From positions 17,763-81,762 of the forward strand of contig CAZSFD010000011.1 of assembly GCA_964606085.1 (NCBI GenBank): a stretch of DNA of 64,000 bases. The letters run 5' to 3'. Below the pieces are notes generated by a model that had not been told where the DNA came from, did not search any database, and worked only from the letters and a program-made list of their open reading frames with translations. This stretch comes from an uncultured Anaerolineaceae bacterium (GTDB lineage Bacteria > Chloroflexota > Anaerolineae > Anaerolineales > UBA4823). The position numbers and the translations under genes were made by a program. Shown piece by piece: positions 1 to 64,000 of this stretch. How positions within the stretch are numbered: position 1 is the first letter of the stretch; each line of letters opens with the position of its first letter.

Positions 1-253
1 GGATTTCGGGCCGCTTTGCCAGGAACCACGCCACCGCTTCAGAAGCGCTCTGATCGGTGAAGGTGATGGCGAATGTTTGTCCTTTGTGCTTGCCCGACCA
101 CAGCTTTTCGCGCAACTCGGCAATCTCTGGGGCCAGCCGCGGCGTCACCTCGGGCAGCGCCGCCGCCGGGGCCGCTCCCAGCCACGCCCAACCGTTCCAT
201 GCCAGCAACAACACCGCAATCAAGCCATGCCGCCAGGAAGGAATTTTTTGCAT
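1..253 (-). CDS. Hypothetical exported or membrane protein, N-terminal part only (gene continues past the window start)
   Basis: ATG at 253-251 is preceded by GAGGA. The reverse-strand translation MQKIPSWRHGLIAVLLLAWNGWAWLGAAPAAALPEV... has a signal/anchor-like N-terminus and stays open to position 1. It is absent from the ORF track because there is no stop in the window. Confidence 0.4.
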   Translation of the reverse strand, partial: MQKIPSWRHGLIAVLLLAWNGWAWLGAAPAAALPEVTPRLAPEIAELREKLWSGKHKGQTFAITFTDQSASEAVAWFLAKRPEI

Positions 254-272
254 GTCATCCTCATTCCATATC

Positions 273-315
273 GAAGGTCGAAAGTCACCGACCTTTGACC
301 TTTGACTTTCGACTT
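273..315. repeat. Heptamer-word hairpin between the giant membrane gene and the next gene
   Basis: GAAGGTC GAAAGTC ... GACCTTT GACCTTT GACTTTC GACTT. The right half is the reverse complement of the left half; arms AAGGTCGAAAGTCA / TGACTTTCGACTT pair with one bulge. Confidence 0.7.
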
Positions 316-318
316 GCC

Positions 319-3300
319 TCACTCCCACGTCTCCAACCGCTTCCGCACCTCCGCCGAAAGCGCCATCACCTGCGCCAGCCGCCGCTCGATCAGAATCGCC
401 AGCGTGACCAGGATGACGCCGCCGACGCCGAAGACCACCCAACGGTTGGCCGAAAGCAGCGGGTCAATCAGTTGTCCGAAGATGTCCAGCATCATGCCCA
501 CCACGCCAATGTAGAGAAAGCGCCGCAGCCGCCGGGCGCTGCCCCACCAGAGGATCAGCAGGCACTCCACGCCCATCAGCAGCGCATAGCCGCCACCGGC
601 ATCGCCCAACGACTGCCAGAAAGCGGAACCGAGCAGCAGCAGCAAGGCCGTCCGGTCAAGCCAGCGCGCCAGCGCCTTACCCGCCTCGCCGCCCACACGC
701 CACTCGACGAAACTGATCGCCAGGATGTAGAGGCCGGTTGGCAGCACATACCACTGAATTTCACGCTGTCCCCACACCAGCAGCCATTCCAGGCTCCATG
801 CCCCCAGCAGCAAGGCCACCGCACCGTAAGCCAGGGCGCGCCAGCGTTCGACCAGCGCCACGGTGAGATAGAAAATGCCTTGCACCGCCAGCACGCCTAC
901 GGTCATCTGCACCAGCCGGATGGTCGCGGCATCCAGCAGCGGTTGACCCAAAATGGCACGCACGATCAGCGCCGAAATGTTCAGGTTCATCACTCCCGCC
1001 AGCAGCAAACTCAACAATGACAGCGCCCAGCCTGCCAGGCACAGGGGCAATTCCCAAATTTGGTAAGGCGAAATTAATTTCGCCTTACCCCAACGCAGCA
1101 GATACCCGCCGACGCCATACGCCGCCGCCATCAGCGAGTACACCCACGGCCACATCAGCGCTTCAGCCTGCCCAAATAACAGCACCTGCCCGGCGGCCAC
1201 GATGCCCCCGGTCAGCGCCACAAACGCCAGGTTTTGCGAATGCCACCAGAAAGCCAGCAGCACTGCCGCCAGCGCGTGCGAAAGCGTTATCCAGGCCGAA
1301 GCGTTCTGCAATTCTGACATCCCCGCCAGTTGCAGCAGGATGACATCGAGCAGTGCCAGCAGGTAGAGCGGGCGTGACCAGCCAACCAGCGCCTTTGCGC
1401 CAATCGGCGTGCCTTCTTTCAGGCGTTCTTCCAGCCACAGCCCGGCCAGCAGCGTCACCCACATCACTGGCGAGAAATACAGCGCCAGGTCAACGATCGT
1501 GCCGTCGCCGCCCAACGATAGCAGGCCGTTCAGCGCCGCCAGTTGCAGCGCCGCCGCGCCCGCCAACAGCCAATAGCGGCGGCGGAACAGGACGATGGCG
1601 ATGCCATAGACCGCCCCCGCCAGCAGCCAATTGACCATGCCGGCGGTGTGGCTTTCCGACATGATCCCGCTCAACGCCGCGCCTGCGAACGCACCCACAT
1701 AAAGTGGAAACGCCCACCACTTCCAGGCGTACTCGGCCAGCACCAGCGGCCAGCGCCACGGCTGCGCCCACGGAAAGGTCTGCCCGCCGCCGCGTTGCCC
1801 GTCCAGCCAGATGGCCGCCATCAGCAGAACACCCGTCCACGGCCACAACGCCAGGCCGGCATCGGCAGAGGGAAGCAGGCCAATCAGACCAGCATAGGAG
1901 GCCAGCGAGAGCAGCGTGGCCGGGGTCAGGAAGATTGGCAGGCGCAGCCAGAAGGCACAGAAAAGGCAGATTAGCGCGGCCCCGCCGTAGCCGATCAGCA
2001 CTCCCAGGTTGTCGAAGCTAGAGGGGGGCAGGGCCAGGGCGGTCAGCGCCAGGGCCGAAATGATCAGCGGGGTGGCGTAGGCGTGTAAGGCGGTGCGCCG
2101 CTCAGCCAGCCAGCGCAGCAGCCAGGCGGTCAGCAAATAGGTGGCGGCCAGGGCCAGCAGACCCCATCCCAGGCGATCCAACTTGACATTCCATTCGTTA
2201 AGGGCAATCACCCAGGCCACCGTCAGGCTGCTCGCTGCGGCGTATAGCCACAATGGAAAAGCAAATTGCCAGGCCGAAAGCGCAAAAACCAACGTACACA
2301 GCAGCATGGCCGCGGCCAGCCCCCAGTTTGTATTGGCGGCCAGCAGCACGCCTGGCAGCAGGATAAGATAGGTCAGCCAGTAAAAAGGCATCCGATAGGC
2401 CGGTTGGCGGCGCGCCAGCCAGCGTCCGATGAACAGGGCGGGGAGGGAGAAGGCCAGCAGCAGCGCGGCATAATGACTTGGTGAAGCCGCGGGAGCGATG
2501 TTGGCGAGGATAGAACATGCCCACACCGGCGTGAGAAATAGCGCCGGATACAAAAATGCCGAACTGGGTGCGGCGCGGTTCATGCGCCAGCCCTGCCAGG
2601 CGTTGGCGGCGTAGAAAATGACGCCGACGCCAATCGTCAGCACCGCCGAATCTGCCGGGCTGACAAAGCCCAACACCAGGATCATCGGCATCACCGTCAG
2701 GGCCAGGTTTTGCAGCGGGGCGGCCAGTTTGCGCAGGCGTGGCCTTGCGCCCCAACCGGAAATCGCCATCAGCAGCGCGCCGATGATCCATTGCAGCAAG
2801 GCCAGCACGGCCCAACCTTCGGCGTGTTCGGCGTAGCCGTAATACGGCCACAGCAGCCAGATCATCAACGACCAGGGCAAATAAGCCAGCCCGCCGGCCA
2901 GGTAAAGAAAGCGCGGCGCGGCCCGCCAGCCGGCATACAAACGGCTGGAGGCCGCCAACAACCCCACCACCAGCCACAACGCCACCACCGCCCAGGTGAT
3001 CGGCGTGCGCCCGCCCAGCAGCACGATGTTGCGAACCAGCGCCAGGCCCACCGTGCCAGCGGCGATCAGCCAGGCCGTGGTCAGCAGCGGCCAGCGAAAG
3101 AGTCTGAGCAGGCGGCGAACGCCGTTCGCAGCCGAATCTGCGCTTTGTGGTCTCGACAAGCTCGACCGACGAACGCTGGTTGAGCTTGTCGAAACCGAGC
3201 CTGTCGAAACCAGTGAGACATTCTGAAGGCGAGTTAAACCACGTTCGATCAGGATATACCCCCACGCCCCCAGGGCGGCCAAGGCCGTCGAACGCCCCGT

Positions 3301-6138
3301 TCCCTGGCTGAAGGCCAACGCCGCCAGCCCGCACGATGCCGCGCCGAGCCAGGCCGCCAGGTAGGCGTCGAAGCGGCTGCGTTGCCAGAGGGCGCGCAGC
3401 ACAAAGGCCAGCCCCAAGAGCAGCGTCGTCCCTGCCGCCCACAGCAGATGGGCATCCAGAATTTTCCAGTGGCGCAGGGCAAAATTTGCCAGGAAGAAGA
3501 AGTTGAGCGCCAGCGCCGCCGGGCCAAGCAGGTAAAGCGAGCGATACAACGGCAGCAGGAAGGCCCGCGGCCAGTCACGTTTGCATTCGAGAAACTGGCC
3601 GATCAACAGATAGGCCAACGAAACCAGCGCCAGCACAATCGGCTGCGCCTCGGCGCGCAGGTCGGCCAGGTCGAGCGCCAGCGCCAGGCCGAGCGGCAAG
3701 AGCAGGCTGGCCGGCCATAGCAGCCACGCCTGCTTCTGCACGACCGCCGCGGTGAAATAGAAGGCCGCCAGCCCCAGGCTGAACGCGGCTCCCCAATTTT
3801 GCGGCTGCCCTGCCAATAGCAGCACCCCCAACGCTGCGCAAACATTGGCCGACCAATGCCACGGTCGGCGGTAGGCGGCCCGGACGCGCCCCAGCCATGC
3901 GCCCCAGCCGAGCAGCGCCCAGGCCAGCAGCAGCGCCACAAGCGGCAGGGGCAGCCAACTGGGGTGGCCGTTCAGCCAGGTTAGCCACGCCCAAATAGGC
4001 AGCGAGAAAGCTGCCAGCCATTGGAAGATCGTTGGTTGAGTGGCACGTTGATCGGGCCTGTCGAGACCCAAAGTGTTGGTCGAAACCCGTTTCCCCACCC
4101 AAAAGCGTCCTTCATGCGTCAGCAGCGCCAGCCAGCCATTGATTGCCGTCCATTGGCCCAGGGCATAGGCCAGCAGGTTGCGCTCGAAAAAGACGAGTGG
4201 CGGCATCAGCGCCAGCAGCGCCGCCAACCATCCTGAAACGAACCACTCCCGGCGGCTTGTCCGCACCCCTGCTGCCACGAACCCCACTGCCAGCAGCGCC
4301 CACGCCAGCCCAACCTGCCCCCAGGCCAGGCCGCGCCCGGCCACCAATCCGGCGCTGCCCGTCAACAGCAGCAGATTGCCCAGGTAGATCAGCCGCGGCT
4401 GCTGCCACCAGCGCGCCGCCAGAAAAACGGTGACGGCCAAAAACGGGTGAACGACAGCGGCGGCGTTGACATCGCCCAACGCCCACAGCGCCGGGATGAT
4501 CACGAGCAGGGGGCCTATGGCAGCGGCGGTCTCCGCTGAAAATGTGCGTTTCTCGCCAGCGATAGGCCGGCCAAATTCGAGGTAGGGCAGCGCAAGCAAC
4601 GCCGGGCCGAGGGCGTACCATGCCCAGCCCAGGCCAACCTGCGGGAAGATGTATGCTTCGCTGATCAGCACAGCAATGGGGTAGATGAGCGCGGCAGCCA
4701 GTGAGAAGGTGCGGCTGTTGGCCCGCCCGGCGGCGAAGCTGAACAGCAGGCCGCCGAGCCACCAGGTCAGCGCCAGGGGCAGGCGGAAGGCCACGTCGGC
4801 CTGCCAGCGTGTGAGCGCCAGGGCCAGGTTCCAGGGCAGCAGCACCGCCGCGGCCGTCAAGGCCAGCAGCCACAACGGCGAGGCCAGCACCTTCCAGCGT
4901 TCTGGCCCGCGGCGGAAGAGCAGTTCGCCGGCCAATCCGACCGCCAACGTATAAACGGTCAGCGCCGTCTGCCACCAGGAAACATCCACGCCGAGTAATT
5001 GCAGGCTGGCGCAAAGTAAACTGCCCCCGGCCAGCCCCACCAAATAGCCGAAAAACCCGGCCTGGATCAGGTAAGCGGTGAGCGTATAGGCCGCCAGGCA
5101 GAGCAGCGAAGCGCCCCACCACACTTCAGGCCAGCGTTCGGGCGGGAATCCCCCCGACAGGTAAATGGCGTACACTTCGAGCGGCACCAGCAGCGAGGCG
5201 AAAGCGCTCAGGGCAATGCCCGACCCGCGTAATTTGAGCTGCGTGCGCACATACCAGCCCAGGCCGTAGAAAATGGCCGTGAACAGGGTCAACACGCCCA
5301 CCTGCACCAGCGGTGGGAAGGCGTTCCAATTCCACACGACCAGCGAAACGGCCGCGGCCACCAGCAGCGCCACGCCCAGGAAGAGCAGCGCGTGCAGCGT
5401 GCGCTCAGAGACGAGCGTATCCCACAGGCGATCCCACGTCCAGGGCTGGCGCGGCGCTGCGGCCGGGCGGGCGGGGGTGGGGGTTTGGATTTTGGCTGGA
5501 GGAGATTGGGCTGGCGTGTGTGCAGGGCGGGGCGACGGGGCGGCTACGGCCACGGGTTTTCCGCTCAGTCGGTTTTCCATGCTGTCGAGCGATTGCTGAA
5601 TGGTCTGGCGGGCGCTGTTCAGCGCGTCGCCTTCGGCCAGCCGCCCCTGGGCGATCCATTCGTCCAGGCTGGTGATGAGATAGCGGTAACAGGCCAGGGT
5701 TAGCAGGTTTAGGTTTGTGGTGGGTTCGGGCGTGGGTGGGGCGTCTTGCAGGCGTTGGCGCAGATCGCCGATCTGGCTGGTGAGTTCGTGGGCGATTTCC
5801 GCCGGGATGTGGATGCCGCGCGGCTGGAAGAAGGCCGCGAAGGTGCGCAGGGCATACTCGCGCTGCCTGATCGCCAGGCGTACTTCGGCGGCCTCGCTTT
5901 CACTGAGCGTGGGGGGGCGCAGCCCCAACTGGCGTTCGAGGTCGCGGCGTTGGCGGTCGTAGCGTTGGTGCAGGTCGCCGCGTGACTTGATCGGCACATC
6001 TACCCAGCCGTTAATTTCCCCCAACAAAAAGATGATGTGCGAAAGGGCTTCGACCGGGCCCGCCTCCCCCGTAAATTGGCAGGTTGGGCAGGCTGAACCG
6101 ATTTGGTAGGTTGGCTCGTGGCACTTTGGGCAGTTCAT
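319..6138 (-). CDS. Giant polytopic membrane protein (1939 aa) with N-terminal zinc ribbon; function unknown
   Basis: One uninterrupted ORF with SD GGGGGAGGG about 10 nt upstream of the ATG. The N-terminus MNCPKCHEPTYQIGSACPTCQF has a CxxC...CxxC pattern. It is followed by ~230 aa of soluble helical sequence, a P/A-rich linker, then ~1700 aa of near-continuous W/L/A/G-rich hydrophobic segments. Confidence 0.8.
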   Translation of the reverse strand: MNCPKCHEPTYQIGSACPTCQFTGEAGPVEALSHIIFLLGEINGWVDVPIKSRGDLHQRYDRQRRDLERQLGLRPPTLSESEAAEVRLAIRQREYALRTFAAFFQPRGIHIPAEIAHELTSQIGDLRQRLQDAPPTPEPTTNLNLLTLACYRYLITSLDEWIAQGRLAEGDALNSARQTIQQSLDSMENRLSGKPVAVAAPSPRPAHTPAQSPPAKIQTPTPARPAAAPRQPWTWDRLWDTLVSERTLHALLFLGVALLVAAAVSLVVWNWNAFPPLVQVGVLTLFTAIFYGLGWYVRTQLKLRGSGIALSAFASLLVPLEVYAIYLSGGFPPERWPEVWWGASLLCLAAYTLTAYLIQAGFFGYLVGLAGGSLLCASLQLLGVDVSWWQTALTVYTLAVGLAGELLFRRGPERWKVLASPLWLLALTAAAVLLPWNLALALTRWQADVAFRLPLALTWWLGGLLFSFAAGRANSRTFSLAAALIYPIAVLISEAYIFPQVGLGWAWYALGPALLALPYLEFGRPIAGEKRTFSAETAAAIGPLLVIIPALWALGDVNAAAVVHPFLAVTVFLAARWWQQPRLIYLGNLLLLTGSAGLVAGRGLAWGQVGLAWALLAVGFVAAGVRTSRREWFVSGWLAALLALMPPLVFFERNLLAYALGQWTAINGWLALLTHEGRFWVGKRVSTNTLGLDRPDQRATQPTIFQWLAAFSLPIWAWLTWLNGHPSWLPLPLVALLLAWALLGWGAWLGRVRAAYRRPWHWSANVCAALGVLLLAGQPQNWGAAFSLGLAAFYFTAAVVQKQAWLLWPASLLLPLGLALALDLADLRAEAQPIVLALVSLAYLLIGQFLECKRDWPRAFLLPLYRSLYLLGPAALALNFFFLANFALRHWKILDAHLLWAAGTTLLLGLAFVLRALWQRSRFDAYLAAWLGAASCGLAALAFSQGTGRSTALAALGAWGYILIERGLTRLQNVSLVSTGSVSTSSTSVRRSSLSRPQSADSAANGVRRLLRLFRWPLLTTAWLIAAGTVGLALVRNIVLLGGRTPITWAVVALWLVVGLLAASSRLYAGWRAAPRFLYLAGGLAYLPWSLMIWLLWPYYGYAEHAEGWAVLALLQWIIGALLMAISGWGARPRLRKLAAPLQNLALTVMPMILVLGFVSPADSAVLTIGVGVIFYAANAWQGWRMNRAAPSSAFLYPALFLTPVWACSILANIAPAASPSHYAALLLAFSLPALFIGRWLARRQPAYRMPFYWLTYLILLPGVLLAANTNWGLAAAMLLCTLVFALSAWQFAFPLWLYAAASSLTVAWVIALNEWNVKLDRLGWGLLALAATYLLTAWLLRWLAERRTALHAYATPLIISALALTALALPPSSFDNLGVLIGYGGAALICLFCAFWLRLPIFLTPATLLSLASYAGLIGLLPSADAGLALWPWTGVLLMAAIWLDGQRGGGQTFPWAQPWRWPLVLAEYAWKWWAFPLYVGAFAGAALSGIMSESHTAGMVNWLLAGAVYGIAIVLFRRRYWLLAGAAALQLAALNGLLSLGGDGTIVDLALYFSPVMWVTLLAGLWLEERLKEGTPIGAKALVGWSRPLYLLALLDVILLQLAGMSELQNASAWITLSHALAAVLLAFWWHSQNLAFVALTGGIVAAGQVLLFGQAEALMWPWVYSLMAAAYGVGGYLLRWGKAKLISPYQIWELPLCLAGWALSLLSLLLAGVMNLNISALIVRAILGQPLLDAATIRLVQMTVGVLAVQGIFYLTVALVERWRALAYGAVALLLGAWSLEWLLVWGQREIQWYVLPTGLYILAISFVEWRVGGEAGKALARWLDRTALLLLLGSAFWQSLGDAGGGYALLMGVECLLILWWGSARRLRRFLYIGVVGMMLDIFGQLIDPLLSANRWVVFGVGGVILVTLAILIERRLAQVMALSAEVRKRLETWE

Positions 6139-6286
6139 GGCAGTTGCCCTCCCCCTTTACTTTACAGCCATTTGCCCGGATTGGCAATCCATTGGGCCGC
6201 GGGAGGCCCACGCGGGCATGATGAAGATCAAGAATTGAATGCCGCCTTGGGGCTGTCGCCAAACAGGCGTGTTTGCCTGCCGGGCC

Positions 6287-6310
6287 CGCCCGGCGATTTA
6301 TCGCCGGGCG
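6287..6310. repeat. REP-like palindrome CGCCCGGCGAT-TT-ATCGCCGGGCG
   Basis: Perfect inverted repeat in the aroKB / giant-gene spacer. The same arms (GCCCGGCGAT / ATCGCCGGGC) recur at 51185-51207. Confidence 0.7.
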
Positions 6311-6380
6311 AGAAAGCAGCGCCGGTTGAAACTGGCTTGAGGCCCGGTTGATCGGGCGCTGCGGATGGGCGAAGGTCGCG

Positions 6381-7970
6381 TTAGCCGGGCGATTGCGCCA
6401 GCACTTCAGCGACCAGCGCATCCGGCGCTTCGAGGCCCACCACCACCTGGCCAACCTGCACCGGCAGGGCAAATTTGACCTTGCCGCCCGCTTTTTTCTT
6501 GTCGGTGTACATCGTCTTGTGGATCGCCTGGCGATCCAGTTCAGGCGGGATTTCGGTCGGCAGCCCGACTGCCTGGCAAATCTCTGAGATGCGCGTAGCC
6601 AGATTGTCGTGCATCAGCCCCATTTTGACGGCCAGGCGTGCCTCGGCCACCATCCCGATAGCCACGGCCTCGCCATGCTTCAATGCAAAGCCCGATACCA
6701 ACTCGACGGCGTGTCCGATGGTATGCCCCAGGTTGAGCGCCTGACGCCGCCCCTTCTCGTAGGGGTCATCCTGGATAACCTTGATTTTGACGGCCATCGA
6801 GCGGCTGACGAGTTCGTGCCAATCGTGCGTGAGGTTGCAGCACATCTCGATCAACCGCGCATCTTCGATGATGCCATGTTTGATCACCTCTGCCAGCCCG
6901 TTGCGGATTTCGGCTTCGGGCAGGGTCGCCAGCACATTCGGGTCGGCCAGCACCAGGGCGGGGGGGTGGAAGGCGCCGACCAGGTTCTTGCCTTCGGGCA
7001 GGTCGGCGCCGGTTTTGCCGCCCAGGGATGAATCGCACATCGCCAGCAGGGTGGTGGGGATGTTGACCCACGGCACGCCGCGCAGCCACATGGCGGCGGC
7101 AAAGCCGGCCAGGTCGCCCAGCACGCCGCCGCCCAGGGCGACGACGGTGCTGCCGCGTTCGATGCCCGCTGCCAAAAAGCCCGCCCACATCTGTTCGACG
7201 GTGTGCAGGGTCTTGTGCTGCTCCCCCGCCGGGACGAGGATGGTCTGCACGTCATACCCGGCAGCCGCAATGGATGCCGCGGCGCGTTCAGCGTACAGCT
7301 TGCCCGTGTTCTCGTCGCTGACCAGCGCCACCGGGCCCTTCAGCCCGCGGGCGGCTATTTCATTGCCAATGCGGTCAATCAAACCAGGGGCCACGCGCAC
7401 ATCGTACTCCTTGCCCATGCCGGTCACGCGGAACATGCCGAGCAAAATCTGCGCCTGCCAGGCGGCTTCGGCGGGGCTGATGTGGGTGGTATCGAGCTGC
7501 AAGGCAAACTCGGCATAATGCGGGCCGCGCCGTTCGAGCATGGCAGCGAGTTTGGCGTGCGGGTCTCCCTGTAGGAGCGGGCGCGGGTTGGATGTGTCGG
7601 CCTGCAGGCGGGCGATGATCACAGCCGGGTCGGCTTTGAGCAGCAGCACATGGCCGCCGGCGGCCTCGGCCAGGGCACGCGTGGGGGCGTGGGTGAGCGC
7701 GCCGCCGCCAAGCGAGATCACGCCACCGATCGCCAGCAGGCGCTCCAGCCCGGCGCTTTCCATCTCGCGGAAGGCGGCTTCGCCATCGCTGGCGAAAATT
7801 TCGGGGATTTTGCGGCCGCTGGTGGCTTCGATATCTACATCGAGATCGTTGAAAGGCAGAGCCAGGGCTTCGGCGAGTAGTTTGCCCATGCTGGTCTTGC
7901 CGGTGCCGGAGGGGCCGTAGAGGAGGATGGGGTGAGTGGGTGATGGGGTGAGTGGGTGATGGGGGAGCAT
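6381..7970 (-). CDS. aroKB: Bifunctional shikimate kinase / 3-dehydroquinate synthase (AroK-AroB fusion)
   Basis: The N-terminus has the shikimate kinase P-loop LLYGPSGTGKTSMGKLLAE and GGGA motif. The C-terminal ~360 aa is typical DHQ synthase (GGGVLGDLAGFAAA, HTIGHAVE). Start chosen at ATG 7970, because the ORF-track start 8015 would overlap aroC. Confidence 0.85.
   Translation of the reverse strand: MLPHHPLTPSPTHPILLYGPSGTGKTSMGKLLAEALALPFNDLDVDIEATSGRKIPEIFASDGEAAFREMESAGLERLLAIGGVISLGGGALTHAPTRALAEAAGGHVLLLKADPAVIIARLQADTSNPRPLLQGDPHAKLAAMLERRGPHYAEFALQLDTTHISPAEAAWQAQILLGMFRVTGMGKEYDVRVAPGLIDRIGNEIAARGLKGPVALVSDENTGKLYAERAAASIAAAGYDVQTILVPAGEQHKTLHTVEQMWAGFLAAGIERGSTVVALGGGVLGDLAGFAAAMWLRGVPWVNIPTTLLAMCDSSLGGKTGADLPEGKNLVGAFHPPALVLADPNVLATLPEAEIRNGLAEVIKHGIIEDARLIEMCCNLTHDWHELVSRSMAVKIKVIQDDPYEKGRRQALNLGHTIGHAVELVSGFALKHGEAVAIGMVAEARLAVKMGLMHDNLATRISEICQAVGLPTEIPPELDRQAIHKTMYTDKKKAGGKVKFALPVQVGQVVVGLEAPDALVAEVLAQSPG
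7929..7960 (-). repeat. 16-bp tandem duplication (GGGGTGAGTGGGTGAT x2) just inside the aroKB 5' end
   Basis: In mRNA sense this gives four UCACC at 8-nt period (GGTGA at 7931, 7939, 7947, 7955) and encodes PHHPLTPSPTHP. Confidence 0.85.
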
Positions 7971-7995
7971 GGGATTATGGAATGTAGGGCTGAAT

Positions 7996-9174
7996 TTACT
8001 CCGGCCAAAACACATGCGGCTGCCCGCTCATCGGCACATCTTCCAGGCGGGCTTGCCGCAATGCTTCGAAGCGCGGCTTCATTTCGGCCAGCGAGTCGCC
8101 GCCGAGTTTTTCGAGCAGGGCTTCGGCCAGCACGTAGGCCAGCATGGCCTCGACGATGACGACGCCGCGCGGCACGGGGCAGAAGTCGGAGCGCTCGTAT
8201 TGCGTGGGGGTGGGTTGGCCGGTGGCGAGGTCAACGGTCTGCTGGGGGGTGAGCGTGGTGGGGATCGGTTTCATGGCGGAGCGCACCACGATAGGTTGGC
8301 CGGTGCTGATGCCGGCTTCGGTGCCGCCGGAACGTGATGCGTGCCGGGTGATACGTGAGTCGCCATCGAGACCAATGCCATCGTGGACTTGCGTGCCGGG
8401 CAGACGCGTGTTGGCGAAGGCCGGGCCGATTTCGACGCCTTTCATGGCCTGGATGCTGAGAATGGCGGCGGCGATGCGGGAATCGAGGCGGCGATCCCAT
8501 TGGGCATACGTCCCCAGGCCGGGCGGCACACCGAGGGCAACCACCTCGATCACGCCGCCGAGCGTGTCCTTTTCGTCCATCACCCGGCGGATGCGGGCGC
8601 GCATGGCTTCGGAGGCGGCGGGGTCGGGGCAGGTGACGTCGGATTGCAGAGCGTTGGCGATGCGGGTGGGATAGTCGAGGGCCTCCAGGTTGGCGTCAAT
8701 CTCGCCAAGCGAGGCTACGTAGCCGCCCACGGTAATGCCAAATTCGCCCAGCAGCGCCCGGCAGATAGCGCCCACGGCCACACGGGCGGCGGTTTCGCGG
8801 GCGGAGGCGCGTTCGAGGGCGGGGCGCAGATCGTCGTAGCCATATTTGATTGCCGCGGCCAGGTCGGCGTGTCCGGGGCGGGGGGTGGTGAAGGCCTCCA
8901 CGGCTTTGCCGCGCCATTTGACGTGGTCGCGGTTTTCGATCAGTAAGGCAATCGGTGCGCCGATGGTGCGGCCTTCCATCACGCCGCTGAGAATCTGGGC
9001 GGTGTCCTTTTCAATTTTCATGCGCGGGCCAGCGCCATAGCCGGTCTGACGGCGGGCCAGGTCGTGGGCGATCTGGTCTGGAGACAGCGAAAGGCCGGCC
9101 GGGATGCCGTCAAGAATGGCGGTGAGCGCCGGGCCGTGCGATTCGCCAGCGGTGAGGAAGCGGAGAGGGGGCAT
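7996..9174 (-). CDS. aroC: Chorismate synthase
   Basis: MPPLRFLTAGESHGPALTAILDGIPAGL... is full-length and has the typical AroC signature. Confidence 0.95.
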   Translation of the reverse strand: MPPLRFLTAGESHGPALTAILDGIPAGLSLSPDQIAHDLARRQTGYGAGPRMKIEKDTAQILSGVMEGRTIGAPIALLIENRDHVKWRGKAVEAFTTPRPGHADLAAAIKYGYDDLRPALERASARETAARVAVGAICRALLGEFGITVGGYVASLGEIDANLEALDYPTRIANALQSDVTCPDPAASEAMRARIRRVMDEKDTLGGVIEVVALGVPPGLGTYAQWDRRLDSRIAAAILSIQAMKGVEIGPAFANTRLPGTQVHDGIGLDGDSRITRHASRSGGTEAGISTGQPIVVRSAMKPIPTTLTPQQTVDLATGQPTPTQYERSDFCPVPRGVVIVEAMLAYVLAEALLEKLGGDSLAEMKPRFEALRQARLEDVPMSGQPHVFWPE

Positions 9175-9175
9175 A

Positions 9176-9212
9176 GGTGATCAGGTGAGTGGGTGACTAG
9201 GTGACTAGGTGA
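9176..9212 (-). repeat. Five UCACC (mRNA sense) at exact 8-nt period ending 1 nt before the aroC AUG
   Basis: GGTGA on the + strand at 9176, 9184, 9192, 9200 and 9208. The mRNA reads CAG TCACC TAG TCACC TAG TCACC CAC TCACC TGA TCACC T ATG. No purine-rich SD is present. Confidence 0.85.
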
Positions 9213-10042
9213 CTGAGCGCTTGCTGCATGGCGAGGGCAGATGGGAAACGTTTGTCGAGGTCTTTTTGCAGGGCTTTGAGCAGGATGCTCTCGAAGGCGG
9301 GGGTGATGTGGGGGTTGAGGGTGCGCAGGGGGACGGCGTCGAAGGTGAAGGGGGGCTGGGTGCGCGGGTCGCGGCGGGTGATCAGGTGGTGCAGGGTGGC
9401 GCCGAGGGCGTACAGGTCGCTTTGGGGGGTGACGTAGCCTTCGTATTGTTCGGGCGGGGAATAGCCAGCGGTGCCCATGTCGAGGCCGCGCCACAGGTGG
9501 GCGAAGTGGGGCTGCTCTTCCTCGAAGAAGCGCGGTGGGTAGGCGCGGGCCAGGCCGAAATCTACCAGGAAAACCTGGTTTTCGGGCGTGACCATGATGT
9601 TGTTGGGCTTGAGGTCGCGGAAGATGATCGGGTGGTAGGGGTGGGTGTGAAGGTAATGCAGGGTGGCGCAAATTTGCAAGCCCCAATTGGCGACGGTTTT
9701 TTCGGAGAGGAAGCCTTTTTGCCGGGCGAGGACGATTTCGAGATTCCAACCGGGGATCAGTTCTTGTACCAGGTAGGCGTGCGGCTCGGCGACGAAGTAG
9801 CCGAAGATGCGCGGGATGCCGGGGTGGTCGAGTGCGCCGCGCAGATCGGCCTGGCGCTCGCAATCTACAATCATTTGCATCGGCATCTCTTTCAACGCCA
9901 CCTCGTTTACTCCGGCCAGGCGTCCCGTGCCATCAGACGGGCGGTGGTAGCTGGCGCGGTAGACTGTGCCAAAGTCGCCTTGCCCGATGGTGCTGATGAT
10001 GCGGTAGCGGTCGTTGAGAAGCGTGCCGATTTCAAGGGCCAT
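9197..10042 (-). CDS. Ser/Thr protein kinase, catalytic domain only
   Basis: GQGDFGTVYRA glycine loop, VALKEM, HRDLKPNNIM-like FRDLKPNNIM, DFGLAR, SPPEQ. No extra domains. Confidence 0.85.
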   Translation of the reverse strand: MALEIGTLLNDRYRIISTIGQGDFGTVYRASYHRPSDGTGRLAGVNEVALKEMPMQMIVDCERQADLRGALDHPGIPRIFGYFVAEPHAYLVQELIPGWNLEIVLARQKGFLSEKTVANWGLQICATLHYLHTHPYHPIIFRDLKPNNIMVTPENQVFLVDFGLARAYPPRFFEEEQPHFAHLWRGLDMGTAGYSPPEQYEGYVTPQSDLYALGATLHHLITRRDPRTQPPFTFDAVPLRTLNPHITPAFESILLKALQKDLDKRFPSALAMQQALSHLVT

Positions 10043-10051
10043 GATGTCGTT

Positions 10052-10405
10052 TTATCCTGCCCGGTTTACTCGCAGTAGTTTTCCTTTGAGTGAGAGGCCT
10101 GCCGATTGGTCTTGTATGGCCTGGTCAATGCGTTTTGCCAGGGCTTGAAAATCGGGATCGAACGAGCAGACGATGATCCCTGCATGTTCAGGCTGATCCT
10201 GGTGAAGGCGAATGAAATGGCGGCGATTGATGGTCAGTACGGCTCGGTTTTGATCAAATGCATAAGCCAGAACACTTTCATCATTCATCGAACGGTCTGC
10301 ATTGCCAGTTTCCTGAATGATCAGTACATCATGCCCCATTTGTCGCAGGTGATAGACACATGGGATGGGGAAATTCTCGTTTGAATAGAGGCTGGCCACG
10401 CTCAA
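10052..10405 (-). CDS. DUF5615-type PIN-like putative toxin
   Basis: SNENFPIPCVYHLRQMGHDVLII...DESVLAYAFDQNRAVLTINRRHF matches the DUF5615/Mut7-C-like pattern. The start is TTG or GTG and overlaps the upstream stop. Confidence 0.6.
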   Translation of the reverse strand: MSVASLYSNENFPIPCVYHLRQMGHDVLIIQETGNADRSMNDESVLAYAFDQNRAVLTINRRHFIRLHQDQPEHAGIIVCSFDPDFQALAKRIDQAIQDQSAGLSLKGKLLRVNRAG

Positions 10406-10731
10406 GCCTCCTCATTGAGCCGAATTTGTTCTTCGATTTCTTCGCGATGGCCGCGATAATAAGCCCAGGCGTTGACGACGTCTTCAGCTCGTAAGGTGGG
10501 ATAACTTTGAAGAATCTCTGCTTCGTTCATACCCAGGTGACGGGCTTGTACAAGCACCCAGACGGGAATGCGGGTTCGCACAAGGCAAGGCTCGCCATCG
10601 CAAACCCCTTCGATGCTCTCCACGCCTGGGAAGGCATCGCCTAAATCTTGCACAACCCATTGAAGAAGTTGTGCTTTTTCGGCCCGGCTTAAATCAGAAA
10701 GCTGTTTTTCGGCTTCGAGCAAGCGGTTCAT
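10402..10731 (-). CDS. DUF433 family putative antitoxin
   Basis: GEPCLVRTRIPVWVLVQARHLGMNEAEILQSYPTLRAEDVVNAWAYY is the DUF433 core. Its ATG overlaps the ABC ATPase stop (ATGA). Confidence 0.65.
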   Translation of the reverse strand: MNRLLEAEKQLSDLSRAEKAQLLQWVVQDLGDAFPGVESIEGVCDGEPCLVRTRIPVWVLVQARHLGMNEAEILQSYPTLRAEDVVNAWAYYRGHREEIEEQIRLNEEA

Positions 10732-12218
10732 AACGAGCCTCCATCAAGCGAATGCCAACCTTTTCCGCCGATGAACTGCCCTAACTGCTCCACACTGGTT
10801 ATCGAAGCATCCAGCGGCTGCGAGACCTTTCCGGCGAAGAAAACCAGCAGTCGGTCGCTGTATTGCAAGAGTTCATCGAGGTCTGCTGAAATGAAAATAA
10901 TGGAGCTGCCTTCCTGGGCGCAGCGTTCTTTGAGTTTGCGCCAGATGTAAATGGTCGATTCGATGTCGAGGCCGCGGGTGGGGTGTTCGAGCAGGATCAG
11001 GGCGAGGGGTGTTTGCAGCAGGGCGAGCAGGGCGCGCTGCTGGTTGCCGCCCGAAAGCGCTTCAACGGTGGAGGCGGGGCGGCCGCGGATGTTAAATTCG
11101 GCGATGCGTTCGTTGGCCTGGGTTTCGCCGTGCTTCCAGTCCACGAAAAAGCCGCGTGCTTCTTCGGCGAGGATGAAATGCTCGGTCAGGGTCATGCCGG
11201 CGGCCAGGCCTTCTTCCAGGCGGGAGGCGGGCAGGTAGGCCACGCGGCGCTGCTGGAAGGTGTGGTAGGGCTTGCCGGTCAGGTTTTCGCCTTTCAGCAG
11301 GAGTGTGCCGCCCACGGGGCGCACCAACCCGGCGCAGGCCCGCAAGAAGAGCGCCTGCCCGCTGCCTTCCATGCCGGCCAGACCGATCACTTCACCGGCG
11401 CACACCTCCAGGTTGACGTTTTCGATGTGCAGCCGCGGGTCTTCGAGTTCGAGGCCGCGCAGGGTCAGGGTAGTATTTTCCTGTTGGCAGGAGACGCGGT
11501 CACCCAGGGTGATCACTTTGTTGAACATCCATTCGACCAGTTGGCTGGTGAGGTACGGCGGCGTCATCTCGCCGACCAGTTTGCCCTGGCGCAGCACGGC
11601 AATTTTGTCGCAAAGCTGCTCGACATCTTCGAGCTTGTGCGAGACGAAGATGATCGTCTTGCCTTCTTTGACGAGCACTTTGAGGGCGGCGAAGAGCTTG
11701 TCTTTCTGGATGGCGCTGATGCCGGTGGTGGGTTCGTCGAGGATCAGCACGCCGGCGCCCAGCCACAACAGGCGCAGAATTTCGAGCTGCTGGCGTTCGC
11801 CAACGGTCAAAGTGTCTACATAGGCGTTGGCGTCGAGCGAGAAGCCCAGCCGTTCTTGCAGCGCCCTTAGTTCAGATGCGCCGCGCCGTCGGTCGGGGAA
11901 AAGCCCGCCGGCGTGGCCGAGCAGGAAGTTATCTACTACCTGCATGGCGGGGAAATCGAGCGGGTCCTGGTGCAGCATCCCCACGCCGTGATGGATGGCG
12001 TCGGCAGGTGAGTGGATGGTGACCGGGTGGCCCTCCAGCACGATTTCGCCCGCGCTGGGCTGGTAGAAGCCGGAGAGAATCTTCATCAGGGTAGATTTTC
12101 CGGCGCCGTTTTCGCCCAAGATGCCCTGGATTGTCCCGGCGGGGATGCTCAGGTTGATGTCATCGTTGGCCTGGAGACTGCCGAAGGTTTTGTGGATGTG
12201 GCGTAATTCGACATTCAT
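10728..12218 (-). CDS. ABC transporter ATP-binding protein with duplicated ATPase domains (BMP/nucleoside or sugar type)
   Basis: Walker A GENGAGKST, signature and Walker B (LILDEPT), and a second, degenerate half (LSGGNQQR, LLEHPTRGLD). Confidence 0.9.
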   Translation of the reverse strand: MNVELRHIHKTFGSLQANDDINLSIPAGTIQGILGENGAGKSTLMKILSGFYQPSAGEIVLEGHPVTIHSPADAIHHGVGMLHQDPLDFPAMQVVDNFLLGHAGGLFPDRRRGASELRALQERLGFSLDANAYVDTLTVGERQQLEILRLLWLGAGVLILDEPTTGISAIQKDKLFAALKVLVKEGKTIIFVSHKLEDVEQLCDKIAVLRQGKLVGEMTPPYLTSQLVEWMFNKVITLGDRVSCQQENTTLTLRGLELEDPRLHIENVNLEVCAGEVIGLAGMEGSGQALFLRACAGLVRPVGGTLLLKGENLTGKPYHTFQQRRVAYLPASRLEEGLAAGMTLTEHFILAEEARGFFVDWKHGETQANERIAEFNIRGRPASTVEALSGGNQQRALLALLQTPLALILLEHPTRGLDIESTIYIWRKLKERCAQEGSSIIFISADLDELLQYSDRLLVFFAGKVSQPLDASITSVEQLGQFIGGKGWHSLDGGSL

Positions 12219-12268
12219 GGGTGGATTTATAAACTATCCCGGTCAATCCGTCAAACTCTGTTAAATAA

Positions 12269-12315
12269 AAAACTTCCGAAGTTGCGAACCGTAGGTTCGC
12301 AACTTCGGAAGTTTT
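12269..12315 (-). terminator. 22-bp perfect hairpin with U-tract between the SBP (substrate-binding protein) gene and the ATPase gene (intra-operon attenuator/terminator)
   Basis: AAAACTTCCGAAGTTGCGAACC GTA GGTTCGCAACTTCGGAAGTTTT. On the mRNA strand it is followed by UUAUUU. Confidence 0.7.
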
Positions 12316-12326
12316 CATGCTTTGGC

Positions 12327-13559
12327 TTACTCGCTGACGCTCTGGCCTTCCATGCCTTCGAGCAATTGCGGCAGGTACCACACTTCCTGGTCGGTGCCAA
12401 CTTTGCCATCGGCCAGGTAGACCGTGCCATCTTGCAGGTTGATCGGCCCCGTCCACAGGTTGAGGCCGCCCGCCAGGGCTTTGATGAATGAGTCGACATC
12501 CACCGATGCTTCGCCGCTCAGGGCTGAACCTTTGACGAAGCCGATGGCGCTGGTGTCGTGGTTGTTGATGTCGGCCCAGTCGGGGCCATTCCACTGGAAG
12601 TTAGATGTCCAACTGCCATCTACGGCGGAACCGATCTGCTTCAGATAAGCCGGGCCCCAGTTGAAATAAGGCACGCCCAGGCAGATTTCTTTGCCTTCTT
12701 CGCACGAGCCGATGTAATCGTAGGGGATGGCCCACACTTTTTTGCCGGCTTCGCTGAGTTTCTTGGCTTCGACGACGGCTTCGGTGGTGTCAATGCCCGA
12801 AATGACCACATCATGGCCGCTGTTGAAGAAGTCGTTGGCAACCTGGGTGGGGTCGGAGGTCACGCCGGGGATGTTGAACCAGAAGCCGATCCAGGTGACT
12901 TTGAAATCGAGATCGTTGAAATCGCCTCCGGCATAGGTTTCATAGCAGTATTTGGCGCCCAGGTAAGCGGAGGCGGCCAGGCGGCGGGTTTCGTCGTTGA
13001 TTAACGGGCCGAGGTAGCCAATTTTGCCGGTTTGGGTGGTCAGGGCGGCGGCGCAGCCAGCGATCATCTTGCCATATTCCATACGGCCCATGATATTGGT
13101 CATGTTGGCCATTTCGGTGTAGGCTTTGCCATCTTTCCAGACCTGATCGCCAGAGGCCATGATGACTTTGATGTCGGGGTGGGCTTTGGCAAACTCGGTG
13201 GAGCTGTCTTTCATGTCATCGGAGTTGAAGATGATCAATTTAGCGCCTTTGCCCATCAGTTCCTCGGCCAGTTGGGCGGGCGTGGTGCCGGGGCGGTCGG
13301 CGGGGTTGACCTTGTCAATGTAGATCATCTTGGCGCCAGGCAGTTTGCGCTCTACATATTGGCCGGCCTCATAGTGCGCCTGGCTCCAGCCGCGGTCGTT
13401 GTAGGGGCCAACGAGCAACATGCCGAAGATAAATTCTTCACCGCTGCTGGCGGGTGCGCTGCTGACCTGGGTTGGCGCGCTGGTAGCTGTCTGGCAGGCG
13501 GTGAAGAGCATGGTCATGATGACCAATAGGGAAGTGAGAAGCAGTAACTTGCGAGACAT
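12327..13559 (-). CDS. BMP-family (PnrA/Med-like) ABC substrate-binding lipoprotein
   Basis: Signal plus lipobox LFTAC, then a typical BMP family body (LLVGPYNDRGWSQAHYEAG..., GYLGPL). SD AAGGAGG lies upstream. Confidence 0.9.
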   Translation of the reverse strand: MSRKLLLLTSLLVIMTMLFTACQTATSAPTQVSSAPASSGEEFIFGMLLVGPYNDRGWSQAHYEAGQYVERKLPGAKMIYIDKVNPADRPGTTPAQLAEELMGKGAKLIIFNSDDMKDSSTEFAKAHPDIKVIMASGDQVWKDGKAYTEMANMTNIMGRMEYGKMIAGCAAALTTQTGKIGYLGPLINDETRRLAASAYLGAKYCYETYAGGDFNDLDFKVTWIGFWFNIPGVTSDPTQVANDFFNSGHDVVISGIDTTEAVVEAKKLSEAGKKVWAIPYDYIGSCEEGKEICLGVPYFNWGPAYLKQIGSAVDGSWTSNFQWNGPDWADINNHDTSAIGFVKGSALSGEASVDVDSFIKALAGGLNLWTGPINLQDGTVYLADGKVGTDQEVWYLPQLLEGMEGQSVSE

Positions 13560-13676
13560 CGTTCCTCCTTAGCTGAGAACTGAGAATGGTTATGGTTGAA
13601 AGGGCGCTTCACAACACCTTTTCAACCAGCGTGATTAATTTTACACCACCTCCCTGGCAAGCTAAAAGGTAATTAT

Positions 13677-14882
13677 TTACGTCGTCGCGGCGGGCAACTG
13701 AATTACATCGAGTGCCTGCCCCAGGTCAGCGATCAAATCATCTACATCTTCCAGGCCCACGGCCAGGCGCACCAGGCTGTCGGTGATGCCTACGGCCTGG
13801 CGTTCTGCGGATGAGAATTCGAAATGCGACATAAGCGCTGGTTGTTCGACCAGCGTTTCTGTGCCACCGAGCGAGGCCGCGATGAGCGGGATGCGCAGCG
13901 CGTCTACGAAGCGCTCAGTCTCTTCGAGCGATCCGGCCACCTCGAAGCTGACCACGCCGCCGAAGCCGCGCATCTGCGCTTTGGCTATGGCGTGATCGGG
14001 GTGCGAAGCCAGGCCGGGATACCACACACGCCGAATGGCGGGGTGGCCTTCCAGAAATTCGGCGATGCGTTGGGCGTTGTGGTTGTGGCGTTCCATGCGC
14101 ACGGCTAACGTTTGTACGCCGCGCAACACCTGGCTGGCGGTGTGGGGCGCAGCAATGCCGCCCAACAACAGCAGGTGTGGCCGCCTGGCGCTGATCAATT
14201 CTGCACTGCCGATCAGCACGCCAGCCAACAGATCATTATGGCCTCCCAGGTATTTGGAAGCCGAGTGAATGACCAGGTCAATGCCGAAATCGAGTGGGTT
14301 TTGGTTGCAGGGGGTGGCGAAGGTGGCATCTATGAGCGTTTTCAGGCGATATTGCCGGGCCACGGCAACCAGCCTTTCCATGTCCAGCACGCGCAAATAG
14401 GGGTTCGTGGGCGATTCGCACAGGAGCAGCCGTGTGTTGGGGCGGATGGCGGTTTCGAGCGCGGCGAAATCGCCCATGGGCACGATACTCGTTTCGATGC
14501 CAAATTTTGGCAAGAACTCGAGGCAGAAATCTCGGGTATGGCGATAACTATCGTCACCGAGGAGCAGGTGTGAACCGCTCGAAAGCATCGAAAGCAAGGT
14601 GGTGGTGATGGCTGCCATGCCCGAGGCAAATAAGATGGCTGCCTCGCCATGTTCGAGGGCGGCCAGGGCTGTTTCGCAGGCGGTGACGGTGGGGTTGGCA
14701 AAGCGCCCATATTGCGTTCGATCACTGCCGCCCCACAGACGCGCTTCCTGGTAGGCGCGCAAATCTGCGCTGCTGTCAAACGTAAAGGTGGCCGATTCGA
14801 CGATGGGGGTATGAATGGCGTGGTAGGGTTGTGGGTGTTCGCGCCCGGCGTGAACTGACTGCGTGGATGCGTGGGTCTTCAT
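13677..14882 (-). CDS. Cys/Met-metabolism PLP enzyme (cystathionine gamma-synthase / beta-lyase family)
   Basis: NPT motif and SASKYLGGHNDLLAGV with the PLP lysine. Start taken at ATG 14882; the ORF-track TTG is at 14894. Confidence 0.85.
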   Translation of the reverse strand: MKTHASTQSVHAGREHPQPYHAIHTPIVESATFTFDSSADLRAYQEARLWGGSDRTQYGRFANPTVTACETALAALEHGEAAILFASGMAAITTTLLSMLSSGSHLLLGDDSYRHTRDFCLEFLPKFGIETSIVPMGDFAALETAIRPNTRLLLCESPTNPYLRVLDMERLVAVARQYRLKTLIDATFATPCNQNPLDFGIDLVIHSASKYLGGHNDLLAGVLIGSAELISARRPHLLLLGGIAAPHTASQVLRGVQTLAVRMERHNHNAQRIAEFLEGHPAIRRVWYPGLASHPDHAIAKAQMRGFGGVVSFEVAGSLEETERFVDALRIPLIAASLGGTETLVEQPALMSHFEFSSAERQAVGITDSLVRLAVGLEDVDDLIADLGQALDVIQLPAATT

Positions 14883-14897
14883 TGCAGAACCCAATTT

Positions 14898-15557
14898 TCA
14901 AACGTCCAGCCGGTAACCAACGCCACGGATTGTTTTCAAGAACTCTGGCGAGCGTGGGTTCTCCTCGATGGCATTGCGCAGCCAACTGATATGAACATCC
15001 AGGCTGCGCGTGTCGGCTGTGTATTCGGTTTGCCATACTTCGCGGAATAGCTTTTCCCGTTCATGCACTTCCCCCGGCTTTTTGAGAAAGATTTGCAGCA
15101 AGTGGGTCAGGCGAGGCGTCAGGCGCGCTTCGCGGTTATTGCAGGTGACACGTCGTTTTTCTACGTCCAGGCGGATTGCGCCAGCCTGTAAGAGCATTTT
15201 TCCCGCGCCGGGCAGCAGGTGGCTGATGTGGTTGAGCAGCTTGCGCTGTGAAAAGGGCGGTGTAAGGGTAGCGCTGGCGCAATGATCGTTTTCATCGAGG
15301 GGATGCTCCGGATTGGTTAGCAGCAGGATCGGCAACTCTTTCATCTGGTCATGCACATCACAGCAAATTCGTTTGCCGCTGCTGCGCATCGAAGCAGCAT
15401 TGATGACGATCAGGTCAGGGGTAAATTCGGGCAGCCTGGCGATGGCAGCAACCCCGGTAGACACAACATCCACAATATAATCTTTCTTGCGTACAACAGG
15501 GACAAAAGACGGGCTATCAGCCCGTTTGCCTTCTACCCATAAAATTTTAGCTTTCAT
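14898..15557 (-). CDS. Atypical OmpR-family response regulator (receiver lacks the phospho-acceptor Asp)
   Basis: Receiver plus winged helix (RSLDVHISWLRNAIE...GVGYRL). Start at ATG 15557 (MKAKILWVEG). The expected DD is EG, the acceptor D is N (PDLIVINAAS), and the conserved K is P (LTPPF). Confidence 0.8.
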   Translation of the reverse strand: MKAKILWVEGKRADSPSFVPVVRKKDYIVDVVSTGVAAIARLPEFTPDLIVINAASMRSSGKRICCDVHDQMKELPILLLTNPEHPLDENDHCASATLTPPFSQRKLLNHISHLLPGAGKMLLQAGAIRLDVEKRRVTCNNREARLTPRLTHLLQIFLKKPGEVHEREKLFREVWQTEYTADTRSLDVHISWLRNAIEENPRSPEFLKTIRGVGYRLDV

Positions 15558-15755
15558 CGCAGCGCCCCTTTTCTGAAAGGCCCAAGTGGTGATGAGTGGT
15601 GCGGAATTATACCCCAATCTTAAAAGGATACAATAGAACTCGCGTACTGATTTTTTTAACATTGTGGGTTGGTTGCATCCCCGTAAAGCCCATGTTACAA
15701 TCCATTCATCCATGCGTAAGTACGATGGAGCCGCATCGCTTTTTGTGGAGGCCAC

Positions 15756-16313
15756 ATGGCAACGATGGTTGAAGTTTCAATTGACAGCATTCGCGTCAGC
15801 CTGATGTCGCAGCAGCGCATTGTGATTTTGCGCGAGCGCGATGCCGAACGCTACCTGGCGATTTTTATTGGTGTTTTCGAGGCTGAAGCGATTACCCTGG
15901 CTTTACAGGATTTTGAAATTGCCCGGCCGCTGACCTGGGATTTACTGAAAAATTTAATCACCGAGTTAGGCGCGCGCGTGTTACGCGTCGAGGTTGTGAC
16001 GCTGCGCGAGGATACCTTTTACGGCAACATCGTTTTGGAAACCAATACCGGGCGAATTATGAACGTTGATTCTCGCCCATCTGATGGGTTGGCGCTGGCG
16101 GTGCGAGCGCGTGTGCCGATTTTTGTAGCCCGTTCGGTGATGGATGCTGCCGGGATTACCCCAGAAGAAGACATGCAGGCCGCACCGCCTGCCCGGCCAA
16201 ACACGCCAGAACCGAGCGAGGAACGCCTCTCGGTTTTTGAAGACTTCCTCGAATCATTGGATAAGGGGGATACGGAGGCCGATGATGACGAAGAGGATAG
16301 CCAGCGGCCATAG
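15756..16313 (+). CDS. Bifunctional nuclease (BFN/DUF151) family protein
   Basis: RIVILRERDAERYLAIFIGVFEAEAITLAL...RPLTWDLL core with an acidic C-terminal tail. Confidence 0.8.
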   Translation: MATMVEVSIDSIRVSLMSQQRIVILRERDAERYLAIFIGVFEAEAITLALQDFEIARPLTWDLLKNLITELGARVLRVEVVTLREDTFYGNIVLETNTGRIMNVDSRPSDGLALAVRARVPIFVARSVMDAAGITPEEDMQAAPPARPNTPEPSEERLSVFEDFLESLDKGDTEADDDEEDSQRP

Positions 16314-16340
16314 TTCCTGTTTGGATATTTCCCACAGACC

Positions 16341-17189
16341 ATGTTTTCTTCGCTCTCGCCTGAACCGGTAGACTACCTGGTGATCGGCCATCTCACCTGT
16401 GATGTGACCCCGAACGGCTTGCAGGTGGGTGGTACGGCCTCCTATTCAGCACTGACGGCGCGAGCGTTAGGCTTGCGGGTAGGGATTGTGACCGCCTGGG
16501 CCAACGAGATTTCATTGGAACCGTTGAGCGGTATCCCGGTTGCCAGCTTTCCCACCGAAAAAAGCACCACATTTGAGAACCTCTATAACCCGGCTGGGCG
16601 GATTCAAATCCTCCACCATGTTGCTCCGCGGTTGGAATACTTCATGATTCCCTCGGCCTGGCGCAGCCCGGAGATCGTTCACCTGGGTCCGGTGGCGCAG
16701 GAAGTACAGCCATCGCTGGCGCGTCACTTTCCCAATGCCTTGCTGGCTGCCACGCCGCAAGGCTGGCTGCGCCAATGGGATGCCAACGGGCGCGTCTCGC
16801 CGGGCGAGTGGCCCGAAGCGACGGCGGTTTTGCCGCAATTGGGCGCCGCCGTGATCAGCGTGGAAGATGTGCAAGGCGACGAAACTCGCATCGAGGAGAT
16901 GGCGGCTTGCTGTCCGATATTTGTGGTGACCGAAGGGGCCTGTGGGGCGCGGCTCTATTGGCATGGCGATGTGCGCCGTTTCCGCGCGCCTGAAATGGAC
17001 ACGCTGGATGCCACCGGCGCTGGCGACATCTTTGCCGCCTGTTTCTTCACCCGCCTATATCTCACCCGCGACCCATGGGAGGCGGCCCGCTTTGCCACGC
17101 AATTGGCCTCGCTCTCGGTGACGCGGGCCGGCTTACAGGGCATTCCAACGCCGCAGGAAATCGAATCTATGACTGTTGAGGTGTTGTAG
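16341..17189 (+). CDS. PfkB-family carbohydrate kinase
   Basis: Ribokinase-like fold motifs, including DATGAGDIFAACFF near the C-terminus. Confidence 0.8.
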   Translation: MFSSLSPEPVDYLVIGHLTCDVTPNGLQVGGTASYSALTARALGLRVGIVTAWANEISLEPLSGIPVASFPTEKSTTFENLYNPAGRIQILHHVAPRLEYFMIPSAWRSPEIVHLGPVAQEVQPSLARHFPNALLAATPQGWLRQWDANGRVSPGEWPEATAVLPQLGAAVISVEDVQGDETRIEEMAACCPIFVVTEGACGARLYWHGDVRRFRAPEMDTLDATGAGDIFAACFFTRLYLTRDPWEAARFATQLASLSVTRAGLQGIPTPQEIESMTVEVL

Positions 17190-17191
17190 GG

Positions 17192-17971
17192 ATGGGAAAA
17201 ATTTACACACTCGTCAACCAAAAGGGTGGGGTGGGAAAAACCACCACGGCGATCAACCTGGGGGCTTACCTGGCCTACTTTGGACAGCGTGTGCTGCTGA
17301 TTGACCTCGACCCGCAGGCCAACGCTACCTCATGCCTGGGTGTGGATAAGCGCACGGTCAAAGGCGGCACGTATGAAGCGCTGATCGGTTCGGCGGCCGC
17401 ATCCAGCCTGGTGCTGCTCAACCCACGGCTCAAGCTCTCGCTGCTGCCCTCCACGCAAGGCTTGGCCGGCGCTGAGGTGGAATTGGTGAGTGAGATGGCG
17501 CGCGAAACCCGCCTGCGCGAAGCGATCAAAACACTGTCTGATCGTTATGATTACATTCTGATAGATTGCCCCCCCTCCTTGGGTTTGCTGACGCTCAATG
17601 GCCTGGTGGCGGCGCAGCATGGCATCCTCATCCCGGTGCAGTGCGAGTATCTGGCACTCGAAGGCATTGGTCTGCTCACCAATACCATTCAGCGCGTACG
17701 CCAGGTGCTTTTCCCTGAATTGGCCATCCGCGGCGTGGTGATGACGATGTTCGACCACAACAACCTGAGCAAAGATGTCGTCAGCGAAGTGCAGCGTCAC
17801 TTCCCATCCCAGGTTTTCCAGACCGTCATTCCCCGCAACGTGCGCCTGGCCGAAGCGCCCTCGTTTGGACAGCCCATCTCCGTTTATGCGCCCACGTCCA
17901 CCGGCGCACAGGCTTATGAAGCCCTGGCGCGCGAAGTGCTGGCGGGCGATGGAATAACGATCCATGTCTAA
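17192..17971 (+). CDS. parA: Chromosome partitioning ATPase ParA/Soj
   Basis: Deviant Walker A NQKGGVGKTTTAINL; full-length ParA. Confidence 0.9.
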   Translation: MGKIYTLVNQKGGVGKTTTAINLGAYLAYFGQRVLLIDLDPQANATSCLGVDKRTVKGGTYEALIGSAAASSLVLLNPRLKLSLLPSTQGLAGAEVELVSEMARETRLREAIKTLSDRYDYILIDCPPSLGLLTLNGLVAAQHGILIPVQCEYLALEGIGLLTNTIQRVRQVLFPELAIRGVVMTMFDHNNLSKDVVSEVQRHFPSQVFQTVIPRNVRLAEAPSFGQPISVYAPTSTGAQAYEALAREVLAGDGITIHV

Positions 17972-18824
17972 ACGCCCCGGCCTCGGACGAGGCCTCGACT
18001 CCCTGATCCCTGCGGGTGAAGCATCGGCATTGCCGGCCAGCAATATCACCCAACTGCCGGTCAGCGCCATCACGCGCAACCCCAGCCAACCGCGCACGCA
18101 TTTCGACCCGAAGGATTTGGATGAACTGGCCGCTTCCATTCGGGAACATGGCATCATCCAACCACTGATCGTCACGCACGGCCCGACGCCCGAATTGTAC
18201 ACGTTGATTGCTGGCGAGCGGCGCTTGCTGGCGGCGCGCCAGGCCGGGCTGACCACCGTTCCCGTCATCGTACGGGATGCCACCCCGCAAGATTTACTCG
18301 AACTGGCGCTGGTCGAAAACGTGCAGCGCGCCGACCTGGGGGCGCTCGAAACCGCCGAAGCCTTCCGCCACCTGGCCGATGATTTCAAGCTGACCCACGA
18401 ACAGATCGCCGTCCGCGTGGGCAAGAGTCGTGTGGCCGTCTCGAATACATTGCGTCTGCTCGACCTGCCGGAGGCCATCCGCAAAGCCCTGGCCAACGGC
18501 ATGATCACCGAAGGCCACGCCCGCGCCCTGCTGGGGCTGAAGACGCCGCAATCGCAGGCCGCCGCCCTCGACCGCATCCTCAACGAAGACCTCAACGTGC
18601 GCCAGACCGAAGAACTGGTGCGCCGCCTGAGCGGCGAAAAGCGTCCCGGCAAGCCGCGTCCCGCCCCGCCGCCCGAACTGACCGACCTCGAAGAACGCCT
18701 GATGCAAAGCCTGCACACCAAAGTCAACCTTAAGCGCAGCCGCAAGGGGGGGACGATGGTGATCCACTATTACTCGGATGAAGAGTTGGATACGTTAGTC
18801 AGTCGGATTACGGGGGATGCGTAA
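17964..18824 (+). CDS. parB: Chromosome partitioning protein ParB/Spo0J
   Basis: GLGRGLDSLIP, GERRLLAARQAG and an HTH region. It overlaps the parA stop by 8 nt. Confidence 0.9.
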   Translation: MSKRPGLGRGLDSLIPAGEASALPASNITQLPVSAITRNPSQPRTHFDPKDLDELAASIREHGIIQPLIVTHGPTPELYTLIAGERRLLAARQAGLTTVPVIVRDATPQDLLELALVENVQRADLGALETAEAFRHLADDFKLTHEQIAVRVGKSRVAVSNTLRLLDLPEAIRKALANGMITEGHARALLGLKTPQSQAAALDRILNEDLNVRQTEELVRRLSGEKRPGKPRPAPPPELTDLEERLMQSLHTKVNLKRSRKGGTMVIHYYSDEELDTLVSRITGDA

Positions 18825-18850
18825 CGAAACAGCATGACCGGCGAATTCTT

Positions 18851-19768
18851 ATGAATGATTTCCGAAAACTCCCCCGTTTTGCCCAATACACCTGGTTTGT
18901 CCTCCTCTACAACCTGATCGTCATCTTGTGGGGGGCGTATGTGCGCGCCACCGGCGCCGGCGCCGGCTGTGGCAGCCATTGGCCGCTGTGCAATGGCGAG
19001 ATCATCCCGCGCGCCCCGCAGATCGAGACCGTGATCGAATTCACCCACCGCCTGAGCAGCGGCCTGGCGTTGATTTTGATCCTCGTGCTGCTGATCTGGG
19101 CGTGGCGGGCATTCCCGACGGGCCACCGCGTGCGCAAGGGCGCAACAGCCTGCGCGGTGTTGATCTTGCTCGAAGCGCTGTTTGGGGCGGGGCTGGTGCT
19201 GTTCGAGTGGGTGGCGCAGGATGCCTCGTTGGGACGGGTGATTTCGATGCCTGTTCACCTCGTGGTGACCTTTGTGCTGCTGGCGGCCCTCTCGCTCACC
19301 GGGTGGTGGGCGGCGGGCGGCAATGGACTGCGTTTGCAGGGCCGCGGCTGGCCGGCCTGGGGCTGGCTGCTGGGGCTGGCCGGCGTCCTCGTCATCGGCA
19401 TGACCGGGGCGGTGACCGCCCTCGGCGACACGCTTTTCCCTGCTGAGACACTGGCCGAAGGCTTGCAGCAAGACCTCGACCCGCAGGCGCACTTCCTCCT
19501 TCGCCTACGCGTCTGGCATCCGCTCATTTCGGTGGGGGTGGGCTTTTTCCTGCTCTTCTACACCTATTTCTTCGGCCACACGCACGCCAGCCCGGCAGTG
19601 CGCTGGTTCTCGAAGGCCCTGTTCGCCCTGGTGATTGTGCAGTGGGTGGCCGGGATGGTCAACATCGCTTTGCTGGCCCCGGTGTGGATGCAACTGCTGC
19701 ACCTGCTGCTGGCCGACCTGACCTGGATCGCCCTGGCTTTGTTGGGCGCAGCGGCCTTTGAAGGATGA
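18851..19768 (+). CDS. ctaA: Heme A synthase (COX15/CtaA family)
   Basis: Eight hydrophobic segments, GAGAGCGSHWPLCNG and conserved His in helices (FTHR, VHL, WHP). Confidence 0.8.
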   Translation: MNDFRKLPRFAQYTWFVLLYNLIVILWGAYVRATGAGAGCGSHWPLCNGEIIPRAPQIETVIEFTHRLSSGLALILILVLLIWAWRAFPTGHRVRKGATACAVLILLEALFGAGLVLFEWVAQDASLGRVISMPVHLVVTFVLLAALSLTGWWAAGGNGLRLQGRGWPAWGWLLGLAGVLVIGMTGAVTALGDTLFPAETLAEGLQQDLDPQAHFLLRLRVWHPLISVGVGFFLLFYTYFFGHTHASPAVRWFSKALFALVIVQWVAGMVNIALLAPVWMQLLHLLLADLTWIALALLGAAAFEG

Positions 19769-20472
19769 AGCGCTACTCCACCCTGCTCTTCGACGCCGAC
19801 GATACGCTGTTCGATTACAACCGCGCCGAAGCCGATGCCCTCCAAATAACCTTCGCGCAGCATGGCATCGCCTGGCAGCCTGATTTCCTCGCCACGTACC
19901 GCCAGATCAACCGCGAAATGTGGCAACAGCTCGAACAAGGCCGCCTCACCCCGCAAACGATCAACCACCAACGCTTTGTGCGCCTGCTGCAAACGCTCCA
20001 GCTTGACCCGCCCAGCGAAACTTTCGCAACCGGCTACCTTGCCAATATCGCCGCCTGCGCCGCTTTGCTGGAGGGCGCGCTGGATGTGGTGACGACCCTC
20101 GCGCCGCATTACCGCCTCGCCATCCTCACCAACGGCCTCCAAGCCGTGCAGTATTCCCGCCTGGCGCGTTCACCCCTGGCAGCCTACATCCCCCCCTCGC
20201 ATTTGATCATCTCCGAAGAAGTTGGTGCAGCCAAGCCCGACCCGGCCATCTTCGCCATCGCCCTCGAACGCCTGGGCAGCCCGCCAAAGGATGAAGTCCT
20301 GATGATCGGCGACAGCCTGTCCTCCGATATCCGCGGCGCGGCCAACGCTGGCCTGGATAGCTGCTGGTACAACCCCGCGGCTGCCCTGCGCCCCGCCGAC
20401 CTGCCGATCACCCACGAAATCCGCCATCTTTGCGACATCGTTCCCATCCTCATCCATTCACCCAACCGCTAA
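19765..20472 (+). CDS. HAD-superfamily hydrolase (YjjG-like nucleotidase subfamily)
   Basis: LLFDADDTLFDY motif I, ILTNG, and GDSLSSDIRGAANAG motif IV. Confidence 0.8.
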   Translation: MKRYSTLLFDADDTLFDYNRAEADALQITFAQHGIAWQPDFLATYRQINREMWQQLEQGRLTPQTINHQRFVRLLQTLQLDPPSETFATGYLANIAACAALLEGALDVVTTLAPHYRLAILTNGLQAVQYSRLARSPLAAYIPPSHLIISEEVGAAKPDPAIFAIALERLGSPPKDEVLMIGDSLSSDIRGAANAGLDSCWYNPAAALRPADLPITHEIRHLCDIVPILIHSPNR

Positions 20473-20489
20473 ATTACCCATCTTTGGAT

Positions 20490-22040
20490 ATGCTGACCAT
20501 TCATAACGCTCGTATCTACACCTTTGACCCTGCCTGCCCCATCGCCACCACGATCACCCTTCATGGTGGGCGGGTTGTTGCGCTCAACCGGCCTGCTGCC
20601 GATGGCGAACACCGCGATTCTGGCGGCAAGATCATCCTGCCCGGCCTGACCGACGCCCACTTTCACCTCGAACATTACGCCCTCGGTCTGCAAAAGGTGA
20701 ACTGCGAGACAAGCACCCTCGATGAATGTCTGCGCGGCGTGTCCGACCGTGCCGCCATTACCCCGCCCGGCGAGTGGATTCTCGGCCACGGCTGGAATCA
20801 GAACAACTGGGGTGGCGCTTTCCCCACTGCCGCCCAACTCGATGCCGTTGCCTCGCACCACCCGGTTTACCTGACCGCCAAATCGCTGCATGCCGGTTGG
20901 GCCAACAGCGCTGCCCTCAGGCTGGCCGGCATCACCGACCGTACGCCCGACCCCGCCGATGGGCAGATCGGGCGCAGCGCCGATGGCAGGCCAAACGGGA
21001 TGCTCTTCGAGAGCGCCATGCAGTTGGTGAACGCGGCCATCCCCGCGCCCTCGGAGGAGCAGGTGGCCGAGGCCATTCGGGCGGCCTTGCCCACGCTGTG
21101 GCAGGTGGGTCTCACCGGCGTCCACGATTTCGACCGTGCGCGCTGCTTTGCCGCTTTGCAGCGCTTACATGCGCATAGCCAGTTGAAGCTGCGCGTGGTC
21201 AAGAGCATTCCACTGGACGATTTGCCGCACGCCGCGGCCCTGGGGCTGCGTTCGGGCTTTGGCGATGACTGGCTGCGCCTGGGGGCGGTGAAGGTCTTTG
21301 CTGATGGGGCCTTGGGGCCGCGCACGGCGGCCATGCTGCAACCCTACGAGGGCGAACCCGATAACCGCGGCATGTTGTTCCTCGATGCCGAAGAGCTTTT
21401 CGAGCGGGGTAAGTTGGCCGTTGCCAGCGGTTTCCCCCTGGCCGTCCATGCCATTGGCGACCGTGCCAACCACGAGGTGTTGAACGCCTTCGAGCAGCTT
21501 CGCCCGCTTTCTGGCAATTTGCGCCACCGTATCGAACACGTCCAATTGATCCATCCCGATGATGCGGCGCGCCTGGCGCAACTGGGCGTGATCGCCTCGA
21601 TGCAGCCGATCCACGCCACCTCCGATATGGCGATGGCCGACCGGCACTGGGGCGCACGCGTGGCTCTTGCGTATGCCTGGAAGACCCAACTTGACGCCGG
21701 GGCGGTGCTGGCCTTCGGCTCAGATGCGCCGGTGGAAGCGCCCAACCCGTGGTGGGGCATCTATGCCGCGGTCACGCGCCGCCGTCACGATGGCGCGCCC
21801 GGCCCAGAAGGGTGGATTCCGCAGCAGCGCCTGGCCGTGGCAGATGCTATTCGTGGGTTTACCACGGGTGCGGCGTTTGCGGCGGGTCTGGATGGCCGCC
21901 ACGGCCAGTTATCTCCCGCTTCTCTGGCCGATTTACTCGTCCTCGATGTCGATCCTTTTGCCTGCGATCTGGGTGTGCTTAAAGACATCCGCCCCCGGGC
22001 GACGATGATCGGGGGCGAATGGGTGGTGGATGACCTGTAG
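20490..22040 (+). CDS. Amidohydrolase-family metal-dependent hydrolase (YtcJ-like)
   Basis: GLTDAHFHLEH (HxH), AVHAIGD, HVQLI, GSDAPVE. Start at ATG 20490 (MLTIHNARIY). Confidence 0.8.
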   Translation: MLTIHNARIYTFDPACPIATTITLHGGRVVALNRPAADGEHRDSGGKIILPGLTDAHFHLEHYALGLQKVNCETSTLDECLRGVSDRAAITPPGEWILGHGWNQNNWGGAFPTAAQLDAVASHHPVYLTAKSLHAGWANSAALRLAGITDRTPDPADGQIGRSADGRPNGMLFESAMQLVNAAIPAPSEEQVAEAIRAALPTLWQVGLTGVHDFDRARCFAALQRLHAHSQLKLRVVKSIPLDDLPHAAALGLRSGFGDDWLRLGAVKVFADGALGPRTAAMLQPYEGEPDNRGMLFLDAEELFERGKLAVASGFPLAVHAIGDRANHEVLNAFEQLRPLSGNLRHRIEHVQLIHPDDAARLAQLGVIASMQPIHATSDMAMADRHWGARVALAYAWKTQLDAGAVLAFGSDAPVEAPNPWWGIYAAVTRRRHDGAPGPEGWIPQQRLAVADAIRGFTTGAAFAAGLDGRHGQLSPASLADLLVLDVDPFACDLGVLKDIRPRATMIGGEWVVDDL

Positions 22041-22048
22041 CTGGCGGG

Positions 22049-23746
22049 TTATGGGGTGTTTTCGACCTGTGTGTTTTGCAGGGGCAGGGTATCTTTCAGG
22101 TCGGCGTAGACGACCAGCCGTTTGAGATAGCGCTTGAATTCGTCGTTCCAGTCGGTGCAGGTGATCAGGCTGATTTGGGGGTTTGTGGTGGGGTGGGTCA
22201 CGGCTAAATCGCCTTCTTCAACGACAACTTGTTCGCGTACGGTGTAGGTGTACAGGTTTTCTGCAGTGTAGACCTGGATGACATCGCCGGTTTTGAGTTG
22301 GTCGAGATAGCGGAAGGGGCCGTTTTCGCCGACCAGGGTGACATGCCCGGCCAGCGCTGTGTTGCTGCCCAACCCCGGCCAGGAGGTATTGCCCAGCCAG
22401 GCGATCTCCTGTTTCAGGCCGGCGATCATCCAGCTTTCGCCGTCGAAAGGCACGTATTTGACGATAGTATCCACGTTTAGGGCGGGAATGGCCAGACGGG
22501 TGACGGGGCTGGTATCGAGGACGATGCCGGGTTCTGTTTCGGGCAGGGCGGTGGGGGAGGGGATGGGAAAATCGGGCAGTGCGCTGATTTCGGTGGGGGC
22601 AGTGAAGATGTACCCGGTGGTGTCTTCGGTGGGGAAGATGGGGGCGATGGCATAGCCGGCCATTTTTTCGGCGAGGTGGGTTGGGGCAATGGCGATGGGG
22701 AGGCGCGCCTCGGGCGAGCGCCAGAACCACCCACTGCCGGCCGCACCAACGACTGCCCCGGCGAGCAGTAAGGCGACTCCGGCAAGAAGGTAGCGGCCAA
22801 TTTGGCTTTGTTCTTGTTGGCGCGCCCACAGGGCATACCAGATGGTGAAGAAGCCGGCCAGCGCCGCCGCGCCTGCCAGGAAGAGCAGCGACCAGTCTAT
22901 GGGGTGGGTGGGATTTTCAAGCGGTTGGAGGCCGGTGCCAGGCAGCCCAGAGACGACGACGCGGTAGTTGGCGGTGGCGGTGCGGGTGTTGTTGGGGGCG
23001 TAGGTAAGGCTGATGCTGTTAACCAGGTTGACGGTTGCGTTGGCGGTGCTGTTGACGCTGGTTTCGATGGTGACGGTGACAATTTTACTCGGCAAGATTT
23101 CGCCGATCAGCACTGTTACGGCATGGTTCTGGCGGTTGATTGTTCCCTGGGTTGTTTTGGTGTTGCTGGTGATATCTATGGTGGTGGGGAAGGAATCGGT
23201 CAGGATGACATCTTGTGCGGGGGCCAGGCCGTTATTGGTGATTTTGACGATGAAGGTGATCTTTTGCCCGACGCGCGCTTCTGAGGGGTTGACGGTGATG
23301 GCGATGGTGGGGTTGGGGGTGATTGTTCCGGTGGCGGTGGGGGTGGGAGGGGTGCCGGTGGTTGTGCGGGTGGCCGTGGGTGTGGGTGTGGCGGTATCGG
23401 GTATTTGTTTGAAGATGAGCGGTAAGAATTTTCGAATGGCTGTGGCCGTGTGTGTGGGCGTTGCCGTGGGGGTGGCGGTCGTTGTGGCCGTCTGGGTGGC
23501 TGTGCCTGTTTCGGTGGGGGTGCTGGTAGATGTGGCCGTTCCGGTGGTGGTACCCGTGGATGTGGCGGTTTCGGTGGCCGTTGCCGTCGGCGTGCTGGTT
23601 TCGGTGGGGGTGGGGGTATCTGTGGCTGGTTCGGGTTGGCTGACGGCGCTGAATTGGGGGATGGCCGCGGCTGCGAACCAAAGCGCCAGGCCGAAGATCA
23701 CCACGAATAAAAAACGGGCAATGCGTTGATGATTAAGGGGAAGCAT
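22049..23746 (-). CDS. Sortase-substrate fusion: signal peptide, T/P-rich linker, DUF11-like domain, LPGTG + TM + basic tail, second TM, sortase catalytic domain
   Basis: LPGTG is encoded at 22931-22945 (CTG CCT GGC ACC GGC). It is followed by WSLLFLAGAAALAGFFTIWYALWA RQQEQ. The C-terminal domain has LAGH, SLITC (TLxTC-type Cys) and RLVV. Confidence 0.8.
   Translation of the reverse strand: MLPLNHQRIARFLFVVIFGLALWFAAAAIPQFSAVSQPEPATDTPTPTETSTPTATATETATSTGTTTGTATSTSTPTETGTATQTATTTATPTATPTHTATAIRKFLPLIFKQIPDTATPTPTATRTTTGTPPTPTATGTITPNPTIAITVNPSEARVGQKITFIVKITNNGLAPAQDVILTDSFPTTIDITSNTKTTQGTINRQNHAVTVLIGEILPSKIVTVTIETSVNSTANATVNLVNSISLTYAPNNTRTATANYRVVVSGLPGTGLQPLENPTHPIDWSLLFLAGAAALAGFFTIWYALWARQQEQSQIGRYLLAGVALLLAGAVVGAAGSGWFWRSPEARLPIAIAPTHLAEKMAGYAIAPIFPTEDTTGYIFTAPTEISALPDFPIPSPTALPETEPGIVLDTSPVTRLAIPALNVDTIVKYVPFDGESWMIAGLKQEIAWLGNTSWPGLGSNTALAGHVTLVGENGPFRYLDQLKTGDVIQVYTAENLYTYTVREQVVVEEGDLAVTHPTTNPQISLITCTDWNDEFKRYLKRLVVYADLKDTLPLQNTQVENTP
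23318..23626 (-). repeat. Thr/Pro/Ala low-complexity coding repeat (linker of the sortase-fusion protein)
   Basis: TDTPTPTETSTPTATATETATSTGTTTGTATSTSTPTETGTATQTATTTATPTATPTHTA...TPTPTATRTTTGTPPTPTATG. Confidence 0.8.
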
Positions 23747-23781
23747 GAAATTCTCCAGAAGGATGCGTTGGGCGTGCGAGC

Positions 23782-23787
23782 ATTATA
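23782..23787 (-). promoter_or_regulatory. Possible -10 element (TATAAT) for the sortase-fusion gene
   Basis: The minus-strand TATAAT lies ~36 nt upstream of ATG 23746, with SD GGAG between. No convincing -35. Confidence 0.25.
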
Positions 23788-23932
23788 CCGCGCTCATTGG
23801 GGGCGTTTTCCTGTCGGTTTGTAGCGCTGGTGATATACTGCCCACGGGGATAATCTGCACTTTTCCCCATCGCCCCACCCGGCTCACCTGGGCCCGACCA
23901 ATTGCCCCTGTACGTTGAAAGCGAGACCTGCC

Positions 23933-24286
23933 ATGACTCAACACACTGCCGTCTTTATCTTGGGTTTTACCCCGGAAGCCCTGAGCAGTAATCAGTTAGT
24001 TCAGATGATACGGGCGGCCGACACCGGCCTGAAAGTGAAATATCCCGCTTTCAGGCAGATTATGCGGCAGGCTGACGTCAGTCAGGCTGAGATCAACATT
24101 GCCAACCAATTGTTAGCGCCGCCCATGGATACCCTGCAAAACATGCAGGCAGCGTTAGGCGATTGGTTACAAATTGAAGAACTGCCCTTCCAACCCGTGC
24201 TTGGTGAAAACTTTTTTATCAGTGACTCGCGTAATGAACAGGGGCAAGGAAACTGCATGTTGTTTTACATTCATCGCACCGCATAG
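23933..24286 (+). CDS. Hypothetical protein
   Basis: ORF with ATG at 23933 (the track uses TTG 23915). It has no recognisable motif and lower GC than its surroundings. Confidence 0.4.
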   Translation: MTQHTAVFILGFTPEALSSNQLVQMIRAADTGLKVKYPAFRQIMRQADVSQAEINIANQLLAPPMDTLQNMQAALGDWLQIEELPFQPVLGENFFISDSRNEQGQGNCMLFYIHRTA

Positions 24287-24347
24287 TGCGGTTTGCTGCT
24301 CTCCTTGCGTCTTTTCACTGGTATCTCTCGCTTGGTAGGTTTTGCTG

Positions 24348-24885
24348 ATGGCATCTCAGATGGCGCAAATTTTAGACGAAGCCCGGCAGTTTTTGAACGA
24401 AAGTTTGCGTGGCAAGCAAAACGGCCGCGAGATGTTGCATCCCTGGCGTAAGAGCTGGAAATTCACCGTAGATCACTCCCTGCGAGTCGAAGCTATGACC
24501 GTGCAGATTCTGTCCCTGCAAATGCCCCCATTCCCCGAAAATGAAATCATTCAGCGAAAAACTGCTCTCTCTGATCGCCCATCACTCCGAAAAAGACATC
24601 CCCGGCCCCGATCTGTTGCACGGCATCCTCAAAGATACCGACACTCTCGACGAGATCGGCGCGGTCTCGATCTGGATGGCAACCAACTGGCTCGACCGCA
24701 CCTCGCCCGATTTTTTGGCCGACTTGCTCGAACGTCTGCGGATGGTCGAAATCCCTTTCTGCGAACGCACCCTATCCCAACTCAACACCCCGGCAGCCCA
24801 GGGTATTCTGCGTCAGAAACAGCAATTCATCCAGACATTCATCGTGCAATTGGAAAGTGAACTGCAAACCATCACCAGGAGTTAA
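24348..24885 (+). pseudogene. HD-domain phosphohydrolase (YedJ-like), apparently split by a +1 frameshift near 24530-24545
   Basis: Frame A carries ...FTVDHSLRVEAMTVQIL and then turns R/P-rich. Frame B (from 24541) carries LLSLIAHHSEKD and LKDTDTLDEIGAVSIW (the DxxDxLGA motif of HD proteins). The two halves together make one HD domain. Confidence 0.4.
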
Positions 24886-24887
24886 CC

Positions 24888-25253
24888 ATGCCCCGTAAAC
24901 CAGCCATTCCCGAAGAAGTCAAAGAAGAAGTACTCAAAATCGTGGCAGATTTCAACGCCAAAAACTTCACGCCCGCTCACCCACTGGCAAAGGCCCTTTT
25001 TGGAGGCCGCGATGTCGGATATGTGGCGCGTTTCAAAGGGAAATTCCTCTACCTCGATAATGCCGCCCGCAAACATGCCGCTGAAATCTGCCGCTTGACG
25101 TGGACCGGCAGCATGGACAACTGGGAATTTGCCATCTACCGCCACAGCCGCAACGCTTACGATCCGCATGAATGGATGTTCCCCGGCGCACGTGAAGTCA
25201 ATGGCACTGTCGAAGGCGCCATGCGCGCCGGTATGCAAGCCTACCCCATGTAA
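24888..25253 (+). CDS. Hypothetical protein (121 aa)
   Basis: SD AGGAG upstream and protein-like composition (…FKGKFLYLDNAARKHAAEICRLTWTGSMDNWEFAIYRHS…). No family assigned. Confidence 0.55.
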   Translation: MPRKPAIPEEVKEEVLKIVADFNAKNFTPAHPLAKALFGGRDVGYVARFKGKFLYLDNAARKHAAEICRLTWTGSMDNWEFAIYRHSRNAYDPHEWMFPGAREVNGTVEGAMRAGMQAYPM

Positions 25254-25260
25254 CCGCCCC

Positions 25261-25302
25261 CAACCTTCAACCCGCAACTTTCAACCTTCAACCTTCAAAC
25301 CT
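25261..25302 (+). repeat. Six tandem heptamers (CAACCTT family) in the leader of the DUF5107 gene
   Basis: CAACCTT CAACCCG CAACTTT CAACCTT CAACCTT CAAACCT, then TCCCCCCT ATG (25311). Confidence 0.85.
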
Positions 25303-25310
25303 TCCCCCCT

Positions 25311-28300
25311 ATGACCCCCACTCCCTACCCCTCCCCCGTCCACATCTGGCAAGAACTTGTCACCATCCCCACCTACCCCGTCCCCTCGCCCGACCCCAAC
25401 CCGATGTTCTTCGAGAAGCGCGTCAACCAGGGGGCCAGCGGGCGCATCTACCCCAACCCGCTCACCGACCATGTCAACCACGAGACGAAGGAAGACCGCG
25501 CCTACCAGGCCGTCTTCCTGGAAAACGAATACATCCAGATCATGGTCATGCCGCAGTTTGGCGGGCGCATTCACGCTGCCCTCGACAAAACCAACGGCTA
25601 CGACTTCGTCTATCGCCAAAACGTGGTCAAACCAGCATTGATTGGCCTGTTCGGCTCGTGGGTTTCTGGCGGCATGGAGTTCAACTGGCCGCTGCACCAC
25701 CGCCCATCCACCTTTATGCCGGTGGAATACACCATCGAGCATGGCGAAGATGGCTCGGCCACGGTCTGGCTCAGCGAACACGAGCCGATGAACCGCATGA
25801 AAGGCATGTTGGGCGTGTGCGTCTACCCCGGCAAAGCCTATTTCGAACTCAAAGTGCAGCTATACAACCGCACGCCGCTGCCGCAGCCCTTCCTGTGGTG
25901 GATCAACTGTGCTGTGCGTGTCAACGAGAATTATCAGATCATCTTCCCGCCCGATGTCGAGAGCGTCACCTTCCACTCACGCGCCGACATGGCCTCCTAC
26001 CCCATCGCTCGCCAGTTCTTCGCCGGCTGCGACTGGCGCGACGGTGTGGACATTTCCTTCCCCAACAACGTCGGCCCGGCCACCTCGTACTTCGCCAACC
26101 CGTCTGGCTATGATTTCTTCGGCGGGTTCGACCACGGCAAGCAGGGCGGCATCATCCATGTGGCCAACCACCACGTCTCGCCGGGCAAAAAATGCTTCAC
26201 CTGGGGCACCGGCGATTTCGGCACCGCCTGGCAAGGTTCGCTCACCGACGCCGACGGCCCTTACATCGAACTGATGGCCTCCAGCTACTCCGACAACCAA
26301 CCCGATTTTTCCTGGCTGCAGCCCTACGAAACCAAGCGCTTCAGCCACCTCTGGTACCCCATCCAGCAGATCGGCTCGGTCAAAAACGCCAACCGCCAAC
26401 TCGCCGTCAACCTCACCGACGACTTCGTCGGCGTCTGCGCCACCGAAATCATCCCCGAAGCCCGCATCCTCGTCACCGCCACCTCCCCCCACGGCGACGA
26501 AATCACCCTCTTCGACTGGCAAGGCGACCTCATCCCCGGCCAACCCCTCACCGCCCACCAGACCTTCGACCTTCGACCTGCAACCTTGCGCGTCCTCGAC
26601 TCCTCCGGCTCCGAGTTAATCTCCTACACCCCGCAGCCTCGCCGTGACGATCCCCTGCCTCCCACCGCCAAACCGCCCACGCTGCCGCACAAAATTGACA
26701 ACCTCGAAGAACTCTACCTCACCGGCCTGCACGTCGAGCAATATCTCCATTTCAGCCTCGACCCCGCCCCCTATTGGGAACGCGCCCTCACGCTCGATTC
26801 CGGCGACTCGCGCAGCAACACCGCCCTCGGACGCCTGAAACTGCGCCGCGGCGATTTTGCCGCCGCCGAAGCGCACTTCCGCGCCGCCATCGCCACCCTC
26901 ACGCGCTACAATTTCAACCCCTACGACGGCGAACCCTATTACCAGCTTGGCCTGGCGTTGGTTTACCAGGCGCGCTACGCCGAAGCCTACGACGCCTTCT
27001 ACAAGGGTATCTGGTCGTATGCCTGGCGCAGCGCTGGCTATTACGCCCTCGCCCAAATTGACGTGCGCCGCGGCGACTACGCCCGCGCTCTCGACCACAT
27101 CGAACGCGCTCTCGTCACCAACGCCCATCACAACCAGGCGCGCGCCCTCAAAGCCGCCGTGCTGCGCCGCATGGGGCGCGTCGAAGTGGCCCTGCAAACC
27201 GCCCGCGCCGCTCTGGCGCTCGACCCGCTCAACCTGTGGGCGCGCGCTGAGATGGTGCTGGCGTTGGATGAACTGGGTGATCCTGCCGATTTCCAGCAAT
27301 CTGAGTTAACCCGCCTGCTGCGCGGCAGCGCCCAAAACTACCTCGACCTGGCCCTCGATTACGGCAACAGCGCCCTCTACCCCGAAGCGTTGGATGTGCT
27401 GTTGAGCTTCCTCGAACTCGAAAACGCCAGCGAAGCTCCCCAGGCCGGGGCCAGTTATCCGATGATCCCCTACGCCCTCGGCTACTTCGCCACCCGCGTC
27501 GGCGACACGGCTTCGGCGCTCGAATGGTTCCGGCAGGCCGCCAGCCAACCACCCGATTGGTGCTTCCCGCACCGCCTCGAAGAGCAGATCATCCTTGAAG
27601 CCGCCCGCGCCGCCAACCCGTCGGATGGGCGCGCCGCCTATTACCTGGGCAACCTCTATTACGATAAGAAGCAGTACGAAAAAGCCATCGCTGCCTGGGA
27701 AACCGCCACGCACCTCGAACCGGGCTTCGCCACCGCCTGGCGCAACCTGAGCATCGCGCGCTACAACAAGCGCGGCGACAAAGATGGGGCCAAACTTGCT
27801 TACCAGCAGGCCCTCGTTGCCAACCCACACGACCCGCGCCAGATCATGGAGCACGACCAACTGGCCCGCCGCCTGGGGGCTGCCCCCGCCGACCGCATCT
27901 TCGCCTTCGAGCATCACCTGGCCGAAGTGGCCCAACGCGACGACCTCACCGTTGACCTGGCCGCTCTCTACAACCAGACCGGCCAGCCGCAAAAAGCGCT
28001 CGACCTGCTGCTCAATCACATTTTCCACCCCTGGGAAGGCGGCGAAGGCCAGGCGGCCACGCAGTATTCGCTGGCGCACCTGTTACTTGGCGAAGCGGCC
28101 ATCGGCACCAACCCGCACGCCGCCCTCGAACACTTCGCCGCCGCCCGCCAGCATCCCGCCAACCTGGGCGTGGGGCGCGCCATGCAGGGTGTCCATGCCG
28201 TGGTGGATTTCCACACCGCGCAAGCTTATGCCGCCCTCGGTCAGCCCGATGTTGCTGCTGAACACTACCGCAAGGTTGCCGATGACGAGGCTGCTGCTCC

Positions 28301-28637
28301 CGCCTGGCAGAATTTCTCCCCGTTGACCTATTACGCTGCCCTGGCCCTGCGTCAACTGGGCGATGAAGCCGCCGCGCAGTCCAAATTGCAAGCCCTCCTC
28401 GACCACGCCACCGAACAACTCAACGCCGACGATCAAGGCGGCTTCTATACATCTATCCCTGCCACTGTCATCTTCGAGGAAGAACCCGGCCGCGCCGCCA
28501 AAATAACCAATCACTACCTGATCGGCCTGGCGCACAAGGGCCTGGGTCACGCCGCCGAAGCGCGTGCCGCTTTCGAGGCTGTGCTGGCCCTCGACCCGCA
28601 CCATTGGGAAGCGCAGCGCGAGATGAAATCGCTTTAA
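25311..28637 (+). CDS. DUF5107-like N-terminal domain protein with C-terminal TPR repeats (1108 aa)
   Basis: The N-terminus PTYPVPSPDPNPMFFEKRVNQGASGRIYPNP... is typical of DUF5107 proteins. The C-terminal ~650 aa has repeated TPR-like A/L/Y patterns. Confidence 0.65.
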   Translation: MTPTPYPSPVHIWQELVTIPTYPVPSPDPNPMFFEKRVNQGASGRIYPNPLTDHVNHETKEDRAYQAVFLENEYIQIMVMPQFGGRIHAALDKTNGYDFVYRQNVVKPALIGLFGSWVSGGMEFNWPLHHRPSTFMPVEYTIEHGEDGSATVWLSEHEPMNRMKGMLGVCVYPGKAYFELKVQLYNRTPLPQPFLWWINCAVRVNENYQIIFPPDVESVTFHSRADMASYPIARQFFAGCDWRDGVDISFPNNVGPATSYFANPSGYDFFGGFDHGKQGGIIHVANHHVSPGKKCFTWGTGDFGTAWQGSLTDADGPYIELMASSYSDNQPDFSWLQPYETKRFSHLWYPIQQIGSVKNANRQLAVNLTDDFVGVCATEIIPEARILVTATSPHGDEITLFDWQGDLIPGQPLTAHQTFDLRPATLRVLDSSGSELISYTPQPRRDDPLPPTAKPPTLPHKIDNLEELYLTGLHVEQYLHFSLDPAPYWERALTLDSGDSRSNTALGRLKLRRGDFAAAEAHFRAAIATLTRYNFNPYDGEPYYQLGLALVYQARYAEAYDAFYKGIWSYAWRSAGYYALAQIDVRRGDYARALDHIERALVTNAHHNQARALKAAVLRRMGRVEVALQTARAALALDPLNLWARAEMVLALDELGDPADFQQSELTRLLRGSAQNYLDLALDYGNSALYPEALDVLLSFLELENASEAPQAGASYPMIPYALGYFATRVGDTASALEWFRQAASQPPDWCFPHRLEEQIILEAARAANPSDGRAAYYLGNLYYDKKQYEKAIAAWETATHLEPGFATAWRNLSIARYNKRGDKDGAKLAYQQALVANPHDPRQIMEHDQLARRLGAAPADRIFAFEHHLAEVAQRDDLTVDLAALYNQTGQPQKALDLLLNHIFHPWEGGEGQAATQYSLAHLLLGEAAIGTNPHAALEHFAAARQHPANLGVGRAMQGVHAVVDFHTAQAYAALGQPDVAAEHYRKVADDEAAAPAWQNFSPLTYYAALALRQLGDEAAAQSKLQALLDHATEQLNADDQGGFYTSIPATVIFEEEPGRAAKITNHYLIGLAHKGLGHAAEARAAFEAVLALDPHHWEAQREMKSL
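26561..26588 (+). repeat. Four in-frame heptamer units inside the DUF5107 gene
   Basis: GACCTTC GACCTTC GACCTGC AACCTTG, the same ACCTTY word family as 25261-25302 and 273-315. Confidence 0.7.
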
Positions 28638-28638
28638 C

Positions 28639-28694
28639 CACGAAGGACACAAAGGATTCAAGGATTTCCTTCGTGAACCTTCGTGCCCTTTGTG
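28639..28694. repeat. Word-hairpin: three 8-9 nt words followed by their reverse complements
   Basis: CACGAAGG A CACAAAGG ATTCAAGG ATTT CCTTCGTG AA CCTTCGTG C CCTTTGTG. It lies between the DUF5107 stop and the ABC ATPase start. Confidence 0.7.
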
Positions 28695-28706
28695 GTGAAT
28701 CATTTT

Positions 28707-29705
28707 ATGCCCACCATCGAAGTTCGTCACCTCACCAAAACCTTCACCGCCAAGCAAAAGGCCGCCGGGCTGGGCGGCAGCCTGCGCTCGTTGTTCCGCC
28801 CGCAGATGCGCACGGTGGAAGCGGTGCGCGGCCTGTCGTTTGAGATGGAGCCGGGCGAACTGCTCGGCTTCATCGGGCCAAACGGGGCCGGCAAATCCAC
28901 CACGATCAAGATGCTGACGGGCATTTTGCATCCCACCAGCGGCGAGGCCAGCGTGTTGGGCTTCACCCCCTGGAAGCAGCGCCAGCAACTGGCCTACCAG
29001 ATCGGCACCGTCTTCGGGCAGCGCCCGCAACTGTGGTATCACCTGCCCGCCATAGATACCTTCCACCTGTTCGGCAAAATCTACGAACTCGCCGACGCCG
29101 AGACCAAAAAGCGCATCGCCTTCCTTTCTGAAGCCTTCGAGATTGAAGACCTGCTGCAAACCCCGGTGCGCAAGCTCTCGCTCGGACAGCGGATGCGCTG
29201 CGAAGTGGCCGCCTCGCTGCTGCACCGCCCCAGGCTGCTACTGCTCGACGAACCCTCCATCGGCCTGGATGTGGTCGCCAAGCAACACATCCGCGATACC
29301 ATCCGGCGCATGAACCAGGAGGAAGGCGTGGGTGTGTTGCTCACCTCGCACGACGCGGGCGACCTCGAGGCGTTGTGCAAGCGTGTCATCGTCATCAATC
29401 ACGGCCAGATTGTCTATCACGACAAGGTATCCAATCTCAAGCGCAATTACCTGACCTCGAAGGTGATTGACGTGCGCTACGCCGAACAAATTCCCGATGA
29501 CTTCAATATCGCAGGCACCGAAACGATCAAGGTTGCTAAAACGCACTACGCCGCCAAATTGCGCTTCGACACACGCACCACCGCCATCGCCGCCGTCATC
29601 AGCCGCCTGGCCGAGGCCGGTAACATGCTCGACGTGACCATCTCCGACCCGTCGTTGGAGGAAGTGATCCGTTCGATTTATCAGGAAGTGGCAGGGAGCA
29701 AGTAG
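28707..29705 (+). CDS. ABC transporter ATP-binding protein (ABC-2 type)
   Basis: GPNGAGKSTT, LSLGQRMR and LLLLDEPSIGLD. Start at ATG 28707 (MPTIEVRHL). Confidence 0.9.
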   Translation: MPTIEVRHLTKTFTAKQKAAGLGGSLRSLFRPQMRTVEAVRGLSFEMEPGELLGFIGPNGAGKSTTIKMLTGILHPTSGEASVLGFTPWKQRQQLAYQIGTVFGQRPQLWYHLPAIDTFHLFGKIYELADAETKKRIAFLSEAFEIEDLLQTPVRKLSLGQRMRCEVAASLLHRPRLLLLDEPSIGLDVVAKQHIRDTIRRMNQEEGVGVLLTSHDAGDLEALCKRVIVINHGQIVYHDKVSNLKRNYLTSKVIDVRYAEQIPDDFNIAGTETIKVAKTHYAAKLRFDTRTTAIAAVISRLAEAGNMLDVTISDPSLEEVIRSIYQEVAGSK

Positions 29706-29718
29706 CAGGGAGCAAGTT
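29691..29718 (+). repeat. 14-bp tandem duplication (GCAGGGAGCAAGTA / GCAGGGAGCAAGTT) spanning the ATPase stop codon
   Basis: G-rich words partly complementary to the downstream CCTGCC/CTTGCC heptamers. Confidence 0.75.
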
Positions 29719-29723
29719 TGCCT

Positions 29724-29793
29724 CCTGCCATCTGCTACCTGCCACTTGCCCCTTGCCCCCTGTCGCCTGCCATCTGCCACCTGCTACCTGCCC
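29724..29793 (+). repeat. Ten tandem heptamers (CCTGCCA family) ending 1 nt before the permease ATG
   Basis: CCTGCCA TCTGCTA CCTGCCA CTTGCCC CTTGCCC CCTGTCG CCTGCCA TCTGCCA CCTGCTA CCTGCCC C ATG. Confidence 0.9.
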
Positions 29794-29794
29794 C

Positions 29795-30577
29795 ATGAAA
29801 TACCTCGCCATCTTTCGCATCCAGCTTTCCAACCGCCTGGCGTACGTGGGTGATCTGATCACGGGCAGCCTGTCCATTTTGATTTTCCTGTGGGTGTTCA
29901 TCCAGTTGTGGGCAACCACGTACCGCGTGATGAATCAGGAAAATATCGGCGGGCTGACGCTGGCGAACACCCTGTGGTATCTGATGTTGACGGAGGCGAT
30001 CCAGTTGAGCAAACCGCGCCTGACCAAAGGCATTTCCGATGCCGTCAAAGATGGCTCGATTGCTTACCTGCTCAACAAGCCCTACAACTTCCTGCTATAC
30101 CAGCTGAGCGTGGCACTGGCCGATGGCGTCTCGCGTTTCGGGTTCAATCTGTTGACGGGCGGATTACTGCTGGTGCTGATGGTCAGCGCGCCGCCGAACC
30201 CCATGGGTTGGCCGCTCGTGCTGGTGGCGGTGTTTTTCGGTTGGGTGCTTGATTTTTGCATCCAGGCGCTGATCGGTCTGGCCGCCTTCGTCACCGAGGA
30301 CGTTACCGCCTTCGATTGGATTTACCAGAAGCTCGTTTTCATCCTGGGTGGAATGTTGATCCCGCTCGATTTTTCCCCCGATTGGCTGCGCAATATCTCG
30401 CTGGCGCTGCCCTTCGCCTACACCATGTATGGCCCGGCGCGGCTCTTTGTCGAACCAGACCTGCTGCGCTTCGTCACCTTGCTGGCCGGTCAAACCATCT
30501 GGATCATCGTGCTGGGCGGCCTGCTGGCATTGGCCTATCAGCGCGGGTTGAAGTGGTTGGTGGTGAACGGCGGGTGA
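29795..30577 (+). CDS. ABC-2 family transporter permease
   Basis: Six hydrophobic segments, MKYLAIFRIQLSNRLAYVGDL... typical of ABC-2 membrane proteins. It follows the ATPase. Confidence 0.7.
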   Translation: MKYLAIFRIQLSNRLAYVGDLITGSLSILIFLWVFIQLWATTYRVMNQENIGGLTLANTLWYLMLTEAIQLSKPRLTKGISDAVKDGSIAYLLNKPYNFLLYQLSVALADGVSRFGFNLLTGGLLLVLMVSAPPNPMGWPLVLVAVFFGWVLDFCIQALIGLAAFVTEDVTAFDWIYQKLVFILGGMLIPLDFSPDWLRNISLALPFAYTMYGPARLFVEPDLLRFVTLLAGQTIWIIVLGGLLALAYQRGLKWLVVNGG

Positions 30578-30713
30578 TTGGGTTGGTATTTATCTTGTAA
30601 AGTGTTTGTAAGGTAAAACCGGGGGCTTTTGGGGGATAATCAGGACGTATTCGGTTGATGGAGAATTTTGAAAGAGCCGAACAGCCCCCTACACTCACTG
30701 AAATCCGTAGCTC

Positions 30714-31187
30714 ATGTATTCCATACCTTATGTCGGGAAGGCCCGCTTGATAAAAGTTTTGATCATTGATGATGATGTAGATATGACCGATGTACTTAAA
30801 TTGGTGCTGACCAGTGCCGGCTTTCATGTTGACGCGACCAGCGCCAGTACCCAGGCTGTCGAATTGACACAGCGTATCAATCCCGATGTGATCTTGCTGG
30901 ACTTGCTGATGCCTGGTATGGATGGCTGGCAAGTTTGCAAGGCCATCCGCCAGTTTAGCCGGGTGCCGATCATTATCCTTTCGGTCTTCAATACCCCAGC
31001 GGTCTTACAGCAAGCTTTCGATGCCGGTGCAGATGATTACCTGACCAAGCCGGTCACCAGTGGGATGTTGATTGCCCACATCAACGGCCTGGTGCGTCGT
31101 TCGCGTGGCGAGATGAAAACCGGGCAACTGATGGTCAACGCGGAAACCTCGCGTCGCGAAATATCGGCGCAATCGTACCATTCTTGA
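30714..31187 (+). CDS. Single-domain (CheY-like) response regulator
   Basis: KVLIIDDDVDM, DVILLDLLMPGMDG, PIIILS, ADDYLTKP. No output domain. Confidence 0.85.
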   Translation: MYSIPYVGKARLIKVLIIDDDVDMTDVLKLVLTSAGFHVDATSASTQAVELTQRINPDVILLDLLMPGMDGWQVCKAIRQFSRVPIIILSVFNTPAVLQQAFDAGADDYLTKPVTSGMLIAHINGLVRRSRGEMKTGQLMVNAETSRREISAQSYHS

Positions 31188-31213
31188 CCGACCCGGCTCG
31201 AATATAGACAGAC

Positions 31214-31268
31214 ACACAGCGCCCCTGGAGCAATTCCCAACCAATGGGATGCTCCAGGGGCGCTGTGT
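31214..31268. terminator. 18-bp perfect hairpin between convergent genes
   Basis: ACACAGCGCCCCTGGAGC (19-nt loop) GCTCCAGGGGCGCTGTGT. Confidence 0.65.
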
Positions 31269-31290
31269 TTGCGGCGCAAGAGAAGTGCAC

Positions 31291-31572
31291 TTAACCGATG
31301 GGGCGCTTCTGGCTTGTCTGGCGGGCGAAGATGAAAATCGTCAGCAGCACCAGCTGGCCGACGATCATCCCGGCCAGCTCGGGCAGCCTGACCGAGAGCA
31401 TTTCGACCCAGGTGCGCCCGCCGACCGTGGCTGGCTGGCCGAACGAACGGATGAACGCGGCGATGGCGGCGGCATTTTCGATGAGATAAGCCGCGCCAAT
31501 CAGGGCCGCCACGGTAAAGGGGATGGCCAGGGCCAGTGTCCAGAAAATTGCCGCCAGCGATAGCTTGAACAT
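31291..31572 (-). CDS. Small membrane protein (93 aa), unknown function
   Basis: AGGAGGTCGT ATG at 31572. Two hydrophobic helices (MFKLSLAAIFWTLALAIPFTVAALIGAAYLI..., GMIVGQLVLLTIFIFA). Confidence 0.5.
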   Translation of the reverse strand: MFKLSLAAIFWTLALAIPFTVAALIGAAYLIENAAAIAAFIRSFGQPATVGGRTWVEMLSVRLPELAGMIVGQLVLLTIFIFARQTSQKRPIG

Positions 31573-31736
31573 ACGACCTCCTTTTTCGAGCACGTCGAGC
31601 GCAGTTAAGACGCATGCTGCTTCTTCAACTTTGCTCAACAATTACTTCAACGTGCTTGCGATGTACTCTCAGCGTATGAAAATTTGGGCGCGGCGTCAAT
31701 AGGCTGGCAAAAGCATCTTGATATGGCGAGATAACC

Positions 31737-32387
31737 CTATGGGCTGATCAGGCCTTTGCGGATGGCATATTTGACCAATTCCCCCCGGCTGTGCAGGCCC
31801 AGCTTACGCATCAGGTTCTCGCGGTGGCGGGCCACGGTGTGCTTGCTGATCGAAAGCATCTCAGCGATCTCCTCGTTCGATTTGCCCTCGGCCAGCACGG
31901 CCAACACCTCCTGCTCGCGGGCGGTCAGGCCGTCCATTTGGGCGGGCGGCACGTCGGTGGCGCGGCTGAGAAAATCGCTGACGAGCAGCTTGGCTAACGA
32001 TGGGTAGATGTAAACCTCGCCGCGATGCACCGATTCGATGGCGGCGATCAAGTCTTCAGGGGCGGCGCGCTTTGGCACATAGGCCGATGCCCCCGCTTGC
32101 AGCATCTCGAAGAAATACTGCTCATCTTCGTGGATGGTGAGGGCGATGATGGCGGTTTGCGGGAGGCGCTGCTTGAGCCGCCGGGTGGCCTCGATGCCTG
32201 AAATATCGGGCAGGGTGATGTCCATGATGACGATATCGGGTTGAAGCTGCCCGGTCATGTGGATGGCTTGTTCACCGGTGGCCGCCTCGCCGATGATCTT
32301 CAAATTGGGCTGGCTTTCCAGCAGCATACGCAGCCCGGTGCGCACCACGGCGTGGTCATCTACCAACAACAGGCGAATTTCATCCAT
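31737..32387 (-). CDS. NarL/FixJ-family response regulator
   Basis: LLVDDH, DIVIMDITLPDISG and a LuxR-type HTH (LTAREQEVLAVLAEGKSNEEIAEMLSISKHTV). Confidence 0.9.
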   Translation of the reverse strand: MDEIRLLLVDDHAVVRTGLRMLLESQPNLKIIGEAATGEQAIHMTGQLQPDIVIMDITLPDISGIEATRRLKQRLPQTAIIALTIHEDEQYFFEMLQAGASAYVPKRAAPEDLIAAIESVHRGEVYIYPSLAKLLVSDFLSRATDVPPAQMDGLTAREQEVLAVLAEGKSNEEIAEMLSISKHTVARHRENLMRKLGLHSRGELVKYAIRKGLISP

Positions 32388-33864
32388 GTTTTTCTCCGTT
32401 TTCTCCCAGGGCGACGGTCACTTCGACCAGGGTGCCATGCCCCGGCGACGAGGCGAGCAGGCATTGGCCGCCGATCAATTCGGCGCGTTCGATCATCCCG
32501 AGCAAGCCCCAGCAAGGTTGATTTTTTTTGTTGTAGCAGGTTTCATCCACGTCGAATCCGCAGCCGTTATCTTCGATGCGCAGGGTGATGTCGTGGTTGA
32601 CCTGGATCAGCGTCACGCTGACGTGGCTGGCCTGGGCGTGACGGGCGGCATTGGTGAGGGCCTCTTGGGCGATGCGATACAGCGCTACGCGGATTTCCTC
32701 GGATAAGGCCGGGATATTGCCCCGGCTGCTGACCTGGATTTGCAGCCCCGAACGCTGCGAAAATTCGTTGGCATACCAGCGCAGGGCGGCCAGCAGGCCC
32801 AGGTCGTCGAGTTGGGGCGGGTGCAGGCCGGTAACGAGGTGCTGCAACTCGTCCAGGCCGGTTTTGACCAGTTTTTCGAGTTGGGCGGCCTGCTGCGCCA
32901 CGCGTTCGGGGTGGGTGGGGATGTTTTCGGACACGCCGCGCAGTCCCATACCGAGGGCGGTGAGCGTCTGGCCGAGTTCATCGTGCAGTTCGCGGGCGAT
33001 GCGCTGGCGTTCGTTCTCCTGTGCTTTGACGGTCTGGTGCAGCAGGGCAGCGCGCAGTTCTTCCAGGCGGTGCTGTTCGGCGTTTTGCTCCTGGCGCATT
33101 TTTTCCAGTTTTTGGCTGGTTTCCACCTCGAAGGCGCGCAGCGAGCGGACGATGGCTGCCGCTGCCCATGCCGCTGTGACGGCACGGAACACTTGCACCG
33201 GAAAGCCAAACCAGGCCAGAAAGGTTGTCGTGTTGAGGTAGGACGAGGGGAACAGCGGCGACGGCGCGGTGAATAACTGTCCGAGGCACCCATAGAGCAA
33301 GAATGCCAGCGCCGCCAGCGTGACATCGCGCCGGATGCTCTGCATCCCGCTGGCCGCGAACTGATCGCGTTGGACGATCAGCCCCCGCGCGACCAGCAAT
33401 CCGCCAGGGATGGCCAGGGCGTAGCGCGTGTAGACATCGGCTGTCACCACCCAATCGGCCCGGCCCTGCAAACTCCAGAAAATCCACCCCAGGCCAACCA
33501 GCCAGATCGCCGTTACGACGCCAAGCATGATCGTCCGGCGTTTCAGGTGGGCGGGGCCGATCAGCAGGCGCACGCCGAACGTGACCAATAATAAAAACGA
33601 GACCGCTAACAGAATGACGCGCAGGGGGGCGATCCAGGCGATGGCCGGTTCGACTTCGCGGTGATCGTGGATCAGCACGAACATCTCCAGCCACTCGTGG
33701 CCGCCGTGGATCAGGCCAAACCAGGCCAACGGGCGCAATGCCTGGGCATATTCGAGTGACGAAGTACGGCCTGTCTCGATCAGGATGGCGAAGCCCATGC
33801 TGAAGAAAGACAGGCCGTAGAGGAAGTAGACGAGGATGATATTTTGGGTGAAGAAATCAGCCAT
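32380..33864 (-). CDS. NarX-type sensor histidine kinase with a polytopic membrane sensor domain
   Basis: ~250 aa with 6-7 hydrophobic helices (includes HGGHEWLEMFVLIHDH). The HisKA_3 H-box is ARELHDELGQTL. The HATPase has an N-box and GHGTLV. Confidence 0.9.
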   Translation of the reverse strand: MADFFTQNIILVYFLYGLSFFSMGFAILIETGRTSSLEYAQALRPLAWFGLIHGGHEWLEMFVLIHDHREVEPAIAWIAPLRVILLAVSFLLLVTFGVRLLIGPAHLKRRTIMLGVVTAIWLVGLGWIFWSLQGRADWVVTADVYTRYALAIPGGLLVARGLIVQRDQFAASGMQSIRRDVTLAALAFLLYGCLGQLFTAPSPLFPSSYLNTTTFLAWFGFPVQVFRAVTAAWAAAAIVRSLRAFEVETSQKLEKMRQEQNAEQHRLEELRAALLHQTVKAQENERQRIARELHDELGQTLTALGMGLRGVSENIPTHPERVAQQAAQLEKLVKTGLDELQHLVTGLHPPQLDDLGLLAALRWYANEFSQRSGLQIQVSSRGNIPALSEEIRVALYRIAQEALTNAARHAQASHVSVTLIQVNHDITLRIEDNGCGFDVDETCYNKKNQPCWGLLGMIERAELIGGQCLLASSPGHGTLVEVTVALGENGEKHG

Positions 33865-33872
33865 ATCTGGCT

Positions 33873-35051
33873 TTATTTTTCAGGCGCGCCTGATTTAATC
33901 CATTCAATGACACTTTGCAGTTCTTCATCGGTCAGTTGGCCGGGGTGGCTGCCGGCCTGTTGAATTTGCACCAGGATGCTGTTATCGGGGTCGCCAGGGA
34001 TGATGCCAGGGCCGCTGTTGCCTTCGGCCAGGGCATCCTGGTAGGTTGCCAGCGAATAGCCGCCAACCTTTGTCACGCCGTGGCAGGTGGAACAGCGGTT
34101 GCGGAACAGGCCCTCGTAGTTGCCCGCCCACGAGTTGGCTGAGACGCCCTCGCCGAGGGTGGGCGTGGGTGCAACTGTGATGGTGGGCCGCGGGCTGGGC
34201 GTGACCGGGGCAAATACCTGCGCCGTCTCGCCCTGCGGCACCGTGGTGATGGCGGTGCTTTCATAGCCGAGGAAGAAATAGCTGAAAATGCCAAAGCCGA
34301 TCACGATCACCGCGGCGATGGGGGCGTAGATCATCTGGCGCTTGCGCAGCACCGCCGCAGGGATGGCTTCCTTGTGACTGGCCTCGATTTCGGCCAGTTG
34401 CGCCGGGTGCTCGTCTTCCATCTCGTGGCGGGTCATCTGGCCGGTGAAGATGCTCTTGTTGAACATCTTGATGTGGACGTGGTAGAAGTGCCACAGGATG
34501 ATGGCTGCCACGGCCAGCACGGCCTCTGCTCCGTGGGCGGCTTTGGCCGCAGGGATGGCCTCGCCGGGCAGGAAGCGGGTGGACAGCACCGGGTTCCACA
34601 TCAGGAAGCCCGTCAGCGCCATCAACACCGTTCCCCACACCACCGCCAGGTATTCAGCCTTTTCGGCGTAGTTGAACTGGCCGTATTGGGCGTGCTCTTT
34701 GCGGATGCCAAGATAATAGGCGATGTCCTGAAAAACATGCTTGATGTCATCCAGCCAGGGCATCATCGTCCAACGGGCGCGCAGCACGATGATGCGGTAC
34801 AGCAATTCCAGCACATGATACAGGCTGACAATCAACATCACGATGGCAGCCCAGTGATGGATGACACGCGTCCCTTCGATGCCGCCGAACAGGCGCAGGA
34901 AGAACAGGCTGATGGGTGACTCGGCGAACTTCTGGATCAACCCGGTCAGGCCGAGCAGCGAGAACGAGACCAGGAACACGCCATGTTGGATGCGCTGGCT
35001 GAGGTCGAAGCGCTGGTAGGTTTGGGGCGAGGCGGCGTGATGCTCACTCAT
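33873..35051 (-). CDS. FdnI/HydC-type cytochrome b fused to an extra TM helix and a C-terminal monoheme c-type (Planctomycete-cytochrome-C-like) domain
   Basis: Start at ATG 35051 (MSEHHAASPQTYQRF...). There are four helices with conserved His (IQHG, IHHWAA, AAHGAE, WHFYHVH), a fifth TM (MIYAPIAAVIVIGFGIFSYFFLGY), a T/P linker, then NRCSTCHG...IIPGDPDNSILV. Confidence 0.8.
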   Translation of the reverse strand: MSEHHAASPQTYQRFDLSQRIQHGVFLVSFSLLGLTGLIQKFAESPISLFFLRLFGGIEGTRVIHHWAAIVMLIVSLYHVLELLYRIIVLRARWTMMPWLDDIKHVFQDIAYYLGIRKEHAQYGQFNYAEKAEYLAVVWGTVLMALTGFLMWNPVLSTRFLPGEAIPAAKAAHGAEAVLAVAAIILWHFYHVHIKMFNKSIFTGQMTRHEMEDEHPAQLAEIEASHKEAIPAAVLRKRQMIYAPIAAVIVIGFGIFSYFFLGYESTAITTVPQGETAQVFAPVTPSPRPTITVAPTPTLGEGVSANSWAGNYEGLFRNRCSTCHGVTKVGGYSLATYQDALAEGNSGPGIIPGDPDNSILVQIQQAGSHPGQLTDEELQSVIEWIKSGAPEK

Positions 35052-36450
35052 GGCGGGCCTCCTCGCCGAGTTGGGCGGGTTCGTCGGGTGGAACTGGGTC
35101 ATCGCTGAGGGGGCTGGGTTTTTCTGGCGGGGATGCCTCTGTTGGGATTTCTGCAGGCGGTGTAGGGTTTTCCCTGGCCGTGTCAGGCGGCATGGCAGCC
35201 TGATCGGGTTCGAGTGGCCCGGTTGCATCTGCTTCGGTGGGAATGGCGTCGGGTTCGGGTTGCGGGGCGGCAGGCTCTTCAGAGGCCGGGGCGTGCGGCT
35301 TGCGTGGCAGGCGGTTGATCACCCGGCGGCTGGCATCCAGCACTACCATCACCCCCATGCCGCCCAACACCAGCGGGATGAAGAATTTGTAGAACAGGTC
35401 TACATAATAGACGATGGGGTATTTTTCGGGCGAGGGGTAGTAGTGCGACATCCACGAAGCGGGGAAATCGGACGTGGCATCGGGGTGGCAGGTCTGGCAG
35501 CGCGCCAGCAGGTTTTCGCGCACTTGCAGGCCCTTCTGCGGGTCATCGGTGCGCAGGATTTCGTGGACGCCGTGGCAGTCGTAGCAGACGGGCTTATTGG
35601 TTTCAGCGTCAGGCGACTGCTTCTCGAAGATCATCACTGTCGTGCCGTGAAAATCGGCCACATAAGTATCGAGGACTTCGGTGGTCAGGCCGTACTTCGC
35701 CATGCGCGTGGAGTCGGTGTGGCAGTTGGCGCAAATCTGCGGCGATTGCAGGCGGTAGGCGGCGGTGGTGGGGTCGCCAATGTTGTGGACGCCGTGACAG
35801 TCAATGCAGGTGGGCACGTCCAGGTTGCCTTCGGTGAGCGCCGCGCCATGCACGCTGGCGGCATATTTCTCGTAAATGGCGCTGTGGCATTTGGCGCAGG
35901 TTTGCGGTATCCACAGGTGCGCTTCGGGCAAAATTTCATTTGTTTCGGGGTTGGTAAGGCGCTGCACGGCATGGGCGCTGTGGCAGTCAGTGCAGGCGGC
36001 GGCCTCACGCTTTCCGGCGGCCAGGGCCTGGGCGTGGACGCTGTCGGCGGCCTGGCTGGCCTCGCCGCTGTGGCAGAAGGCGCAGCTTTCGTTCAGCTTC
36101 AGAGTCACTTCGCGCCCATCCTGGGCGCTGAAGGCCGGGTGCGGGTACGCCCCCACGTCGCGGTGGCACTGCACGCAGGCGTAGCCTAACGCACCGTGGA
36201 CGGAATTGGTGTGTTCGAGCGGGTCTACGAACAGGTCGAGCGTGCTGCCATCGCCGAGCGGCATGGTCTGGCCAGGCTGGCCGTGGCAGCTCAGGCAGGT
36301 TTCGTCGCTAATCGAGAGTGGCGCGGGGGTCGGTTCGGCGGCCTGGGGCAGCGGTGCGGCACGAACAGGGATCGCCAGGATCAGCAGGCTGCTTGCCAGC
36401 AAGATCACGCCGGATAGGAGGGGGAAGAATTTGGGGATGGTGAGGTGCAT
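35044..36450 (-). CDS. Nonaheme c-type cytochrome with C-terminal TM anchor and Pro-rich tail
   Basis: Signal peptide and 9 CXXCH (CLSCH CVQCH CAFCH CTDCH CAKCH CIDCH CANCH CYDCH CQTCH). The TM is FIPLVLGGMGVMVVL. Confidence 0.9.
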   Translation of the reverse strand: MHLTIPKFFPLLSGVILLASSLLILAIPVRAAPLPQAAEPTPAPLSISDETCLSCHGQPGQTMPLGDGSTLDLFVDPLEHTNSVHGALGYACVQCHRDVGAYPHPAFSAQDGREVTLKLNESCAFCHSGEASQAADSVHAQALAAGKREAAACTDCHSAHAVQRLTNPETNEILPEAHLWIPQTCAKCHSAIYEKYAASVHGAALTEGNLDVPTCIDCHGVHNIGDPTTAAYRLQSPQICANCHTDSTRMAKYGLTTEVLDTYVADFHGTTVMIFEKQSPDAETNKPVCYDCHGVHEILRTDDPQKGLQVRENLLARCQTCHPDATSDFPASWMSHYYPSPEKYPIVYYVDLFYKFFIPLVLGGMGVMVVLDASRRVINRLPRKPHAPASEEPAAPQPEPDAIPTEADATGPLEPDQAAMPPDTARENPTPPAEIPTEASPPEKPSPLSDDPVPPDEPAQLGEEARHE

Positions 36451-36461
36451 ATTCGATTTCC

Positions 36462-37142
36462 CTACTCGCTTTTCTCGCCGCTCAGGCGTTCATATTCTTT
36501 GGCGTGGAACTGGCGCATCTCTGCTTCGCTCAACTTGCCGGTGAACATGCTCAAATTCAGGCGTTCAATGTGGACGTGGTAGATATGCCACACCATGATG
36601 AAGATGGTCGCCACGATGGCTTCGGTGCTGTGGGCCAATTTCGCCGCTGGCACAATCCCGCCGGGGAAAAGCTGCGTGAACTGCACCGGGAACCAGATAA
36701 TGAACCCCGAAATGACCATGATCCCGATGCCGAAGAACAGAAACCAATAGGTGATCTTCTGCTCGAAGTTGTAGCGGCCAAAGGCGGGGCGGTCTTTGCG
36801 CAGGAAGAGCAGGTACTTGAGCATCTGCCAGGCATCGCGCACGTCTTGCACCGTCGGCAGCATGTCGCCGGGCAGTTTGCGCCGCACCAACAGGATGATG
36901 ATCACGGCCAGGTGGTAGATCACTTCGAGCGTCAGCACGATGGCGGCGACGTGGTGGATATTGCGGATCAGTTCCACCTGTTCGGGCGTGGCGAGCAATT
37001 GCTGGCTCCAGGCGGCCTCACGGTATTTTTGCGGCAGGCCGGTCAGCAGCAGCACCACGAAGCTCAGGATCAGCAGGGCGTGTTCCCAGCGCTGCGCCAG
37101 CGAGAAGCGCCAGAAGGTGCGTTCTTGCGTAATGGTTTTCAT
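36462..37142 (-). CDS. FdnI/HydC-type (Ni/Fe-hydrogenase b-type) cytochrome b
   Basis: Start at ATG 37142 (MKTITQERTFWRF...), an ATGA overlap with the upstream stop. Four helices with His ligand candidates (RWEHA, IHHVAA, LAHSTE, WHIYHVH). Confidence 0.8.
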   Translation of the reverse strand: MKTITQERTFWRFSLAQRWEHALLILSFVVLLLTGLPQKYREAAWSQQLLATPEQVELIRNIHHVAAIVLTLEVIYHLAVIIILLVRRKLPGDMLPTVQDVRDAWQMLKYLLFLRKDRPAFGRYNFEQKITYWFLFFGIGIMVISGFIIWFPVQFTQLFPGGIVPAAKLAHSTEAIVATIFIMVWHIYHVHIERLNLSMFTGKLSEAEMRQFHAKEYERLSGEKSE

Positions 37143-38305
37143 GGCAGGTTCCTCCGCACGCGCCCGGCCGTGTTGCGGACGATTTGCAGCAGCACATAAA
37201 TGACCGAGGCCCACAGCACAACCGGCATGAACCAATCGTAGAACGATTTGACGTAAAACACGAACGGCGTGCGGGCCAGGCTGATCTCGTTGTGGCCTGT
37301 CCAGGCCGCGGTCCAGTTCGGGCCTGCGCCGGGGTGACACTCGGCGCAGGTGGCTTGCAGGTTGGCCGGGTTGACTTTCGAGGCCGGGTCGTCGGTCTGA
37401 CGGATGTCGTGGATGCCGTGGCAGTCGGTACACACGGCGCTGTCGTGCCAGATGGCCGGCCAGCGTGCCTTGTAGACGGAAACATCCACGCCATGCCAGG
37501 AGAGCTTGTAGATGTCGTAAACATCGGCTGGCAGGCCATATTGGCTCATCATGACTTCATCGGCGTGACAGTTGGCGCACATTTCGGGGGTCTGCACGCG
37601 GAATTGCTCGGTGCGTGGGTCTTGAATATCATGCACGCCGTGACAATCGGTGCAGACGGGCACATCGGGGTTGTCCTCGCCGATCAGGGCCGCACCATGA
37701 ATGCTCTGCTTGTAGGCATCCACGATCTCGCCGTGACATTGAGCGCACGTCTCCGAGATGTGGGCGCGCGGCTCGTTGGGCGGGCGCACGTCGTGTGCGC
37801 CGTGGCAATCGGTGCAGACCGGGGCTTCGGGGTGGCCGGAAGCGGCCATCTGGGTGTGGATGCTGTCCTGGGCCTTCTCGTAATTGTTGGAATGGCACTT
37901 CTGGCAGGTCTGGTAGTAACCGAGGGAGAGTTCGCGGCGGCTGGTGTAGGTCTGCGCCGGGTGCGGGTAGGTGGTGATGTTGTTGTGACACGCCTCGCAT
38001 TCGATTCCGAGCGAACTATGGATGGAATGCTCGATCTCGTCGGCTGAGATCACCAGCGAAAGCGTCTCGCCGCTGGGCAGGGCGATGTCTTTGACCTTAT
38101 CGGGGTTGCTGTGACAGCCCAGGCAGTATTTTTCGGTTTCCTGTGCGGCGGGGGCGGTCACATCGGCGGCGCGGGCGGGCGTGGAAATACCAAGCAAGAC
38201 CGCGATCACAAGGAAGGTAAGACCGACAATTTGTGGCGCAAATCTCAGATTTGCGCTACGTTTGGCGGCAGCTGGAAACCGCGCTTTGGAGGGGTTACTT
38301 GCCAT
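37139..38305 (-). CDS. Nonaheme c-type cytochrome with C-terminal TM anchor
   Basis: Start at ATG 38305 (MASNPSKARF..., signal anchor). 9 CXXCH (CLGCH CEACH CQKCH CTDCH CAQCH CTDCH CANCH CTDCH CAECH). Paralog of 35044-36450. Confidence 0.9.
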   Translation of the reverse strand: MASNPSKARFPAAAKRSANLRFAPQIVGLTFLVIAVLLGISTPARAADVTAPAAQETEKYCLGCHSNPDKVKDIALPSGETLSLVISADEIEHSIHSSLGIECEACHNNITTYPHPAQTYTSRRELSLGYYQTCQKCHSNNYEKAQDSIHTQMAASGHPEAPVCTDCHGAHDVRPPNEPRAHISETCAQCHGEIVDAYKQSIHGAALIGEDNPDVPVCTDCHGVHDIQDPRTEQFRVQTPEMCANCHADEVMMSQYGLPADVYDIYKLSWHGVDVSVYKARWPAIWHDSAVCTDCHGIHDIRQTDDPASKVNPANLQATCAECHPGAGPNWTAAWTGHNEISLARTPFVFYVKSFYDWFMPVVLWASVIYVLLQIVRNTAGRVRRNLP

Positions 38306-38447
38306 TCTTCTCTCCCGCGGGCGGTTCAGCCACCAGCCCCAGGCGGCGCAAAAGATACGAGATGCCGAACAAAATCCCCAACGGCACCGCGCAGCGCACC
38401 ACAAACAGCAACCCGACGAAAATTGGGTTGGGATCGGCGTGTTCCAT
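38295..38447 (-). CDS. Uncalled 50-aa single-TM peptide, translationally coupled to the nonaheme cytochrome gene
   Basis: GGAGATCAATACTT ATG at 38447. The product is MEHADPNPIFVGLLFVVRCAVPLGILFGISYLLRRLGLVAEPPAGEKNGK. Third codon positions are mostly G/C. The stop TAA (38297-38295) overlaps the ATG 38305 of the next gene. It is below the ORF-track size cut-off. Confidence 0.45.
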   Translation of the reverse strand: MEHADPNPIFVGLLFVVRCAVPLGILFGISYLLRRLGLVAEPPAGEKNGK

Positions 38448-38473
38448 AAGTATTGATCTCCATTTTGCCACAA

Positions 38474-38502
38474 ACTTCCGAAGTCTTTAAGACTTCGGAA
38501 GT
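38474..38502. repeat. 12-bp perfect hairpin 5 nt after the NrfD-like stop, same arm word as 12269-12315
   Basis: ACTTCCGAAGTC TTTAA GACTTCGGAAGT. Confidence 0.75.
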
Positions 38503-38506
38503 CTCA

Positions 38507-39739
38507 TCACTTCTCGCCATCGAACAATGGCAGCAGCTTGACGCCCAACGTCAGCAGCAGCAGCGCATAGCCGATGATCCCCACCGCCACGCCCCACTCC
38601 ACCAGCGACGGCCAGTATTCCCCGGCGGGCAACTGGTACAACGTCCCCGGCGAATAGGCCACCGGCACGAACAACCCGCTGACCGTGATGTTCCAGCGGT
38701 GGGTGATGATGCCGAGCATGCCCGAAATGCCGCCGATGACGAGGAAAAGCGGCGAACGGTTGAAGCGCGGCGTCAGAAACAGCACCGCCGGGACGATGAT
38801 GCCCAGGCCCACTTCGCCCACCCAAAAACTGAAATTGTAGGGCGTCTGCTGGTTCAAAATGAACAGCGACTCGCTCACCAGCGGCGTGCGGCCATAGTAG
38901 GCCACCGTGGCCAAATCCCAAAATTTGATGTAGCCGTAGGCCAAAAAGGCCAGCCCGCTGAATTTGGCAATCGTGCGCAGTACATCGTGCGGCACGCGGC
39001 GCTTGAGCGTGATCCATTCGACCACCAGGGCAATCGTCATCGTCAGCGCCGGGCCGGCCGCCACCGCCGACAGGATGAACATGATCGGCATCGAGGGCTT
39101 GAACCAGATCGGGCGCGACTTGACGATGCCGTAGGTGGCTCCGAGCGAAGATTGATGCAGCAGCGAAATGCCCAGCCCCAACACGGCCAGCGCCGGGGCC
39201 AGCTTGTGCAGCAGGTGAGCGGCTTTGCGGATGTAGTCAATGTAGCGCACCCGGTCGAAGATTTTGGCCTCGGCGATCACCGGCAAAAACTCCACCACCA
39301 TGATCACGAGATAAATGGTGATGCACCAGGTAATTTCCCACAGCACCGAGTGGACGTTCCAGAACGCCCACGGATGCCAGAAGCGGTCGGGGCGGCCAAT
39401 ATCCATCACCAGCGTCAGCAGCGCCGACGTGTAGCCGATGAAGCCCACCAGCACGGCCAGGCGCACAATGGATTGGAAGTGTTTCAAGCCAAAGATGTAG
39501 ACGATGGCCGAAAGCGTGAACGCGCCCGCCCCCAGGGCGATGGACGACAGATCAATGGTGATCCACAACCCCCAGGGGACGAGGTCGCTCATATTGGTGA
39601 TCCATAGCCCCTGCCAGAACACATCCACGGCGGCCACCAACCCGATGGCCAGGCACAACCCGATGAAGGCCAGCCATGCCAGCATGGCCGGGCTGAGACG
39701 CGGCAGCGTGAAACCTTTGCGCGGCGCCAGGGTGGTCAT
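38507..39739 (-). CDS. NrfD/PsrC-family polytopic quinone-interacting membrane subunit
   Basis: 410 aa with ~10 hydrophobic helices. The N-terminal pattern VPWGLWITIDLSSIALGAGAF is typical of the NrfD family. ATGA overlap with the NrfC-like gene. Confidence 0.85.
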   Translation of the reverse strand: MTTLAPRKGFTLPRLSPAMLAWLAFIGLCLAIGLVAAVDVFWQGLWITNMSDLVPWGLWITIDLSSIALGAGAFTLSAIVYIFGLKHFQSIVRLAVLVGFIGYTSALLTLVMDIGRPDRFWHPWAFWNVHSVLWEITWCITIYLVIMVVEFLPVIAEAKIFDRVRYIDYIRKAAHLLHKLAPALAVLGLGISLLHQSSLGATYGIVKSRPIWFKPSMPIMFILSAVAAGPALTMTIALVVEWITLKRRVPHDVLRTIAKFSGLAFLAYGYIKFWDLATVAYYGRTPLVSESLFILNQQTPYNFSFWVGEVGLGIIVPAVLFLTPRFNRSPLFLVIGGISGMLGIITHRWNITVSGLFVPVAYSPGTLYQLPAGEYWPSLVEWGVAVGIIGYALLLLTLGVKLLPLFDGEK

Positions 39740-40566
39740 AGGCCCTCCTTTGGCGGGATATAGTAGACGTTGGCCTCCGTCCCCAGGTCTTCGCGCAGGC
39801 GGATGGTGGCGTGGGCGCGGATGTACTCGGAAACCGGGCTTTGTTCGTCGTTCAGGTCGCCAAAGACGCGCGCCCCCACCGGGCAGACGTTGACGCAGGC
39901 GGGCGTGGCTTCGGCGTCTACGCCGGGCATCAGGCCGCTGCGCAGGCCGTCATCAATGCGGTGAATGCAGAAGGTACACTTTTCCACCACACCGCGCGGC
40001 CGGCGTTCGACCTCGGCGATGCCCCAGGTGGGGATGTAGGGATTTTCCTCGCTGCGTTCCTGCCAGTTGAAGCGGCGGGCGTCGTAGGGACAGGCCACCT
40101 GGCAGTAGCGGCAGCCGATACAGCGGTCGTAATTCATCACCACCAGCCCATCTTCGCGGTGGTAGGTAGCTTGCACGGGGCAGACCTCCACGCAGGGGGC
40201 GTTCTGGCAGTGCAGGCAGGGCCGGGTGAAGAAAAATTCGCGCCCGGTGGATGTTTTCTCGTTGACGATGATGTTCCAGGGTTCGCCAGAAAGGACATCG
40301 TTGGTAGCGCTGCACGCCCGCTGGCAGTAGCCGCAGCCGATACATTTATCCAGGTCAATTGCCATGCCCCAACGGAACGGGCCGTGGCCGTCGCCATGCC
40401 CGTCGCCGTTGATGGAAAGTTGCTCGCTCTTGAGTTGTCCGAACGGCGAGAGCGGCCCGGTGGTAACGACCTGCGCCAGCAGCACCGAACCCGCCGCGGC
40501 CACCCCCACTTTGAGAAAATCACGGCGGGTCAGATCGACGACGACTTTGGTCTTTTTCTTAGCCAT
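39736..40566 (-). CDS. Tat-exported 4x[4Fe-4S] ferredoxin subunit (NrfC/PsrB-like)
   Basis: Twin-arginine signal LTRRDFLKVGVAAAG. Cys clusters CIGCGYCQRAC, CLHCQNAPCVEVCP, CIGCRYCQVACP, CTFC...CVNVCP. Confidence 0.9.
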   Translation of the reverse strand: MAKKKTKVVVDLTRRDFLKVGVAAAGSVLLAQVVTTGPLSPFGQLKSEQLSINGDGHGDGHGPFRWGMAIDLDKCIGCGYCQRACSATNDVLSGEPWNIIVNEKTSTGREFFFTRPCLHCQNAPCVEVCPVQATYHREDGLVVMNYDRCIGCRYCQVACPYDARRFNWQERSEENPYIPTWGIAEVERRPRGVVEKCTFCIHRIDDGLRSGLMPGVDAEATPACVNVCPVGARVFGDLNDEQSPVSEYIRAHATIRLREDLGTEANVYYIPPKEGL

Positions 40567-41563
40567 TCTCTTCCACCTCCACCAGCCGGATACGCTTGCT
40601 GACTACCCAGGCTGCCGCGCCGCCGGTGATCAGGCCGACAATCGCGCCCTGCGCCAGGCCGGTATACAGCCGCACCGTGCCAGCCGCCTTCAATTCGGCA
40701 ATCGCCTGCTCCTGCTCGCTGACTTTTTCTTCCAGCGAGAGCATTTCGGCGGTGTTGATGGTTTGCGTGATCTGCCCGGTCAGCTTGACGATCTCGTCGC
40801 GCGTGTGGACGGTATCCTGGTGGCAGCCGATACACGCATCCGAGCCGACGGTGAAGGTATGGCCGGTGGGGATCAGACCGCCGATGGGGTCATCCATACG
40901 CGGGCGGGTATACATGTGACAGTTGGAGCATTCCAGGCCGGCGTTGGCGTGCGTGCCGTGCGTAAAGGCCGTTCCGCTCTCTTTGTGGCAGTTGGTGCAT
41001 AGCTCGGTGACGGTGGGCGCGACCGGCTTCTGGGCGTGCGGGTTGTGGCAGGCCTGGCACTGAATCCCTTGCTGGCCGTGAGCGCTGGCGCGCCATTCGT
41101 CGGTGGTGTTTTTGTGACAGGTGGCGCAAAGGTTCTCATCGGGGGTGAGCGGCATCTGCGTGGCGGGGTGGCCTGGTTGGAAAGGCCCGTGGCACGATTC
41201 GCACGTCACGCCCTCTTCGTTGTAAGCGCCGTTGGCGGGGTTGAAGCCGGTGGTGTGGCATTCCAGGCAGGCCACCTGCGAGCCGAGTTCGCTCCAATCG
41301 CGCTGGAAGATGGGTGAGGAGAAGGCATGGGCGTGGCGGGTTTCCTGCCAATCGGTGTACAAATCTTCGTGGCAACTCTTACAGGATTCTGACCCGGCGT
41401 AGGATGCGACCGTCGGCGTTGCATCGGCGGCCACATCTGCCGCCTGGGCAGGCTGCGCCTGGCTCAACATGGCTCCTGCCGCCACACAAACTGCAAAAAC
41501 CAGCATAAATGCCAACCCGCTGCGTCCCCAAATTTTTGATAGCGTTAGCCATTTTCGATCCAT
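40559..41563 (-). CDS. Octaheme c-type cytochrome with coiled-coil and C-terminal TM anchor
   Basis: Signal peptide and 8 CXXCH (CKSCH CLECH CESCH CATCH CQACH CTNCH CSNCH CIGCH). The C-terminus is ...EEKVSEQEQAIAELKAAG...LAQGAIVGLITGGAAAWVV SKR. Confidence 0.9.
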   Translation of the reverse strand: MDRKWLTLSKIWGRSGLAFMLVFAVCVAAGAMLSQAQPAQAADVAADATPTVASYAGSESCKSCHEDLYTDWQETRHAHAFSSPIFQRDWSELGSQVACLECHTTGFNPANGAYNEEGVTCESCHGPFQPGHPATQMPLTPDENLCATCHKNTTDEWRASAHGQQGIQCQACHNPHAQKPVAPTVTELCTNCHKESGTAFTHGTHANAGLECSNCHMYTRPRMDDPIGGLIPTGHTFTVGSDACIGCHQDTVHTRDEIVKLTGQITQTINTAEMLSLEEKVSEQEQAIAELKAAGTVRLYTGLAQGAIVGLITGGAAAWVVSKRIRLVEVEENG

Positions 41564-41709
41564 ATTTCGACCTCTTCACATTTCAAACTGGTAGGTTTAC
41601 CCTATCGAACATTATTTTTATGGGAGATTCTTCCCATTCGATTGTAGGTGCGAATGGATGTCACTCACAGTTAGCAATGTCACGCCCCCTCTCGATAGAT
41701 GTAACCAAA

Positions 41710-41751
41710 ATGGATGCCACAGGCTTTTTTGCAAAAACCTGTGGCATCCAT
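41710..41751 (-). terminator. 14-bp perfect hairpin plus U-tract directly after the collagen-like cytochrome gene
   Basis: The mRNA sense reads ATGGATGCCACAGG TTTTTGCAAAAAAG CCTGTGGCATCCAT TTTGGTT, beginning 8 nt after stop 41760. Confidence 0.6.
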
Positions 41752-41759
41752 AATTCCTG

Positions 41760-42989
41760 TTATGGTTCTGGGGTTGGCTCGACCGGTTCGGGCGTGGGCG
41801 GCGTGTGGAAGCCGCTGGCCTCGGCGATCATCTCTTCGTCGGTGAAGTCGAAGCCGCCGGTGTGACAACTGCGGCAGGCAAAGTTCAGGCCGATTTGCGC
41901 GCCGCCGTTCTCGCTAAATTGTTCGATTTGGGTGGGGTTGATGGCAACCTGGTGGGTGCGCACGTCGCCGGTGAAGAGGGCGGCATTGCTCCAGGCGCTC
42001 TGGATGGCATAGGGCATGTGGCAGCTTTCGCAGGCCACATTCTTCATACTTTTGCGATATTGCGCCTCGCGCCAGTGACAATCGGCGCAGGCCGTGCGGG
42101 TGGCCGGCTGGCTGGCCTGGCGCAACTGCTCCACCCCGGCGTGCGGGTCGTGGCAGACCACACAGTCTATGACAGTGTGCTTGCCGGGAAAGAGATCACC
42201 GTAGGTATCCTGATGCTGAATGAAACCGTCGGCGATTTCGATCTCGCTGGAGCGGTGACATTGGTCGCACAGGGCGCTGCTGCGGTCAATGGTGGGATGC
42301 ACCATGGTCGGCGCGGCGACGTGCAGGCTGCCCGGCCCGTGGCAGGCTTCGCATTGCACGCCTGCCTCGGCCCAGGTTCCGGTCACGCCAGGCAGGGCGG
42401 CCGGGTTGTTGCTGCTCGGCCAGGTGGTGTAGCCGGTGGCATGGCAACTGCCGCAGGTGTTCGAGAGATTCTCCTCGCCGCTATGAAAGGCTACCCAGCC
42501 AGCCTGCGCTTTGACTTTGGAATTGGCGTAGTTGTATTGGCTGTCACCCGCGGTGATGATGTAGCCATCGGCGTTGGTGAAGACGGCTTTCCATTTGTAG
42601 CCGCCGATCACGTAGCTGATGTTTTCCCAGGTGCTTCCGGCGGGCGGCTCGGTCAACTGCGTGAAGGGATAAGCCGGGGCCTGGCCGCCTTCTACCTTGA
42701 CCATATTCCAGGCATGGCCCGATTTCATAAACATATCATACGTTTCTTGGTGGCATCCGGCGCAGGTTTGCGACCCCACGTATGTTGCGCCAACCGGGCC
42801 GGGTGGGCCAGCTTCGCCGGGCGCGCCGGCTGGCCCGGCGGGTCCTTCTTTGCCCTCTGGCCCTTGTGGGCCTTCCGGCCCAGCGGGTCCGGAAGGCCCC
42901 ATTGGTCCCACAGGACCGGTCTCACCGGCGCAGGCGGCCAGCAGCAGCGCCGTAAGGATGAGCAGGATACCAAATAAGATTCTTTTCAT
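41760..42989 (-). CDS. Lipoprotein octaheme c-type cytochrome with N-terminal collagen-like (Gly-X-Y)16 stalk
   Basis: SD GAGGAG fits ATG 42989 ([20 protein letters not shown]; an alternative ATG is at 42995). The lipobox is LLAAC, followed by 16 uninterrupted G-X-Y. There are 8 CXXCH (CAGCH CGSCH CEACH CDQCH CVVCH CADCH CESCH CRSCH). The tail is [14 protein letters not shown]. Confidence 0.9.
42783..42926 (-). repeat. Collagen-like triple-helix repeat coding region (16 x Gly-X-Y)
   Basis: [48 protein letters not shown], read directly from the reverse strand. Confidence 0.9.
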
Positions 42990-43019
42990 GGGCATTCTCC
43001 TCGCACTCGTTGTGAGCGT

Positions 43020-43028
43020 ATTATAGCA
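43020..43028 (-). promoter_or_regulatory. Possible extended -10 promoter (TGCTATAAT) for the collagen-like cytochrome gene
   Basis: Minus-strand TGCTATAAT lies ~25-30 nt upstream of the start codons. No good -35. Confidence 0.3.
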
Positions 43029-43117
43029 AAGATTAAAAGAAGATTAGGACGTTTCTCCTATCTGGAATATGGTGAATCTCCCATAACGCGGCCTCCAGCC
43101 GCAACCAAAGATTTCAC

Positions 43118-43172
43118 CGCGAAGGGCGCGAAGAACGCGAAGAATGCAAAGGTTTTCTTCGCGCCCTTCGCG
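43118..43172. repeat. 18-bp perfect inverted repeat built from CGCGAAG words in the divergent intergenic region
   Basis: CGCGAAGGGCGCGAAGAA (19-nt loop) TTCTTCGCGCCCTTCGCG. Extra CTTCGCGGT copies lie at 43174-43182 and 43191-43199. Confidence 0.8.
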
Positions 43173-43298
43173 GCTTCGCGGTTCAAATATCTTCGCGGTC
43201 ATGATAGTTTTTCAAGGGCAATTCTATACGGAATCGTTGGGTTAAGATTAACGTGCATTCCAGTTGATCAAAACCGTCTCATGGCGTAAACTATATCC

Positions 43299-44531
43299 AT
43301 GACCCCCGGTGAACTGCTCCGAAGTATACGTCCCCAATGGCTTGAACGGGTTTCCGGCCACCTGGCGCGGGCTGACCGCGTGCGCGAGACCTTTCGCCAG
43401 CAATTAGCCATCTTTTTCGATGCCCTCGTCCGTTCGGTCGAGACGGGCGACCCGGCGTTGCTGACCCCGGCCATGCAAGGCTGGGGCGAAGACCGCACGC
43501 AAAGCGAACTGGAAAACCCGCGCAGCAGCCTGCCCATCGTCATCAACCAGATTTTGGTGGCCACCTTCAACCTGCTGCGCGAAGAATTGGCCGATGGCGA
43601 CGCCATGCAGGTCATCGCGGCAATCCTGCCGGTCTATAGTTATGCCCTCGAACAATCCTCCATTGCTGAGACACAGATGCACGTGCGCCATGTCGCCCAG
43701 GAATTGGATCAGGTGCGGGCGATGTTGGAACGCCTCGAAAAGAGCAAATCTGATTTCATTGCCGTTGCCGCCCATGAGTTGAAAACCCCACTGACCTTGA
43801 TCGAGGGCTATGCTTCGATGCTGCAAGAGAATCCACCGGAGAGCGATCCGATGGCAGGCATGTACCTGAAAGGGATCAACAGCGGCACGCGCCGTTTGCG
43901 CGAAATCGTAGACGATATGATTGATGTCTCGATGATTGACAACGATCTGCTCTCGTTGAGTTTTCAGCCGGTGTGGGTCAACCGCCTGATGGATACGGTG
44001 CGCCGCGAAGTCGCTGACAGTGTCAAAGAGCGGCAGCAAACCCTCAAGTATCGTCAGTTCCACGGTATAGACGAAATGACGTATGGCGACGGCGAGCGTT
44101 TGCTGCAAGCGTTCCGCAATGTGATTACCAACGCCATCAAATACACCCCCGATGGCGGCACAATCAGCGTGGATGGCCGGATGCTGCCCGGTTTCATCGA
44201 GATTATCGTCACCGACACCGGCATTGGCATTGATCCCGAACATCACGCCGTCATTTTCGAGAAATTCGGCCGCCTGGGTGATGTGCTGACGCATTCCAGC
44301 GGCAAAACCAAGTTCAAAGGCGGCGGCCCGGGGCTGGGGCTGCCGATCACCAAGGGGATCATCGAAGCGCACGGCGGCACAATTTGGGTCGAGTCGCCGG
44401 GATATGACGAAAAACGCTGCCCGGGTTCCACTTTTCACATCTTGTTGCCGATGCGTAAATCGGCCCCCGACGATAAAACCGATAAGCTGTTCAACCCCAC
44501 CATAGACGCCAAAAAAACCGGGCGTTTCTGA
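43299..44531 (+). CDS. Cytoplasmic sensor histidine kinase (HisKA + HATPase_c), no TM segments
   Basis: H-box FIAVAAHELKTPLTLIEGY, N-box NAIKYTP, DTGIGI and GGGPGLGLPI. The ~130 aa N-terminal domain is unassigned. Confidence 0.9.
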   Translation: MTPGELLRSIRPQWLERVSGHLARADRVRETFRQQLAIFFDALVRSVETGDPALLTPAMQGWGEDRTQSELENPRSSLPIVINQILVATFNLLREELADGDAMQVIAAILPVYSYALEQSSIAETQMHVRHVAQELDQVRAMLERLEKSKSDFIAVAAHELKTPLTLIEGYASMLQENPPESDPMAGMYLKGINSGTRRLREIVDDMIDVSMIDNDLLSLSFQPVWVNRLMDTVRREVADSVKERQQTLKYRQFHGIDEMTYGDGERLLQAFRNVITNAIKYTPDGGTISVDGRMLPGFIEIIVTDTGIGIDPEHHAVIFEKFGRLGDVLTHSSGKTKFKGGGPGLGLPITKGIIEAHGGTIWVESPGYDEKRCPGSTFHILLPMRKSAPDDKTDKLFNPTIDAKKTGRF

Positions 44532-44540
44532 ACCGATTGT

Positions 44541-45860
44541 ATGACCAAACATTCTCTCGAATCAACCGTCCTGCCTGCCGAGCGTGCCTTCGTTGTGGGC
44601 GTTGAACTGCGCGGGCGGGAGGGTTTGCTCTCCCTGGATGATTCCCTGGCCGAACTCGCCCTGCTGGCTGATACGGCTGGCCTGGAAGTGGTCGGCCAGA
44701 CCTACCAACGCCTCGAAACGCCGCATTCGCAAACCTTCATCGGCCCTGGCAAGGTGGAAGAAGTACGCGCCCTGGCCGACGAGTTTCAGGCTGACGTGAT
44801 CCTTTTCGACGATGAACTGCTGCCGCGTCATCAGCGCGAACTCGAAGCCATCTTTGGCGAAAAGCTGCGCGTCCTCGACCGCACCGCCCTCATCCTCGAC
44901 ATCTTCGCCCAGCACGCTCACACCAGCGAAGGCGCCTTGCAGGTGGAACTGGCGCAATACGAATACCGCCTGCCCCGCCTGACACGCGCCTGGACGCACC
45001 TGGCCCGCCAGGCCGGCGGCGGCGGTGGGCGCACCGGCAGCGTGGGCGGCGTGGGGCTGCGCGGCCCCGGTGAAACCCAGTTGGAAGTTGACCGCCGCGA
45101 CATCCGGCGGCGCATCTCCCATCTCAAAGATCAGTTGGAAAAAGTGCGCACACAACGCGCCCAGCATCGGGTGCAGCGTAAACGCGCCCGGCTGCCGGTA
45201 GTGGCGCTGGTGGGCTACACCAACGCCGGCAAATCTACCCTGCTCAACCACCTGACCCATGCCGAAGTGTATGTGGCCGATCAACTCTTCGCCACGCTCG
45301 ACCCCACCACCCGCCGTGTGGAACTGCCCGGCGGCAATGTGGCCCTCTTTACCGATACCGTGGGCTTCATCCAAAAGCTGCCCACCTCGCTCGTGGCCGC
45401 CTTCCGCGCCACCCTCGAAGAGATTGCCGAAGCCGACCTGCTCTTGCATGTGGTAGACATCACCCACCCCAACGCCCAGCAGCAAGCCGAGGCCGTCTAT
45501 CAAACCCTGCGCGACATCGAAGCCGATCAAATCCCTGCCATAACGGTGCTCAACAAAATTGACCGCCTGACCGACCCCGCCGCGGCCCAACAGGCTGCCG
45601 CGGTTTTCCCCAACTCGCTGGCGGTTTCGGCGCTCAAGGGCCTGGGCATTGGCGAGATGCTGCAAAAGGTCAATCAACGCCTGTACGAAGCGCAATCGCT
45701 GATCACCGTGCGCCTGCCGTATGCCGAGGGCGGCCTGGTGTCGCTCTTCCACGAGCAGGGCCAGGTGACACGCATCGAACACGGCGAGGGGGGTGTCACC
45801 ATCCAGGGGCGTTTGCCGGGGCGCTTGCTGGCCGCCTTTCGGGCTTATCTTGTGAAGTGA
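44541..45860 (+). CDS. hflX: GTPase HflX
   Basis: The HflX N-terminal domain is followed by G1 GYTNAGKST, DTVGF and NKID. Confidence 0.9.
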   Translation: MTKHSLESTVLPAERAFVVGVELRGREGLLSLDDSLAELALLADTAGLEVVGQTYQRLETPHSQTFIGPGKVEEVRALADEFQADVILFDDELLPRHQRELEAIFGEKLRVLDRTALILDIFAQHAHTSEGALQVELAQYEYRLPRLTRAWTHLARQAGGGGGRTGSVGGVGLRGPGETQLEVDRRDIRRRISHLKDQLEKVRTQRAQHRVQRKRARLPVVALVGYTNAGKSTLLNHLTHAEVYVADQLFATLDPTTRRVELPGGNVALFTDTVGFIQKLPTSLVAAFRATLEEIAEADLLLHVVDITHPNAQQQAEAVYQTLRDIEADQIPAITVLNKIDRLTDPAAAQQAAAVFPNSLAVSALKGLGIGEMLQKVNQRLYEAQSLITVRLPYAEGGLVSLFHEQGQVTRIEHGEGGVTIQGRLPGRLLAAFRAYLVK

Positions 45861-45867
45861 GGAAACC

Positions 45868-46080
45868 ATGCTGCAAAAATTCAACAAATGGCTCGATGTA
45901 CTCTCGAACTACTTCGCTCACCGCAAGGGCCTGCTGCCGCTGATTGGCCTGGGGCTGATCCTGTTCAACTGGTTTTTGCAGCTTTTCCCGTTTTTGGGGT
46001 GGATTGTAGATAGTCAGAGCTTTCTGCACCTGGGGTTGATCGTCACGATCATCGGTTTTATGCTGGCCTGGGTGCTTTAG
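45868..46080 (+). CDS. Small membrane protein (70 aa)
   Basis: SD GAGGAA upstream and two hydrophobic helices (LLPLIGLGLILFNWFLQLF, LGLIVTIIGFMLAWVL). Confidence 0.55.
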   Translation: MLQKFNKWLDVLSNYFAHRKGLLPLIGLGLILFNWFLQLFPFLGWIVDSQSFLHLGLIVTIIGFMLAWVL

Positions 46081-46365
46081 GGGTAAGCACCTCACGAGAA
46101 TGTCTGACAAAAATGTTGACCAAAAGGGCGTAAAGGGTGGGGATATAACAAAGTTGATAGGTGAATCCCTATCATTTCTTGCTAAAATTTTGTCAATTAT
46201 AGGTGTTTTCAGGCTTCGATAATAGTAAACCTGCTGCGAAGCAGGGGCGAAAAGCCTAGGGTCTTGTGTGTGACACAAGACAGCCGGGTTACCGAAAAGC
46301 CTCGCCGTTGGCCTTTTTTCTCATCTTCAGGCCAAGCGGGGCTTTTTCGTTTTCTGTGAGGCATT

Positions 46366-49300
46366 ATGTTCAAAAAAATCTTCTTTCTACTGCTTTCATT
46401 GCCTTTGGTCGTCGGGTTGATCATGCCACCCCAGGTTGGCCTGGCCGCTGAAGCGCGGCAGCAGGGCCAGCCGCCCGCCGACGATCTCAAGCGCGCCGAC
46501 GCTGAAGCGCTCACCTTGCTGCCGCAGCCCGAGCCGCCCGCCGGCGGCGCTGAACCTTTGCTGGCGAAGGCGGCCCAAAATGGCAGCCTGCGCGTCATCG
46601 TGGGCCTGAAAACGGATCAACCGGGCCGGCCCTCGGTGGCCGCTAACCATGCCGCGCAAGAGCGCCTGCTGGCCGCCATGACTGACTATGCCTTGAAGCC
46701 CTACGTGGTGTACGATTTCATCCCCTTCCTGGCGCTGGAAGTTAACGCCGACACCTTGAAGGCCCTCATGGATCATCCCCTCGTCGCCAGCATCGAAGAA
46801 GATATCCCCGTGCCAGCCGATTTGGCAAGCAGTGTGCCGAGTATTGGCGCACCGGCGGTGTGGGATGCCGGGAATACCGGCGAAAATTGGGCCGTGGCCG
46901 TGCTGGATACCGGCGTGCAGTGGGATCACGAGTTTTTGGGCGGCAGCGCGAACAGCCGTGTCATTGCCGAAGCGTGTTATTCGCACGACCAGGGCAGCCA
47001 GCAAGACCCGCTTTGCCCCAACGGCACCACGCTGCAAGAGACCGGCCACGCTGCCAATCCGACAGTGGGCCGCTGTATCAATGGAACAACCAACCTGTGT
47101 ACGCATGGGACGCATGTCGCCGGCATCGCCGCCGGGGCGGGCGCTTCGTTTTCGGGCGTCGCGCCGGGCGCCAATATCATCGCTATTCAGGTGTTCACCC
47201 GCTTTAATCGTTGGCAAGATTGTGGCATTGGCAATGCGCCTTGCATCATGTCGTACACGACCGACCAAATTTTGGGCTTGCAGCGTGTCTTGGCGTTGAG
47301 CGCCACCTATGACATCGCCGCGGTCAATATGAGCCTGGGCGGCGGGCGTTATTACGACCAGGCCACCTGCGATAACAGCGATCCTGCGCTGCGCGCTGCC
47401 GTGCAAGCACTCTATACCGCCGGGATTGTGACGGTCAGTTCGGCCGGCAACAGTGGCTACACCGACAGCATGGGCGCTCCCGGCTGCATTTCCGAGGTCG
47501 TCGGCGTGGGCGCTACCACCGATGGTTACTCGGTGGCGAGTTTTTCCAACAGCAGCAGCATGGTAGATTTGCTGGCCCCCGGCACCAGCATCACTTCAGC
47601 GGTGCCGCCGACCAACGCCTATGCCACATACCAGGGCACTTCCATGTCCACCGCACACGTCAGCGGGGCGTGGGCGCTGCTCAAAAGCGTCGCTCCCACG
47701 GCTACGATCACCCAGGTATTAGCCACCTTGCAATCTACCGGCATCCCCGTCACCGATGCGCGCAATGGGCTGACGCGTTCGCGCGTGCAGCTCGATGTGG
47801 CCGCGGCCGCCTTGCTGCCGCCCAACACCTGGCAAGGCGGCGTCTCCACTTCCTGGAATGATATAAGCAACTGGAGCGCCGGGCGGCTTCCGGGCCGCGC
47901 CGACAGCATCACCATCCCCGCCAGCCCCGTTGGCGGGCGCTTCCCGGTGATTGATGCGCCCGGCGCGACGGTCAATGACCTGACCATTGCCTCCGGCGCG
48001 ACGGTCAGCATGTCGGCCAACATGCTGACCGTGTATGGCGATTGGTGGGTGCAGGGCACGGGTGCGTTCAACGCCACCGGCGGCAGTGTCATTTTTGCAG
48101 GCAGTAACAGCCACGCCATCACGCAAACCGCCAATACAGACGATCACTTCTATCATCTGCAAATTGGCACAGGCGCCGACCGCCCCCAGGTGGTGCTGCA
48201 CAGCAACCTGGATGTAGATGGCGATCTGAGCATTCTGCCGGGTGGGCAGCTTGCGCCGGGCGCGTATTCGCTCGAACTCGCCGGAGATTGGCTCGATCAC
48301 GCCGCCTCGTTCTTGCCCGCCGCCAGCACGATGATCTTGAATGGCGGCAGCCAGGTGGTTTCCTCCACGGCGCAAATGGTCTTGCTCGACGAAGATTTTT
48401 CCGCTTTCGACAGCACGCCCACTGGCACATGGTACTTCGCCGGGCCAGACGGCTGGAGCGTTTCGCAGGACATCAACCCCTCCACCAGCCTGCCGTGGCT
48501 GTTTGGCCGAACGACCAACGCCCCCAACACGCCCGACCAGGGCGGCCACGTCAGGCATGTCTGGAGTAATTCTTATACCGGCGATTTCGACACCTGGCTC
48601 TTCACCCCCGGCCTGACCCTGCACAGCAACGGCACTTACCGCCTCGAATTTGACTATGGGGCGCGTTCCGCCTCGTATCCCGAAAGCCTGGTCGTGCGTT
48701 ATGGCAGTGGGCAAAGTTCCGGGCAGATGAGCGGCGATCTCTACCAAAACCTGAACATCGTCAACACGGCATGGAATACGGCAGTCGTCACGTTCACCGT
48801 TCCTGCCGATGGGCAATACTACCTCGGCTTCCGCACCGAGGGACCAGAAGCCACTACCTGGGAAATTGCCCTGGACAATATCAAAGTCACGCAGTGGGTA
48901 GATACCACCTTCGACGGCCTGACGGTTCTCAGCCATTCGGCGGGCGCAACGCTGGCTGCCGACCTGTTGGTGCGCGGCAACCTGGCCGTCAACGCCGCGG
49001 CCACGCTCAACCTGGCCGGCCACACCCTGCGGGTCAACGGTTCACTCGCCAACAATGGCACGCTGATTCAAAGCCTGCCGGCCCCCGCTGGCACAACCAC
49101 CGAATTTCTCCATATCCAGAGCGAGGCAGGCGTTGATCGCTATCACGGCGTAGACATCACCCCCGCCGCTGACATGGGCCAGACGGTCGTTGCCATTCGC
49201 GGCAACCAGACCTCCGGCTGCACCACCAACCCTGCCGATGCGCTGATGTTCCGCTGCTTCGAGATCACGCCCGCCAGCCCGCAAGCGGCCACGCTGCGCC

Positions 49301-49644
49301 TGTGGTACACCGAGGCCGAACGCAACGGTCAGCTTGCCAACGACCTGGCGCTGTGGCATTTTGACGGGCCAGGAAGCTGGAGCCGCGCCGGCAGCGCGTA
49401 TACCTATTCTGAGACAGGCACCGGGTGCGTTTCGGGCGGCGGCGCGGCGTGTTGGCTGCAGGCCAGCAACGTCAGCGCTTATTCACCTTTTGGCGTGGGC
49501 AATGACCTGCCCGATGCGCCGACGGCCATCCAATTGACGGCCTTTTCGGCCAGCGCCGCGCCGGCGGGCCTGCCGTGGGGGTGGGCGGGCGTACTGCTGC
49601 TTGCTGCGCTGATCCTGATCGGGCTTTATCGTTCCAGGGCTTAA
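46366..49644 (+). CDS. Secreted S8 (subtilisin-family) serine peptidase with large C-terminal extension and C-terminal TM anchor
   Basis: Signal peptide, propeptide-like region, and catalytic triad motifs AVLDTGV, HGTHVAG and GTSMSTAHVSG. About 600 aa is unassigned. It ends GWAGVLLLAALILIGLYRSRA. Confidence 0.9.
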   Translation: MFKKIFFLLLSLPLVVGLIMPPQVGLAAEARQQGQPPADDLKRADAEALTLLPQPEPPAGGAEPLLAKAAQNGSLRVIVGLKTDQPGRPSVAANHAAQERLLAAMTDYALKPYVVYDFIPFLALEVNADTLKALMDHPLVASIEEDIPVPADLASSVPSIGAPAVWDAGNTGENWAVAVLDTGVQWDHEFLGGSANSRVIAEACYSHDQGSQQDPLCPNGTTLQETGHAANPTVGRCINGTTNLCTHGTHVAGIAAGAGASFSGVAPGANIIAIQVFTRFNRWQDCGIGNAPCIMSYTTDQILGLQRVLALSATYDIAAVNMSLGGGRYYDQATCDNSDPALRAAVQALYTAGIVTVSSAGNSGYTDSMGAPGCISEVVGVGATTDGYSVASFSNSSSMVDLLAPGTSITSAVPPTNAYATYQGTSMSTAHVSGAWALLKSVAPTATITQVLATLQSTGIPVTDARNGLTRSRVQLDVAAAALLPPNTWQGGVSTSWNDISNWSAGRLPGRADSITIPASPVGGRFPVIDAPGATVNDLTIASGATVSMSANMLTVYGDWWVQGTGAFNATGGSVIFAGSNSHAITQTANTDDHFYHLQIGTGADRPQVVLHSNLDVDGDLSILPGGQLAPGAYSLELAGDWLDHAASFLPAASTMILNGGSQVVSSTAQMVLLDEDFSAFDSTPTGTWYFAGPDGWSVSQDINPSTSLPWLFGRTTNAPNTPDQGGHVRHVWSNSYTGDFDTWLFTPGLTLHSNGTYRLEFDYGARSASYPESLVVRYGSGQSSGQMSGDLYQNLNIVNTAWNTAVVTFTVPADGQYYLGFRTEGPEATTWEIALDNIKVTQWVDTTFDGLTVLSHSAGATLAADLLVRGNLAVNAAATLNLAGHTLRVNGSLANNGTLIQSLPAPAGTTTEFLHIQSEAGVDRYHGVDITPAADMGQTVVAIRGNQTSGCTTNPADALMFRCFEITPASPQAATLRLWYTEAERNGQLANDLALWHFDGPGSWSRAGSAYTYSETGTGCVSGGGAACWLQASNVSAYSPFGVGNDLPDAPTAIQLTAFSASAAPAGLPWGWAGVLLLAALILIGLYRSRA

Positions 49645-49647
49645 CCC

Positions 49648-49694
49648 AAAAGCCCGGTGAAGAAGACAAAACCTGCCTTCTTCACCGGGCTTTT
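49648..49694. terminator. Bidirectional intrinsic terminator between convergent genes
   Basis: AAAAGCCCGGTGAAGAAG (11-nt loop) CTTCTTCACCGGGCTTTT TT. A/T tracts lie on both sides. Confidence 0.8.
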
Positions 49695-49712
49695 TTGATT
49701 GATGCGGGCCGC

Positions 49713-50369
49713 TCAGCCTTTGCGCAGGCTGAATTTCACCGTGGCGCCCTGCTCATGCTCTTGCAGGAGAATTAACTCGCCTCCGTGTAAGTAAAGGATT
49801 TGCCGGGCGATAAACCCGTGCATGGTCAGGTCACATTCGGGGGGGGGAACTGCTTTCGTGCCTTCGCTGCGAATGGTGAACAGCAACTCGCTGGCGTGGT
49901 CTTCAGCTACCACGTGGATGGTGGCGGCATCCTGGACAAATTCGTTGACATACGAAATCCACTTGCCCAGGCCCTGGCGCAGCATCAGTTCATCGGCCAT
50001 GACAGAAACATCGGGAACCTGGGGGATGATTTCGACCGTGTTTTCCTTGTGATATTGCCTTTTCCATTCGACGATGACTTGTTGGATGATCGGGGCGAGC
50101 GGGCGGGGCGTCAGCTTGGGGCTGCGCTCGCCGCGCCCCAGGCGGGCCATTTCGACCAGGCTGTTCATCATTGCCAGGGTGTACAGGATGTTTTGATGGG
50201 CGATGGTCAGATCGTCTTTGGCCTGATCGGTGATCGGGCCATCCATCCCTTTCATCACCAGCTTGAGAAACCCCAGGGCGCGGTTGAATGGCGACTTAAG
50301 GTCGTGCGCCTCTTGCGAAATGAACGCCGATAAATCTACTTGAGTGGGGATGTGCAATTCACCAGACAT
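49713..50369 (-). CDS. Histidine-kinase core-only protein with apparently degenerate ATP-binding boxes
   Basis: H-box EAHDLKSPFNRALGF. The C-terminal domain aligns to HATPase_c, but the DxGxG position reads RSEGT and the GxGLGL position reads TMHGF. No sensor or TM region. Confidence 0.6.
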   Translation of the reverse strand: MSGELHIPTQVDLSAFISQEAHDLKSPFNRALGFLKLVMKGMDGPITDQAKDDLTIAHQNILYTLAMMNSLVEMARLGRGERSPKLTPRPLAPIIQQVIVEWKRQYHKENTVEIIPQVPDVSVMADELMLRQGLGKWISYVNEFVQDAATIHVVAEDHASELLFTIRSEGTKAVPPPECDLTMHGFIARQILYLHGGELILLQEHEQGATVKFSLRKG

Positions 50370-50429
50370 AGGCGCATTATACCCCGTTGTGTTTTGCCCG
50401 GTGCTTTGCTGTCTTGTTAGCCCCGGCGT

Positions 50430-51092
50430 TCAGGCAGATTTTGCGGGGCTTGTCTCCAAAACCACCAACTGCCACAACCCGCCGATCACCACATCGGCAG
50501 CTTTCAGCACGGCGGGCTTGCCAATGCCCACCACGCCCATCCCCGCACGCAACGCTGCCTCGACGCCTGCTTCGGCATCCTCAAACACGACACAACTGGC
50601 CGGTGGAATGCCCAGCGCCTCTGCGCCGCGCAAGAACACCTCAGGGTCGGGCTTGGCCTTGCTGACTGAGTTGCCATCTATGACGGCATCGAACAACGGG
50701 GCGATGCCCAGCCGTTCGAGGATCAGCGGGGCGTTCTTGGAGGCGCTGCCCAGGGCAGTTTTGACACCGCGCCCGCGCACCAGCCGGAGATATTCTGCTG
50801 CGCCCGGCAGGATTTCGCTGGCATCCATCTGCGTGATGTACTCGACATACCAGCTATTTTTTTTGGCGGCCATCTGTGCTTTGGCCTCGTCGTTGAAAGA
50901 CAGGCCGCCGATTTCGAGCAAAATTTCTAGCGAACGCACCCGGCTGACGCCTTTCAAGCGCTCATTGTCGGTTTCGGTGAAGTCGAAGCCGAGTTCCTGG
51001 GCCAGGCGCTTCCAGGCCAGGTAGTGATATTTGGCGGTGTCTACGATGACACCATCGAGGTCAAAAATGGCTGCGCGCATTTCCTTAATCAT
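50430..51092 (-). CDS. pgmB: Beta-phosphoglucomutase (HAD family)
   Basis: AAIFDLDGVIVDT..YHYLAWKRLA...LKGVSR...ASKN...VVFEDAEAGVEAA. Start at ATG 51092. Confidence 0.85.
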   Translation of the reverse strand: MIKEMRAAIFDLDGVIVDTAKYHYLAWKRLAQELGFDFTETDNERLKGVSRVRSLEILLEIGGLSFNDEAKAQMAAKKNSWYVEYITQMDASEILPGAAEYLRLVRGRGVKTALGSASKNAPLILERLGIAPLFDAVIDGNSVSKAKPDPEVFLRGAEALGIPPASCVVFEDAEAGVEAALRAGMGVVGIGKPAVLKAADVVIGGLWQLVVLETSPAKSA

Positions 51093-51184
51093 GGGGATTT
51101 TCCTCTGTAGGGCAAACTTCAGTTTGACCATATTCCATGTTCGACTGTCTGTCTGACAGCCCCGTTTACGGGGCGCTGCTCCTA

Positions 51185-51207
51185 GCCCGGCGATGGATCG
51201 CCGGGCG
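51185..51207. repeat. REP-like palindrome GCCCGGCGAT-GG-ATCGCCGGGCG (second copy)
   Basis: Same arms as 6287-6310. It is preceded by two smaller hairpins (CTGTC..GACAG, CCCCG TTTA CGGGG) in 51145-51175. Confidence 0.7.
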
Positions 51208-51221
51208 GAATGTGGGTGATA

Positions 51222-52037
51222 TCAATGCCGGAGGCCATGGATCATCTGCCACAACCGCGGCACCTGTTCGGCAATCACCCCCGCATCGCAATGCTCGCCG
51301 AAGAATTTACCCACCCCGCCATATTCGAACGCCAGCAGCCATGGCCGCGCCCATTCGCCGGTTTGGATGCGTTCCAGCACCCACGCCAGTGCGTCCCAAT
51401 CGGCGGGTTGGGCAGAGAGATGATCTTGTGGCCGTTGGCCGATTTCGTGTATGCCGGTGAAGTGCATTTCGCGCAGCCGCTCGGTGGGCAATTGGCGCAG
51501 GTAGGTTTTTTCGTCCATGCCCAGGTAGCGGGCGGCAATACGGGCGTGCGAGATGTCGAGCAGCAATCCGCAGCCCGTTTCCTCGCATACCTGGCGGATC
51601 GTAGCGGGCAAAATGGCCGGGCGCAGGTAATTGCTCTGCCGTCCGTAATACATCACGTTTTCGGCAATCACATTTTCTGGCCCGAAGCGCTCGACCACCG
51701 CGCACACGTCGTTCAGCAGGGCATCCACCACCCGGCAGGCATCGGCGGGTTCCTGGGTATCGGCGGCCATGCCGGGAAAGTGATCGGTGAGGGCGGCCAG
51801 GTGCAGGTTGACATAGGGTGTGCCGGTGAGGGCCTGAAATTCGTCAATGACGGCCCATTCCGTTTCGTGCAGGCGGCCTGTGCCAGCCGTCAATTCGAAG
51901 TGGATGGCTACCGGGCAGAGTGCTTGGGCGGTGGCAATCATATCGGGCCAGGGCGGGCATTTGAAAAAGTCAATTTGGATTTTGCCAGCCTGGAAGAGCG
52001 CGGCGGCAGCAGGGGAGTAGTTGATGGCAAGTTTCAT
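51222..52037 (-). CDS. TIM-barrel protein, DUF692/UPF0276-like (uncertain)
   Basis: The pattern LLLDISHARIAA...LREMHFTG...QDHL...PWLLAFEY resembles DUF692 family proteins. No experimental analog is assigned. Confidence 0.5.
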   Translation of the reverse strand: MKLAINYSPAAAALFQAGKIQIDFFKCPPWPDMIATAQALCPVAIHFELTAGTGRLHETEWAVIDEFQALTGTPYVNLHLAALTDHFPGMAADTQEPADACRVVDALLNDVCAVVERFGPENVIAENVMYYGRQSNYLRPAILPATIRQVCEETGCGLLLDISHARIAARYLGMDEKTYLRQLPTERLREMHFTGIHEIGQRPQDHLSAQPADWDALAWVLERIQTGEWARPWLLAFEYGGVGKFFGEHCDAGVIAEQVPRLWQMIHGLRH

Positions 52038-52041
52038 AGTT

Positions 52042-52076
52042 GGGCAGGGGGCAGGTAGCAGGGGGCAAGGGGCAGG
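52042..52076 (-). repeat. Five tandem heptamers (CCTGCCC family, mRNA sense) ending 4 nt before the start codon at 52037
   Basis: The minus strand reads TGA TTT CCTGCCC CTTGCCC CCTGCTA CCTGCCC CCTGCCC AACT ATG. This is the same word family and orientation as 29724-29793. Confidence 0.85.
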
Positions 52077-52079
52077 AAA

Positions 52080-53219
52080 TCAGGGGCAGGCGTTGGCCTG
52101 GTGTTCGGCAAAGGTGGCGGCGAAGTTGTGGCGGCCAGCGCCGTCGCAGGCGGCGCGGAAGTAGTAGTAGGGGCTGTCGTCTGGGTTGGCGGCGGCTTGC
52201 AGGGCGGCCTGGCCGGGGTTGCAGATGGGACCGGGCGGCAGGCCGGGGTTGCGGTAGGTGTTGTAGGGCGAGGCCACTTCCAGGTCGGCCAGGGAGAGTG
52301 GGTTGGTCCACCAGGTTTGTTGGGCGGTGTTGTAGCCCAGGGCATATTGCACGGTTGGGTCGGCGGCGAGATTCATCCCCGCGGCCAGGCGGTTGTGAAA
52401 GACCGAGGCGATCAGGGGCATTTCCTCATCCAAAATGGCCTCGCGTTCGATGATCGAAGCCAAGATCACCCCTTCGTGCAGGCTCAGGCCCTGGTGCAAA
52501 AAGCCCTGGCGCACGGCATCGTTGGCGTCGAAGGCGGAGAGCAGCGCCTGAAGCAGGTCATCGGCCTGGCTGGCGCGCGGCAGTTCATAGCTGCCGGGGG
52601 ACAGGTAGCCTTCGGCCGTGCTGGCTGGCGTCAGGCCGTCGCTGAAGGCGTGGCCGCCTGGGAAACGCCGCGCTGCCTGCAAAAATTCATCAGGCGCAAT
52701 CGCCAGGCCCGAAGTGGGCAGCGCCGCGGCGATCTCCTCCATCCGCCAGCCGGCCAACACGTTGAACAGCACATTCGTCGGCGTGGCATCTTGCATGGTG
52801 TGGGCCATTTCCACCGCCGTCATGCCAGATGAAAGCGGATATTCACCCGCCTGCAAGGAAACATCCAGGCCGCGGTAGACCAGGTAGGCCCGTAGAGCGG
52901 CTGCCTCGGCGATCAGGCCTTGCTGCTGCAAGCGGGCGGTCACGCTGGTTACGCTTTCGCCCAGTTCGACGCGGAAAATTTGCTCACTGCCCGGCGGGTT
53001 GAAGGGTGTGATCAGGTGTTGGCGTTGCTGCCAGATTTGCCAGAAAAGGGTCGCCTGCTGGAGCGGGCTTAACTGCGGCGAAGGCTGGCCGAACGTTTCG
53101 ATCACCTGGGCCGGGATGGCGATGGCGATCACCGCGCCGATCACGATCAGCAAGGCCAGCGCAGTCAAGCCGAACAGCGCACAGCCGAAGGAGGGGGTTG
53201 AGGAGCGTTGGGGAGACAT
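52080..53219 (-). CDS. mltG: Endolytic murein transglycosylase MltG (YceG-like)
   Basis: N-terminal TM and the YceG signature SPYNTYRNPGLPPGPICNPG. Confidence 0.85.
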   Translation of the reverse strand: MSPQRSSTPSFGCALFGLTALALLIVIGAVIAIAIPAQVIETFGQPSPQLSPLQQATLFWQIWQQRQHLITPFNPPGSEQIFRVELGESVTSVTARLQQQGLIAEAAALRAYLVYRGLDVSLQAGEYPLSSGMTAVEMAHTMQDATPTNVLFNVLAGWRMEEIAAALPTSGLAIAPDEFLQAARRFPGGHAFSDGLTPASTAEGYLSPGSYELPRASQADDLLQALLSAFDANDAVRQGFLHQGLSLHEGVILASIIEREAILDEEMPLIASVFHNRLAAGMNLAADPTVQYALGYNTAQQTWWTNPLSLADLEVASPYNTYRNPGLPPGPICNPGQAALQAAANPDDSPYYYFRAACDGAGRHNFAATFAEHQANACP

Positions 53220-53487
53220 GCTGGTTGGGGCCGATGCCTGGGAACGGAACGGGGCGATTGTATCACCCCCGGTGGGTAAAATTCGTCCATCTTGCCCTGG
53301 TATAATTTTTCTATGAAATCTATCGGGAGTGTTTCATTTGAGTTGAAAAAGCCGGTTTCGACAAGGATTTCGGCAGGCTCAACCCAAGTCAATGGAATGC
53401 ACCCGCTTCAAACAATGATTGACCCGCAAAAGATCGTGGCTGGTTTGGCCCTGGCCTCGTTGTTCCGTGGGCTGCGGAGAAAAAACA

Positions 53488-54300
53488 ATGAGCGACCCGA
53501 TTGCCGATTCGTACAACGCCAACCCTTCCCGCGAGTGGAATCGTCTGACGCAAGATGCTTACCACGCGCTCGAATCTACCATTACCTGGTATCACCTGCG
53601 CCAACACCTGCCTCCCACCGGCCACATCCTCGATGCCGGCGGCGGCCCAGGAAGGTACAGCCTCGACCTCTGCCGCGTCGGTTACGATGTGACGCTGCTG
53701 GATTTATCGGAAGGCAATATCGCCCTCGCCCGCCAGAATTTTGCTGCCGAACCGCCGGAAGTGCAATCCCACCTGAGCGCAGCCCTTCTTGGCGATGTTA
53801 CCGACCTTTCGCGTTTTGCCGATGGCGGCTTTGATGCCGTGTTTTGCCTGGGAGCGGTGCTGTCGCATATCCAACCGGCGGCGGCGCGACAGCAGGCGGT
53901 GCGTGAACTGGCGCGGGTGGTCAGACCGGGCGGGGTGGTCGCATTATCGGTCGTCGGCTATTTCGCTGTGTTGCGTGTGATCTTGCTGGAATTCAGCCAC
54001 GAGATACTCTGGCCCACCTGGCACGAGTTCTTACAAACCCATGACTCCGAAGGCCCCACTGGCACGCCCTGGCACTGGTTTACCGGCGCCGATTTGCGCG
54101 GTCTGGCAGAAAGCTGTGGGCTGCAAACGGTCACATTGGCGGGCTGTCATGGGCTTTCTTCCAATTTGATTGAAGCCACCAACCGCCTGGCCGAAGAACC
54201 TGAAAAATGGCAGCGCTGGTTTGATCTGTTGCTGCAAACCTCCACCGAACCGTCCATTGTGGATACATCCATGCACTTGTTGTACATCGGACGAAAATAA
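53488..54300 (+). CDS. Class I SAM-dependent methyltransferase
   Basis: Motif I ILDAGGGPGRYSLDL and DAVFCLGAVLSH. Start at ATG 53488. Confidence 0.8.
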   Translation: MSDPIADSYNANPSREWNRLTQDAYHALESTITWYHLRQHLPPTGHILDAGGGPGRYSLDLCRVGYDVTLLDLSEGNIALARQNFAAEPPEVQSHLSAALLGDVTDLSRFADGGFDAVFCLGAVLSHIQPAAARQQAVRELARVVRPGGVVALSVVGYFAVLRVILLEFSHEILWPTWHEFLQTHDSEGPTGTPWHWFTGADLRGLAESCGLQTVTLAGCHGLSSNLIEATNRLAEEPEKWQRWFDLLLQTSTEPSIVDTSMHLLYIGRK

Positions 54301-54303
54301 GGA

Positions 54304-55140
54304 ATGAAACATCAGGAAACCGACCGCTCAATCTCCCAATTCTCCAATCCCATGCCTACCATCCAATCCATCATTCACACTATCCTCACCGCCATCCCTG
54401 GTTCGATCACCACCGATACCGTGGATACGGTGAAAACCGGTGACGCTTCGCACGAAGCCACCGGCATCGTCACCACCTTCCTGGCCAGCCAGTCGGTGCT
54501 GCAAAAGGCCGTCGCCCTGGGCGCCAACTTCATCATCACCCACGAGCCGACCTTTTATAACCACCTCGACCGCACCGACTGGCTGGAAAATGACCCCGTC
54601 TACCAGGCCAAGCGCCAATATATTGACGATCACGGCCTGGTGGTCTGGCGTTTTCACGACAACTGGCATACCCACCGGCCCGATGGTATCCTGCTGGGCG
54701 TGATGCGCCAACTGGCCTGGGAAGCCTATGCCGACCCCGACAACCCGCTGCTCTTCCATCTCCCGCCCACCACGCTCGGCAGCCTGGCACAAACCCTCAA
54801 GGCCGGCCTGGGTATCGCCACCTTACGGATGGTGGGTGATCCATCTATGCCTTGCCAAAGTGTGGGCTTTCTGATGGGCGCCTGGGGCGGTGAGAACCAC
54901 ATTCGCTATGCCGGTGAATGCAACCCCGATGTGCTGGTGGTCGGCGAGACGCCCGAATGGGAGACATCCGAATATATCCGCGACGCGGTGATCCAGGGCC
55001 GCGCCAGGGGGCTGATTGTCACCGGCCACGCCGCCAGCGAAGAGCCAGGCATGGCCTATCTCGTCGAGTGGCTGCGCCCCAAGTTTCCCGGCCTGCCCAT
55101 CCAGCATGTGCCGGTAGGCGATGCCTTTGCCTTTGTTTGA
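54304..55140 (+). CDS. NIF3-like dinuclear-metal-centre protein
   Basis: GANFIITHEPTFY and the C-terminal GHAASEEPG pattern. The start could instead be ATG 54352. Confidence 0.8.
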   Translation: MKHQETDRSISQFSNPMPTIQSIIHTILTAIPGSITTDTVDTVKTGDASHEATGIVTTFLASQSVLQKAVALGANFIITHEPTFYNHLDRTDWLENDPVYQAKRQYIDDHGLVVWRFHDNWHTHRPDGILLGVMRQLAWEAYADPDNPLLFHLPPTTLGSLAQTLKAGLGIATLRMVGDPSMPCQSVGFLMGAWGGENHIRYAGECNPDVLVVGETPEWETSEYIRDAVIQGRARGLIVTGHAASEEPGMAYLVEWLRPKFPGLPIQHVPVGDAFAFV

Positions 55141-55150
55141 TGGAGAAGCG

Positions 55151-55630
55151 ATGCCTCCCAGCCTGTTCAACCGCTTGTTTACCTATCTGTTTGTCGAACG
55201 CCCGGCACGCCAGCAATCGTTGGCCCAACTGGTTGCCCAATTGCAACAATCTACCCACGAACTGGCCTTGCGCCTGACGACCGTGCCAAACACCGCCGAA
55301 AATTACCATCAGATGGCGCACATCCTGACCCTGGAGCGCTGGGGGCAGAGCCGTTTACGCGTGGCGTTGGGCCAGCCCTTCGTGGCCGACGAATCGGATG
55401 CGTATGCGCCTTCTGCCGAACGCGTTTTTGTCGAACTGATCAACGATTTTCTCGCCGCCCGTGAGCAGACATTGGAGATTGCCCAGGCCATTCAGCAGGC
55501 TAACCCGCCCGCAGACCTGAAAATCCTGCACGATCAGTTTGGCCCGTTGAGCGTCAAAGGCTGGTTGCGCTATCTCACCGAACACGCCGACCTGGAGAGC
55601 GAACGCCTGCACACCAGCGTTTCTCGGTAA
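55151..55630 (+). CDS. Hypothetical protein, possibly a DinB-like helical bundle
   Basis: Helical, with scattered conserved-looking His (YHQMAHIL, LTEHADLE). The assignment is weak. Confidence 0.35.
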   Translation: MPPSLFNRLFTYLFVERPARQQSLAQLVAQLQQSTHELALRLTTVPNTAENYHQMAHILTLERWGQSRLRVALGQPFVADESDAYAPSAERVFVELINDFLAAREQTLEIAQAIQQANPPADLKILHDQFGPLSVKGWLRYLTEHADLESERLHTSVSR

Positions 55631-55649
55631 TGTATAATCAGTGCCTAAC

Positions 55650-55686
55650 CCAGGAACTCCTTGCACAAAAAGCAAGGAGTTCCTGG
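55650..55686 (+). terminator. 15-bp perfect hairpin after the DinB-like gene
   Basis: CCAGGAACTCCTTGC ACAAAAA GCAAGGAGTTCCTGG. The T-tract is weak. Confidence 0.5.
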
Positions 55687-55756
55687 ATTAGCGCCCTGGT
55701 CGTTCCGTTTTACACGGGTTAGGGCCTTGAATCTTGCTGATTGATGAAGGATTGCC

Positions 55757-57424
55757 ATGTTTCCCCCCAGACGCCCCAAACCATCCAGACCGAAGAAAGA
55801 AAAACGCCGACCGGGCGTGGTCTTGCAGCCGCAGGTTTATCAGGCCATGCAGCGCGGCGTGACCACACTGGTCAATGCCATCCGGCCCACCCTGGGGCCG
55901 CTGCCGCGCACAGTGGTCAGCCAAAAGACCACCAGCGCCAACGCTTTGCCCGAAATCCTCGATGACGGTGGCACCATCGCCCGGCGCATGATCCAACTGC
56001 CCGACCGCGAAGCCGACATGGGCGCCATGTATTTGCGCCACTCGCTATGGCGCTTGCACGAAAGCGTGGGCGATGGCACCGCTACTGCGGCGGTGATTTT
56101 CGATGTCCTCTTCACCCAGGGCGTCAGGTACATGATCGCTGGCGGCAATGCCATGCGCATCCGGCGTTACCTCGAAGAGGGCTGTAAACTGATCGGGCAG
56201 GAATTGGCTGCCCAAACCCTGCAATTGCAAGGCAAAGAACGCCTGGCAGCCCTGGCCGAAAGCATCTGCTACGACCCTCCGTTGGCGCGGCTGCTGGGCG
56301 AAATCTTCGACATCATTGGCCCCTATGGGCAGTTGGATGTACGCCAGGGGCGCAGCCGCGAGTTGGAGCGTGAATACATCGAAGGCATGTATTGGGATGG
56401 CGCAATTTACTTGCGCACGATGATCGAAGACCTCAAATTGGGCCGCGCCACCCTCGAAAACCCGTCCATCTTCATCAGCGATCTGGAAGTGAAAGAGCCG
56501 CAAGACCTGCTGCCCGTGCTGGAAGCGGCGATACGCGGCGGGGTCAAGTCGCTGCTGCTGATTGTCAGCGCCCTGCCCGATAAAGTGATCGCCCTGCTGA
56601 CTACGCCGCAAAACCGCCAGAAAATCCAGGTGGTGGCGGTCAAATCGCCAGCCATCCATGCCGACGTGCGCCGCCACGCCCTCGACGACATCGCCATCCT
56701 CACTGGCGGGCGCGTCTTCCACAAAGCGGCCGGCGATACCTTCGCGGCGGTCAAGGTGGATGATTTCGGCAAGGCCCGCCGCGCCTGGGCCGATACGTTT
56801 CATTTCGGCCTTTCGGGCGGGCGCGGCGACCCACGTCAATTTCGCCAGCACATCGCCGAACTGCGCGCCCAATTTCAACGCATGACCGAAAAAGACGAGC
56901 GCCAGCGCGCCCTGAAGCGCATCGGCGGGTTGATGGGCGGATCGGCGGTGCTGTGGGTGGGGGCCAATACCCCGCTCGAAGTGGATCAGCGCAAGGCCCT
57001 GGCCCAACGCACGGCCGATGCCATGCGCGGCGCCCTGCGCGATGGCGTGCTGCCCGGCGGCGGCGTGGCGCTGCTGGCCTGCAAACCCGCCCTCCACGCC
57101 CGCTATCAGCAGGCCGCCAACGACGATGAACGCGCCGCCTACGCCATGCTGTTGCAAGCGGTCGAAATCCCGGCGCGCACCCTGTGGGCCAACGCCGGCC
57201 TGGATGCCAGCGCAACCCTGGCCCAGGTGATCCAGGCCGGTGCGCCGCATAGCTACGATGTCATCCGACGGCAAATGGTCAATGCTGCCGAACAAGGCCC
57301 CTTCGACTCAGCCGCCGTCTTACAACAGGCACTCTTGACCGCCGTACATGGCGCCGCCCTGGCGCTGACCGTGGATGTTTTCATTCACCGCACCAATCCC
57401 CCCGAATCGATGGAGACCGGTTAA
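55757..57424 (+). CDS. Divergent GroEL/Cpn60-family paralog with basic N-terminal extension
   Basis: Aligns by eye to GroEL landmarks: TLGPLPRTVV (TLGPKGRNVV), GDGTATAAV (GDGTTTATV), VGANTPLEVDQRK and PGGGVALL. There is no GGM tail and no adjacent groES. Confidence 0.8.
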   Translation: MFPPRRPKPSRPKKEKRRPGVVLQPQVYQAMQRGVTTLVNAIRPTLGPLPRTVVSQKTTSANALPEILDDGGTIARRMIQLPDREADMGAMYLRHSLWRLHESVGDGTATAAVIFDVLFTQGVRYMIAGGNAMRIRRYLEEGCKLIGQELAAQTLQLQGKERLAALAESICYDPPLARLLGEIFDIIGPYGQLDVRQGRSRELEREYIEGMYWDGAIYLRTMIEDLKLGRATLENPSIFISDLEVKEPQDLLPVLEAAIRGGVKSLLLIVSALPDKVIALLTTPQNRQKIQVVAVKSPAIHADVRRHALDDIAILTGGRVFHKAAGDTFAAVKVDDFGKARRAWADTFHFGLSGGRGDPRQFRQHIAELRAQFQRMTEKDERQRALKRIGGLMGGSAVLWVGANTPLEVDQRKALAQRTADAMRGALRDGVLPGGGVALLACKPALHARYQQAANDDERAAYAMLLQAVEIPARTLWANAGLDASATLAQVIQAGAPHSYDVIRRQMVNAAEQGPFDSAAVLQQALLTAVHGAALALTVDVFIHRTNPPESMETG

Positions 57425-57425
57425 T

Positions 57426-58361
57426 ATGGACGAATCAGACGCTTTGGAGCAATTGCAAGATACCGTTTACCAACTGACCGGGGGCGGTGGCGTGTTGTTT
57501 GCCGCCCGCCAAACGGGCCTGTTCTGCTCGTTGGATGGCGGCCAAAGCTGGCAAGATGCCTTTGCCAGCCTCAACCTTACGGAACCATTGCCCACCGTGG
57601 CTGTGGCGCTGCCGCCCAATTTTGCCACTGGCGGGCCTGTTTTCGCCGGGCTGGCGGGTGGCATCCTGCGTTCGACCGATGGCGGCGCAACCTGGGAAAC
57701 CCTGCCCCTGCCGCCGCCCCCGCCGATGATTGCCGCCCTGGCCTTCTCTCCCCACTACGAACAAGATGGCGTGATCTTCGCCGCCACCTTTGAAGATGGT
57801 GTGCTGTTTTCCTCCGACCGCGGCGGGCATTGGGTGGCGTGGAATTTTGGCCTGCTCGACCTGAACGCCCTGTGCCTGGCGGTCTCGCCCAACTTTGCCG
57901 CTGATGAAACCGTGTTCGTTGGCACGCAAAGTGGCATTTTCCGCAGCACCAATGGTGGGCGTGCCTGGCGCGAAGTGGAACTGCCCATTGGCTACGAGGC
58001 GGTGCTGAGCCTGGCCTGCTCGCCCAATTTCGCCACCGATCGCACGATTTGGGCTGGTACCGAGGCCCAGGGCCTGCTCGCCTCCTACGACGGCGGCGAT
58101 ACCTGGCAACGCCTCGCCGCCGATCAACTCCTCGACCCAATCAACCAGATCGTGATCGATCCGGGTTCTTCGCAAAATATCCTGCTCTTGCACAGCGGCA
58201 GCGTGCTTTTCTCATCTGATGGCGGCGCGAACTGGTCGCCGTGGCAGGCTGAAGCCCTGGCTGACCAGGATGTGAGCGCTATTATTGCCCCGCAAGGCGT
58301 CAGGCCGGGAGCGGTGGTTTGGCTGGGGACGGCCAATGGCATGGTTTACTGCACAGGCTGA
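57426..58361 (+). CDS. Six-bladed beta-propeller protein with BNR/Asp-box-like repeats (Ycf48-like)
   Basis: Six repeats: DGGQSWQ, DGGATWE, DRGGHWV, NGGRAWR, DGGDTWQ and DGGANWS. The ATG lies 1 nt after the GroEL-like stop. Confidence 0.75.
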   Translation: MDESDALEQLQDTVYQLTGGGGVLFAARQTGLFCSLDGGQSWQDAFASLNLTEPLPTVAVALPPNFATGGPVFAGLAGGILRSTDGGATWETLPLPPPPPMIAALAFSPHYEQDGVIFAATFEDGVLFSSDRGGHWVAWNFGLLDLNALCLAVSPNFAADETVFVGTQSGIFRSTNGGRAWREVELPIGYEAVLSLACSPNFATDRTIWAGTEAQGLLASYDGGDTWQRLAADQLLDPINQIVIDPGSSQNILLLHSGSVLFSSDGGANWSPWQAEALADQDVSAIIAPQGVRPGAVVWLGTANGMVYCTG

Positions 58362-58415
58362 GAGCTTGAATTGGTCGTCAAGTTCGATGTACAGATTTTT
58401 TAAGGAGCAGCCTGG

Positions 58416-59954
58416 ATGAAAAATACCATCGCTCGTGTTGAGCAATTTCTCGAAAAAATTGTCTATTACCCCGTTTTGTTTGCGATTAACGACATATTGC
58501 TGCTCGCCGGGCCAAACATGGCAAGGGTGAAGCTGACAGATACGGCTGCGCCAATCTTGGTGTGGGGGGGCGTGGCCGCGGGGCTGCTCATCTTGTGGAG
58601 CCTGCTGTTTAAAAATCGTCATCGAGGCGGTCTGGTTACCCTGATCGCTTTGCTATGGTTTGGTAAGTATGGCCTTTTAGCGCAAACGTTGGATGCTTTG
58701 CCCTGGCTGGAAATGGCGGTGGCGCAGCACCTGGTGTTAATGGTGATGTGGAGTGCTTTTTGGGGACTGCTGATCAGCCCGTGGCTGTGGGAGAAAATCA
58801 AGAAGCCATCCACGCTTACGGTTTATTTCAACTTCCTGATGCCCATCCTGGTGGTTTTTTCTTTCTCGCGCATTGTGTGGTACCAGCTTGGCAAAGTTGC
58901 CCAGGAACCTGCCGATGAAAAGACCGCCGATCTGTTGAACCTGACTGCGGATGTTCAGCCAGATATTTATTACATCATCCCCGATGGGTATGGGCGGCAA
59001 GATGTCTTGCGCGAAGTTTACAGCCTGGATAACCAGGAATTTATTGATGCGCTGAAAGCGCGCGGTTTTTATGTGGCTGAACAAAGCCACGCCAATTATG
59101 TGCGCACCATGCTGGCGCTATCTGCCTCGCTAAACTATGCCTACTTGCCCGATTTACCCCCCGATTCTCCAGATATGCAGCCTCTGGAAGAACTGATGGC
59201 CCATAATCGGGTGGAGCGCTCGCTGGAAGCCAGCGGTTATCGTGTGTACGCCATCAACAGCGGCATTTTTGTTGCCCCCCAGAGGATATTGGAGAGTTTA
59301 TTTTGGCTCAATTCGGTGGCTGCGCTGCCCATTGACGCCAATTGGGTTGCCTCGCCAATGCCCCGCAATCGGGACTTCCAGAGAATGTTTGATAGCCAGG
59401 TTGAACAGGTGAAAACCGTCGCGGCTTTACCTGGGCCGAAATACATTTTCGCGCATCTGTTGCTGCCGCATCCGCCGTTTATTTTCGACCGTAATGGCCC
59501 GATAGCACCAGAACGAGTATACCGCTTAACCGATGGCGAAATATTCCCTGGCACACCCGAAGAGTATATCCAGGGCTATCGTGAACAGGTGCTGTATGTC
59601 AATGACCTCCTGATCGAGATTATTGATTCGATCCTGGCAAATAATCCAACGCCGCCAGCGATCATCATCCAGGGGGATCATGGCGGCGGGGCCTATTTGG
59701 ATGAAAGCGGGCCAGAAAAAAGCTGCATGCGCGAGCGCTTCTCCATTCTGAGCGCCTATTACCTGCCCAACGCCAGGCAGAATCAGCTTTATGCTTCCAT
59801 CACACCCGTCAATAGCTTCCGTGTTGTCTTCAATGCCTATTTTGATACGCAGCTCGAATTACTCCCCGATGAAAGCTACTACTCTCCCATACCTCTGCCC
59901 TATCAATTAACTCGTGTGACCGATTGGCTCGATCAGCCCTGCCAGGTTCCATAA
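58416..59954 (+). CDS. Membrane-anchored alkaline-phosphatase-superfamily (sulfatase/LTA-synthase-like) protein
   Basis: About 5 N-terminal TM helices, then PDIYYIIPDGYG, HLLLPHPPF and IIIQGDHGG motifs. GC is lower than in neighbouring genes. Confidence 0.6.
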   Translation: MKNTIARVEQFLEKIVYYPVLFAINDILLLAGPNMARVKLTDTAAPILVWGGVAAGLLILWSLLFKNRHRGGLVTLIALLWFGKYGLLAQTLDALPWLEMAVAQHLVLMVMWSAFWGLLISPWLWEKIKKPSTLTVYFNFLMPILVVFSFSRIVWYQLGKVAQEPADEKTADLLNLTADVQPDIYYIIPDGYGRQDVLREVYSLDNQEFIDALKARGFYVAEQSHANYVRTMLALSASLNYAYLPDLPPDSPDMQPLEELMAHNRVERSLEASGYRVYAINSGIFVAPQRILESLFWLNSVAALPIDANWVASPMPRNRDFQRMFDSQVEQVKTVAALPGPKYIFAHLLLPHPPFIFDRNGPIAPERVYRLTDGEIFPGTPEEYIQGYREQVLYVNDLLIEIIDSILANNPTPPAIIIQGDHGGGAYLDESGPEKSCMRERFSILSAYYLPNARQNQLYASITPVNSFRVVFNAYFDTQLELLPDESYYSPIPLPYQLTRVTDWLDQPCQVP

Positions 59955-60053
59955 TGTGTTGTGATTGCTTAACACTTGATGAAAATATACATTGATTGCG
60001 GTGGGATGATTATAATTGGATAAATAATATCTGAATATAATCCTGGAGGTTTT

Positions 60054-60536
60054 ATGGAACGACGTATATCAAAATCGGTTTTCGTCCTGGCGCTGGTTGT
60101 GGTGATGCTGGCGCTCTCAGCCTGCGCGGCGCAAAACACGCCGATGCCCGCAACCGCTATACTGAAACCTGCTGATGCCACTGAGCCCGTTGCCGCCACC
60201 GATGAGCCAACGGCACTCCCCGAAGCCGAGCCTACCGCCGCCCCGGTGGATGCTGACCTGGTCAGCTTTGCCAGCGACGTGATGCCCATTTTGCAGAATA
60301 GCTGCTGGAAATGTCATGGCGGTGATAAGACCGAGAAGGGCTTTGATGTCGGCAGTTATGCCACGCTGATGGCTGGTTCTGAAAAGGGTGCGATGGTCGT
60401 GCCGGGGGATGCCGCCAATAGTAAGTTTTACACATTAATCGAGCAAGGCAAGATGCCGAAGCGAGCCGATAAACTGCCCGATGATCAAATCCAGTTGATA
60501 CGCGATTGGGTCAACCAGGGCGCTTTGGATAACTAA
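60054..60536 (+). CDS. Lipoprotein monoheme c-type cytochrome (Planctomycete-cytochrome-C-like domain)
   Basis: SD GGAGG and lipobox LALSAC, followed by a P/A/E linker. The cytochrome domain reads CWKCHG...VVPGDAANSKFY and resembles the C-terminal domain of 33873-35051. Confidence 0.8.
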   Translation: MERRISKSVFVLALVVVMLALSACAAQNTPMPATAILKPADATEPVAATDEPTALPEAEPTAAPVDADLVSFASDVMPILQNSCWKCHGGDKTEKGFDVGSYATLMAGSEKGAMVVPGDAANSKFYTLIEQGKMPKRADKLPDDQIQLIRDWVNQGALDN

Positions 60537-60556
60537 CCCAACGGAATAGCTGATCC

Positions 60557-60592
60557 AGGGTGCGAAGAGCAATCTTCGCACCCTTTTTGTTT
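60557..60592 (+). terminator. Intrinsic terminator after the cytochrome c lipoprotein gene
   Basis: AGGGTGCGAAGA GCAA TCTTCGCACCCT TTTTGTTT. Confidence 0.8.
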
Positions 60593-60680
60593 AAGCGGGA
60601 CGATATGACCGTCATGCTGCGAATGTGACCGGTCATGGTGACTGCTGGCACATGCGCTCCATGCGTTGTGGGGGTATCCT

Positions 60681-61412
60681 ATGGACGGTCAGAATGAAAT
60701 TCTGCAGGAGTGCGAAATGGATGGTTTACTGCTCGGTTTAGCCAACGGAATAACCTGCGTGGCCTCGTGCGCCCCGGTGATGATCCCGCTCTTTCTGGGC
60801 GAGGGGCGGCGTGTGCAGCAAAACGGCTGGCTGCTGGCCCAGTTTTTGCTCGGACGCCTGGCGGGGTATCTGCTCTTCGGGGCGCTGGCCTGGGTCACCG
60901 GGCGGCTGATCTTCCAGGGCAGTGGGCCATCGGCGGTGGTGTTGGGCGGCGTCTCGCTGCTGATGGGCGGATTGCTGCTGCTCTACGGGTTGAGTGAATT
61001 TATCGGGCTGCCACAACCCCTGAAGTTTGCGCTGGCCGGTGTGCCACAAGATTTATCGGCGGGGCATTCACCGTTGGCCTGCCCGGTTCCGCCGCGCCAG
61101 GTGCGCCAATGGCTGCGCTTCGCCCCGGCGCTGTTCCCGCTGGCGCTCGGCTTCCTCACCGGGCTGAATCTGTGCCTGCCGTTCATCGTCGCCTTCACCG
61201 GGGCCGCCGGGCAAGCATCGCTGCTGGGCAGTTTGTTGTTCTTTGCTTCGTTTTTTGTTGGGACGGCGGTCTTTTTCCTGCCGATCCCGTTTGTGGGCGC
61301 TTTCCGACGCGTGCAGGGGTTACGCACCATTGGCAAGTTCGCCGCTATTTTTGTGGCCGTGTACTATCTCTACACCGGCCTGATGACCTTGATGGGAGGG
61401 TTGATTTCATGA
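60681..61412 (+). CDS. Polytopic membrane protein with CxxxC in TM1 (DsbD_2/CcdA-like, uncertain)
   Basis: GLANGITCVASCAPVMIPLFLG plus about six hydrophobic helices. The start is uncertain (60666 TTG, 60681 or 60717 ATG). Confidence 0.5.
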   Translation: MDGQNEILQECEMDGLLLGLANGITCVASCAPVMIPLFLGEGRRVQQNGWLLAQFLLGRLAGYLLFGALAWVTGRLIFQGSGPSAVVLGGVSLLMGGLLLLYGLSEFIGLPQPLKFALAGVPQDLSAGHSPLACPVPPRQVRQWLRFAPALFPLALGFLTGLNLCLPFIVAFTGAAGQASLLGSLLFFASFFVGTAVFFLPIPFVGAFRRVQGLRTIGKFAAIFVAVYYLYTGLMTLMGGLIS

Positions 61413-62620
61413 CCACGCTCGCGCAAAATTTTCCCCGTTTCTGGGGCAAGGGCAAACCCAACCGCAGCCCGTATAAGCTCGGTTGGGGCAAATCTATCGT
61501 TCTGGCGCTGCCCATGCTGCTGCTGACGGCGCTGCTGACCTTCGGCCAGATCATGCAGCCGGGCAGCACGCCCGACCCGCTGGTGCTGCTGGCAACCACG
61601 CTCACCTGGCTGCTCTTCAATGGCATCTTCTTCGCCATGCTCAAAACCGGCCAGACCGACCGCTATCGGGCGTTCTTGTTCGTTTCGATGGCTGTGGCGT
61701 TCATCATTTTCTTCATGAGCACCATCATCGAGACACGCGGCAGCCTGGCGCTGACTGGGGCCAATATGGTCGAAGGCGAGACGCCTTTCTGCCACCTGGT
61801 CATCCCGATGGTACTCGTGCCGGCCGCCGTGACGCGCACGATCATCTTCCCCGGATCGCTGATGGAAGGCTTTGCCAGCGTGGCCGGCATGATCGTGCTG
61901 TGGACGGGCGCTTCGCTGGTCTTGGGACGGGCCTGGTGCAGTTGGGGCTGCTTCTATGGCGGGCTGGATGAAGGCTTTGCGCGTCTGCTCAAGAAGCCGC
62001 GCATCACCCACATTGACCGCCGCTGGACGCTGCTGCCGTGGGCGGTGCTGCTGGGCGTGGTGCTGGTTTCGGCCATCACGCTCTCGCCGGCCTACTGCGA
62101 GTGGCTGTGCCCCTTCAAGGCCGTGACGGAGTTCGAGGCCATCACCTCGTTCAAGGTGGTGATCCAGACCATCATCTTCGTCTCGCTCTTCATCGGCACC
62201 GTGGTGGTGTTACCGCTGCTGACCAAGAAGCGCACGCAATGTGGCCTGTTCTGCCCGATGGGTGCGCTGCAAGGAGCCACCAACAAAATCAACGTTTACG
62301 ACATCCGCATTGACCCGGCCAAATGCACCGAATGCGGCCATTGCGAAAAGAACTGCCCCACCTTCTCGCTCGATGCCACCAGCTACAAAAGCGGCCAACC
62401 GCTGATGAGCTGCACCAAATGCGGCAAGTGCGTGGACGTTTGCCCCAACCATGCCATCTCCTATCACATCAAAGGCACGCAGCCCGGCGCACATCCATTG
62501 GCCGCCCGCCTGCTCTTCCTCTACCCGGCCTTCCTCTTCCTGGCAACCTTTGGCGGCGGGATGTTCATCTCGGCTATCTGGCGCATTTTGCGACTGGTGA
62601 CAACGGGAAGCATGATCTGA
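61409..62620 (+). CDS. Membrane-bound polyferredoxin (NapH/NosR C-terminal-like 4Fe-4S protein)
   Basis: Start at ATG 61409 (ATGA overlap). It has TM helices carrying CSWGCFYG, CEWLCPFK and CGLFCPMG, plus CTECGHCEKNCP and CTKCGKCVDVCP. Confidence 0.8.
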   Translation: MTTLAQNFPRFWGKGKPNRSPYKLGWGKSIVLALPMLLLTALLTFGQIMQPGSTPDPLVLLATTLTWLLFNGIFFAMLKTGQTDRYRAFLFVSMAVAFIIFFMSTIIETRGSLALTGANMVEGETPFCHLVIPMVLVPAAVTRTIIFPGSLMEGFASVAGMIVLWTGASLVLGRAWCSWGCFYGGLDEGFARLLKKPRITHIDRRWTLLPWAVLLGVVLVSAITLSPAYCEWLCPFKAVTEFEAITSFKVVIQTIIFVSLFIGTVVVLPLLTKKRTQCGLFCPMGALQGATNKINVYDIRIDPAKCTECGHCEKNCPTFSLDATSYKSGQPLMSCTKCGKCVDVCPNHAISYHIKGTQPGAHPLAARLLFLYPAFLFLATFGGGMFISAIWRILRLVTTGSMI

Positions 62621-62644
62621 CCCCCAAAAGAAAAGGAACACACC

Positions 62645-63106
62645 ATGAACAAGCTCAAATCTTTCTTCGGATATTTCCTGGCCGCTCTGGGCGTGCCAGC
62701 ACTTCTGGTCATGTTTATGGGCACAGCCGCCTGGATGGAACTGCTCGTTTCGACCACCGGACTCAAGATCAACCCGCTCTATACCGGCGGCGAGGTGGCA
62801 AGGGCCTACTCGCAAGATGGGATGCGCATCGAAATCCATGAACCCGTTTTCGCAGCGTTGATCGGTGAGTCGAAAGAAGGTTTCGTGCAGGTGACATTTG
62901 GCCCGAAAGTGGCCGCCCGGCAGATTGACGCCGATATTGACTACGACAACAATGGCGCGGCCGATTTCCGCCTGCAATGGGATACCGCTTCTGGCGAACC
63001 CATCATCCATTCGTATGCGCCGCACGTGGTTGGCCTGGAAGCATCGTATGAATTGCAAGACACCTACGCCATCCGCGTTCACCTGCTCAATCAAAAAGGA
63101 AAGTAA
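62645..63106 (+). CDS. Hypothetical exported/anchored protein (153 aa)
   Basis: N-terminal hydrophobic helix FFGYFLAALGVPALLVMFMG. No motif recognised. Confidence 0.5.
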   Translation: MNKLKSFFGYFLAALGVPALLVMFMGTAAWMELLVSTTGLKINPLYTGGEVARAYSQDGMRIEIHEPVFAALIGESKEGFVQVTFGPKVAARQIDADIDYDNNGAADFRLQWDTASGEPIIHSYAPHVVGLEASYELQDTYAIRVHLLNQKGK

Positions 63107-63109
63107 CCT

Positions 63110-64000
63110 ATGTCTCTCATCGTTCAAATCAACGACCTCGTCAAACAATATCCCGGTGCGCCGGAACCCGCCGTCAAGGGCATCAGCTTTGGCATTTTGC
63201 AAGGCGAGATTTTCAGCCTGCTCGGGCCAAACGGGGCCGGCAAAACGACCACCATCTCCATGCTATGCACCCTGCTGCAACCCACGCGCGGTGATGCCGA
63301 GATCGGCGGGCATTCGGTGGTCAAAGACCCTATGGCTGTCAAAAAATTGATCGGCATCGTGCCGCAAGACCTGGCGCTCTATGGGCAGCTTACCGCCCGG
63401 CAAAATCTCACCTTTTGGGGTGAAATGTATGGCCTGACCGGCAAGGCGCTCAAGGCCCGCATCGAAGAAGTGCTGGCCCAGGTCAACCTGGCCGACCGCG
63501 GCAACGACAAGGTGGATAAATACTCTGGCGGCATGAAGCGCCGCCTGAACATCGCCATCGGCCTGCTGCACAAGCCCAAATTGGTCTTCATGGATGAACC
63601 CACCGTCGGCATTGACCCGCAATCGCGTCGCAGCATCCTCGACATGGTCAAAGACCTGCGCGCCCAGGGCATGACGGTGCTGTACACCACGCACTACATG
63701 GAAGAAGCCGCCGAACTCTCCGACCGGGTGGGCATCATTGACCACGGCAAGCTGATCGCCCTCGGCACACAGAAGGAACTGACCAAAGTGGTCGGCCAGC
63801 AGGAGACCCTGCGCCTGCACTTCGGCGAGGAAGAATCCACCGAAAGCCTGCTGCCGCACTTCGAGAAAGTACACGGCGTGCTGGCGGCATCAGCCACCGA
63901 TCATCAAATTGTCCTCTCCGTGGCCGAGGCCGCAGACAGCCTGCCCGCCATCATCGCTGCCGCCACCCACGCCAGTGTGCGCGTGCGCTCGATTGACATC
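63110..64000 (+). CDS. ABC transporter ATP-binding protein (ABC-2/DrrA-like), 3' end beyond the window
   Basis: Translated by hand: MSLIVQINDLVKQYPGAPEPAVKGISFGILQGEIFSLLGPNGAGKTTT...YSGGMKRRLNIAIGLLHKPKLVFMDEPTVGIDP. It stays open to position 64000 and is not in the ORF track. Confidence 0.9.
   Translation, partial: MSLIVQINDLVKQYPGAPEPAVKGISFGILQGEIFSLLGPNGAGKTTTISMLCTLLQPTRGDAEIGGHSVVKDPMAVKKLIGIVPQDLALYGQLTARQNLTFWGEMYGLTGKALKARIEEVLAQVNLADRGNDKVDKYSGGMKRRLNIAIGLLHKPKLVFMDEPTVGIDPQSRRSILDMVKDLRAQGMTVLYTTHYMEEAAELSDRVGIIDHGKLIALGTQKELTKVVGQQETLRLHFGEEESTESLLPHFEKVHGVLAASATDHQIVLSVAEAADSLPAIIAAATHASVRVRSIDI

Follow-up and report, generated by a model that had tools for sequence, protein, structure and literature searches.

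A gene on the minus strand of the window (the whole 64,000-nucleotide stretch of DNA analysed, from an uncultured Anaerolineaceae bacterium) was found to encode a sortase substrate-like module and a catalytically intact sortase as one polypeptide, an arrangement that is conserved in its family. We propose, with a probability of roughly 0.6, that the gene is a self-contained sortase sorting cassette: the enzyme would cut the LPxTG motif of its own chain or of a sister chain and move the CLIPPER domain that precedes the motif to an acceptor in the envelope. The combination of substrate and enzyme had been pointed out in a first-pass annotation of this DNA, and all the parts it named are indeed present in a single ORF of 565 codons, running from ATG to stop. 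The strand needs correction: the ORF lies on the minus strand, and the plus-strand frame of the interval is full of stops.

The order of elements along the protein is signal peptide, Thr/Pro linker, CLIPPER (DUF11) domain, LPGTG motif, first transmembrane segment (TM1), basic loop, second transmembrane segment (TM2), Pro-rich tether and sortase domain (Table 1). Pfam searches with the 565-aa protein returned CLIPPER/DUF11 and Sortase. Promoter and terminator scans around the gene gave nothing informative.

Table 1. Features of the substrate-sortase fusion gene; positions are those of the window, aa numbers those of the protein.
Feature	Residues	Position	Strand	Basis or remark
Whole gene, substrate-sortase fusion protein	565 aa	22049..23746	minus	ORF list; ATG 23746, stop codon 22049-22051
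Signal peptide (MLPLNHQRIAR, hydrophobic core, A-V-S/Q)	aa 1-36	23639..23746	minus	basic N-region, hydrophobic helix 6-27
Thr/Pro-rich linker	aa 37-142	23321..23638	minus	composition; hydrophobic island IRKFLPLIFKQIP (aa 104-116) inside
CLIPPER (DUF11) beta-sandwich passenger domain	aa 143-262	22961..23320	minus	Pfam, NCBIfam, AF2
LPGTG sortase recognition motif	aa 268-272	22931..22945	minus	DNA read directly; predicted scissile bond T271/G272
Spacer LQPLENPTHPID	aa 273-284	22895..22930	minus	family consensus ELPL...
TM1 WSLLFLAGAAALAGFFTIWYALWA, hydrophobic stop-transfer segment of sorting signal	aa 285-308 (W285-A308)	22823..22894	minus	hydropathy; AF2 helix
Cytoplasmic basic loop RQQEQSQIGR	aa 309-318	22793..22822	minus	topology predicted from positive-inside rule
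TM2 YLLAGVALLLAGAVVGAAGSGWFW, signal-anchor of sortase moiety	aa 319-342 (Y319-W342)	22721..22792	minus	hydropathy; AF2 helix 316-337
Flexible tether	aa 343-386	22589..22720	minus	pLDDT <50; conservation 0.36
Pre-sortase motif LPDFPIPSP (family LPD[YF]PIP[TS]P)	aa 390-398	22553..22579	minus	conserved
Sortase catalytic domain with N-terminal extension	aa 387-555	22082..22588	minus	Pfam, Foldseek, PDB
Catalytic His468 (LAGH)	aa 468	22343..22345	minus	invariant in 93/93 homologs; codon verified
Catalytic Cys530 (SLITC)	aa 530	22157..22159	minus	invariant; sole Cys of protein; codon verified
Catalytic Arg543 (RLVV)	aa 543	22118..22120	minus	invariant; codon verified

The N-terminal half has the makings of an exported surface protein. 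A site of the signal-peptidase type is kept among the homologs, with Ala in the -1 column in 89 of 93 and a small residue in the -3 column; the site in the query reads A-V-S/Q37, and cleavage by signal peptidase is predicted after residue 36. The linker that follows contains 46 Thr and 15 Pro in 106 residues (58% Thr+Pro), has imperfect tandem repeats of 18-30 nt in its DNA, and is likely disordered since its AF2 pLDDT is below 50. The passenger matched PF01345 (DUF11, now named CLIPPER) over residues 148-255 (E = 1.2e-11, 45.4 bits against a cut-off of 24.6) and NCBIfam TIGR01451 (34.3 bits against 24), and AF2 models this region as an all-beta domain with pLDDT 94-98. In many, though not all, CLIPPER members an intramolecular Lys-Asn isopeptide bond is present, along with a catalytic Asp (PMC12617251). 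The homolog alignment has D184, N232 and N243 conserved at about 90%, while the best Lys column reaches 60%; a PDB sequence search with the CLIPPER domain, for mapping of the isopeptide residues, gave no match.

The sorting signal had been called textbook, a description that is only partly borne out. The five LPGTG codons read as previously reported, CTG CCT GGC ACC GGC, from 22945 to 22931 on the minus strand, and TM1, a basic loop and a 12-aa spacer follow in the expected order; 12 aa is also the median spacer length in the family, where a Pro two residues past the motif is about 80% conserved. However, the signal is internal, with 293 residues (TM2, tether and sortase) after the motif rather than a position at the extreme C-terminus, and the spacer is longer than in the curated anchor models. 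Because of these two properties the anchor models PF00746 (Gram_pos_anchor) and TIGR01167 miss it, matching neither the full protein nor the isolated fragment; a fragment of one homolog gave sub-threshold scores that cover the TM/basic part only (14.6 bits against 20 for PF00746, 12.5 against 15.9 for TIGR01167). The basic/polar tail RQQEQSQIGR noted earlier is present, but its net charge in the query is only +1, compared with a family mean of about +3 (+2.9); the family loop has a median of 10 aa, with 3-4 Lys/Arg in most members. The loop has a counterpart in each partner: in a sorting signal it matches the charged tail, and in a sortase the basic stretch at the N-terminus. AF2 predicts helices at 285-310 (TM1) and 316-337 (TM2) with pLDDT 86-96, packed against each other as a hairpin.

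TM2 would anchor the enzyme in the membrane, N-terminal to a catalytic domain that lies outside the cytoplasm, an orientation predicted by the positive-inside rule, and the distance from TM2 to the sortase domain has a family median of 75 aa. In the pre-sortase motif P391, P396 and P398 are invariant, and the motif has a pLDDT of about 85 in a truncated AF2 model. The catalytic domain matched PF04203 over residues 418-550 (E = 1.6e-23, 83.2 bits against a cut-off of 26.6) and TIGR01076 (sortase_fam; 43.7 bits against 39.35). AF2 models it with pLDDT 75-97 at full length and 90-98 in the truncated construct. In Foldseek its matches to sortase structures of classes A and E had a probability of 1.00 and a target-normalised TM-score of up to 0.84, and the top PDB sequence match was 4D70 (E = 1.3e-9). 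By profile, catalytic triad (with the Cys in a TLxTC-type motif), fold and anchor the protein belongs to the sortase family (PF04203 / MEROPS C60), and LPXTG-directed transpeptidase activity is predicted. It could not be placed in a known sortase class, all NCBIfam class scores being below their cut-offs: class E 54.9 bits against 160, class F 51.6 against 166, class D 40.7 against 165, class C 35.8 against 160, and the GN class (TIGR03784) 33.5 against 158. No class A or class B NCBIfam model matched at E <= 1.

Database searches recovered the one-ORF fusion in at least 120 protein clusters at 37-60% identity (191 clusters, at 50% identity clustering, have E <= 1e-30) and in the genomes of at least 99 GTDB species. 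The 80 loci listed are all from Chloroflexota, mostly Anaerolineales. The fusion layout is the rule in these species, is conserved across Anaerolineae-type Chloroflexota and is obligate over a whole clade. The passenger varies, with 1-4 CLIPPER repeats, fn3, CARDB or other domains, and the cassette of LPxTG, TM, loop, TM and sortase is constant; the conserved medians for spacer (12 aa), loop (10 aa) and tether (75 aa) give a topologically coherent geometry. Next to the fusion stand an amidohydrolase gene and parB/parA in 65-67 of 81 loci, and from this conserved locus we conclude that the fusion is a vertically inherited core gene.

Could the fusion be an artefact, either two genes joined by a lost stop codon, a frameshift or a chimeric assembly, or a chance occurrence of LPGTG upstream of a sortase? 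About a dozen orthologous loci are in fact interrupted, and each was inspected. The interruptions are frameshifts at scattered positions (inside CLIPPER, in the spacer, in TM2 or in the tether), so that the frame switches at a different place from copy to copy, and the halves are non-functional, namely a substrate without a TM segment or a sortase without one; no workable two-gene form was seen at any of these loci. With the single exception of L068, they belong to the 'MFD' series of MAGs, whose megabase contigs are probably long-read assemblies. The junctions are not obviously homopolymeric, so a few of the interrupted copies could be real pseudogenes rather than sequencing errors. Since the gene is found in identical form (565 aa) in two independent assemblies and orthologs in so many species are single ORFs, the lost stop codon raised in the first-pass annotation, and an assembly artefact more generally, can be dismissed. 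Orthologs split into two genes, which the first-pass annotation had named as grounds for refutation, did not appear. Two short sortase-only database matches (P0227 and P0238) proved to be contig-edge fragments; P0238 begins exactly at LPGTG.

The bare pentapeptide alone is not significant, as LPxTG also turns up by chance elsewhere in the window (for example LPPTG at 53608 and LPGTG at 1032), in neither case with a TM segment after it. What sets the motif of the fusion apart is its conservation. In alignment A1 (93 homologs, 39-58% identity), T271 and G272 never vary, and conservation of L268 and P269 is at least 90%; in alignment A2 all four are invariant. The His/Cys/Arg triad is invariant in the 93 homologs, so that the Thr-Gly pair is conserved to the same degree as the active site. 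Mean conservation of the motif is 0.93, against 0.42 for the neighbouring spacer and TM1 (0.32-0.42 for spacer, TM segments and loop), and the L, P, T and G codons are synonymously saturated, occurring in 6, 4, 4 and 4 synonymous forms across 68 loci. As the residues are kept while the flanks vary and the codons turn over, purifying selection on the LPxTG motif itself is indicated by these alignments. Where the motif position varies, what stands there is again a known sortase motif: LPxTG with any of several residues at x, IPATG, or LAGTG. The last, found in one ortholog, is a class E-type motif; only one sequence is degenerate. With a chance motif thus ruled out along with the joining of two genes, we regard the probability of an artefact as negligible.

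The arrangement suggests the following course for the proposed sorting cassette. The Sec pathway would export the N-terminal part, and signal peptidase would take off residues 1-36. TM1 would then halt transfer, leaving the basic loop in the cytoplasm, and TM2 would re-export the C-terminal part, so that the CLIPPER module with LPGTG and the sortase domain would both come to lie on the outer face, linked by the TM hairpin. On its flexible tether of about 75 residues, the Cys530/His468/Arg543 sortase could attack the T271-G272 bond of its own chain, probably as the first turnover because the local concentration would be very high; attack on a neighbouring copy is equally possible. The thioacyl intermediate would bear the Thr/Pro stalk and the CLIPPER domain, and an amino-group nucleophile of the envelope would resolve it, fixing the module to the cell wall by a covalent bond. 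As for every housekeeping sortase characterised so far, the acceptor may be a peptidoglycan precursor or cross-bridge. A two-TM sortase stub starting with Gly272 would remain in the membrane. We infer the cleavage and its course in cis or in trans, and likewise the acceptor and what becomes of the stub.

Self-processing is consistent with the equal invariance of Thr-Gly and triad, with the lack of a nearby substrate (below), with the placement of the motif by AF2 and with engineered fusions. When the passenger is removed, AF2 models the LPGTG segment of the C-terminal construct with a pLDDT of about 85 and a beta-bridge at G272 (pTM 0.75); in the full-length model the same segment has a pLDDT of only 55-72. 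That the chemistry can work within one chain is indicated by engineered SrtA-LPXTG fusions, which cleave themselves (PMC3614425, citing Mao 2004, PMID 15294306).

The two functions might instead be merely joined: another, housekeeping sortase would cut the LPxTG, or the fused sortase would mainly serve substrates encoded elsewhere, and the fusion would do no more than co-express and co-localise the two. We consider this unlikely. In the surroundings of 80 loci, about 0.96 Mb in all, no unfused CLIPPER-LPxTG-TM protein was found, nor was any classical C-terminal LPXTG substrate, the latter being absent from the window as well. The equal conservation of motif and triad also speaks against a mere joining. 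Some genomes have tandem fusion paralogs, and at one locus a complete fusion is followed downstream by an extra stand-alone sortase of the same subfamily (P0236); the processed stub, too, would remain an intact sortase that could act in trans. Yet in each fusion paralog both the motif and the catalytic Cys are retained.

The motif might also never be cleaved, LPxTG being a tethered pseudo-substrate or regulatory plug, or the whole an intact three-TM surface protein. In class C sortases an internal lid occupies the active site, and the ordering of the LPGTG segment in the truncated AF2 model would fit a plug. A plug, however, would need no exported folded passenger with signal peptide and stalk; the tripartite signal of motif, TM and basic loop resembles that of true substrates, and the invariance of the scissile Thr-Gly together with a full triad argues for turnover. 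We hold an uncleaved motif to be very unlikely.

If the motif is cut, water rather than an amine could resolve the acyl-enzyme, and the CLIPPER module would be shed into a sheath, matrix or the medium. In the absence of a nucleophile sortases do hydrolyse LPXTG, though slowly, and engineered fusions serve as self-cleaving release modules. Against such shedding, a plain secreted protein would need neither a TM hairpin nor a sortase, and to our knowledge all characterised sortases are transpeptidases in vivo, so that we think release by hydrolysis quite improbable. Moreover, wall-anchored fibrillar proteins typically have a long Thr/Pro stalk with a stalk-type CLIPPER domain after it (PMC12617251).

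Another outcome of cleavage would be polymerisation, in which the LPGT carboxyl is joined to an amine (a Lys or the N-terminus) of the next passenger, giving a covalent, pilus-like fibre or sheath. The host organisms are filamentous, homologs have 1-4 repeats, and each monomer would bring its own polymerase. CLIPPER belongs with the CnaA-like stalk domains present in pilins and fibrillar adhesins (PMC12617251). The succession of stalk domain and LPxTG is shared with sortase-assembled pili (class C, with CnaA/CnaB-fold pilins). The fusion differs from these systems in that it has no conserved pilin-type Lys, the best Lys column alternating with Arg and being R205 in the query; in a class C score far under the cut-off; and in the lack of a separate pilin/sortase operon. 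The mature N-terminus is variable. Pilin-type polymerisation was set aside for want of a conserved Lys nucleophile in the passenger, and we judge a polymer of any such kind very doubtful indeed.

A stronger form of the sorting-cassette proposal is that sorting is obligately in cis and effectively single-turnover, that the CLIPPER module is the sole sortase substrate in these genomes, and that each chain, with a dedicated transpeptidase on its TM hairpin, cuts its own LPxTG and adds one unit of stalk plus CLIPPER to the envelope. A core gene beside parAB would thereby build a covalently attached surface layer or sheath of the sort typical of filamentous Anaerolineae. We put this forward tentatively, as something we would not expect on balance. 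The first-pass annotation had offered a one-shot, stoichiometric anchoring device among its readings; nothing specifically favours it, as the two-TM sortase left behind would keep an intact active site and some genomes add the fusion paralogs or the extra sortase mentioned above. Were an in-cis single-turnover device to exist, it would constitute a stoichiometric enzyme-substrate principle of anchoring that is not known for any sortase, and would supply direct genetic evidence that proteins are anchored covalently to the wall in Chloroflexota.

Sortase systems are textbook cases of one enzyme serving separately encoded substrates. The fusion resembles the canonical housekeeping sortases and LPXTG proteins of monoderms (class A, class E) in the fold, in the His/Cys/Arg triad, in the outward-facing membrane-anchored enzyme and in a substrate built of signal peptide, passenger, LPxTG, hydrophobic segment and basic tail. 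It differs from them in being one polypeptide rather than the product of separate genes, in its internal signal and longer spacer, and in having one enzyme per substrate molecule instead of one for many. Dedicated pairs of a sortase and a single substrate also exist, for example the class GN 'marine sortase' (TIGR03784); these follow the same logic of a private sortase for one LPXTG protein at the same locus, but consist of two adjacent genes, whereas here there is a single ORF, which by its score is not a TIGR03784 member. A conceptual analogue only is found in the autotransporters (type V secretion), where a passenger and its delivery or processing machinery likewise share one polypeptide that is cleaved; the fold, the chemistry (beta-barrel translocator as opposed to cysteine transpeptidase) and the envelope are unrelated, and there is no homology.

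The engineered SrtA-LPXTG tags (PMC3614425) also have enzyme and site in one chain, and their intramolecular Thr-Gly cleavage is a proof of principle for the proposed chemistry; they are artificial and soluble, with the enzyme N-terminal to the site and hydrolytic release. The present fusion is natural and kept by selection; its substrate part comes before the enzyme, and a TM hairpin holds it in the membrane. In the full-text literature open to searching, which leaves most subscription journals outside, we found engineered analogues only and no description of a natural sortase-substrate fusion. Surveys whose search for sorting motifs is confined to the C-terminal 50 residues, PMC12617251 among them, miss such proteins by design.

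A natural enzyme-substrate fusion in a class-level clade, whose motif is conserved no less strictly than the active site, would represent a new form of organisation for sortase systems. The envelope architecture of Chloroflexota has long been debated, and the anchoring of surface proteins in this phylum is essentially unstudied. An origin-proximal core gene for covalent anchoring would show what decorates their filaments. Protein engineering may also gain a useful self-cleaving or self-ligating module from a natural sortase that processes itself and whose tether and spacer evolution has optimised, and a single expressible gene allows cis and trans sortase catalysis to be tested against each other. 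In the databases the fusion proteins are labelled 'sortase' only.

The first-pass annotation had read a sortase and its own substrate from a single 565-codon ORF, and this is confirmed by the Pfam domains, the motif codons and the catalytic residues (see table). The strand had to be corrected: the gene lies on the minus strand, and the plus-strand reading of the same interval is stop-ridden. A lost stop codon had been raised as a concern, but the identical 565-aa gene was called in two independent assemblies (JGI metagenome 3300043177 and the Logan assembly of SRR12686701), so the fusion gene is not an artefact. A search of 5.8 billion proteins gave 388 matches. PF01345 and PF04203 occurred together in nearly all of the best 120 of these (37-60% identity), and LPxTG, proposed earlier as a motif to look for ahead of PF04203 in the same protein, stood directly before a pair of hydrophobic segments in 117 of the 120; the remaining three had IPATG, LAGTG or a degenerate QGGTG at the equivalent site. 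At E <= 1e-30, exhaustive HMMER searching of 1.84 billion cluster representatives found 191 clusters (50% identity); many of them have multiple CLIPPER repeats, and the sortase is invariably C-terminal. Relatives were present at 99 loci in GTDB species genomes, and all 80 of the 99 loci that were listed are in Chloroflexota MAGs, mostly Anaerolineales or Anaerolineae. In Anaerolineae-type Chloroflexota, a sortase/LPXTG system is collapsed into one conserved polypeptide, a clade-wide arrangement that is unexpected for sortases.

Features of the fusion gene and of other sequences in the window (residues numbered in the fusion protein)
Feature	Window position	Strand	Residues	Remarks
Fusion ORF	22049..23746	minus		565 aa, ATG start
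Thr/Pro linker			37-142	58% Thr+Pro
Imperfect tandem DNA repeats	23350-23392, 23463-23577			periods 18, 24 and 30 nt; beneath Thr/Pro linker
Hydrophobic island IRKFLPLIFKQIP	23399-23437	minus	104-116	breaks Thr/Pro linker
CLIPPER (formerly DUF11)		minus	148-255	Pfam E = 1.2e-11, over curated cut-off
L268-P-G-T-G272	22945..22931	minus	268-272	codons CTG CCT GGC ACC GGC
Spacer				12 residues between LPGTG and TM1
TM1			W285-A308	
TM1-TM2 loop				RQQEQSQIGR
TM2			Y319-W342	
Tether				44 residues between TM2 and sortase domain, low-complexity
Pre-sortase motif LPD[YF]PIP[TS]P	22553-22579	minus	390-398	strongly conserved, 3 invariant prolines
Sortase		minus	418-550	Pfam E = 1.6e-23, over curated cut-off
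Sortase catalytic residues			H468, C530, R543	
DUF5107/TPR protein	25311-28637	plus		1108 aa
Stop-to-stop open frame	~1-5900	minus		1945 aa

The best-supported interpretation makes the protein a sorting cassette complete in itself. Its tethered sortase domain, in which C530 is the sole Cys of the whole protein, would attack the T271-G272 bond, either in its own chain or in a sister chain, to form a thioacyl intermediate; the Thr/Pro stalk and CLIPPER module would then be passed to an envelope amine, most simply a peptidoglycan precursor, and a two-TM sortase starting at Gly272 would remain. In engineered SrtA-LPXTG fusions, a sortase is able to cut a site in its own chain (PMC3614425). To the extent that sequence analysis can address it, the earlier interpretation is supported. 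Its further suggestion of a one-shot, stoichiometric device is without specific support, since the predicted stub retains an intact active site. Shedding of the passenger by hydrolysis, in place of its transfer, seems unlikely. Polymerisation of passengers into fibres is disfavoured because no Lys column of the passenger exceeds 60%, and at the best of these columns the query has Arg.

In 93 homologs of 39-58% identity, T271 and G272 are invariant, as are H468, C530 and R543, and L268 and P269 are conserved at 90% or more; L, P, T and G are all invariant in a second set of 96 sequences, which leaves out three homologs with variant motifs (IPATG, LAGTG, QGGTG). Mean column conservation is 0.93 for LPxTG and 0.72 for the sortase domain, against 0.42 for the spacer, 0.42 for TM1, 0.32 for the loop and 0.41 for TM2. 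Across 68 loci the fixed Leu uses 6 codons and the fixed Pro, Thr and Gly use 4 each; thus the DNA turned over and the peptide did not. The bare pentapeptide has chance occurrences elsewhere in the window, and the significance of LPGTG lies in its context and conservation, not in the motif by itself. The possibility that the segment is an uncleaved pseudo-substrate plugging the enzyme is disfavoured because the substrate anatomy is complete and the scissile pair invariant.

The sorting signal had been described as textbook. It does have all three anatomical elements of LPXTG sorting signals, but unlike them it is internal, and it is unrecognised by the curated anchor models. HMM, triad and fold all identify the C-terminal domain as a sortase. 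Its scores stay below every curated class threshold (class E, 54.9 against 160; class F, 51.6 against 166), and its closest solved relative, 4D70, is distant (E = 1.3e-9). CLIPPER/DUF11 was recently described as a CnaA-like stalk domain with a frequent isopeptide bond (PMC12617251). In this family the candidate Asp and Asn are conserved and Lys is not, which makes such a bond in the fusion protein doubtful. That survey sought sortase motifs in the last 50 residues only (PMC12617251), and so would have missed fusions with an internal signal. Public annotation calls the fusion proteins only 'sortase', and the full-text literature, whose coverage leaves out most subscription journals, yielded engineered sortase-substrate fusions and no natural one.

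Segment HMMs for three segments were run against every ORF of 80 loci. The usual layout is one ORF in which 1-4 CLIPPER domains precede LPxTG-TM-loop-TM and the sortase comes last. The passenger is modular, with occasional fn3 (PF00041), CARDB (PF07705), PF24595, PF25549 or CLIPPER_2 (PF24346) domains (database homologs P0084, P0085, P0100, P0105 and P0111 are among the examples), and the LPxTG-TM-loop-TM-sortase cassette is constant. About 12 loci have interrupted copies (L040, L043, L056, L061, L067, L068, L070-L073, L075 and L082), and each was inspected. Their frames shift while homology carries on across the break, which falls within CLIPPER, within the spacer ahead of TM1 (L072), within TM2 (L071), just past TM2 (L040) or within the tether, leaving a substrate or a sortase devoid of membrane segments. 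Separate substrate and sortase genes in orthologs would have spoken against the fusion; a single ORF is the rule across the 80 loci, and none of the ~12 interrupted loci has a stop after the basic tail and a separately started TM-sortase gene. All interrupted copies except L068 come from the 'MFD...bin' series of MAGs with megabase contigs, presumably indel-prone long-read assemblies. The junctions have no obvious homopolymers, so some copies may be genuine pseudogenes. Short sortase-only database matches proved to be fragments at contig edges, apart from one extra stand-alone paralog immediately downstream of a complete fusion.

Geometry was measured on 207 family members. The LPxTG-TM1 spacer has a median of 12 residues and often reads ELPL..., the loop has a median of 10 with 3-4 Lys/Arg (mean net charge +2.9), and the tether a median of 75. 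A signal-peptidase-type site is conserved: position -1 is Ala in 89/93, and position -3 is occupied by a small residue. We infer that the signal peptide is removed, that passenger and sortase are outside and the basic loop inside, and that TM1 runs outside to inside and TM2 inside to outside. The layout would be that of two precursors, one of a substrate and one of a sortase, placed end to end, the charged tail of the substrate serving also as the basic N-terminus of the sortase. In a full-length AF2 model made from the 93-sequence alignment, the CLIPPER domain is all-beta (pLDDT 94-98), the TM hairpin helical (86-96) and the sortase domain at 75-97; linker and tether are both disordered. In Foldseek the C-terminal domain matched sortase structures of classes A and E with probability 1.00 and a target-normalised TM-score up to 0.84. 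The LPGTG segment has pLDDT of only 55-72 in this model; when aa 258-565 were modelled alone it rose to ~85 (pTM up to 0.75), with G272 in an isolated beta-bridge, which suggests a predicted contact of the segment with the folded part of its own chain. The pre-sortase motif is ordered in the truncated model (pLDDT ~85) and opens with LP, as the substrate motif does; it might serve as a lid or a pseudo-substrate, or extend the N-terminus of the domain structurally.

The tandem DNA repeats under the Thr/Pro linker suggest that stalk length can vary. A motif resembling the hydrophobic island, [FY]LP[LI][IV]x[KRQ], occurs 20-30 aa past the signal peptide in ~25 of 207 family members (FLPIIFK, YLPLVLR and YLPLLYQ, for example), and might act as a second signal, near the N-terminus, for the processing or sorting of proteins secreted by Chloroflexota.

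In the window the fusion gene is monocistronic, convergent with an amidohydrolase gene and divergent from small ORFs without known function. Only 8 nt lie between the end of the amidohydrolase ORF at 22040 and the fusion stop codon at 22049-22051. This gap leaves no space for separate terminators, and the ends of both genes are overlapped by weak hairpins that resemble terminators. When neighbours were clustered across 81 loci (window 16341-22040 and loci L003-L082), amidohydrolase and ParB were each found at 67, ParA at 65 and a PfkB-family kinase at 61; YidC-like and Jag-like genes, named by eye from N-terminal sequences, lie farther away in some. The fusion gene thus sits near the origin, in a core locus that is inherited vertically, and not in an island. 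A classical C-terminal LPXTG substrate was found neither in ~0.96 Mb around 80 loci nor in the window. Tandem fusion genes, both of which have an LPxTG and a sortase of their own, occur in L064 (1-3262), L066 (2-3522) and L061 (193-5225; upstream copy frame-interrupted). In L084 (3-2519) a complete fusion is followed, 135 nt on, by a stand-alone paralog of the sortase whose N-terminus resembles that of a lipoprotein. That the fusion merely ensures co-expression, its parts using or serving other partners, is unlikely.

Upstream of the fusion gene is a gene whose large product has DUF5107 and numerous TPR repeats; it is followed on the same contig by ABC transporter and two-component genes; no link between any of these and the fusion gene was seen. 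The long open frame at the start of the window has many hydrophobic, TM-like stretches.

Follow-up and report, generated by a model that had tools for sequence, protein, structure and literature searches.

In the 64-kb stretch of DNA that was analysed here (hereafter the window), two genes start directly behind tandem arrays of C-rich heptamers and lack a Shine-Dalgarno (SD) sequence, which raises the question of how such arrays arise, why they stand where they do, and whether they take part in the translation of the genes behind them. Heptamer tandem repeats have been reported in cyanobacteria since about 1990 and were since catalogued near starts and stops in Beggiatoaceae, Xanthomonas, Nostoc and Bacteroidetes, without a demonstrated function. 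A search of the literature brought up no account of arrays of this kind in Chloroflexota, and those of the window extend this known class of intergenic heptamer repeats to uncultured members of that phylum. The two arrays are nothing unusual in this Chloroflexota lineage, which has a whole population of 7-8-nt STRR-like repeats; such repeats accumulate in short spacers between co-directional genes.

The first array (array 1) occupies 29717-29794 of the plus strand and has the form (YYTGCYN)11 plus a final C, as found by direct reading, TRF, pattern matches and folding. Its units read TTTGCCT, CCTGCCA, TCTGCTA, CCTGCCA, CTTGCCC, CTTGCCC, CCTGTCG, CCTGCCA, TCTGCCA, CCTGCTA and CCTGCCC, followed by C; there are ten units from 29724 and eleven if the unit-like TTTGCCT at 29717 is included, and TRF reports 29719-29792 with a period of 7 and 10.6 copies. 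The spacer behind an ABC ATPase ORF with an ABC_tran domain (28707-29705, plus strand) is filled up to the start of an ABC-2 permease gene (29795-30577, plus strand; 260 aa; ABC2_membrane_6 in Pfam), whose ATG at 29795-29797 follows the array with 0 nt between. The ten heptamers which a preliminary description had seen running up to this ATG are real, their units having been re-read from 29724. Homologues of the permease are 260-268 aa long and aligned with 98-100% coverage, which supports the ATG.

The second array (array 2) lies on the minus strand at 52076-52042 (direct reading, TRF and pattern matches) and consists of the five units CCTGCCC, CTTGCCC, CCTGCTA, CCTGCCC and CCTGCCC, then AACT and ATG, so that 4 nt separate it from the start codon (52037-52035) of a gene of the DUF692 / MbnB_TglH_ChrH family in Pfam (51222-52037, minus strand; 271 aa). 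The DUF692 homologues, of about 269 aa and with 98-100% coverage, again support the ATG, and independent gene calls on metagenome contigs chose the same ATGs for both this gene and the permease. The stop TGA of the upstream YceG/MltG gene (52082-52080) leaves a gap of 42 nt, and TRF gives 52042-52086 with a period of 7 and 5.0 copies. Position, units, strand and gap thus agree with what had been claimed before; the ending CCTGCTA CCTGCCC that both arrays were said to share is present in array 1, but array 2 has one further CCTGCCC at its end. A unit CCTGCCC also occurs within the final YceG/MltG codons (GCC TGC CCC TGA, 52091-52080), so that array 2 effectively begins inside the 3' end of that gene; the YceG/MltG orthologues have a conserved C-terminus N-x-C-P.

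The two arrays form one non-random family which adjoins an ATG in the same orientation to its own gene in both cases, as had been suggested: a three-unit pattern CYTGCYNCYTGCYNCYTGCY, searched with at most 2 mismatches, gave 15 matches, all at the sites of arrays 1 and 2, where 0.20 were expected from shuffles. A scan of the whole window with Rfam 15 gave no match at any array at gathering score; it recognised a single element, a c-di-GMP-I riboswitch at 46214-46296. Neither the permease nor the DUF692 gene has a GGAG-type SD within 20 nt of its ATG, in agreement with the earlier observation that a purine-rich SD is missing at both, and such a motif was seen by eye in about 20 of the 36 other called genes of the window. 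Whether the heptamers stand in place of an SD is a different matter. As a description the phrase is right for the ATPase-permease junction, at which most orthologues have a GGAGG-type SD and the array-bearing junctions have none, the more distant orthologues mostly carrying GGAGG near the start. As a statement about displacement it is wrong for this sub-lineage: the closest relatives without arrays, with permeases 85% and 82% identical, also lack an SD, and therefore the array displaced no SD there.

Over the ATPase stop lies a G-rich (purine) block of four to five inverted copies of the CYTGCYN heptamer family (29683-29716, plus strand; minus-strand pattern matches and TRF), which reads CTTGCTC CCTGCTA CTTGCTC CCTGCCA on the minus strand and encodes the last ATPase residues (..EVAGSK) together with the stop TAG at 29703-29705. 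TRF describes it as a 14-mer in 2.3 copies at 29686-29717. The G-rich 14-bp duplication noted earlier is therefore real, and its being called partly complementary to the array was an understatement, since it is the same heptamer inverted, with 30 nt of the block 80% complementary to 29718-29747. The block and the first four units of array 1 are predicted from inverted repeats and folding to form an RNA hairpin (29684-29750, plus strand) of about 27 bp with its loop at 29715-29718 and an MFE of -40.7 kcal/mol (z -4.79), an energy that none of 200 shuffles reached. Because both arms are periodic, the hairpin has alternative registers, one of which reaches the ATG with the arms 29692-29714 and 29775-29797. 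The most stable hairpin stops 45 nt short of the permease ATG, array 1 being predicted unpaired from about 29751 onward, and therefore gating of the start codon would need the alternative registers. The unstructured C/U leader that had been proposed for both genes thus does not simply apply to array 1, the first 30 nt of which are the 3' arm of the hairpin, and it does apply, by prediction, to array 2, whose leader has neither structure nor a partner block. A "split RBS", in which the hairpin would bring a 5' SD beside the ATG, was also considered and was dropped, as base-pairing in the stem already occupies the purine arm.

Arrays 1 and 2 are not isolated. Seven array loci were found in the 64 kb of the window; all but one lie between genes or at their ends, and together they comprise at least four unrelated unit families including CYTGCYN, CAACCTT and GTCACCTA, none of them TAACTGA. 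Four further loci carry 7-8-nt arrays of other units; in three of them the array adjoins an ATG and its C-rich strand is the sense strand, and the fourth lies just inside an ORF start. A (CAACCTT)6 array (25261-25304, plus strand; TRF and direct reading) begins 7 nt past the stop TAA (25251-25253) of a 121-aa ORF and ends 6 nt before ATG 25311 of a DUF5107/TPR gene that has no SD, its leader having a predicted folding energy of 0 kcal/mol. An 8-mer array (9175-9213, minus strand; TRF) is composed of GTCACCTA GTCACCTA GTCACCCA CTCACCTG ATCACCT; the upstream Ser/Thr kinase gene ends within unit 2, where its stop TAG (9199-9197) lies, and the array stands 0 nt from the ATG (9174-9172) of the chorismate synthase gene aroC, again with no SD and an unstructured leader. 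For the four arrays of the window before starts the distances to the ATG are hence 0, 4, 6 and 0 nt, all without an SD, and the leaders with a single array are free of structure (dG 0 and -4.6 kcal/mol).

The remaining loci are of another kind. At 7926-7967 (minus strand; TRF) a 16-mer in 2.4 copies, made of two 8-mers (CACCCACT CACCCCAT in sense), starts 3 nt past ATG 7970-7968 in frame with a shikimate kinase/3-dehydroquinate synthase fusion, where it would be a 14-residue N-terminal extension if translated from that ATG, unless another start is used; the SKI domain of the fusion begins at residue 22. A small inverted pair at 271-318 (minus strand; TRF and folding), with a purine block GGCAAGTCGAAAGTCAAAGGTCAAAGGTCG, a loop GTGA and a pyrimidine block CTTTCGACCTTCGA, stands directly past the stop TGA (321-319) of a 1939-aa gene; its fold is weak (-21.6 kcal/mol, z -1.8). 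The seventh, (GACCTTC)3.9 at 26561-26587 (plus strand; TRF), is intragenic, C-rich in sense and situated within the DUF5107/TPR coding sequence, so that slippage of such units also occurs where a leader function is impossible. In the 9.7 kb to the left of the window (L136) there is no array beyond the pair 271-318; on the right the window and its contig end together.

The same junctions in relatives have either no array or arrays whose units are unrelated. Between ATPase and permease, L129 (91% at the amino-acid level) has (AAGGTTG)n over the stop and (CAACCTT/CGACYTT)n up to the ATG, forming a hairpin of -46.9 kcal/mol (z -6.9); L165 has a GGACGGA/TCCGTCG pair (-51.1 kcal/mol, z -5.6), L172 a GCGTATT/(CGCAATA)4 pair (z -3.0), and L190 an array (TCTCTNN)n whose last unit ends 3-4 nt before the ATG. 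L127, with a permease 85% identical, has an overlapping ATGA junction without array or SD, and L130 (82% identical) a spacer without repeat or SD. Across lineages this single junction shows at least six unrelated unit families. At the YceG-DUF692 junction, L131 has an inverted pair (-29.3 kcal/mol, z -4.1), L132 a degenerate 8-mer array, and L133 a C-rich, SD-less leader without repeat. Pairs are found at other junctions too, namely between RuvX and MltG of L131, where the pair (-48.5 kcal/mol, z -7.1) runs to the true MltG ATG, and at another ABC-2 transporter in L125, where it is of the CYTGCYN family (-48.4 kcal/mol, z -5.8). The two junctions thereby offer a natural experiment in which close relatives present four states: overlap, plain spacer, single C-rich array and inverted pair.

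What is constant through this turnover is polarity. The block nearest to a downstream ATG is G-poor and its C-rich strand is the mRNA strand, while the inverted G-rich or purine block, if present, lies over or directly past the upstream stop and pairs with it into a long hairpin. Of the 12 blocks counted within 17 nt of a start, in the window and the relatives, every one has more C than G on its sense strand; the count was done by hand, the number is small, and the blocks are in part not independent of each other, since two junctions come up repeatedly. The rule that the G-rich strand is antisense before starts and sense at or after stops also holds in L125, L129, L131, L132, L165 and L172. 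A four-unit CYTGCYN scan of the collection matched at least 120 loci, and among the matches listed there are many in Nostoc, Calothrix, Moorena and Caldora and many in Chloroflexota. Starts and stops in this cross-phylum sample were taken from a heuristic gene caller, validated against the JGI calls on the window. Among the matches listed, only about 4 of 127 arrays are followed by a start within 15 nt and have the C-rich strand in sense, versus 32 of 127 that begin at a stop codon with the G-rich strand in sense; the latter include convergent gene pairs without a downstream start, and the stop codon is often within the first G-rich unit (TAG-CAAG, TAG-CAGG). The abutment of CYTGCYN arrays to start codons, from which the present question arose, is therefore true of the window and rare across phyla among the matches listed.

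To explain these observations we favour, tentatively and at somewhat less than an even chance, a reading in which the repeats are born by slippage and filtered by polarity, so as to provide a G-poor, SD-less leader, either free of structure or gated by a hairpin, for coupled or standby translation. A local heptamer would be multiplied by replication slippage, and template switching may enlarge a small palindrome where two inverted blocks exist. The effect would be a generic one of composition and structure, not that of a sequence-specific signal: the C-rich block would not fold on itself and would offer neither an SD-like motif nor an ATG, and would therefore make an SD-less, structure-free zone for landing or scanning 5' of the start. 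The downstream cistron might then be translated independently of SD by ribosomes that have just terminated upstream (coupling or re-initiation), or be entered through standby, S1-assisted binding of the 30S subunit. At array 1 a ribosome at the upstream stop would have to melt the G-rich arm, which would free the whole C-rich arm and tie translation of the permease to that of the ATPase; the 85%-identical relative may reach the same outcome through its ATGA overlap. S1-type or SD-independent initiation at the arrays, as suggested in the preliminary description, thus appears plausible from the sequence, from which we infer the translation mechanism of these leaders as a whole. As counterpoints, two arrays lie within coding sequence (26561-26587 and 7926-7967), and the pair 271-318 precedes a normal SD (GAGGA) and ATG 253-251; a stem of -40 kcal/mol could equally hinder re-initiating or scanning ribosomes. 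It is also conceivable, though quite unlikely, that the paired blocks are a selected, convergent intercistronic device, in which the G-rich block over the stop and a longer C-rich block reaching the ATG make a sliding hairpin which only a terminating ribosome opens and which then exposes a runway for re-initiation, free of SD and structure. If true, Chloroflexota, and perhaps further heptamer-rich bacteria, would possess a general mode of SD-independent coupling, and STRR-type repeats would have a function.

The arrays might instead be neutral debris of slippage with no effect on expression, the polarity reflecting what purifying selection removes, and this we regard as possible but on the whole unlikely. 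G-rich, SD-like or G4-prone repeats would be purged just before starts, and pyrimidine repeats would be purged across stops, since they are devoid of stop triplets and would prolong the protein by a hydrophobic Pro/Leu/Cys tail; the effect would be strengthened by sense strands being generally C>G, as they are in most 2-kb bins of the window. Arrays that come and go and change their units between close relatives, the intragenic arrays, the many unrelated units at one junction and, among the matches listed across phyla, the frequent position of the stop within the first G-rich unit all suit such neutrality, as does the published view that the excess of heptamers is maybe due to polymerase slippage, no function having been found (PMC4692102). 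However, inverted pairs were gained repeatedly at one junction, in at least four lineages and with near-perfect complementarity (z -3 to -7), despite the fast turnover of units. Moreover, 60-110 nt with a stable stem put into a once-overlapping junction are unlikely to be expression-neutral in large populations, and the downstream genes still need SD-less translation from the array leaders. A slim chance is left to a REP-like intercistronic stem-loop, which would protect the upstream cistron against 3' exonucleases or act as a partial terminator and so set the ATPase:permease ratio, the C-rich tail being a by-product or a processing site. REP elements in the malE-malF spacer of E. coli stabilise the upstream message, and the strong hairpins here begin at or right past stop codons, as do the 32 of 127 cross-phylum arrays already mentioned, convergent pairs included, among the matches listed. 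Array 2, (CAACCTT)6 and the aroC array, on the other hand, are unstructured and lack a partner block; the ATPase-permease spacer (29700-29800) contains neither a U-tract nor anything like a terminator, and the C-rich array, not a U-run, stands 3' of the hairpin; and a promoter search found no promoter of the permease's own in that spacer, so that read-through is required.

Alternatively, the units might be bound sequence-specifically, as RNA or DNA, by a protein (one with a cold-shock domain, S1 or another) that recruits or blocks ribosomes, with which the regular 7-nt spacing directly 5' of the ATG would agree; a protein-binding role was proposed for the TAACTGA repeats of Beggiatoaceae (PMC4679880), and Nostoc reporter data hint at a heptamer-binding partner (bioRxiv 10.1101/2022.06.06.494920). 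The protein-binding array of the preliminary description is nevertheless very improbable, given at least four unrelated unit families in the window and at least six at the ATPase-permease junction across lineages, as well as units that are degenerate within single arrays, whereas TAACTGA is a single conserved unit genome-wide. Fainter still is the possibility of non-B DNA, that is a G4 on the G-rich (template) strand or an i-motif on the C-rich strand modulating transcription across the junction. In array 2 the G-strand shows four tracts of three or more G (GGG, GGGGG, GGGGG and GGGG), and heptamers of the GGGNATC type with the same positional rule form G4 and i-motif in vitro (PMC4692102); but array 1 has mostly GG tracts, with three of at least three G, the CAACCTT and GTCACCTA arrays have no such tract, and arrays of the same polarity with the units CAACCTT, GTCACCTA, CGCAATA or TCTCTNN should be unable to form G4. 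That unit number changes by slippage and thereby tunes or switches the downstream gene, as is reported for upstream tandem heptamers in Haemophilus, we hold to be extremely improbable, contrary to the copy-number tuning suggested earlier. Compared at the level of assemblies from four samples, array 1 is identical base for base in the window and two independent assemblies (L001, L002), and array 2 in the window and four (L003-L006); both arrays consist of interrupted, degenerate units, the genes behind them are of housekeeping type, and Rehm et al. concluded likewise for their own heptamers (PMC4692102). By all the assemblies available the arrays are thus not a phase-variation switch, and they are not essential either: close relatives manage without them, and any benefit is therefore small. 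The C-rich block was considered, too, as a Rho-utilisation (rut) site, being C-rich, G-poor and about 70 nt long; similar arrays are abundant in cyanobacteria, which to our knowledge have no Rho, and this speaks against such a role in general, although it may apply to the present organism.

The states of the two junctions make it testable whether a G-poor repeat leader serves SD-independent or coupled translation and whether the stop-spanning hairpin is a coupling gate. Even if the arrays are neutral, a strong orientation filter acts on simple repeats at gene boundaries, and this matters for the prediction of gene starts because the ATG right behind a repeat has no SD and ORF ends may incorporate repeats.

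Among known systems, the likeness to STRR that had been pointed out is apt, since arrays of four CYTGCYN units occur in Nostoc, Calothrix, Moorena and Caldora genomes among the matches listed. As in the STRR of heterocystous cyanobacteria, the 7-nt units stand head to tail in at least 3 copies (10.6 and 5.0 by TRF), at many non-coding sites and in several unit families per genome, here at seven loci in the 64 kb of the window. The canonical units of STRR1-3 are CCCCAGT, TTGGTCA and CAACAGT; the units here are CYTGCYN, CAACCTT and GTCACCTA, the host is a member of Chloroflexota by the names of close homologues (Chloroflexota, Anaerolineales or Caldilineaceae), and the polarity towards starts and stops and the hairpins of paired blocks go beyond STRR as defined. 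The REP/BIME elements of enterobacteria are palindromes of about 35 nt which RAYT transposases mobilise; with them the present repeats share the form of repeated extragenic hairpin elements past stop codons inside operons, but they are tandem heptamers, and no RAYT-type enzyme or REP unit was seen. The TAACTGA heptamers of Beggiatoaceae end about 1 nt before starts, of which only about 10% have an SD (MacGregor 2015, PMC4679880); they cover the expected RBS position, some overlap the end of the upstream ORF, and they also occur in cyanobacteria and Bacteroidetes, a role in translation having been proposed (PMC4679880). Four arrays of the window likewise run forward to within a few nt of a start that has no canonical RBS. 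However, TAACTGA is one AT-rich unit genome-wide in Beggiatoaceae, with 2-6 copies and only one inverted repeat (PMC4679880), whereas here there are several C-rich families with up to 11-12 copies, frequent inverted pairs and turnover of units between close relatives. The GGGAATC / GGGGAYT heptamers of Xanthomonas and Nostoc lie mainly between aligned ORFs and are transcribed (Rehm et al. 2015, PMC4692102); in the 50 bp upstream of ORFs their G-rich strand is the non-coding one and at stops or across them the coding one, and they recur between the same gene pairs in related species with extensive variation of length and sequence and no link to phase variation (PMC4692102). Those heptamers are defined by GGG tracts and occur preferentially as four units (G4), while most arrays here are presumably incapable of G4 and do not cluster around four units in length, yet the same positional rule governs the arrays of the window and of its relatives.

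Two arrays of CYTGCYN-family heptamers, each abutting a start codon without a Shine-Dalgarno (SD) sequence as the preliminary description had proposed, were confirmed in the window by direct reading, TRF, comparison with shuffled sequences and independent gene calls. Array 1 (29717-29794, +; TRF period 7, 10.6 copies) reads TTTGCCT CCTGCCA TCTGCTA CCTGCCA CTTGCCC CTTGCCC CCTGTCG CCTGCCA TCTGCCA CCTGCTA CCTGCCC C and leads directly into the ATG at 29795 of an ABC-2 permease gene (ABC2_membrane_6), the cognate ABC ATPase gene lying on its 5' side. Array 2 (52076-52042, -; direct reading and TRF) reads CCTGCCC CTTGCCC CCTGCTA CCTGCCC CCTGCCC, followed by AACT and the ATG at 52037 of a gene for a DUF692/MbnB_TglH_ChrH protein, and the TGA of the upstream YceG/MltG homologue ends 3 nt before the array. 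A degenerate three-unit pattern with up to 2 mismatches gave 15 matches, every one at these two arrays, versus 0.2 in shuffles. Both ATGs were also chosen by independent gene calls on metagenome contigs, the permease and DUF692 homologues have equal lengths (98-100% coverage), and neither ATG has a GGAG-type SD, which is present at about 20 of the 36 called window genes. The arrays are base-identical in 2 (array 1) and 4 (array 2) other assemblies from four samples, and no sign of variation in unit number was seen across all other assemblies carrying the proteins.

The G-rich duplication previously noticed upstream of array 1 is real, but it had been described incompletely: degenerate pattern matches at 29683-29716 reveal a block of the array 1 family on the opposite strand, which codes for the ATPase C-terminus and includes its stop codon TAG (29703-29705). 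With the first units of array 1 it makes a 30-nt inverted repeat, 80% complementary. Folded alone, the segment 29680-29752 is predicted to reach -40.7 kcal/mol (z against shuffled sequences -4.8), and the last 45 nt of the leader before the permease ATG are predicted to be unpaired. Array 2 has no partner block, and its leader is predicted to be unstructured.

Further 7-8-nt arrays with unrelated units are found in the window. (CAACCTT)6 (25261-25304), with a predicted folding energy of 0 kcal/mol, lies 6 nt 5' of the ATG of a DUF5107/TPR gene; the stop codon of a Ser/Thr kinase gene falls within five GTCACCTA-type 8-mers (9213-9175, -), which run up to the chorismate synthase ATG; and a small purine/pyrimidine pair (318-271, -), directly 3' of the stop of a 1939-aa gene, precedes a normal SD. 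A 16-mer repeated 2.4 times (7967-7926, -) is just within an AroK-AroB fusion ORF, and (GACCTTC)3.9 (26561-26587) is intragenic. In all intergenic arrays of the window the ATG-proximal mRNA-sense strand is C-rich and G-poor. The 8-mer nearest the chorismate synthase start (9175-9182, -), GATCACCT, is identical to GAUCACCU, a conserved segment at the 3' end of 16S rRNA, and CACCT or CCTCC occurs in other C-rich units. This makes the C-rich blocks anti-SD-like and their partners SD-like, which may be a simple consequence of purine/pyrimidine complementarity.

Orthologous junctions in relatives show that arrays are gained and lost and their unit sequence swapped among close relatives, while architecture and polarity recur. 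Most of 63 aligned ATPase-permease junctions have a GGAGG-type SD, with stop and start almost adjacent. In L127, a Chloroflexota MAG (permease 85% identical), the two genes overlap by ATGA with neither array nor SD, and in L130 (82%) the spacer is 60 nt, non-repetitive and SD-less. The 66-nt spacer of L129 (91%) consists of (AAGGTTG)n over the ATPase stop and then (CAACCTT/CGACYTT)n to the ATG, a predicted 36-bp hairpin (-46.9 kcal/mol, z -6.9). Other loci carry a GGACGGA/TCCGTCG pair (L165; -51.1 kcal/mol, z -5.6), GCGTATT/(CGCAATA)4 (L172; z -3.0), (TCTCTNN)n ending 3-4 nt short of the ATG (L190) or CAATTAA-type repeats (L169). In L165 (455-570) the ATPase frame crosses both hairpin arms (tail ..TTEDEGRRTEEKCPSSVVGRPSSS*) to a stop lying 2 nt short of the permease ATG, an instance of a coding sequence that absorbed a repeat pair. 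L127 also carries 7.2 head-to-tail copies of a 31-nt unit (12745-12968; 95% identity, without spacers), flanked by a gene of the AAA family and one for a sigma-54 activator.

The MltG-DUF692 synteny is kept in three relatives, where the junction holds a purine/pyrimidine pair (L131, 76%; -29.3 kcal/mol, z -4.1), a degenerate (CAAACATT)5 before the ATG (L132, 74%) or a plain C-rich leader without SD (L133, 69%). A second pair in L131, at RuvX-MltG (-48.5 kcal/mol, z -7.1), has a C-rich arm stopping at an ATG that matches the window MltG N-terminus, and in another Chloroflexota MAG (L125) (TGGCAGG)4-loop-(CCTGCCA)4 (-48.4 kcal/mol, z -5.8) separates a different ABC ATPase gene from its membrane partner. 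By hand count over window and relatives, all 12 blocks located 17 nt or less from a start codon have C>G in the sense strand, and blocks that contain the upstream stop or directly follow it are rich in G or in purines, the exception being spacers taken up entirely by a single C-rich array. Window GC skew in 2-kb bins changes sign with gene orientation (8001-10000, 22001-24000, 26001-28000, 34001-38000 and 52001-54000, for example; sense-strand skew up to |0.28|), so C usually predominates over G in the sense strand, the 1939-aa gene (319-6138, -) being an exception; purine loading, the opposite pattern, is the one more often reported.

Scanning a genome collection for four CYTGCYN units gave at least 120 loci (L007-L126) in many phyla, on which genes were called by a heuristic method; applied to the window, it reproduces the gene calls made by JGI. 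The matches listed include many filamentous cyanobacteria, many Chloroflexota (Anaerolineae, Caldilineaceae, Ardenticatenaceae, Chloroflexales, Thermomicrobiales), Planctomycetota, Acidobacteriota, actinomycetes, Saprospiraceae and other Bacteroidota, and others. Among them no C-rich-sense bias appears in co-directional gaps (19 vs 27), and no more than about 4 of the 127 arrays are in C-rich sense within 15 nt before a start, so the start-abutting rule holds at the window arrays but is not general for the family. Instead a polarity rule exists, to which the window conforms: among the same matches, 32 of 127 arrays, read in G-rich sense, take in the stop of a well-scored gene or start no more than about 10 nt from it, against 1 of about 45 C-rich-sense arrays at a stop codon, and the stop is often part of the first G-rich unit, e.g. 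cgg TAG CAAGTAGCAAG or TAA GGAGGCAGGAGGCAGG. The (AGGCAGG)n version has the SD core AGGAGG at each unit junction, and in L030 and L125 an inverted C-rich array immediately follows the G-rich one.

Several other features of the window were noted. A full-length c-di-GMP-I riboswitch aptamer (46214-46296, +; Rfam RF01051, 52.9 bits) lies about 70 nt 5' of a 1092-aa Peptidase_S8 gene (46366-49644). TATAAT-like boxes very near start codons (50370-50390, -; 23747-23790, -), with GGGGTATAATGCGCCT-ATG preceding a 218-aa gene (49713-50369), suggest that mRNAs of this organism can be leaderless or nearly so. G-rich 6-30-nt tandem repeats of GTGGGT type (several TRF rows; 23350-23617, + coordinates) inside a sortase/CLIPPER-domain gene (22049-23746, -) presumably code for a repetitive Pro/Thr-rich linker. 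A large cluster at 33873-43043 (-) comprises genes of multihaem cytochrome, NrfD, 4Fe-4S and cytochrome-b types, with a two-component system after them, and resembles a module for extracellular or anaerobic electron transfer.

The heptamer feature is real, and has more structure and a wider distribution than the preliminary description gave it: the arrays form a class of polar, evolutionarily labile repeats occupying intercistronic spacers before SD-less genes. The paired variant is predicted to form a stable hairpin across the upstream stop codon, and the single variant gives a leader with essentially no predicted folding potential. They probably originate by slippage of heptamer units, and at the second site conserved N-x-C-P codons at the end of MltG already contain the unit CCTGCCC; template switching may create the inverted arm. 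Because unit sequences are interchangeable, any effect would be generic, a matter of composition and structure. The downstream cistron could be translated SD-independently, either by ribosomes that have just terminated on the upstream gene or through standby binding to the G-poor leader. Where the blocks are paired, translation of the upstream gene would have to open the G-rich arm, mimicking the coupling by the ATGA overlap of L127.

This composite, a generic effect of the leader on SD-independent or coupled downstream translation, is our tentative choice, held at somewhat below even chances. That the arrays are purely neutral, their polarity shaped by purifying selection alone, is somewhat less likely, and the remaining probability is divided among REP-like protection of RNA ends, specific binding proteins, DNA G4/i-motif structures and slippage tuning. 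The recurrent stop-to-start hairpin architecture may merit experiments.

Comparable repeats are known. GGGAATC/GGGGAYT heptamers of Xanthomonas and Nostoc lie mainly between aligned ORFs, with the G-rich strand being the non-coding one in the 50 bp upstream of starts and the coding one at stops or overlapping them; they are transcribed, differ among related species at shared junctions, are not phase-variation loci, and have no reported function (Rehm et al. 2015, PMC4692102). Their positional rule is identical to that of the window arrays. The TAACTGA heptamers of Beggiatoaceae are in majority forward-oriented, the largest class ending 1 nt before a start, with an SD in only about 10% and some overlapping the upstream ORF end; proteins of S1, Csp or CsrA-like type were put forward as possible binders (MacGregor 2015, PMC4679880). 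A preprint on Nostoc reports that heptamer deletion affects a reporter and gives no mechanism (bioRxiv 10.1101/2022.06.06.494920). Our literature search found no description of such arrays in Chloroflexota. The window arrays belong to this known kind, the heptamer repeats of STRR, TAACTGA or GGGNATC type, and what is new is a member in a new phylum, Chloroflexota.

Follow-up and report, generated by a model that had tools for sequence, protein, structure and literature searches.

The window, a 64-kb stretch of DNA from an uncultured Anaerolineaceae bacterium, carries on its minus strand, where all the cluster features given below lie, a cluster of multihaem cytochrome genes that includes two gene pairs, C1-B1 and C2-B2, each encoding a nonahaem cytochrome c and a dihaem cytochrome b. 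The first gene of the conserved cluster, MHC334 (40559..41563), encodes a cytochrome c that has eight CXXCH motifs, a signal/anchor and a C-terminal transmembrane (TM) helix, and overlaps by 8 nt the gene of a TAT-exported four-cluster ferredoxin of the NrfC/DsrO/QrcC kind (the FeS protein, 39736..40566). An NrfD/PsrC-type quinone-interacting membrane subunit with about nine TM helices follows (38507..39739; PF03916, 114 bits), which is closest to QrcD. Then come a small gene, S, the two pairs and, starting 8 nt after B2, a membrane histidine kinase gene (HisKA_3; 32380..33864) that overlaps by 8 nt the gene of a NarL/LuxR-type response regulator (31737..32387). From 41563 to 31737 the genes overlap or lie no more than about 60 nt apart. 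On the other side of MHC334 lies a gene for a collagen-like multihaem cytochrome (41760..42995), a lipoprotein-type protein with eight CXXCH motifs and an N-terminal Gly-X-Y stalk (PF01391 Collagen plus cytochrome families); directly 3' of it, a terminator-like 19-bp hairpin with a T-rich tail (41710..41751) was found by consensus scan only, and this gene is probably a transcription unit of its own. The 64 kb contain just four ORFs rich in CXXCH; all lie within the cluster and none is decahaem. The MHC-FeS-NrfD module did not reach the equivalog cut-offs of QrcC (174.7 bits for the FeS protein, cut-off 400) or QrcD (268.9 bits for the NrfD protein, cut-off 570) and contains no QrcB-like gene; the DsrO model gave the FeS protein a borderline 201.8 bits (cut-off 200).

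With gene starts that agree with those called by JGI for the identical contig, we find that C1 (37139..38305, 388 aa) and C2 (35044..36450, 468 aa) share the architecture claimed for them in a preliminary description of this DNA: a signal peptide (predicted cleavage at ARA/AD and VRA/AP, respectively), exactly nine CXXCH motifs each, and a C-terminal TM anchor, after which C2 continues into a Pro/Glu-rich cytoplasmic tail of 85 aa. The peptides quoted there are all present in the sequence, and the ATGA overlap of C1 with B1 (37139-37142) and the 8-nt overlap of C2 with B2 (35044-35051) are as reported; GGAGG-like sites lie 5' of both b-gene starts. B1 (36462..37142, 226 aa) is indeed a four-helix FdnI-type dihaem cytochrome b, with the motif YNFEQK (Gln class). 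The same statement does not hold for B2 (33873..35051, 392 aa), in which a cytochrome b domain with four TM helices, His23/65/173/188 and the motif FNYAEK (Glu class; 34362..35051) is followed by a fifth TM helix (34269..34325), the counterpart of helix six in CbcL and in fused homologues, and by a C-terminal Pro/Thr linker and PSCyt1-type monohaem c domain (33873..34181; CSTCH; PF07635, 31.4 bits) with a His at the position of the family's expected Met ligand. Helix totals are five for C1+B1 and six for C2+B2. The range first given for the pairs, 35044-38305, leaves out nearly all of B2, which ends at 33873. Also overlooked was the S ORF (38295..38447), which precedes C1, overlaps its start by 11 nt and encodes a conserved 50-aa single-TM protein. 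A further PSCyt1 lipoprotein is encoded at 60054-60536.

CbcL carries nine CX2CH motifs in its N-terminal half, followed by a six-helix HydC/FdnI-like dihaem b domain (PMC6295460, PMC9129911), in agreement with the architecture given in the preliminary description, and its haems have been measured as nine low-spin bis-His (PMC9129911). The comparator used here, which is not GSU0274 itself, was the Geobacteraceae-type CbcL gene of locus L085, frameshifted and pieced together from three reading frames, whose haem spacing and TM layout are the same as those of GSU0274 (TM positions in Table S2 of PMC6295460). C1 matched it with 30.6% identity over 317 aa (E=3e-33, 118 bits) and C2 with 29.4% over 313 aa (E=5e-29), B1 and B2 matched at E=1e-25 and E=1e-22, and tblastn on the raw DNA agreed; the control MHC334, a multihaem protein that is also encoded in the window but is unrelated, scored only 49.7 bits. 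A further fragment, P0299, was matched by B1 (E=3e-22) and B2 (E=5e-19). Natural fused c+b homologues with the same haem spacing occur elsewhere, and the nine CXXCH of C1, C2, two such fusions and the L085 gene align collinearly, one to one. With both the c and the b domains homologous to the L085 protein (E=1e-22 to 3e-33), the earlier view of the pairs as split-gene relatives of CbcL is borne out. Judged by these alignments, C1-B1 and C2-B2 are true but split CbcL relatives and constitute a previously undescribed split variant; by gene structure and TM prediction, neither pair is a single fused six-TM polypeptide as CbcL is.

Both b subunits exceed the gathering threshold of PF01292 (B1 61.5 bits, B2 45.5 bits; cut-off 30.1), and E. 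coli FdnI (1kqf_C) matches B1 and B2 at E=3.5e-9 and 1.2e-8, with 1.6e-17 for a family profile. They were rejected as formate dehydrogenase gamma subunits proper: B1 (89.6 bits) and B2 (57.7 bits) miss the TIGR01583 equivalog cut-off of 115.85, and the genes next to them encode multihaem cytochromes in place of Mo/FeS subunits. B1 His21/63/171/186 align to FdnI His18/57/155/169, which gives the pairs 21/186 and 63/171 in B1, 23/188 and 65/173 in B2, and 18/169 and 57/155 in FdnI. The position of FdnI Asn110/Gln113, which from the Fdn-N/HQNO structure we take to be the quinone-binding site, served as reference, and alignment to FdnI places the predicted quinone site of the b subunits on the cytoplasmic side. 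At this predicted site B1 has Gln, like FdnI, and B2 has Glu, like CbcL as represented by the L085 gene and its fragments. Among the sequences compared the split is complete, with Gln in all B1-type and Glu in all B2-type proteins. Such a difference would fit a different direction or chemistry as well as the different potential tuning that the preliminary description had suggested for the two pairs.

The two pairs are paralogous far beyond chance, as had been claimed, with C1 and C2 41% identical over 352 aa (E=2e-92) and B1 and B2 36% identical over 219 aa (E=4e-43). The term tandem duplication, with its sense of a local and recent event, is nevertheless misleading, because C1-B1 and C2-B2 are ancient paralogue classes: each is an old orthologue group, conserved separately, also found alone and associated with different accessories. 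C2-B2 occurs without the partner pair in 14 loci, and locus L002 has S-C1-B1 without an intact C2-B2. The trees are neighbour-joining only, and those of the c and b subunits disagree on the attachment point of the B2 class. Adjacency and an architecture identical in kind would suit a recent redundant duplicate with one copy decaying, but with such low identities, orthologues of each class spread across Chloroflexota and every haem ligand retained in both copies (nine CXXCH, nine further invariant His and four b-haem His), that origin is ruled out for practical purposes; neither pair is decaying. The nine CXXCH and nine further His are kept in 121 C-family sequences, in keeping with the nine bis-His haems of CbcL, and the C1 family shows 62-75% identity in the best 120 of at least 8000 candidate matches, which is as compatible with housekeeping respiration as with extracellular electron transfer.

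Nor do the pairs form a stand-alone duplication; both belong to a conserved 8-gene cluster, and the order MHC-FeS-NrfD-S-C1-B1-C2-B2 recurs in six of the seven examined Chloroflexota loci that carry a C1 orthologue. The position of MHC334 is conserved in L003, L033, L086, L087 and the P0045 contig. S has orthologues with 60-64% identity in L002, L003 and L033, and S-like ORFs of matching size and position occur in L086, L087 and the P0045 contig. The histidine kinase holds the same position in L086 and L087, and orthologues of the collagen-like cytochrome adjoin C2-type modules in L021 and L026. A Gln-class module is paired with a Glu-class module in 8/9 classifiable double-module loci from several phyla, a count of weak statistical value because these loci are phylogenetically clustered and represent some 2-4 independent cases; in the other phyla the two pairs stand in the opposite order, without an NrfD module beside them. 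B2 is fused to multihaem domains in L018, L020, L027 and L028, and these fusions may be the 'cbcB-cbcA fusions in Chloroflexi' of bioRxiv 10.1101/2021.04.15.440034.

We consider it probable, from sequence comparison, that C1-B1 and C2-B2 work independently of each other as bc-type oxidoreductases of the inner membrane, both of the CbcL kind, with two jobs at the quinone pool. In each pair, nine bis-His c-haems make up a predicted periplasmic chain that a single C-terminal helix anchors, and the partner is a four-helix FdnI-type b that keeps both haem-ligand pairs. Electrons would be exchanged with menaquinol/menaquinone at the inner-side site of the b subunit, cross the membrane over the two b-haems and pass along the c-haem chain to other extracytoplasmic cytochromes, such as the co-encoded 8-haem proteins and the monohaem domain of B2. 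B1 (Gln, with S) and B2 (Glu, with a fifth helix and an extra c-haem) would do different jobs, and together with the adjacent MHC-FeS-NrfD module the pairs could act as a gate with several entries that connects the quinone pool with the outside of the cell. Because the quinone site lies inside, as we infer from the family, outward flow, with oxidation of quinol, would be pulled by the membrane potential and would release protons into the cytoplasm; it could then reduce acceptors of a potential below that of menaquinone at the expense of yield, as proposed for CbcL. Genetically, CbcL is a low-potential menaquinol oxidase with proton release in the cytoplasm and a lower yield (bioRxiv 10.1101/2022.08.31.506072), needed for, and limited to, acceptors of about -0.1 to -0.21 V (bioRxiv 10.1101/2021.04.15.440034, 10.1101/2022.08.31.506072). 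Inward flow would instead build proton-motive force, as in formate dehydrogenase-N. In either direction, a conserved respiratory gene cluster would serve as a link between the quinones of the membrane and extracytoplasmic electron carriers.

In an alternative reading the flow is inward, and one pair (with C1-B1, of the Gln class, as the likeliest) or both could be cytochrome c:menaquinone reductases, with reduced cytochromes, minerals, a syntrophic partner or periplasmic dehydrogenases as donors and proton-motive force gained through an FdnI-style redox-loop half. B1 retains the Asn...Gln-Lys motif of FdnI; to our knowledge, all biochemically defined FdnI/HyaC relatives reduce quinone. For the adjacent NrfD protein the highest score is that with QrcD, which is part of a menaquinone reductase, and reverse running of CbcBA has been proposed in syntrophic sulfate reducers (PMC10553843). 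The cluster, however, holds no hydrogenase or formate dehydrogenase gene as donor, and the link between motif and direction amounts to one characterised protein per class; we regard inward flow as possible but not likely.

The conservation of the C1 family, unusual for a multihaem cytochrome, its great abundance in Chloroflexota metagenomes and the synteny kept across distant members would suit a housekeeping substitute for complex III, in which these Chloroflexota would use the cluster as their normal quinol:cytochrome c oxidoreductase, to feed periplasmic terminal reductases or oxidases, not extracellular acceptors. The class-I-like monohaem c of B2, of a type that often serves as electron shuttle, and the extra PSCyt1 lipoprotein point the same way. 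An inner-side quinol site with FdnI topology, however, would release no protons outside and be a poor main coupling site, and the neighbouring 8-haem lipoprotein on its collagen-like stalk resembles a wall-spanning wire; this assignment seems unlikely to us. We hold it improbable that C1-B1, C2-B2 and MHC-FeS-NrfD form one obligate supercomplex, with the pairs as structural partners rather than alternatives. The fixed order of closely packed genes, its recurrence in six loci and the Gln+Glu pairing in other phyla argue for it; the loci with a single pair, the reversed pair order and missing NrfD module in other phyla, and the lack of net chemistry in a closed quinol-out/quinone-in loop between modules argue against.

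Among known systems, formate dehydrogenase-N resembles the pairs in its membrane part. The single C-terminal helix on the periplasmic partner resembles the anchor of FdnH, a detail that we take from the Fdn-N structure. Both b subunits can be aligned over their whole length with FdnI (PDB 1KQF chain C), the four haem His included, and B1 keeps the Asn...Gln-Lys motif; unlike in FdnI, the periplasmic partner is a nonahaem cytochrome instead of a Mo/FeS enzyme. By description, the Mco proposed in ANME-2 archaea also has split genes, in which a multihaem cytochrome replaces the catalytic subunits beside a hydrogenase/FDH-type cytochrome b; it consists of a VhtC-like cytochrome b and a cytochrome with 7-11 haems and has been put forward as a membrane-carrier:cytochrome c oxidoreductase in extracellular electron transfer (PMC9012536), but Mco is archaeal and methanophenazine-linked, has the gene order b-c and uses another cytochrome family. 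MtoC/MtrH, from Betaproteobacteria that oxidise Fe(II) or reduce Fe(III) and again compared by description, combine a nine-haem c with a six-helix b and have a similar membrane-proximal haem spacing (31/25/30/28 vs 31/25/49/28 in C1), whereas they are fused proteins encoded in porin-cytochrome clusters (MtoAB/MtrAB) of diderm hosts and c and b are unfused here.

CbcBA of G. sulfurreducens is, like the present pairs, encoded by separate genes for a PF01292-type dihaem b and a C-terminally anchored multihaem c, and works at the quinone pool (bioRxiv 10.1101/2021.04.15.440034). CbcB has three haem His and takes the fourth from the CbcA anchor, whereas the b subunits here hold all four and the anchor helices of C1 and C2 have no His; CbcBA has the gene order b-c and seven haems against c-b and nine here. 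Set apart by description on His number, haem number and gene order, the pairs were not assigned to CbcBA. From CbcL (GSU0274 and its Desulfuromonadales orthologues) they differ in that c and b are encoded by two genes each, translationally coupled through overlaps of 4 nt and 8 nt, that the loops of haems 1-5 are longer (42/31/30/23 vs 23/25/23/24), that B1 is of the Gln class, lacks the sixth helix and is accompanied by S, that B2 has an added monohaem c domain, and that identity is only about 28-31%. The host, too, belongs to Chloroflexota, for which a published survey lists no full-length CbcL homologue (PMC6295460). Both pairs nevertheless share with CbcL a nine-CXXCH bis-His periplasmic domain, an anchor helix and an FdnI/HydC-type dihaem b, in that order and without an intervening FeS, flavin or Mo subunit, and B2 has in addition the Glu-class motif and the extra last helix of CbcL.

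The two cytochrome pairs lie within a run of ten minus-strand genes, from 41563 to 31737, that overlap or are at most about 60 nt apart; the gene calls agree with those on the identical contig of a JGI metagenome, and the source sample is JGI 3300043177. In order of transcription, the genes encode MHC334, a cytochrome with eight CXXCH motifs and a C-terminal TM helix (40559-41563), a TAT-exported four-cluster ferredoxin (39736-40566), an NrfD-type membrane protein (38507-39739), a 50-aa single-TM ORF termed S (38295-38447, core NPIFVGLLFVVRCAVPLGILFGISYLLRRLGL), the nonahaem cytochrome C1 (37139-38305), the FdnI-type cytochrome b B1 (36462-37142), the second pair C2 (35044-36450) and B2 (33873-35051), a membrane histidine kinase (32380-33864), and a NarL-type regulator (31737-32387).

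The preliminary description had taken C1-B1 and C2-B2 for tandem copies of a split CbcL-like module, and most of its observations were borne out. C1 and C2 each carry exactly nine CXXCH motifs, a cleavable signal peptide, and a single C-terminal helix, and both b subunits pass the PF01292 threshold for cytochrome b. The paralogy seen by eye corresponds to 41% identity over 352 aa for C1/C2 (E=2e-92) and 36% over 219 aa for B1/B2 (E=4e-43). The overlaps within the pairs are real (ATGA at 37139-37142 and 8 nt at 35044-35051), and a GGAGG-like site precedes the start of both B1 and B2. Inspection of the haem ligands showed that neither copy is decaying; a decaying copy had been named as fatal to the proposal. 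The range first assigned to the duplication, 35044-38305, excludes nearly all of B2, and the four-helix architecture holds for B1 but not for B2, in which a fifth helix, a Pro/Thr linker, and a PSCyt1-type monohaem c domain had been overlooked. Also overlooked was S, which overlaps the start of C1 by 11 nt and is conserved upstream of C1 orthologues.

Other genes in the window are worth recording. Upstream of the cluster is a gene for a lipoprotein-type cytochrome (41760-42995, minus strand; lipobox LLAAC) that carries eight haems and a collagen-like stalk; about 45 residues of Gly-X-Y repeats separate its anchor from the haem domain, and these repeats could form a trimeric stalk raising the cytochrome through the wall. 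This gene is probably transcribed separately, because a 19-bp perfect terminator-like hairpin with a T-rich tail (41710-41751) lies behind it. A separate 160-aa lipoprotein (60054-60536, plus strand) contains a PSCyt1-type monohaem c domain with a CWKCH site and the Met-ligand motif MPKR; it is 29% identical to the monohaem domain of B2 and may be a shuttle partner. A 565-aa protein with DUF11 repeats and a C-terminal sortase domain (22049-23746, minus strand) is consistent with monoderm-type wall anchoring in the host. Finally, a 1939-aa ORF (319-6138, minus strand) gave no Pfam match at E<=1e-5, and the stretch that holds it has 64-66% GC and a strong AT skew.

Across 121 aligned sequences, made up of C1 orthologues and C2, all nine CXXCH motifs and nine further His residues are invariant, a pattern that fits nine bis-His haems in each of C1 and C2; nine such haems were measured in the periplasmic domain of CbcL (PMC9129911). 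AlphaFold modelled C1 with fair confidence (pLDDT 80, pTM 0.69), and a fold search with this model returned no close solved fold and only weak matches to the HAO family, the best being hydroxylamine oxidoreductase (E=4e-3, TM 0.35). Among PDB sequences, 28pb_A, a 278-aa cytochrome c, matches the c subunits best (E=7e-5); it was rejected as a CbcL periplasmic domain since its haem spacing (33/23/22/24/29) is unlike that of GSU0274, the CbcL of Geobacter sulfurreducens. The C-terminus of C2 is a low-complexity cytoplasmic tail of 85 aa, rich in Pro and Glu (35044-35300, minus strand), that its orthologue in locus L003 lacks.

Over their whole length, B1 and B2 can be aligned with E. coli FdnI (1kqf_C), with E-values of 3.5e-9 and 1.2e-8, respectively, and 1.6e-17 for a family profile. 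In this alignment, FdnI His18, His57, His155, and His169 correspond to B1 His21, His63, His171, and His186 and to B2 His23, His65, His173, and His188. Neither protein reaches the NCBIfam equivalog cut-off for the formate dehydrogenase gamma subunit. The long basic loop before helix 3, predicted to be cytoplasmic from the topology of FdnI, bears a motif aligning to FdnI Asn110...Gln113-Lys114. After the Fdn-N/HQNO structure, we take these residues to line the menaquinone site; a literature check on FdnI quinone-site residues yielded nothing usable.

The B2-type proteins often carry extensions, with a PSCyt1 domain in six loci (L017, L022, L033, L084, L086, and L087) and 6-10 additional haems in four others (L018, L020, L027, and L028). 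At L003 (14042-15736), the PSCyt1 domain is not fused to B2 and lies instead at the C-terminal end of a NapC/NirT-like protein with seven haems, encoded separately. In this domain, which the window has at 33873-34181 (minus strand), 'SHPG'/'DHF' replaces the expected Met motif ('MP'), which suggests His/His ligation of its haem. In a joint alignment, B2 and CbcL share an extra last helix that B1 lacks. S was considered as a substitute for this missing helix and rejected, since the positive-inside rule places it N-out/C-in, opposite to the last helix of B2 and CbcL; C1-B1 probably has S as its third subunit.

CbcL is required for acceptors below -0.1 V (PMC6295460; PMC9129911; bioRxiv 10.1101/2021.04.15.440034, 10.1101/2022.08.31.506072). 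Its joining of a transmembrane b cytochrome to a multihaem c cytochrome has been called unique, and it is known mainly from Desulfuromonadales. The preliminary description gave its architecture as the literature does (PMC6295460; PMC9129911). Our comparator was not GSU0274 itself, but a Geobacteraceae-type CbcL (L085), reached from machine-read b-domain fragments of a supplementary alignment, which led to real fragments and, by profile search, to the DNA around fragment P0304. Its gene (L085, 3300-5100) occupies three frames of a long contig, probably through assembly errors, and was rebuilt by hand. The reconstruction has 628 aa, helices placed as in GSU0274, and a CXXCH spacing of 23/26/23/24/29/28/43/30 versus 23/25/23/24/29/28/43/28 in GSU0274 (Table S2, PMC6295460).

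All four subunits proved homologous to this protein, so the lack of homology that might have overturned the earlier proposal did not materialize: C1 matches it with 30.6% identity over 317 aa (E=3e-33), C2 with 29.4% over 313 aa (E=5e-29), B1 with 27.6% over 214 aa (E=1e-25), and B2 with 27.5% over 229 aa (E=1e-22). A tblastn search of the unaltered L085 DNA concurs, and an unrelated multihaem protein of the window, used as a control, scored only 49.7 bits. When C1, C2, two natural fusions, and CbcL are aligned jointly, their nine haem motifs occupy identical columns, the spacing differences being loop insertions after haems 1-4. A profile search with C1/C2 retrieved 5044 cluster representatives at E<=1e-3, and the best 150 of these include proteins in which c and b are fused. 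They come from Anaerolineae, Schekmanbacteria, and Armatimonadota, and some share their nine-haem spacing with C1. A genome scan with an alignment of fused proteins gave 80 loci, none from Geobacter. When CbcL b-domain fragments were the queries, the best 120 matches all had at most 394 aa and full-length CbcL (about 619 aa) was absent, which is not evidence of absence because full-length CbcL proteins exist in NCBI.

To follow the pairs in other genomes, c and b homologues were mapped in 84 loci. Judged from these sequences, the duplication behind the two pairs is ancient. In Chloroflexota, C1-B1 and C2-B2 belong to separate orthologue groups; S accompanies every C1-B1, and C2-B2 occurs alone in 14 loci. 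L002 has S-C1-B1 without an intact C2-B2; directly behind its B1, a 224-aa open frame (11781-12452) with five CXXCH motifs and 44% identity to C2 is probably the remnant of a lost C2-B2 pair. This frame overlaps a gene called on the opposite strand. Neighbour-joining trees also keep the two groups apart, as sisters in the c tree and with B2 outside in the b tree, so these distance-based trees differ on the order of events. Conservation of the C1 family is unusually high, with 62-75% identity in the best 120 of at least 8000 candidates.

The predicted quinone site divides the b subunits into two classes by the residue equivalent to FdnI Gln113. The Gln class comprises all B1-type proteins (YNFEQK), a split 'core' group from Nitrospirota, Acidobacteriota, Dehalococcoidia, Myxococcota, and others (Y/F-D-Y/F-R/K-QK), and E. 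coli FdnI (YNAGQK). The Glu class comprises all B2-type proteins (e.g. FNYAEK), the Geobacteraceae-type CbcL of L085 with its fragments (WTYWEK), and most fused proteins (various motifs). HyaC was tried as a second reference for this position and is too distant to be aligned there. Two modules could be classified in each of nine loci. Eight of these loci combine a Gln with a Glu module, and L071 alone has two Glu modules; this is a lead rather than a statistic, because the loci are not independent and represent two to four separate cases. Gln precedes Glu in the window, L003/L004, and L033, and Glu precedes Gln in L005, L039, L042, L043, and L044. In these last five loci, which belong to other phyla, the upstream pair is a CbcL-like split pair with the motif FTYWEKFDYW and the helix-4 motif T-I-H-F-F-N-S-H.

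The surrounding genes are conserved as well. The order MHC-FeS-NrfD-S-C1-B1-C2-B2 recurs in six of the seven examined Chloroflexota loci with a C1 orthologue (the window, L003, L033, L086, L087, and the P0045 contig), with protein identities to the window of roughly 40-86% depending on locus and gene, and the kinase and regulator come next in the closest relatives. S has sequence-confirmed homologues before C1 in L002, L003, and L033, while in L086, L087, and the P0045 contig called ORFs match it in size and position. One Nitrospirota locus, one deltaproteobacterial locus, and L085 likewise have an NrfD-type module close to a c+b module. The MHC-ferredoxin-NrfD cluster of L085 (7556-9095) is 2.4 kb downstream of cbcL, echoing the linkage in the window.

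We propose that each pair would move electrons between a menaquinone site on the cytoplasmic side, the pair of b-haems, and the periplasmic chain of nine haems, which would in turn pass them to the co-encoded cytochromes. With outward flow, protons would be released inside, and the membrane potential would help to drive electrons to low-potential acceptors at the cost of a lowered yield, as proposed for CbcL (bioRxiv 10.1101/2022.08.31.506072). With inward flow, the module would be half of a redox loop, as in Fdn-N. The two classes probably have different jobs; the difference could be one of operating potential, as suggested in the preliminary description, or of direction, at which the Gln/Glu contrast hints.

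A broader reading joins these points: FdnI-type bc modules would form two ancient functional classes, Gln modules reducing quinone like FdnI and Glu modules oxidising quinol like CbcL, and many bacteria, including most Chloroflexota with the cluster, would combine a Gln with a Glu module, often next to an NrfD-type one. Taken whole, we consider this unlikely. As rivals to the electron path proposed above, the cluster with its conserved order might be a housekeeping substitute for complex III, which seems to us somewhat unlikely, or C1-B1, C2-B2, and MHC-FeS-NrfD might make up a single supercomplex, which we regard as unlikely. Thermodynamics ruled out a closed loop in which NrfD would oxidise quinol and B1 would reduce quinone. 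If the joint Gln/Glu reading were true, it would imply a widespread and unrecognised gate, two-way or multi-gear, that links the quinone pool to extracytoplasmic cytochromes, and the eight-gene Chloroflexota cluster would be a core respiratory unit rather than an accessory one. The narrower proposal, that one residue, Gln or Glu, sets direction or potential, can be tested in Geobacter genetics.

Judged from its genes, the CbcL-type machine is widespread: Chloroflexota and many other phyla commonly encode it in two neighbouring genes, an arrangement missed by searches for the fused protein. Its two conserved classes tend to occur in the same locus. In 2018, a survey of full-length CbcL homologues listed none in Chloroflexi (PMC6295460), and our literature searches combining CbcL with Chloroflexota or Anaerolineae found no paper describing the module there; annotation pipelines label the subunits 'cytochrome c3 family protein' and 'cytochrome b/b6 domain-containing protein' or 'formate dehydrogenase gamma subunit'. 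The split module thus offers a concrete marker for quinone-pool electron gates in the abundant, mostly uncultured Anaerolineae-type bacteria of sludge, sediments, and soils, and the natural split and fused pairs provide material for structural work on b-c docking.

Compared with known systems, B1 and B2 differ from the gamma subunit of formate dehydrogenase-N in that their partners are cytochromes rather than Mo/FeS proteins. Split b and multihaem modules are already known as a kind from CbcBA and the proposed archaeal Mco, and CbcL, MtoC, and MtrH are the fused relatives. What is new is the CbcL kind in split form, paired in two classes, and accompanied by a small subunit, a b-c fusion, and a conserved cluster.
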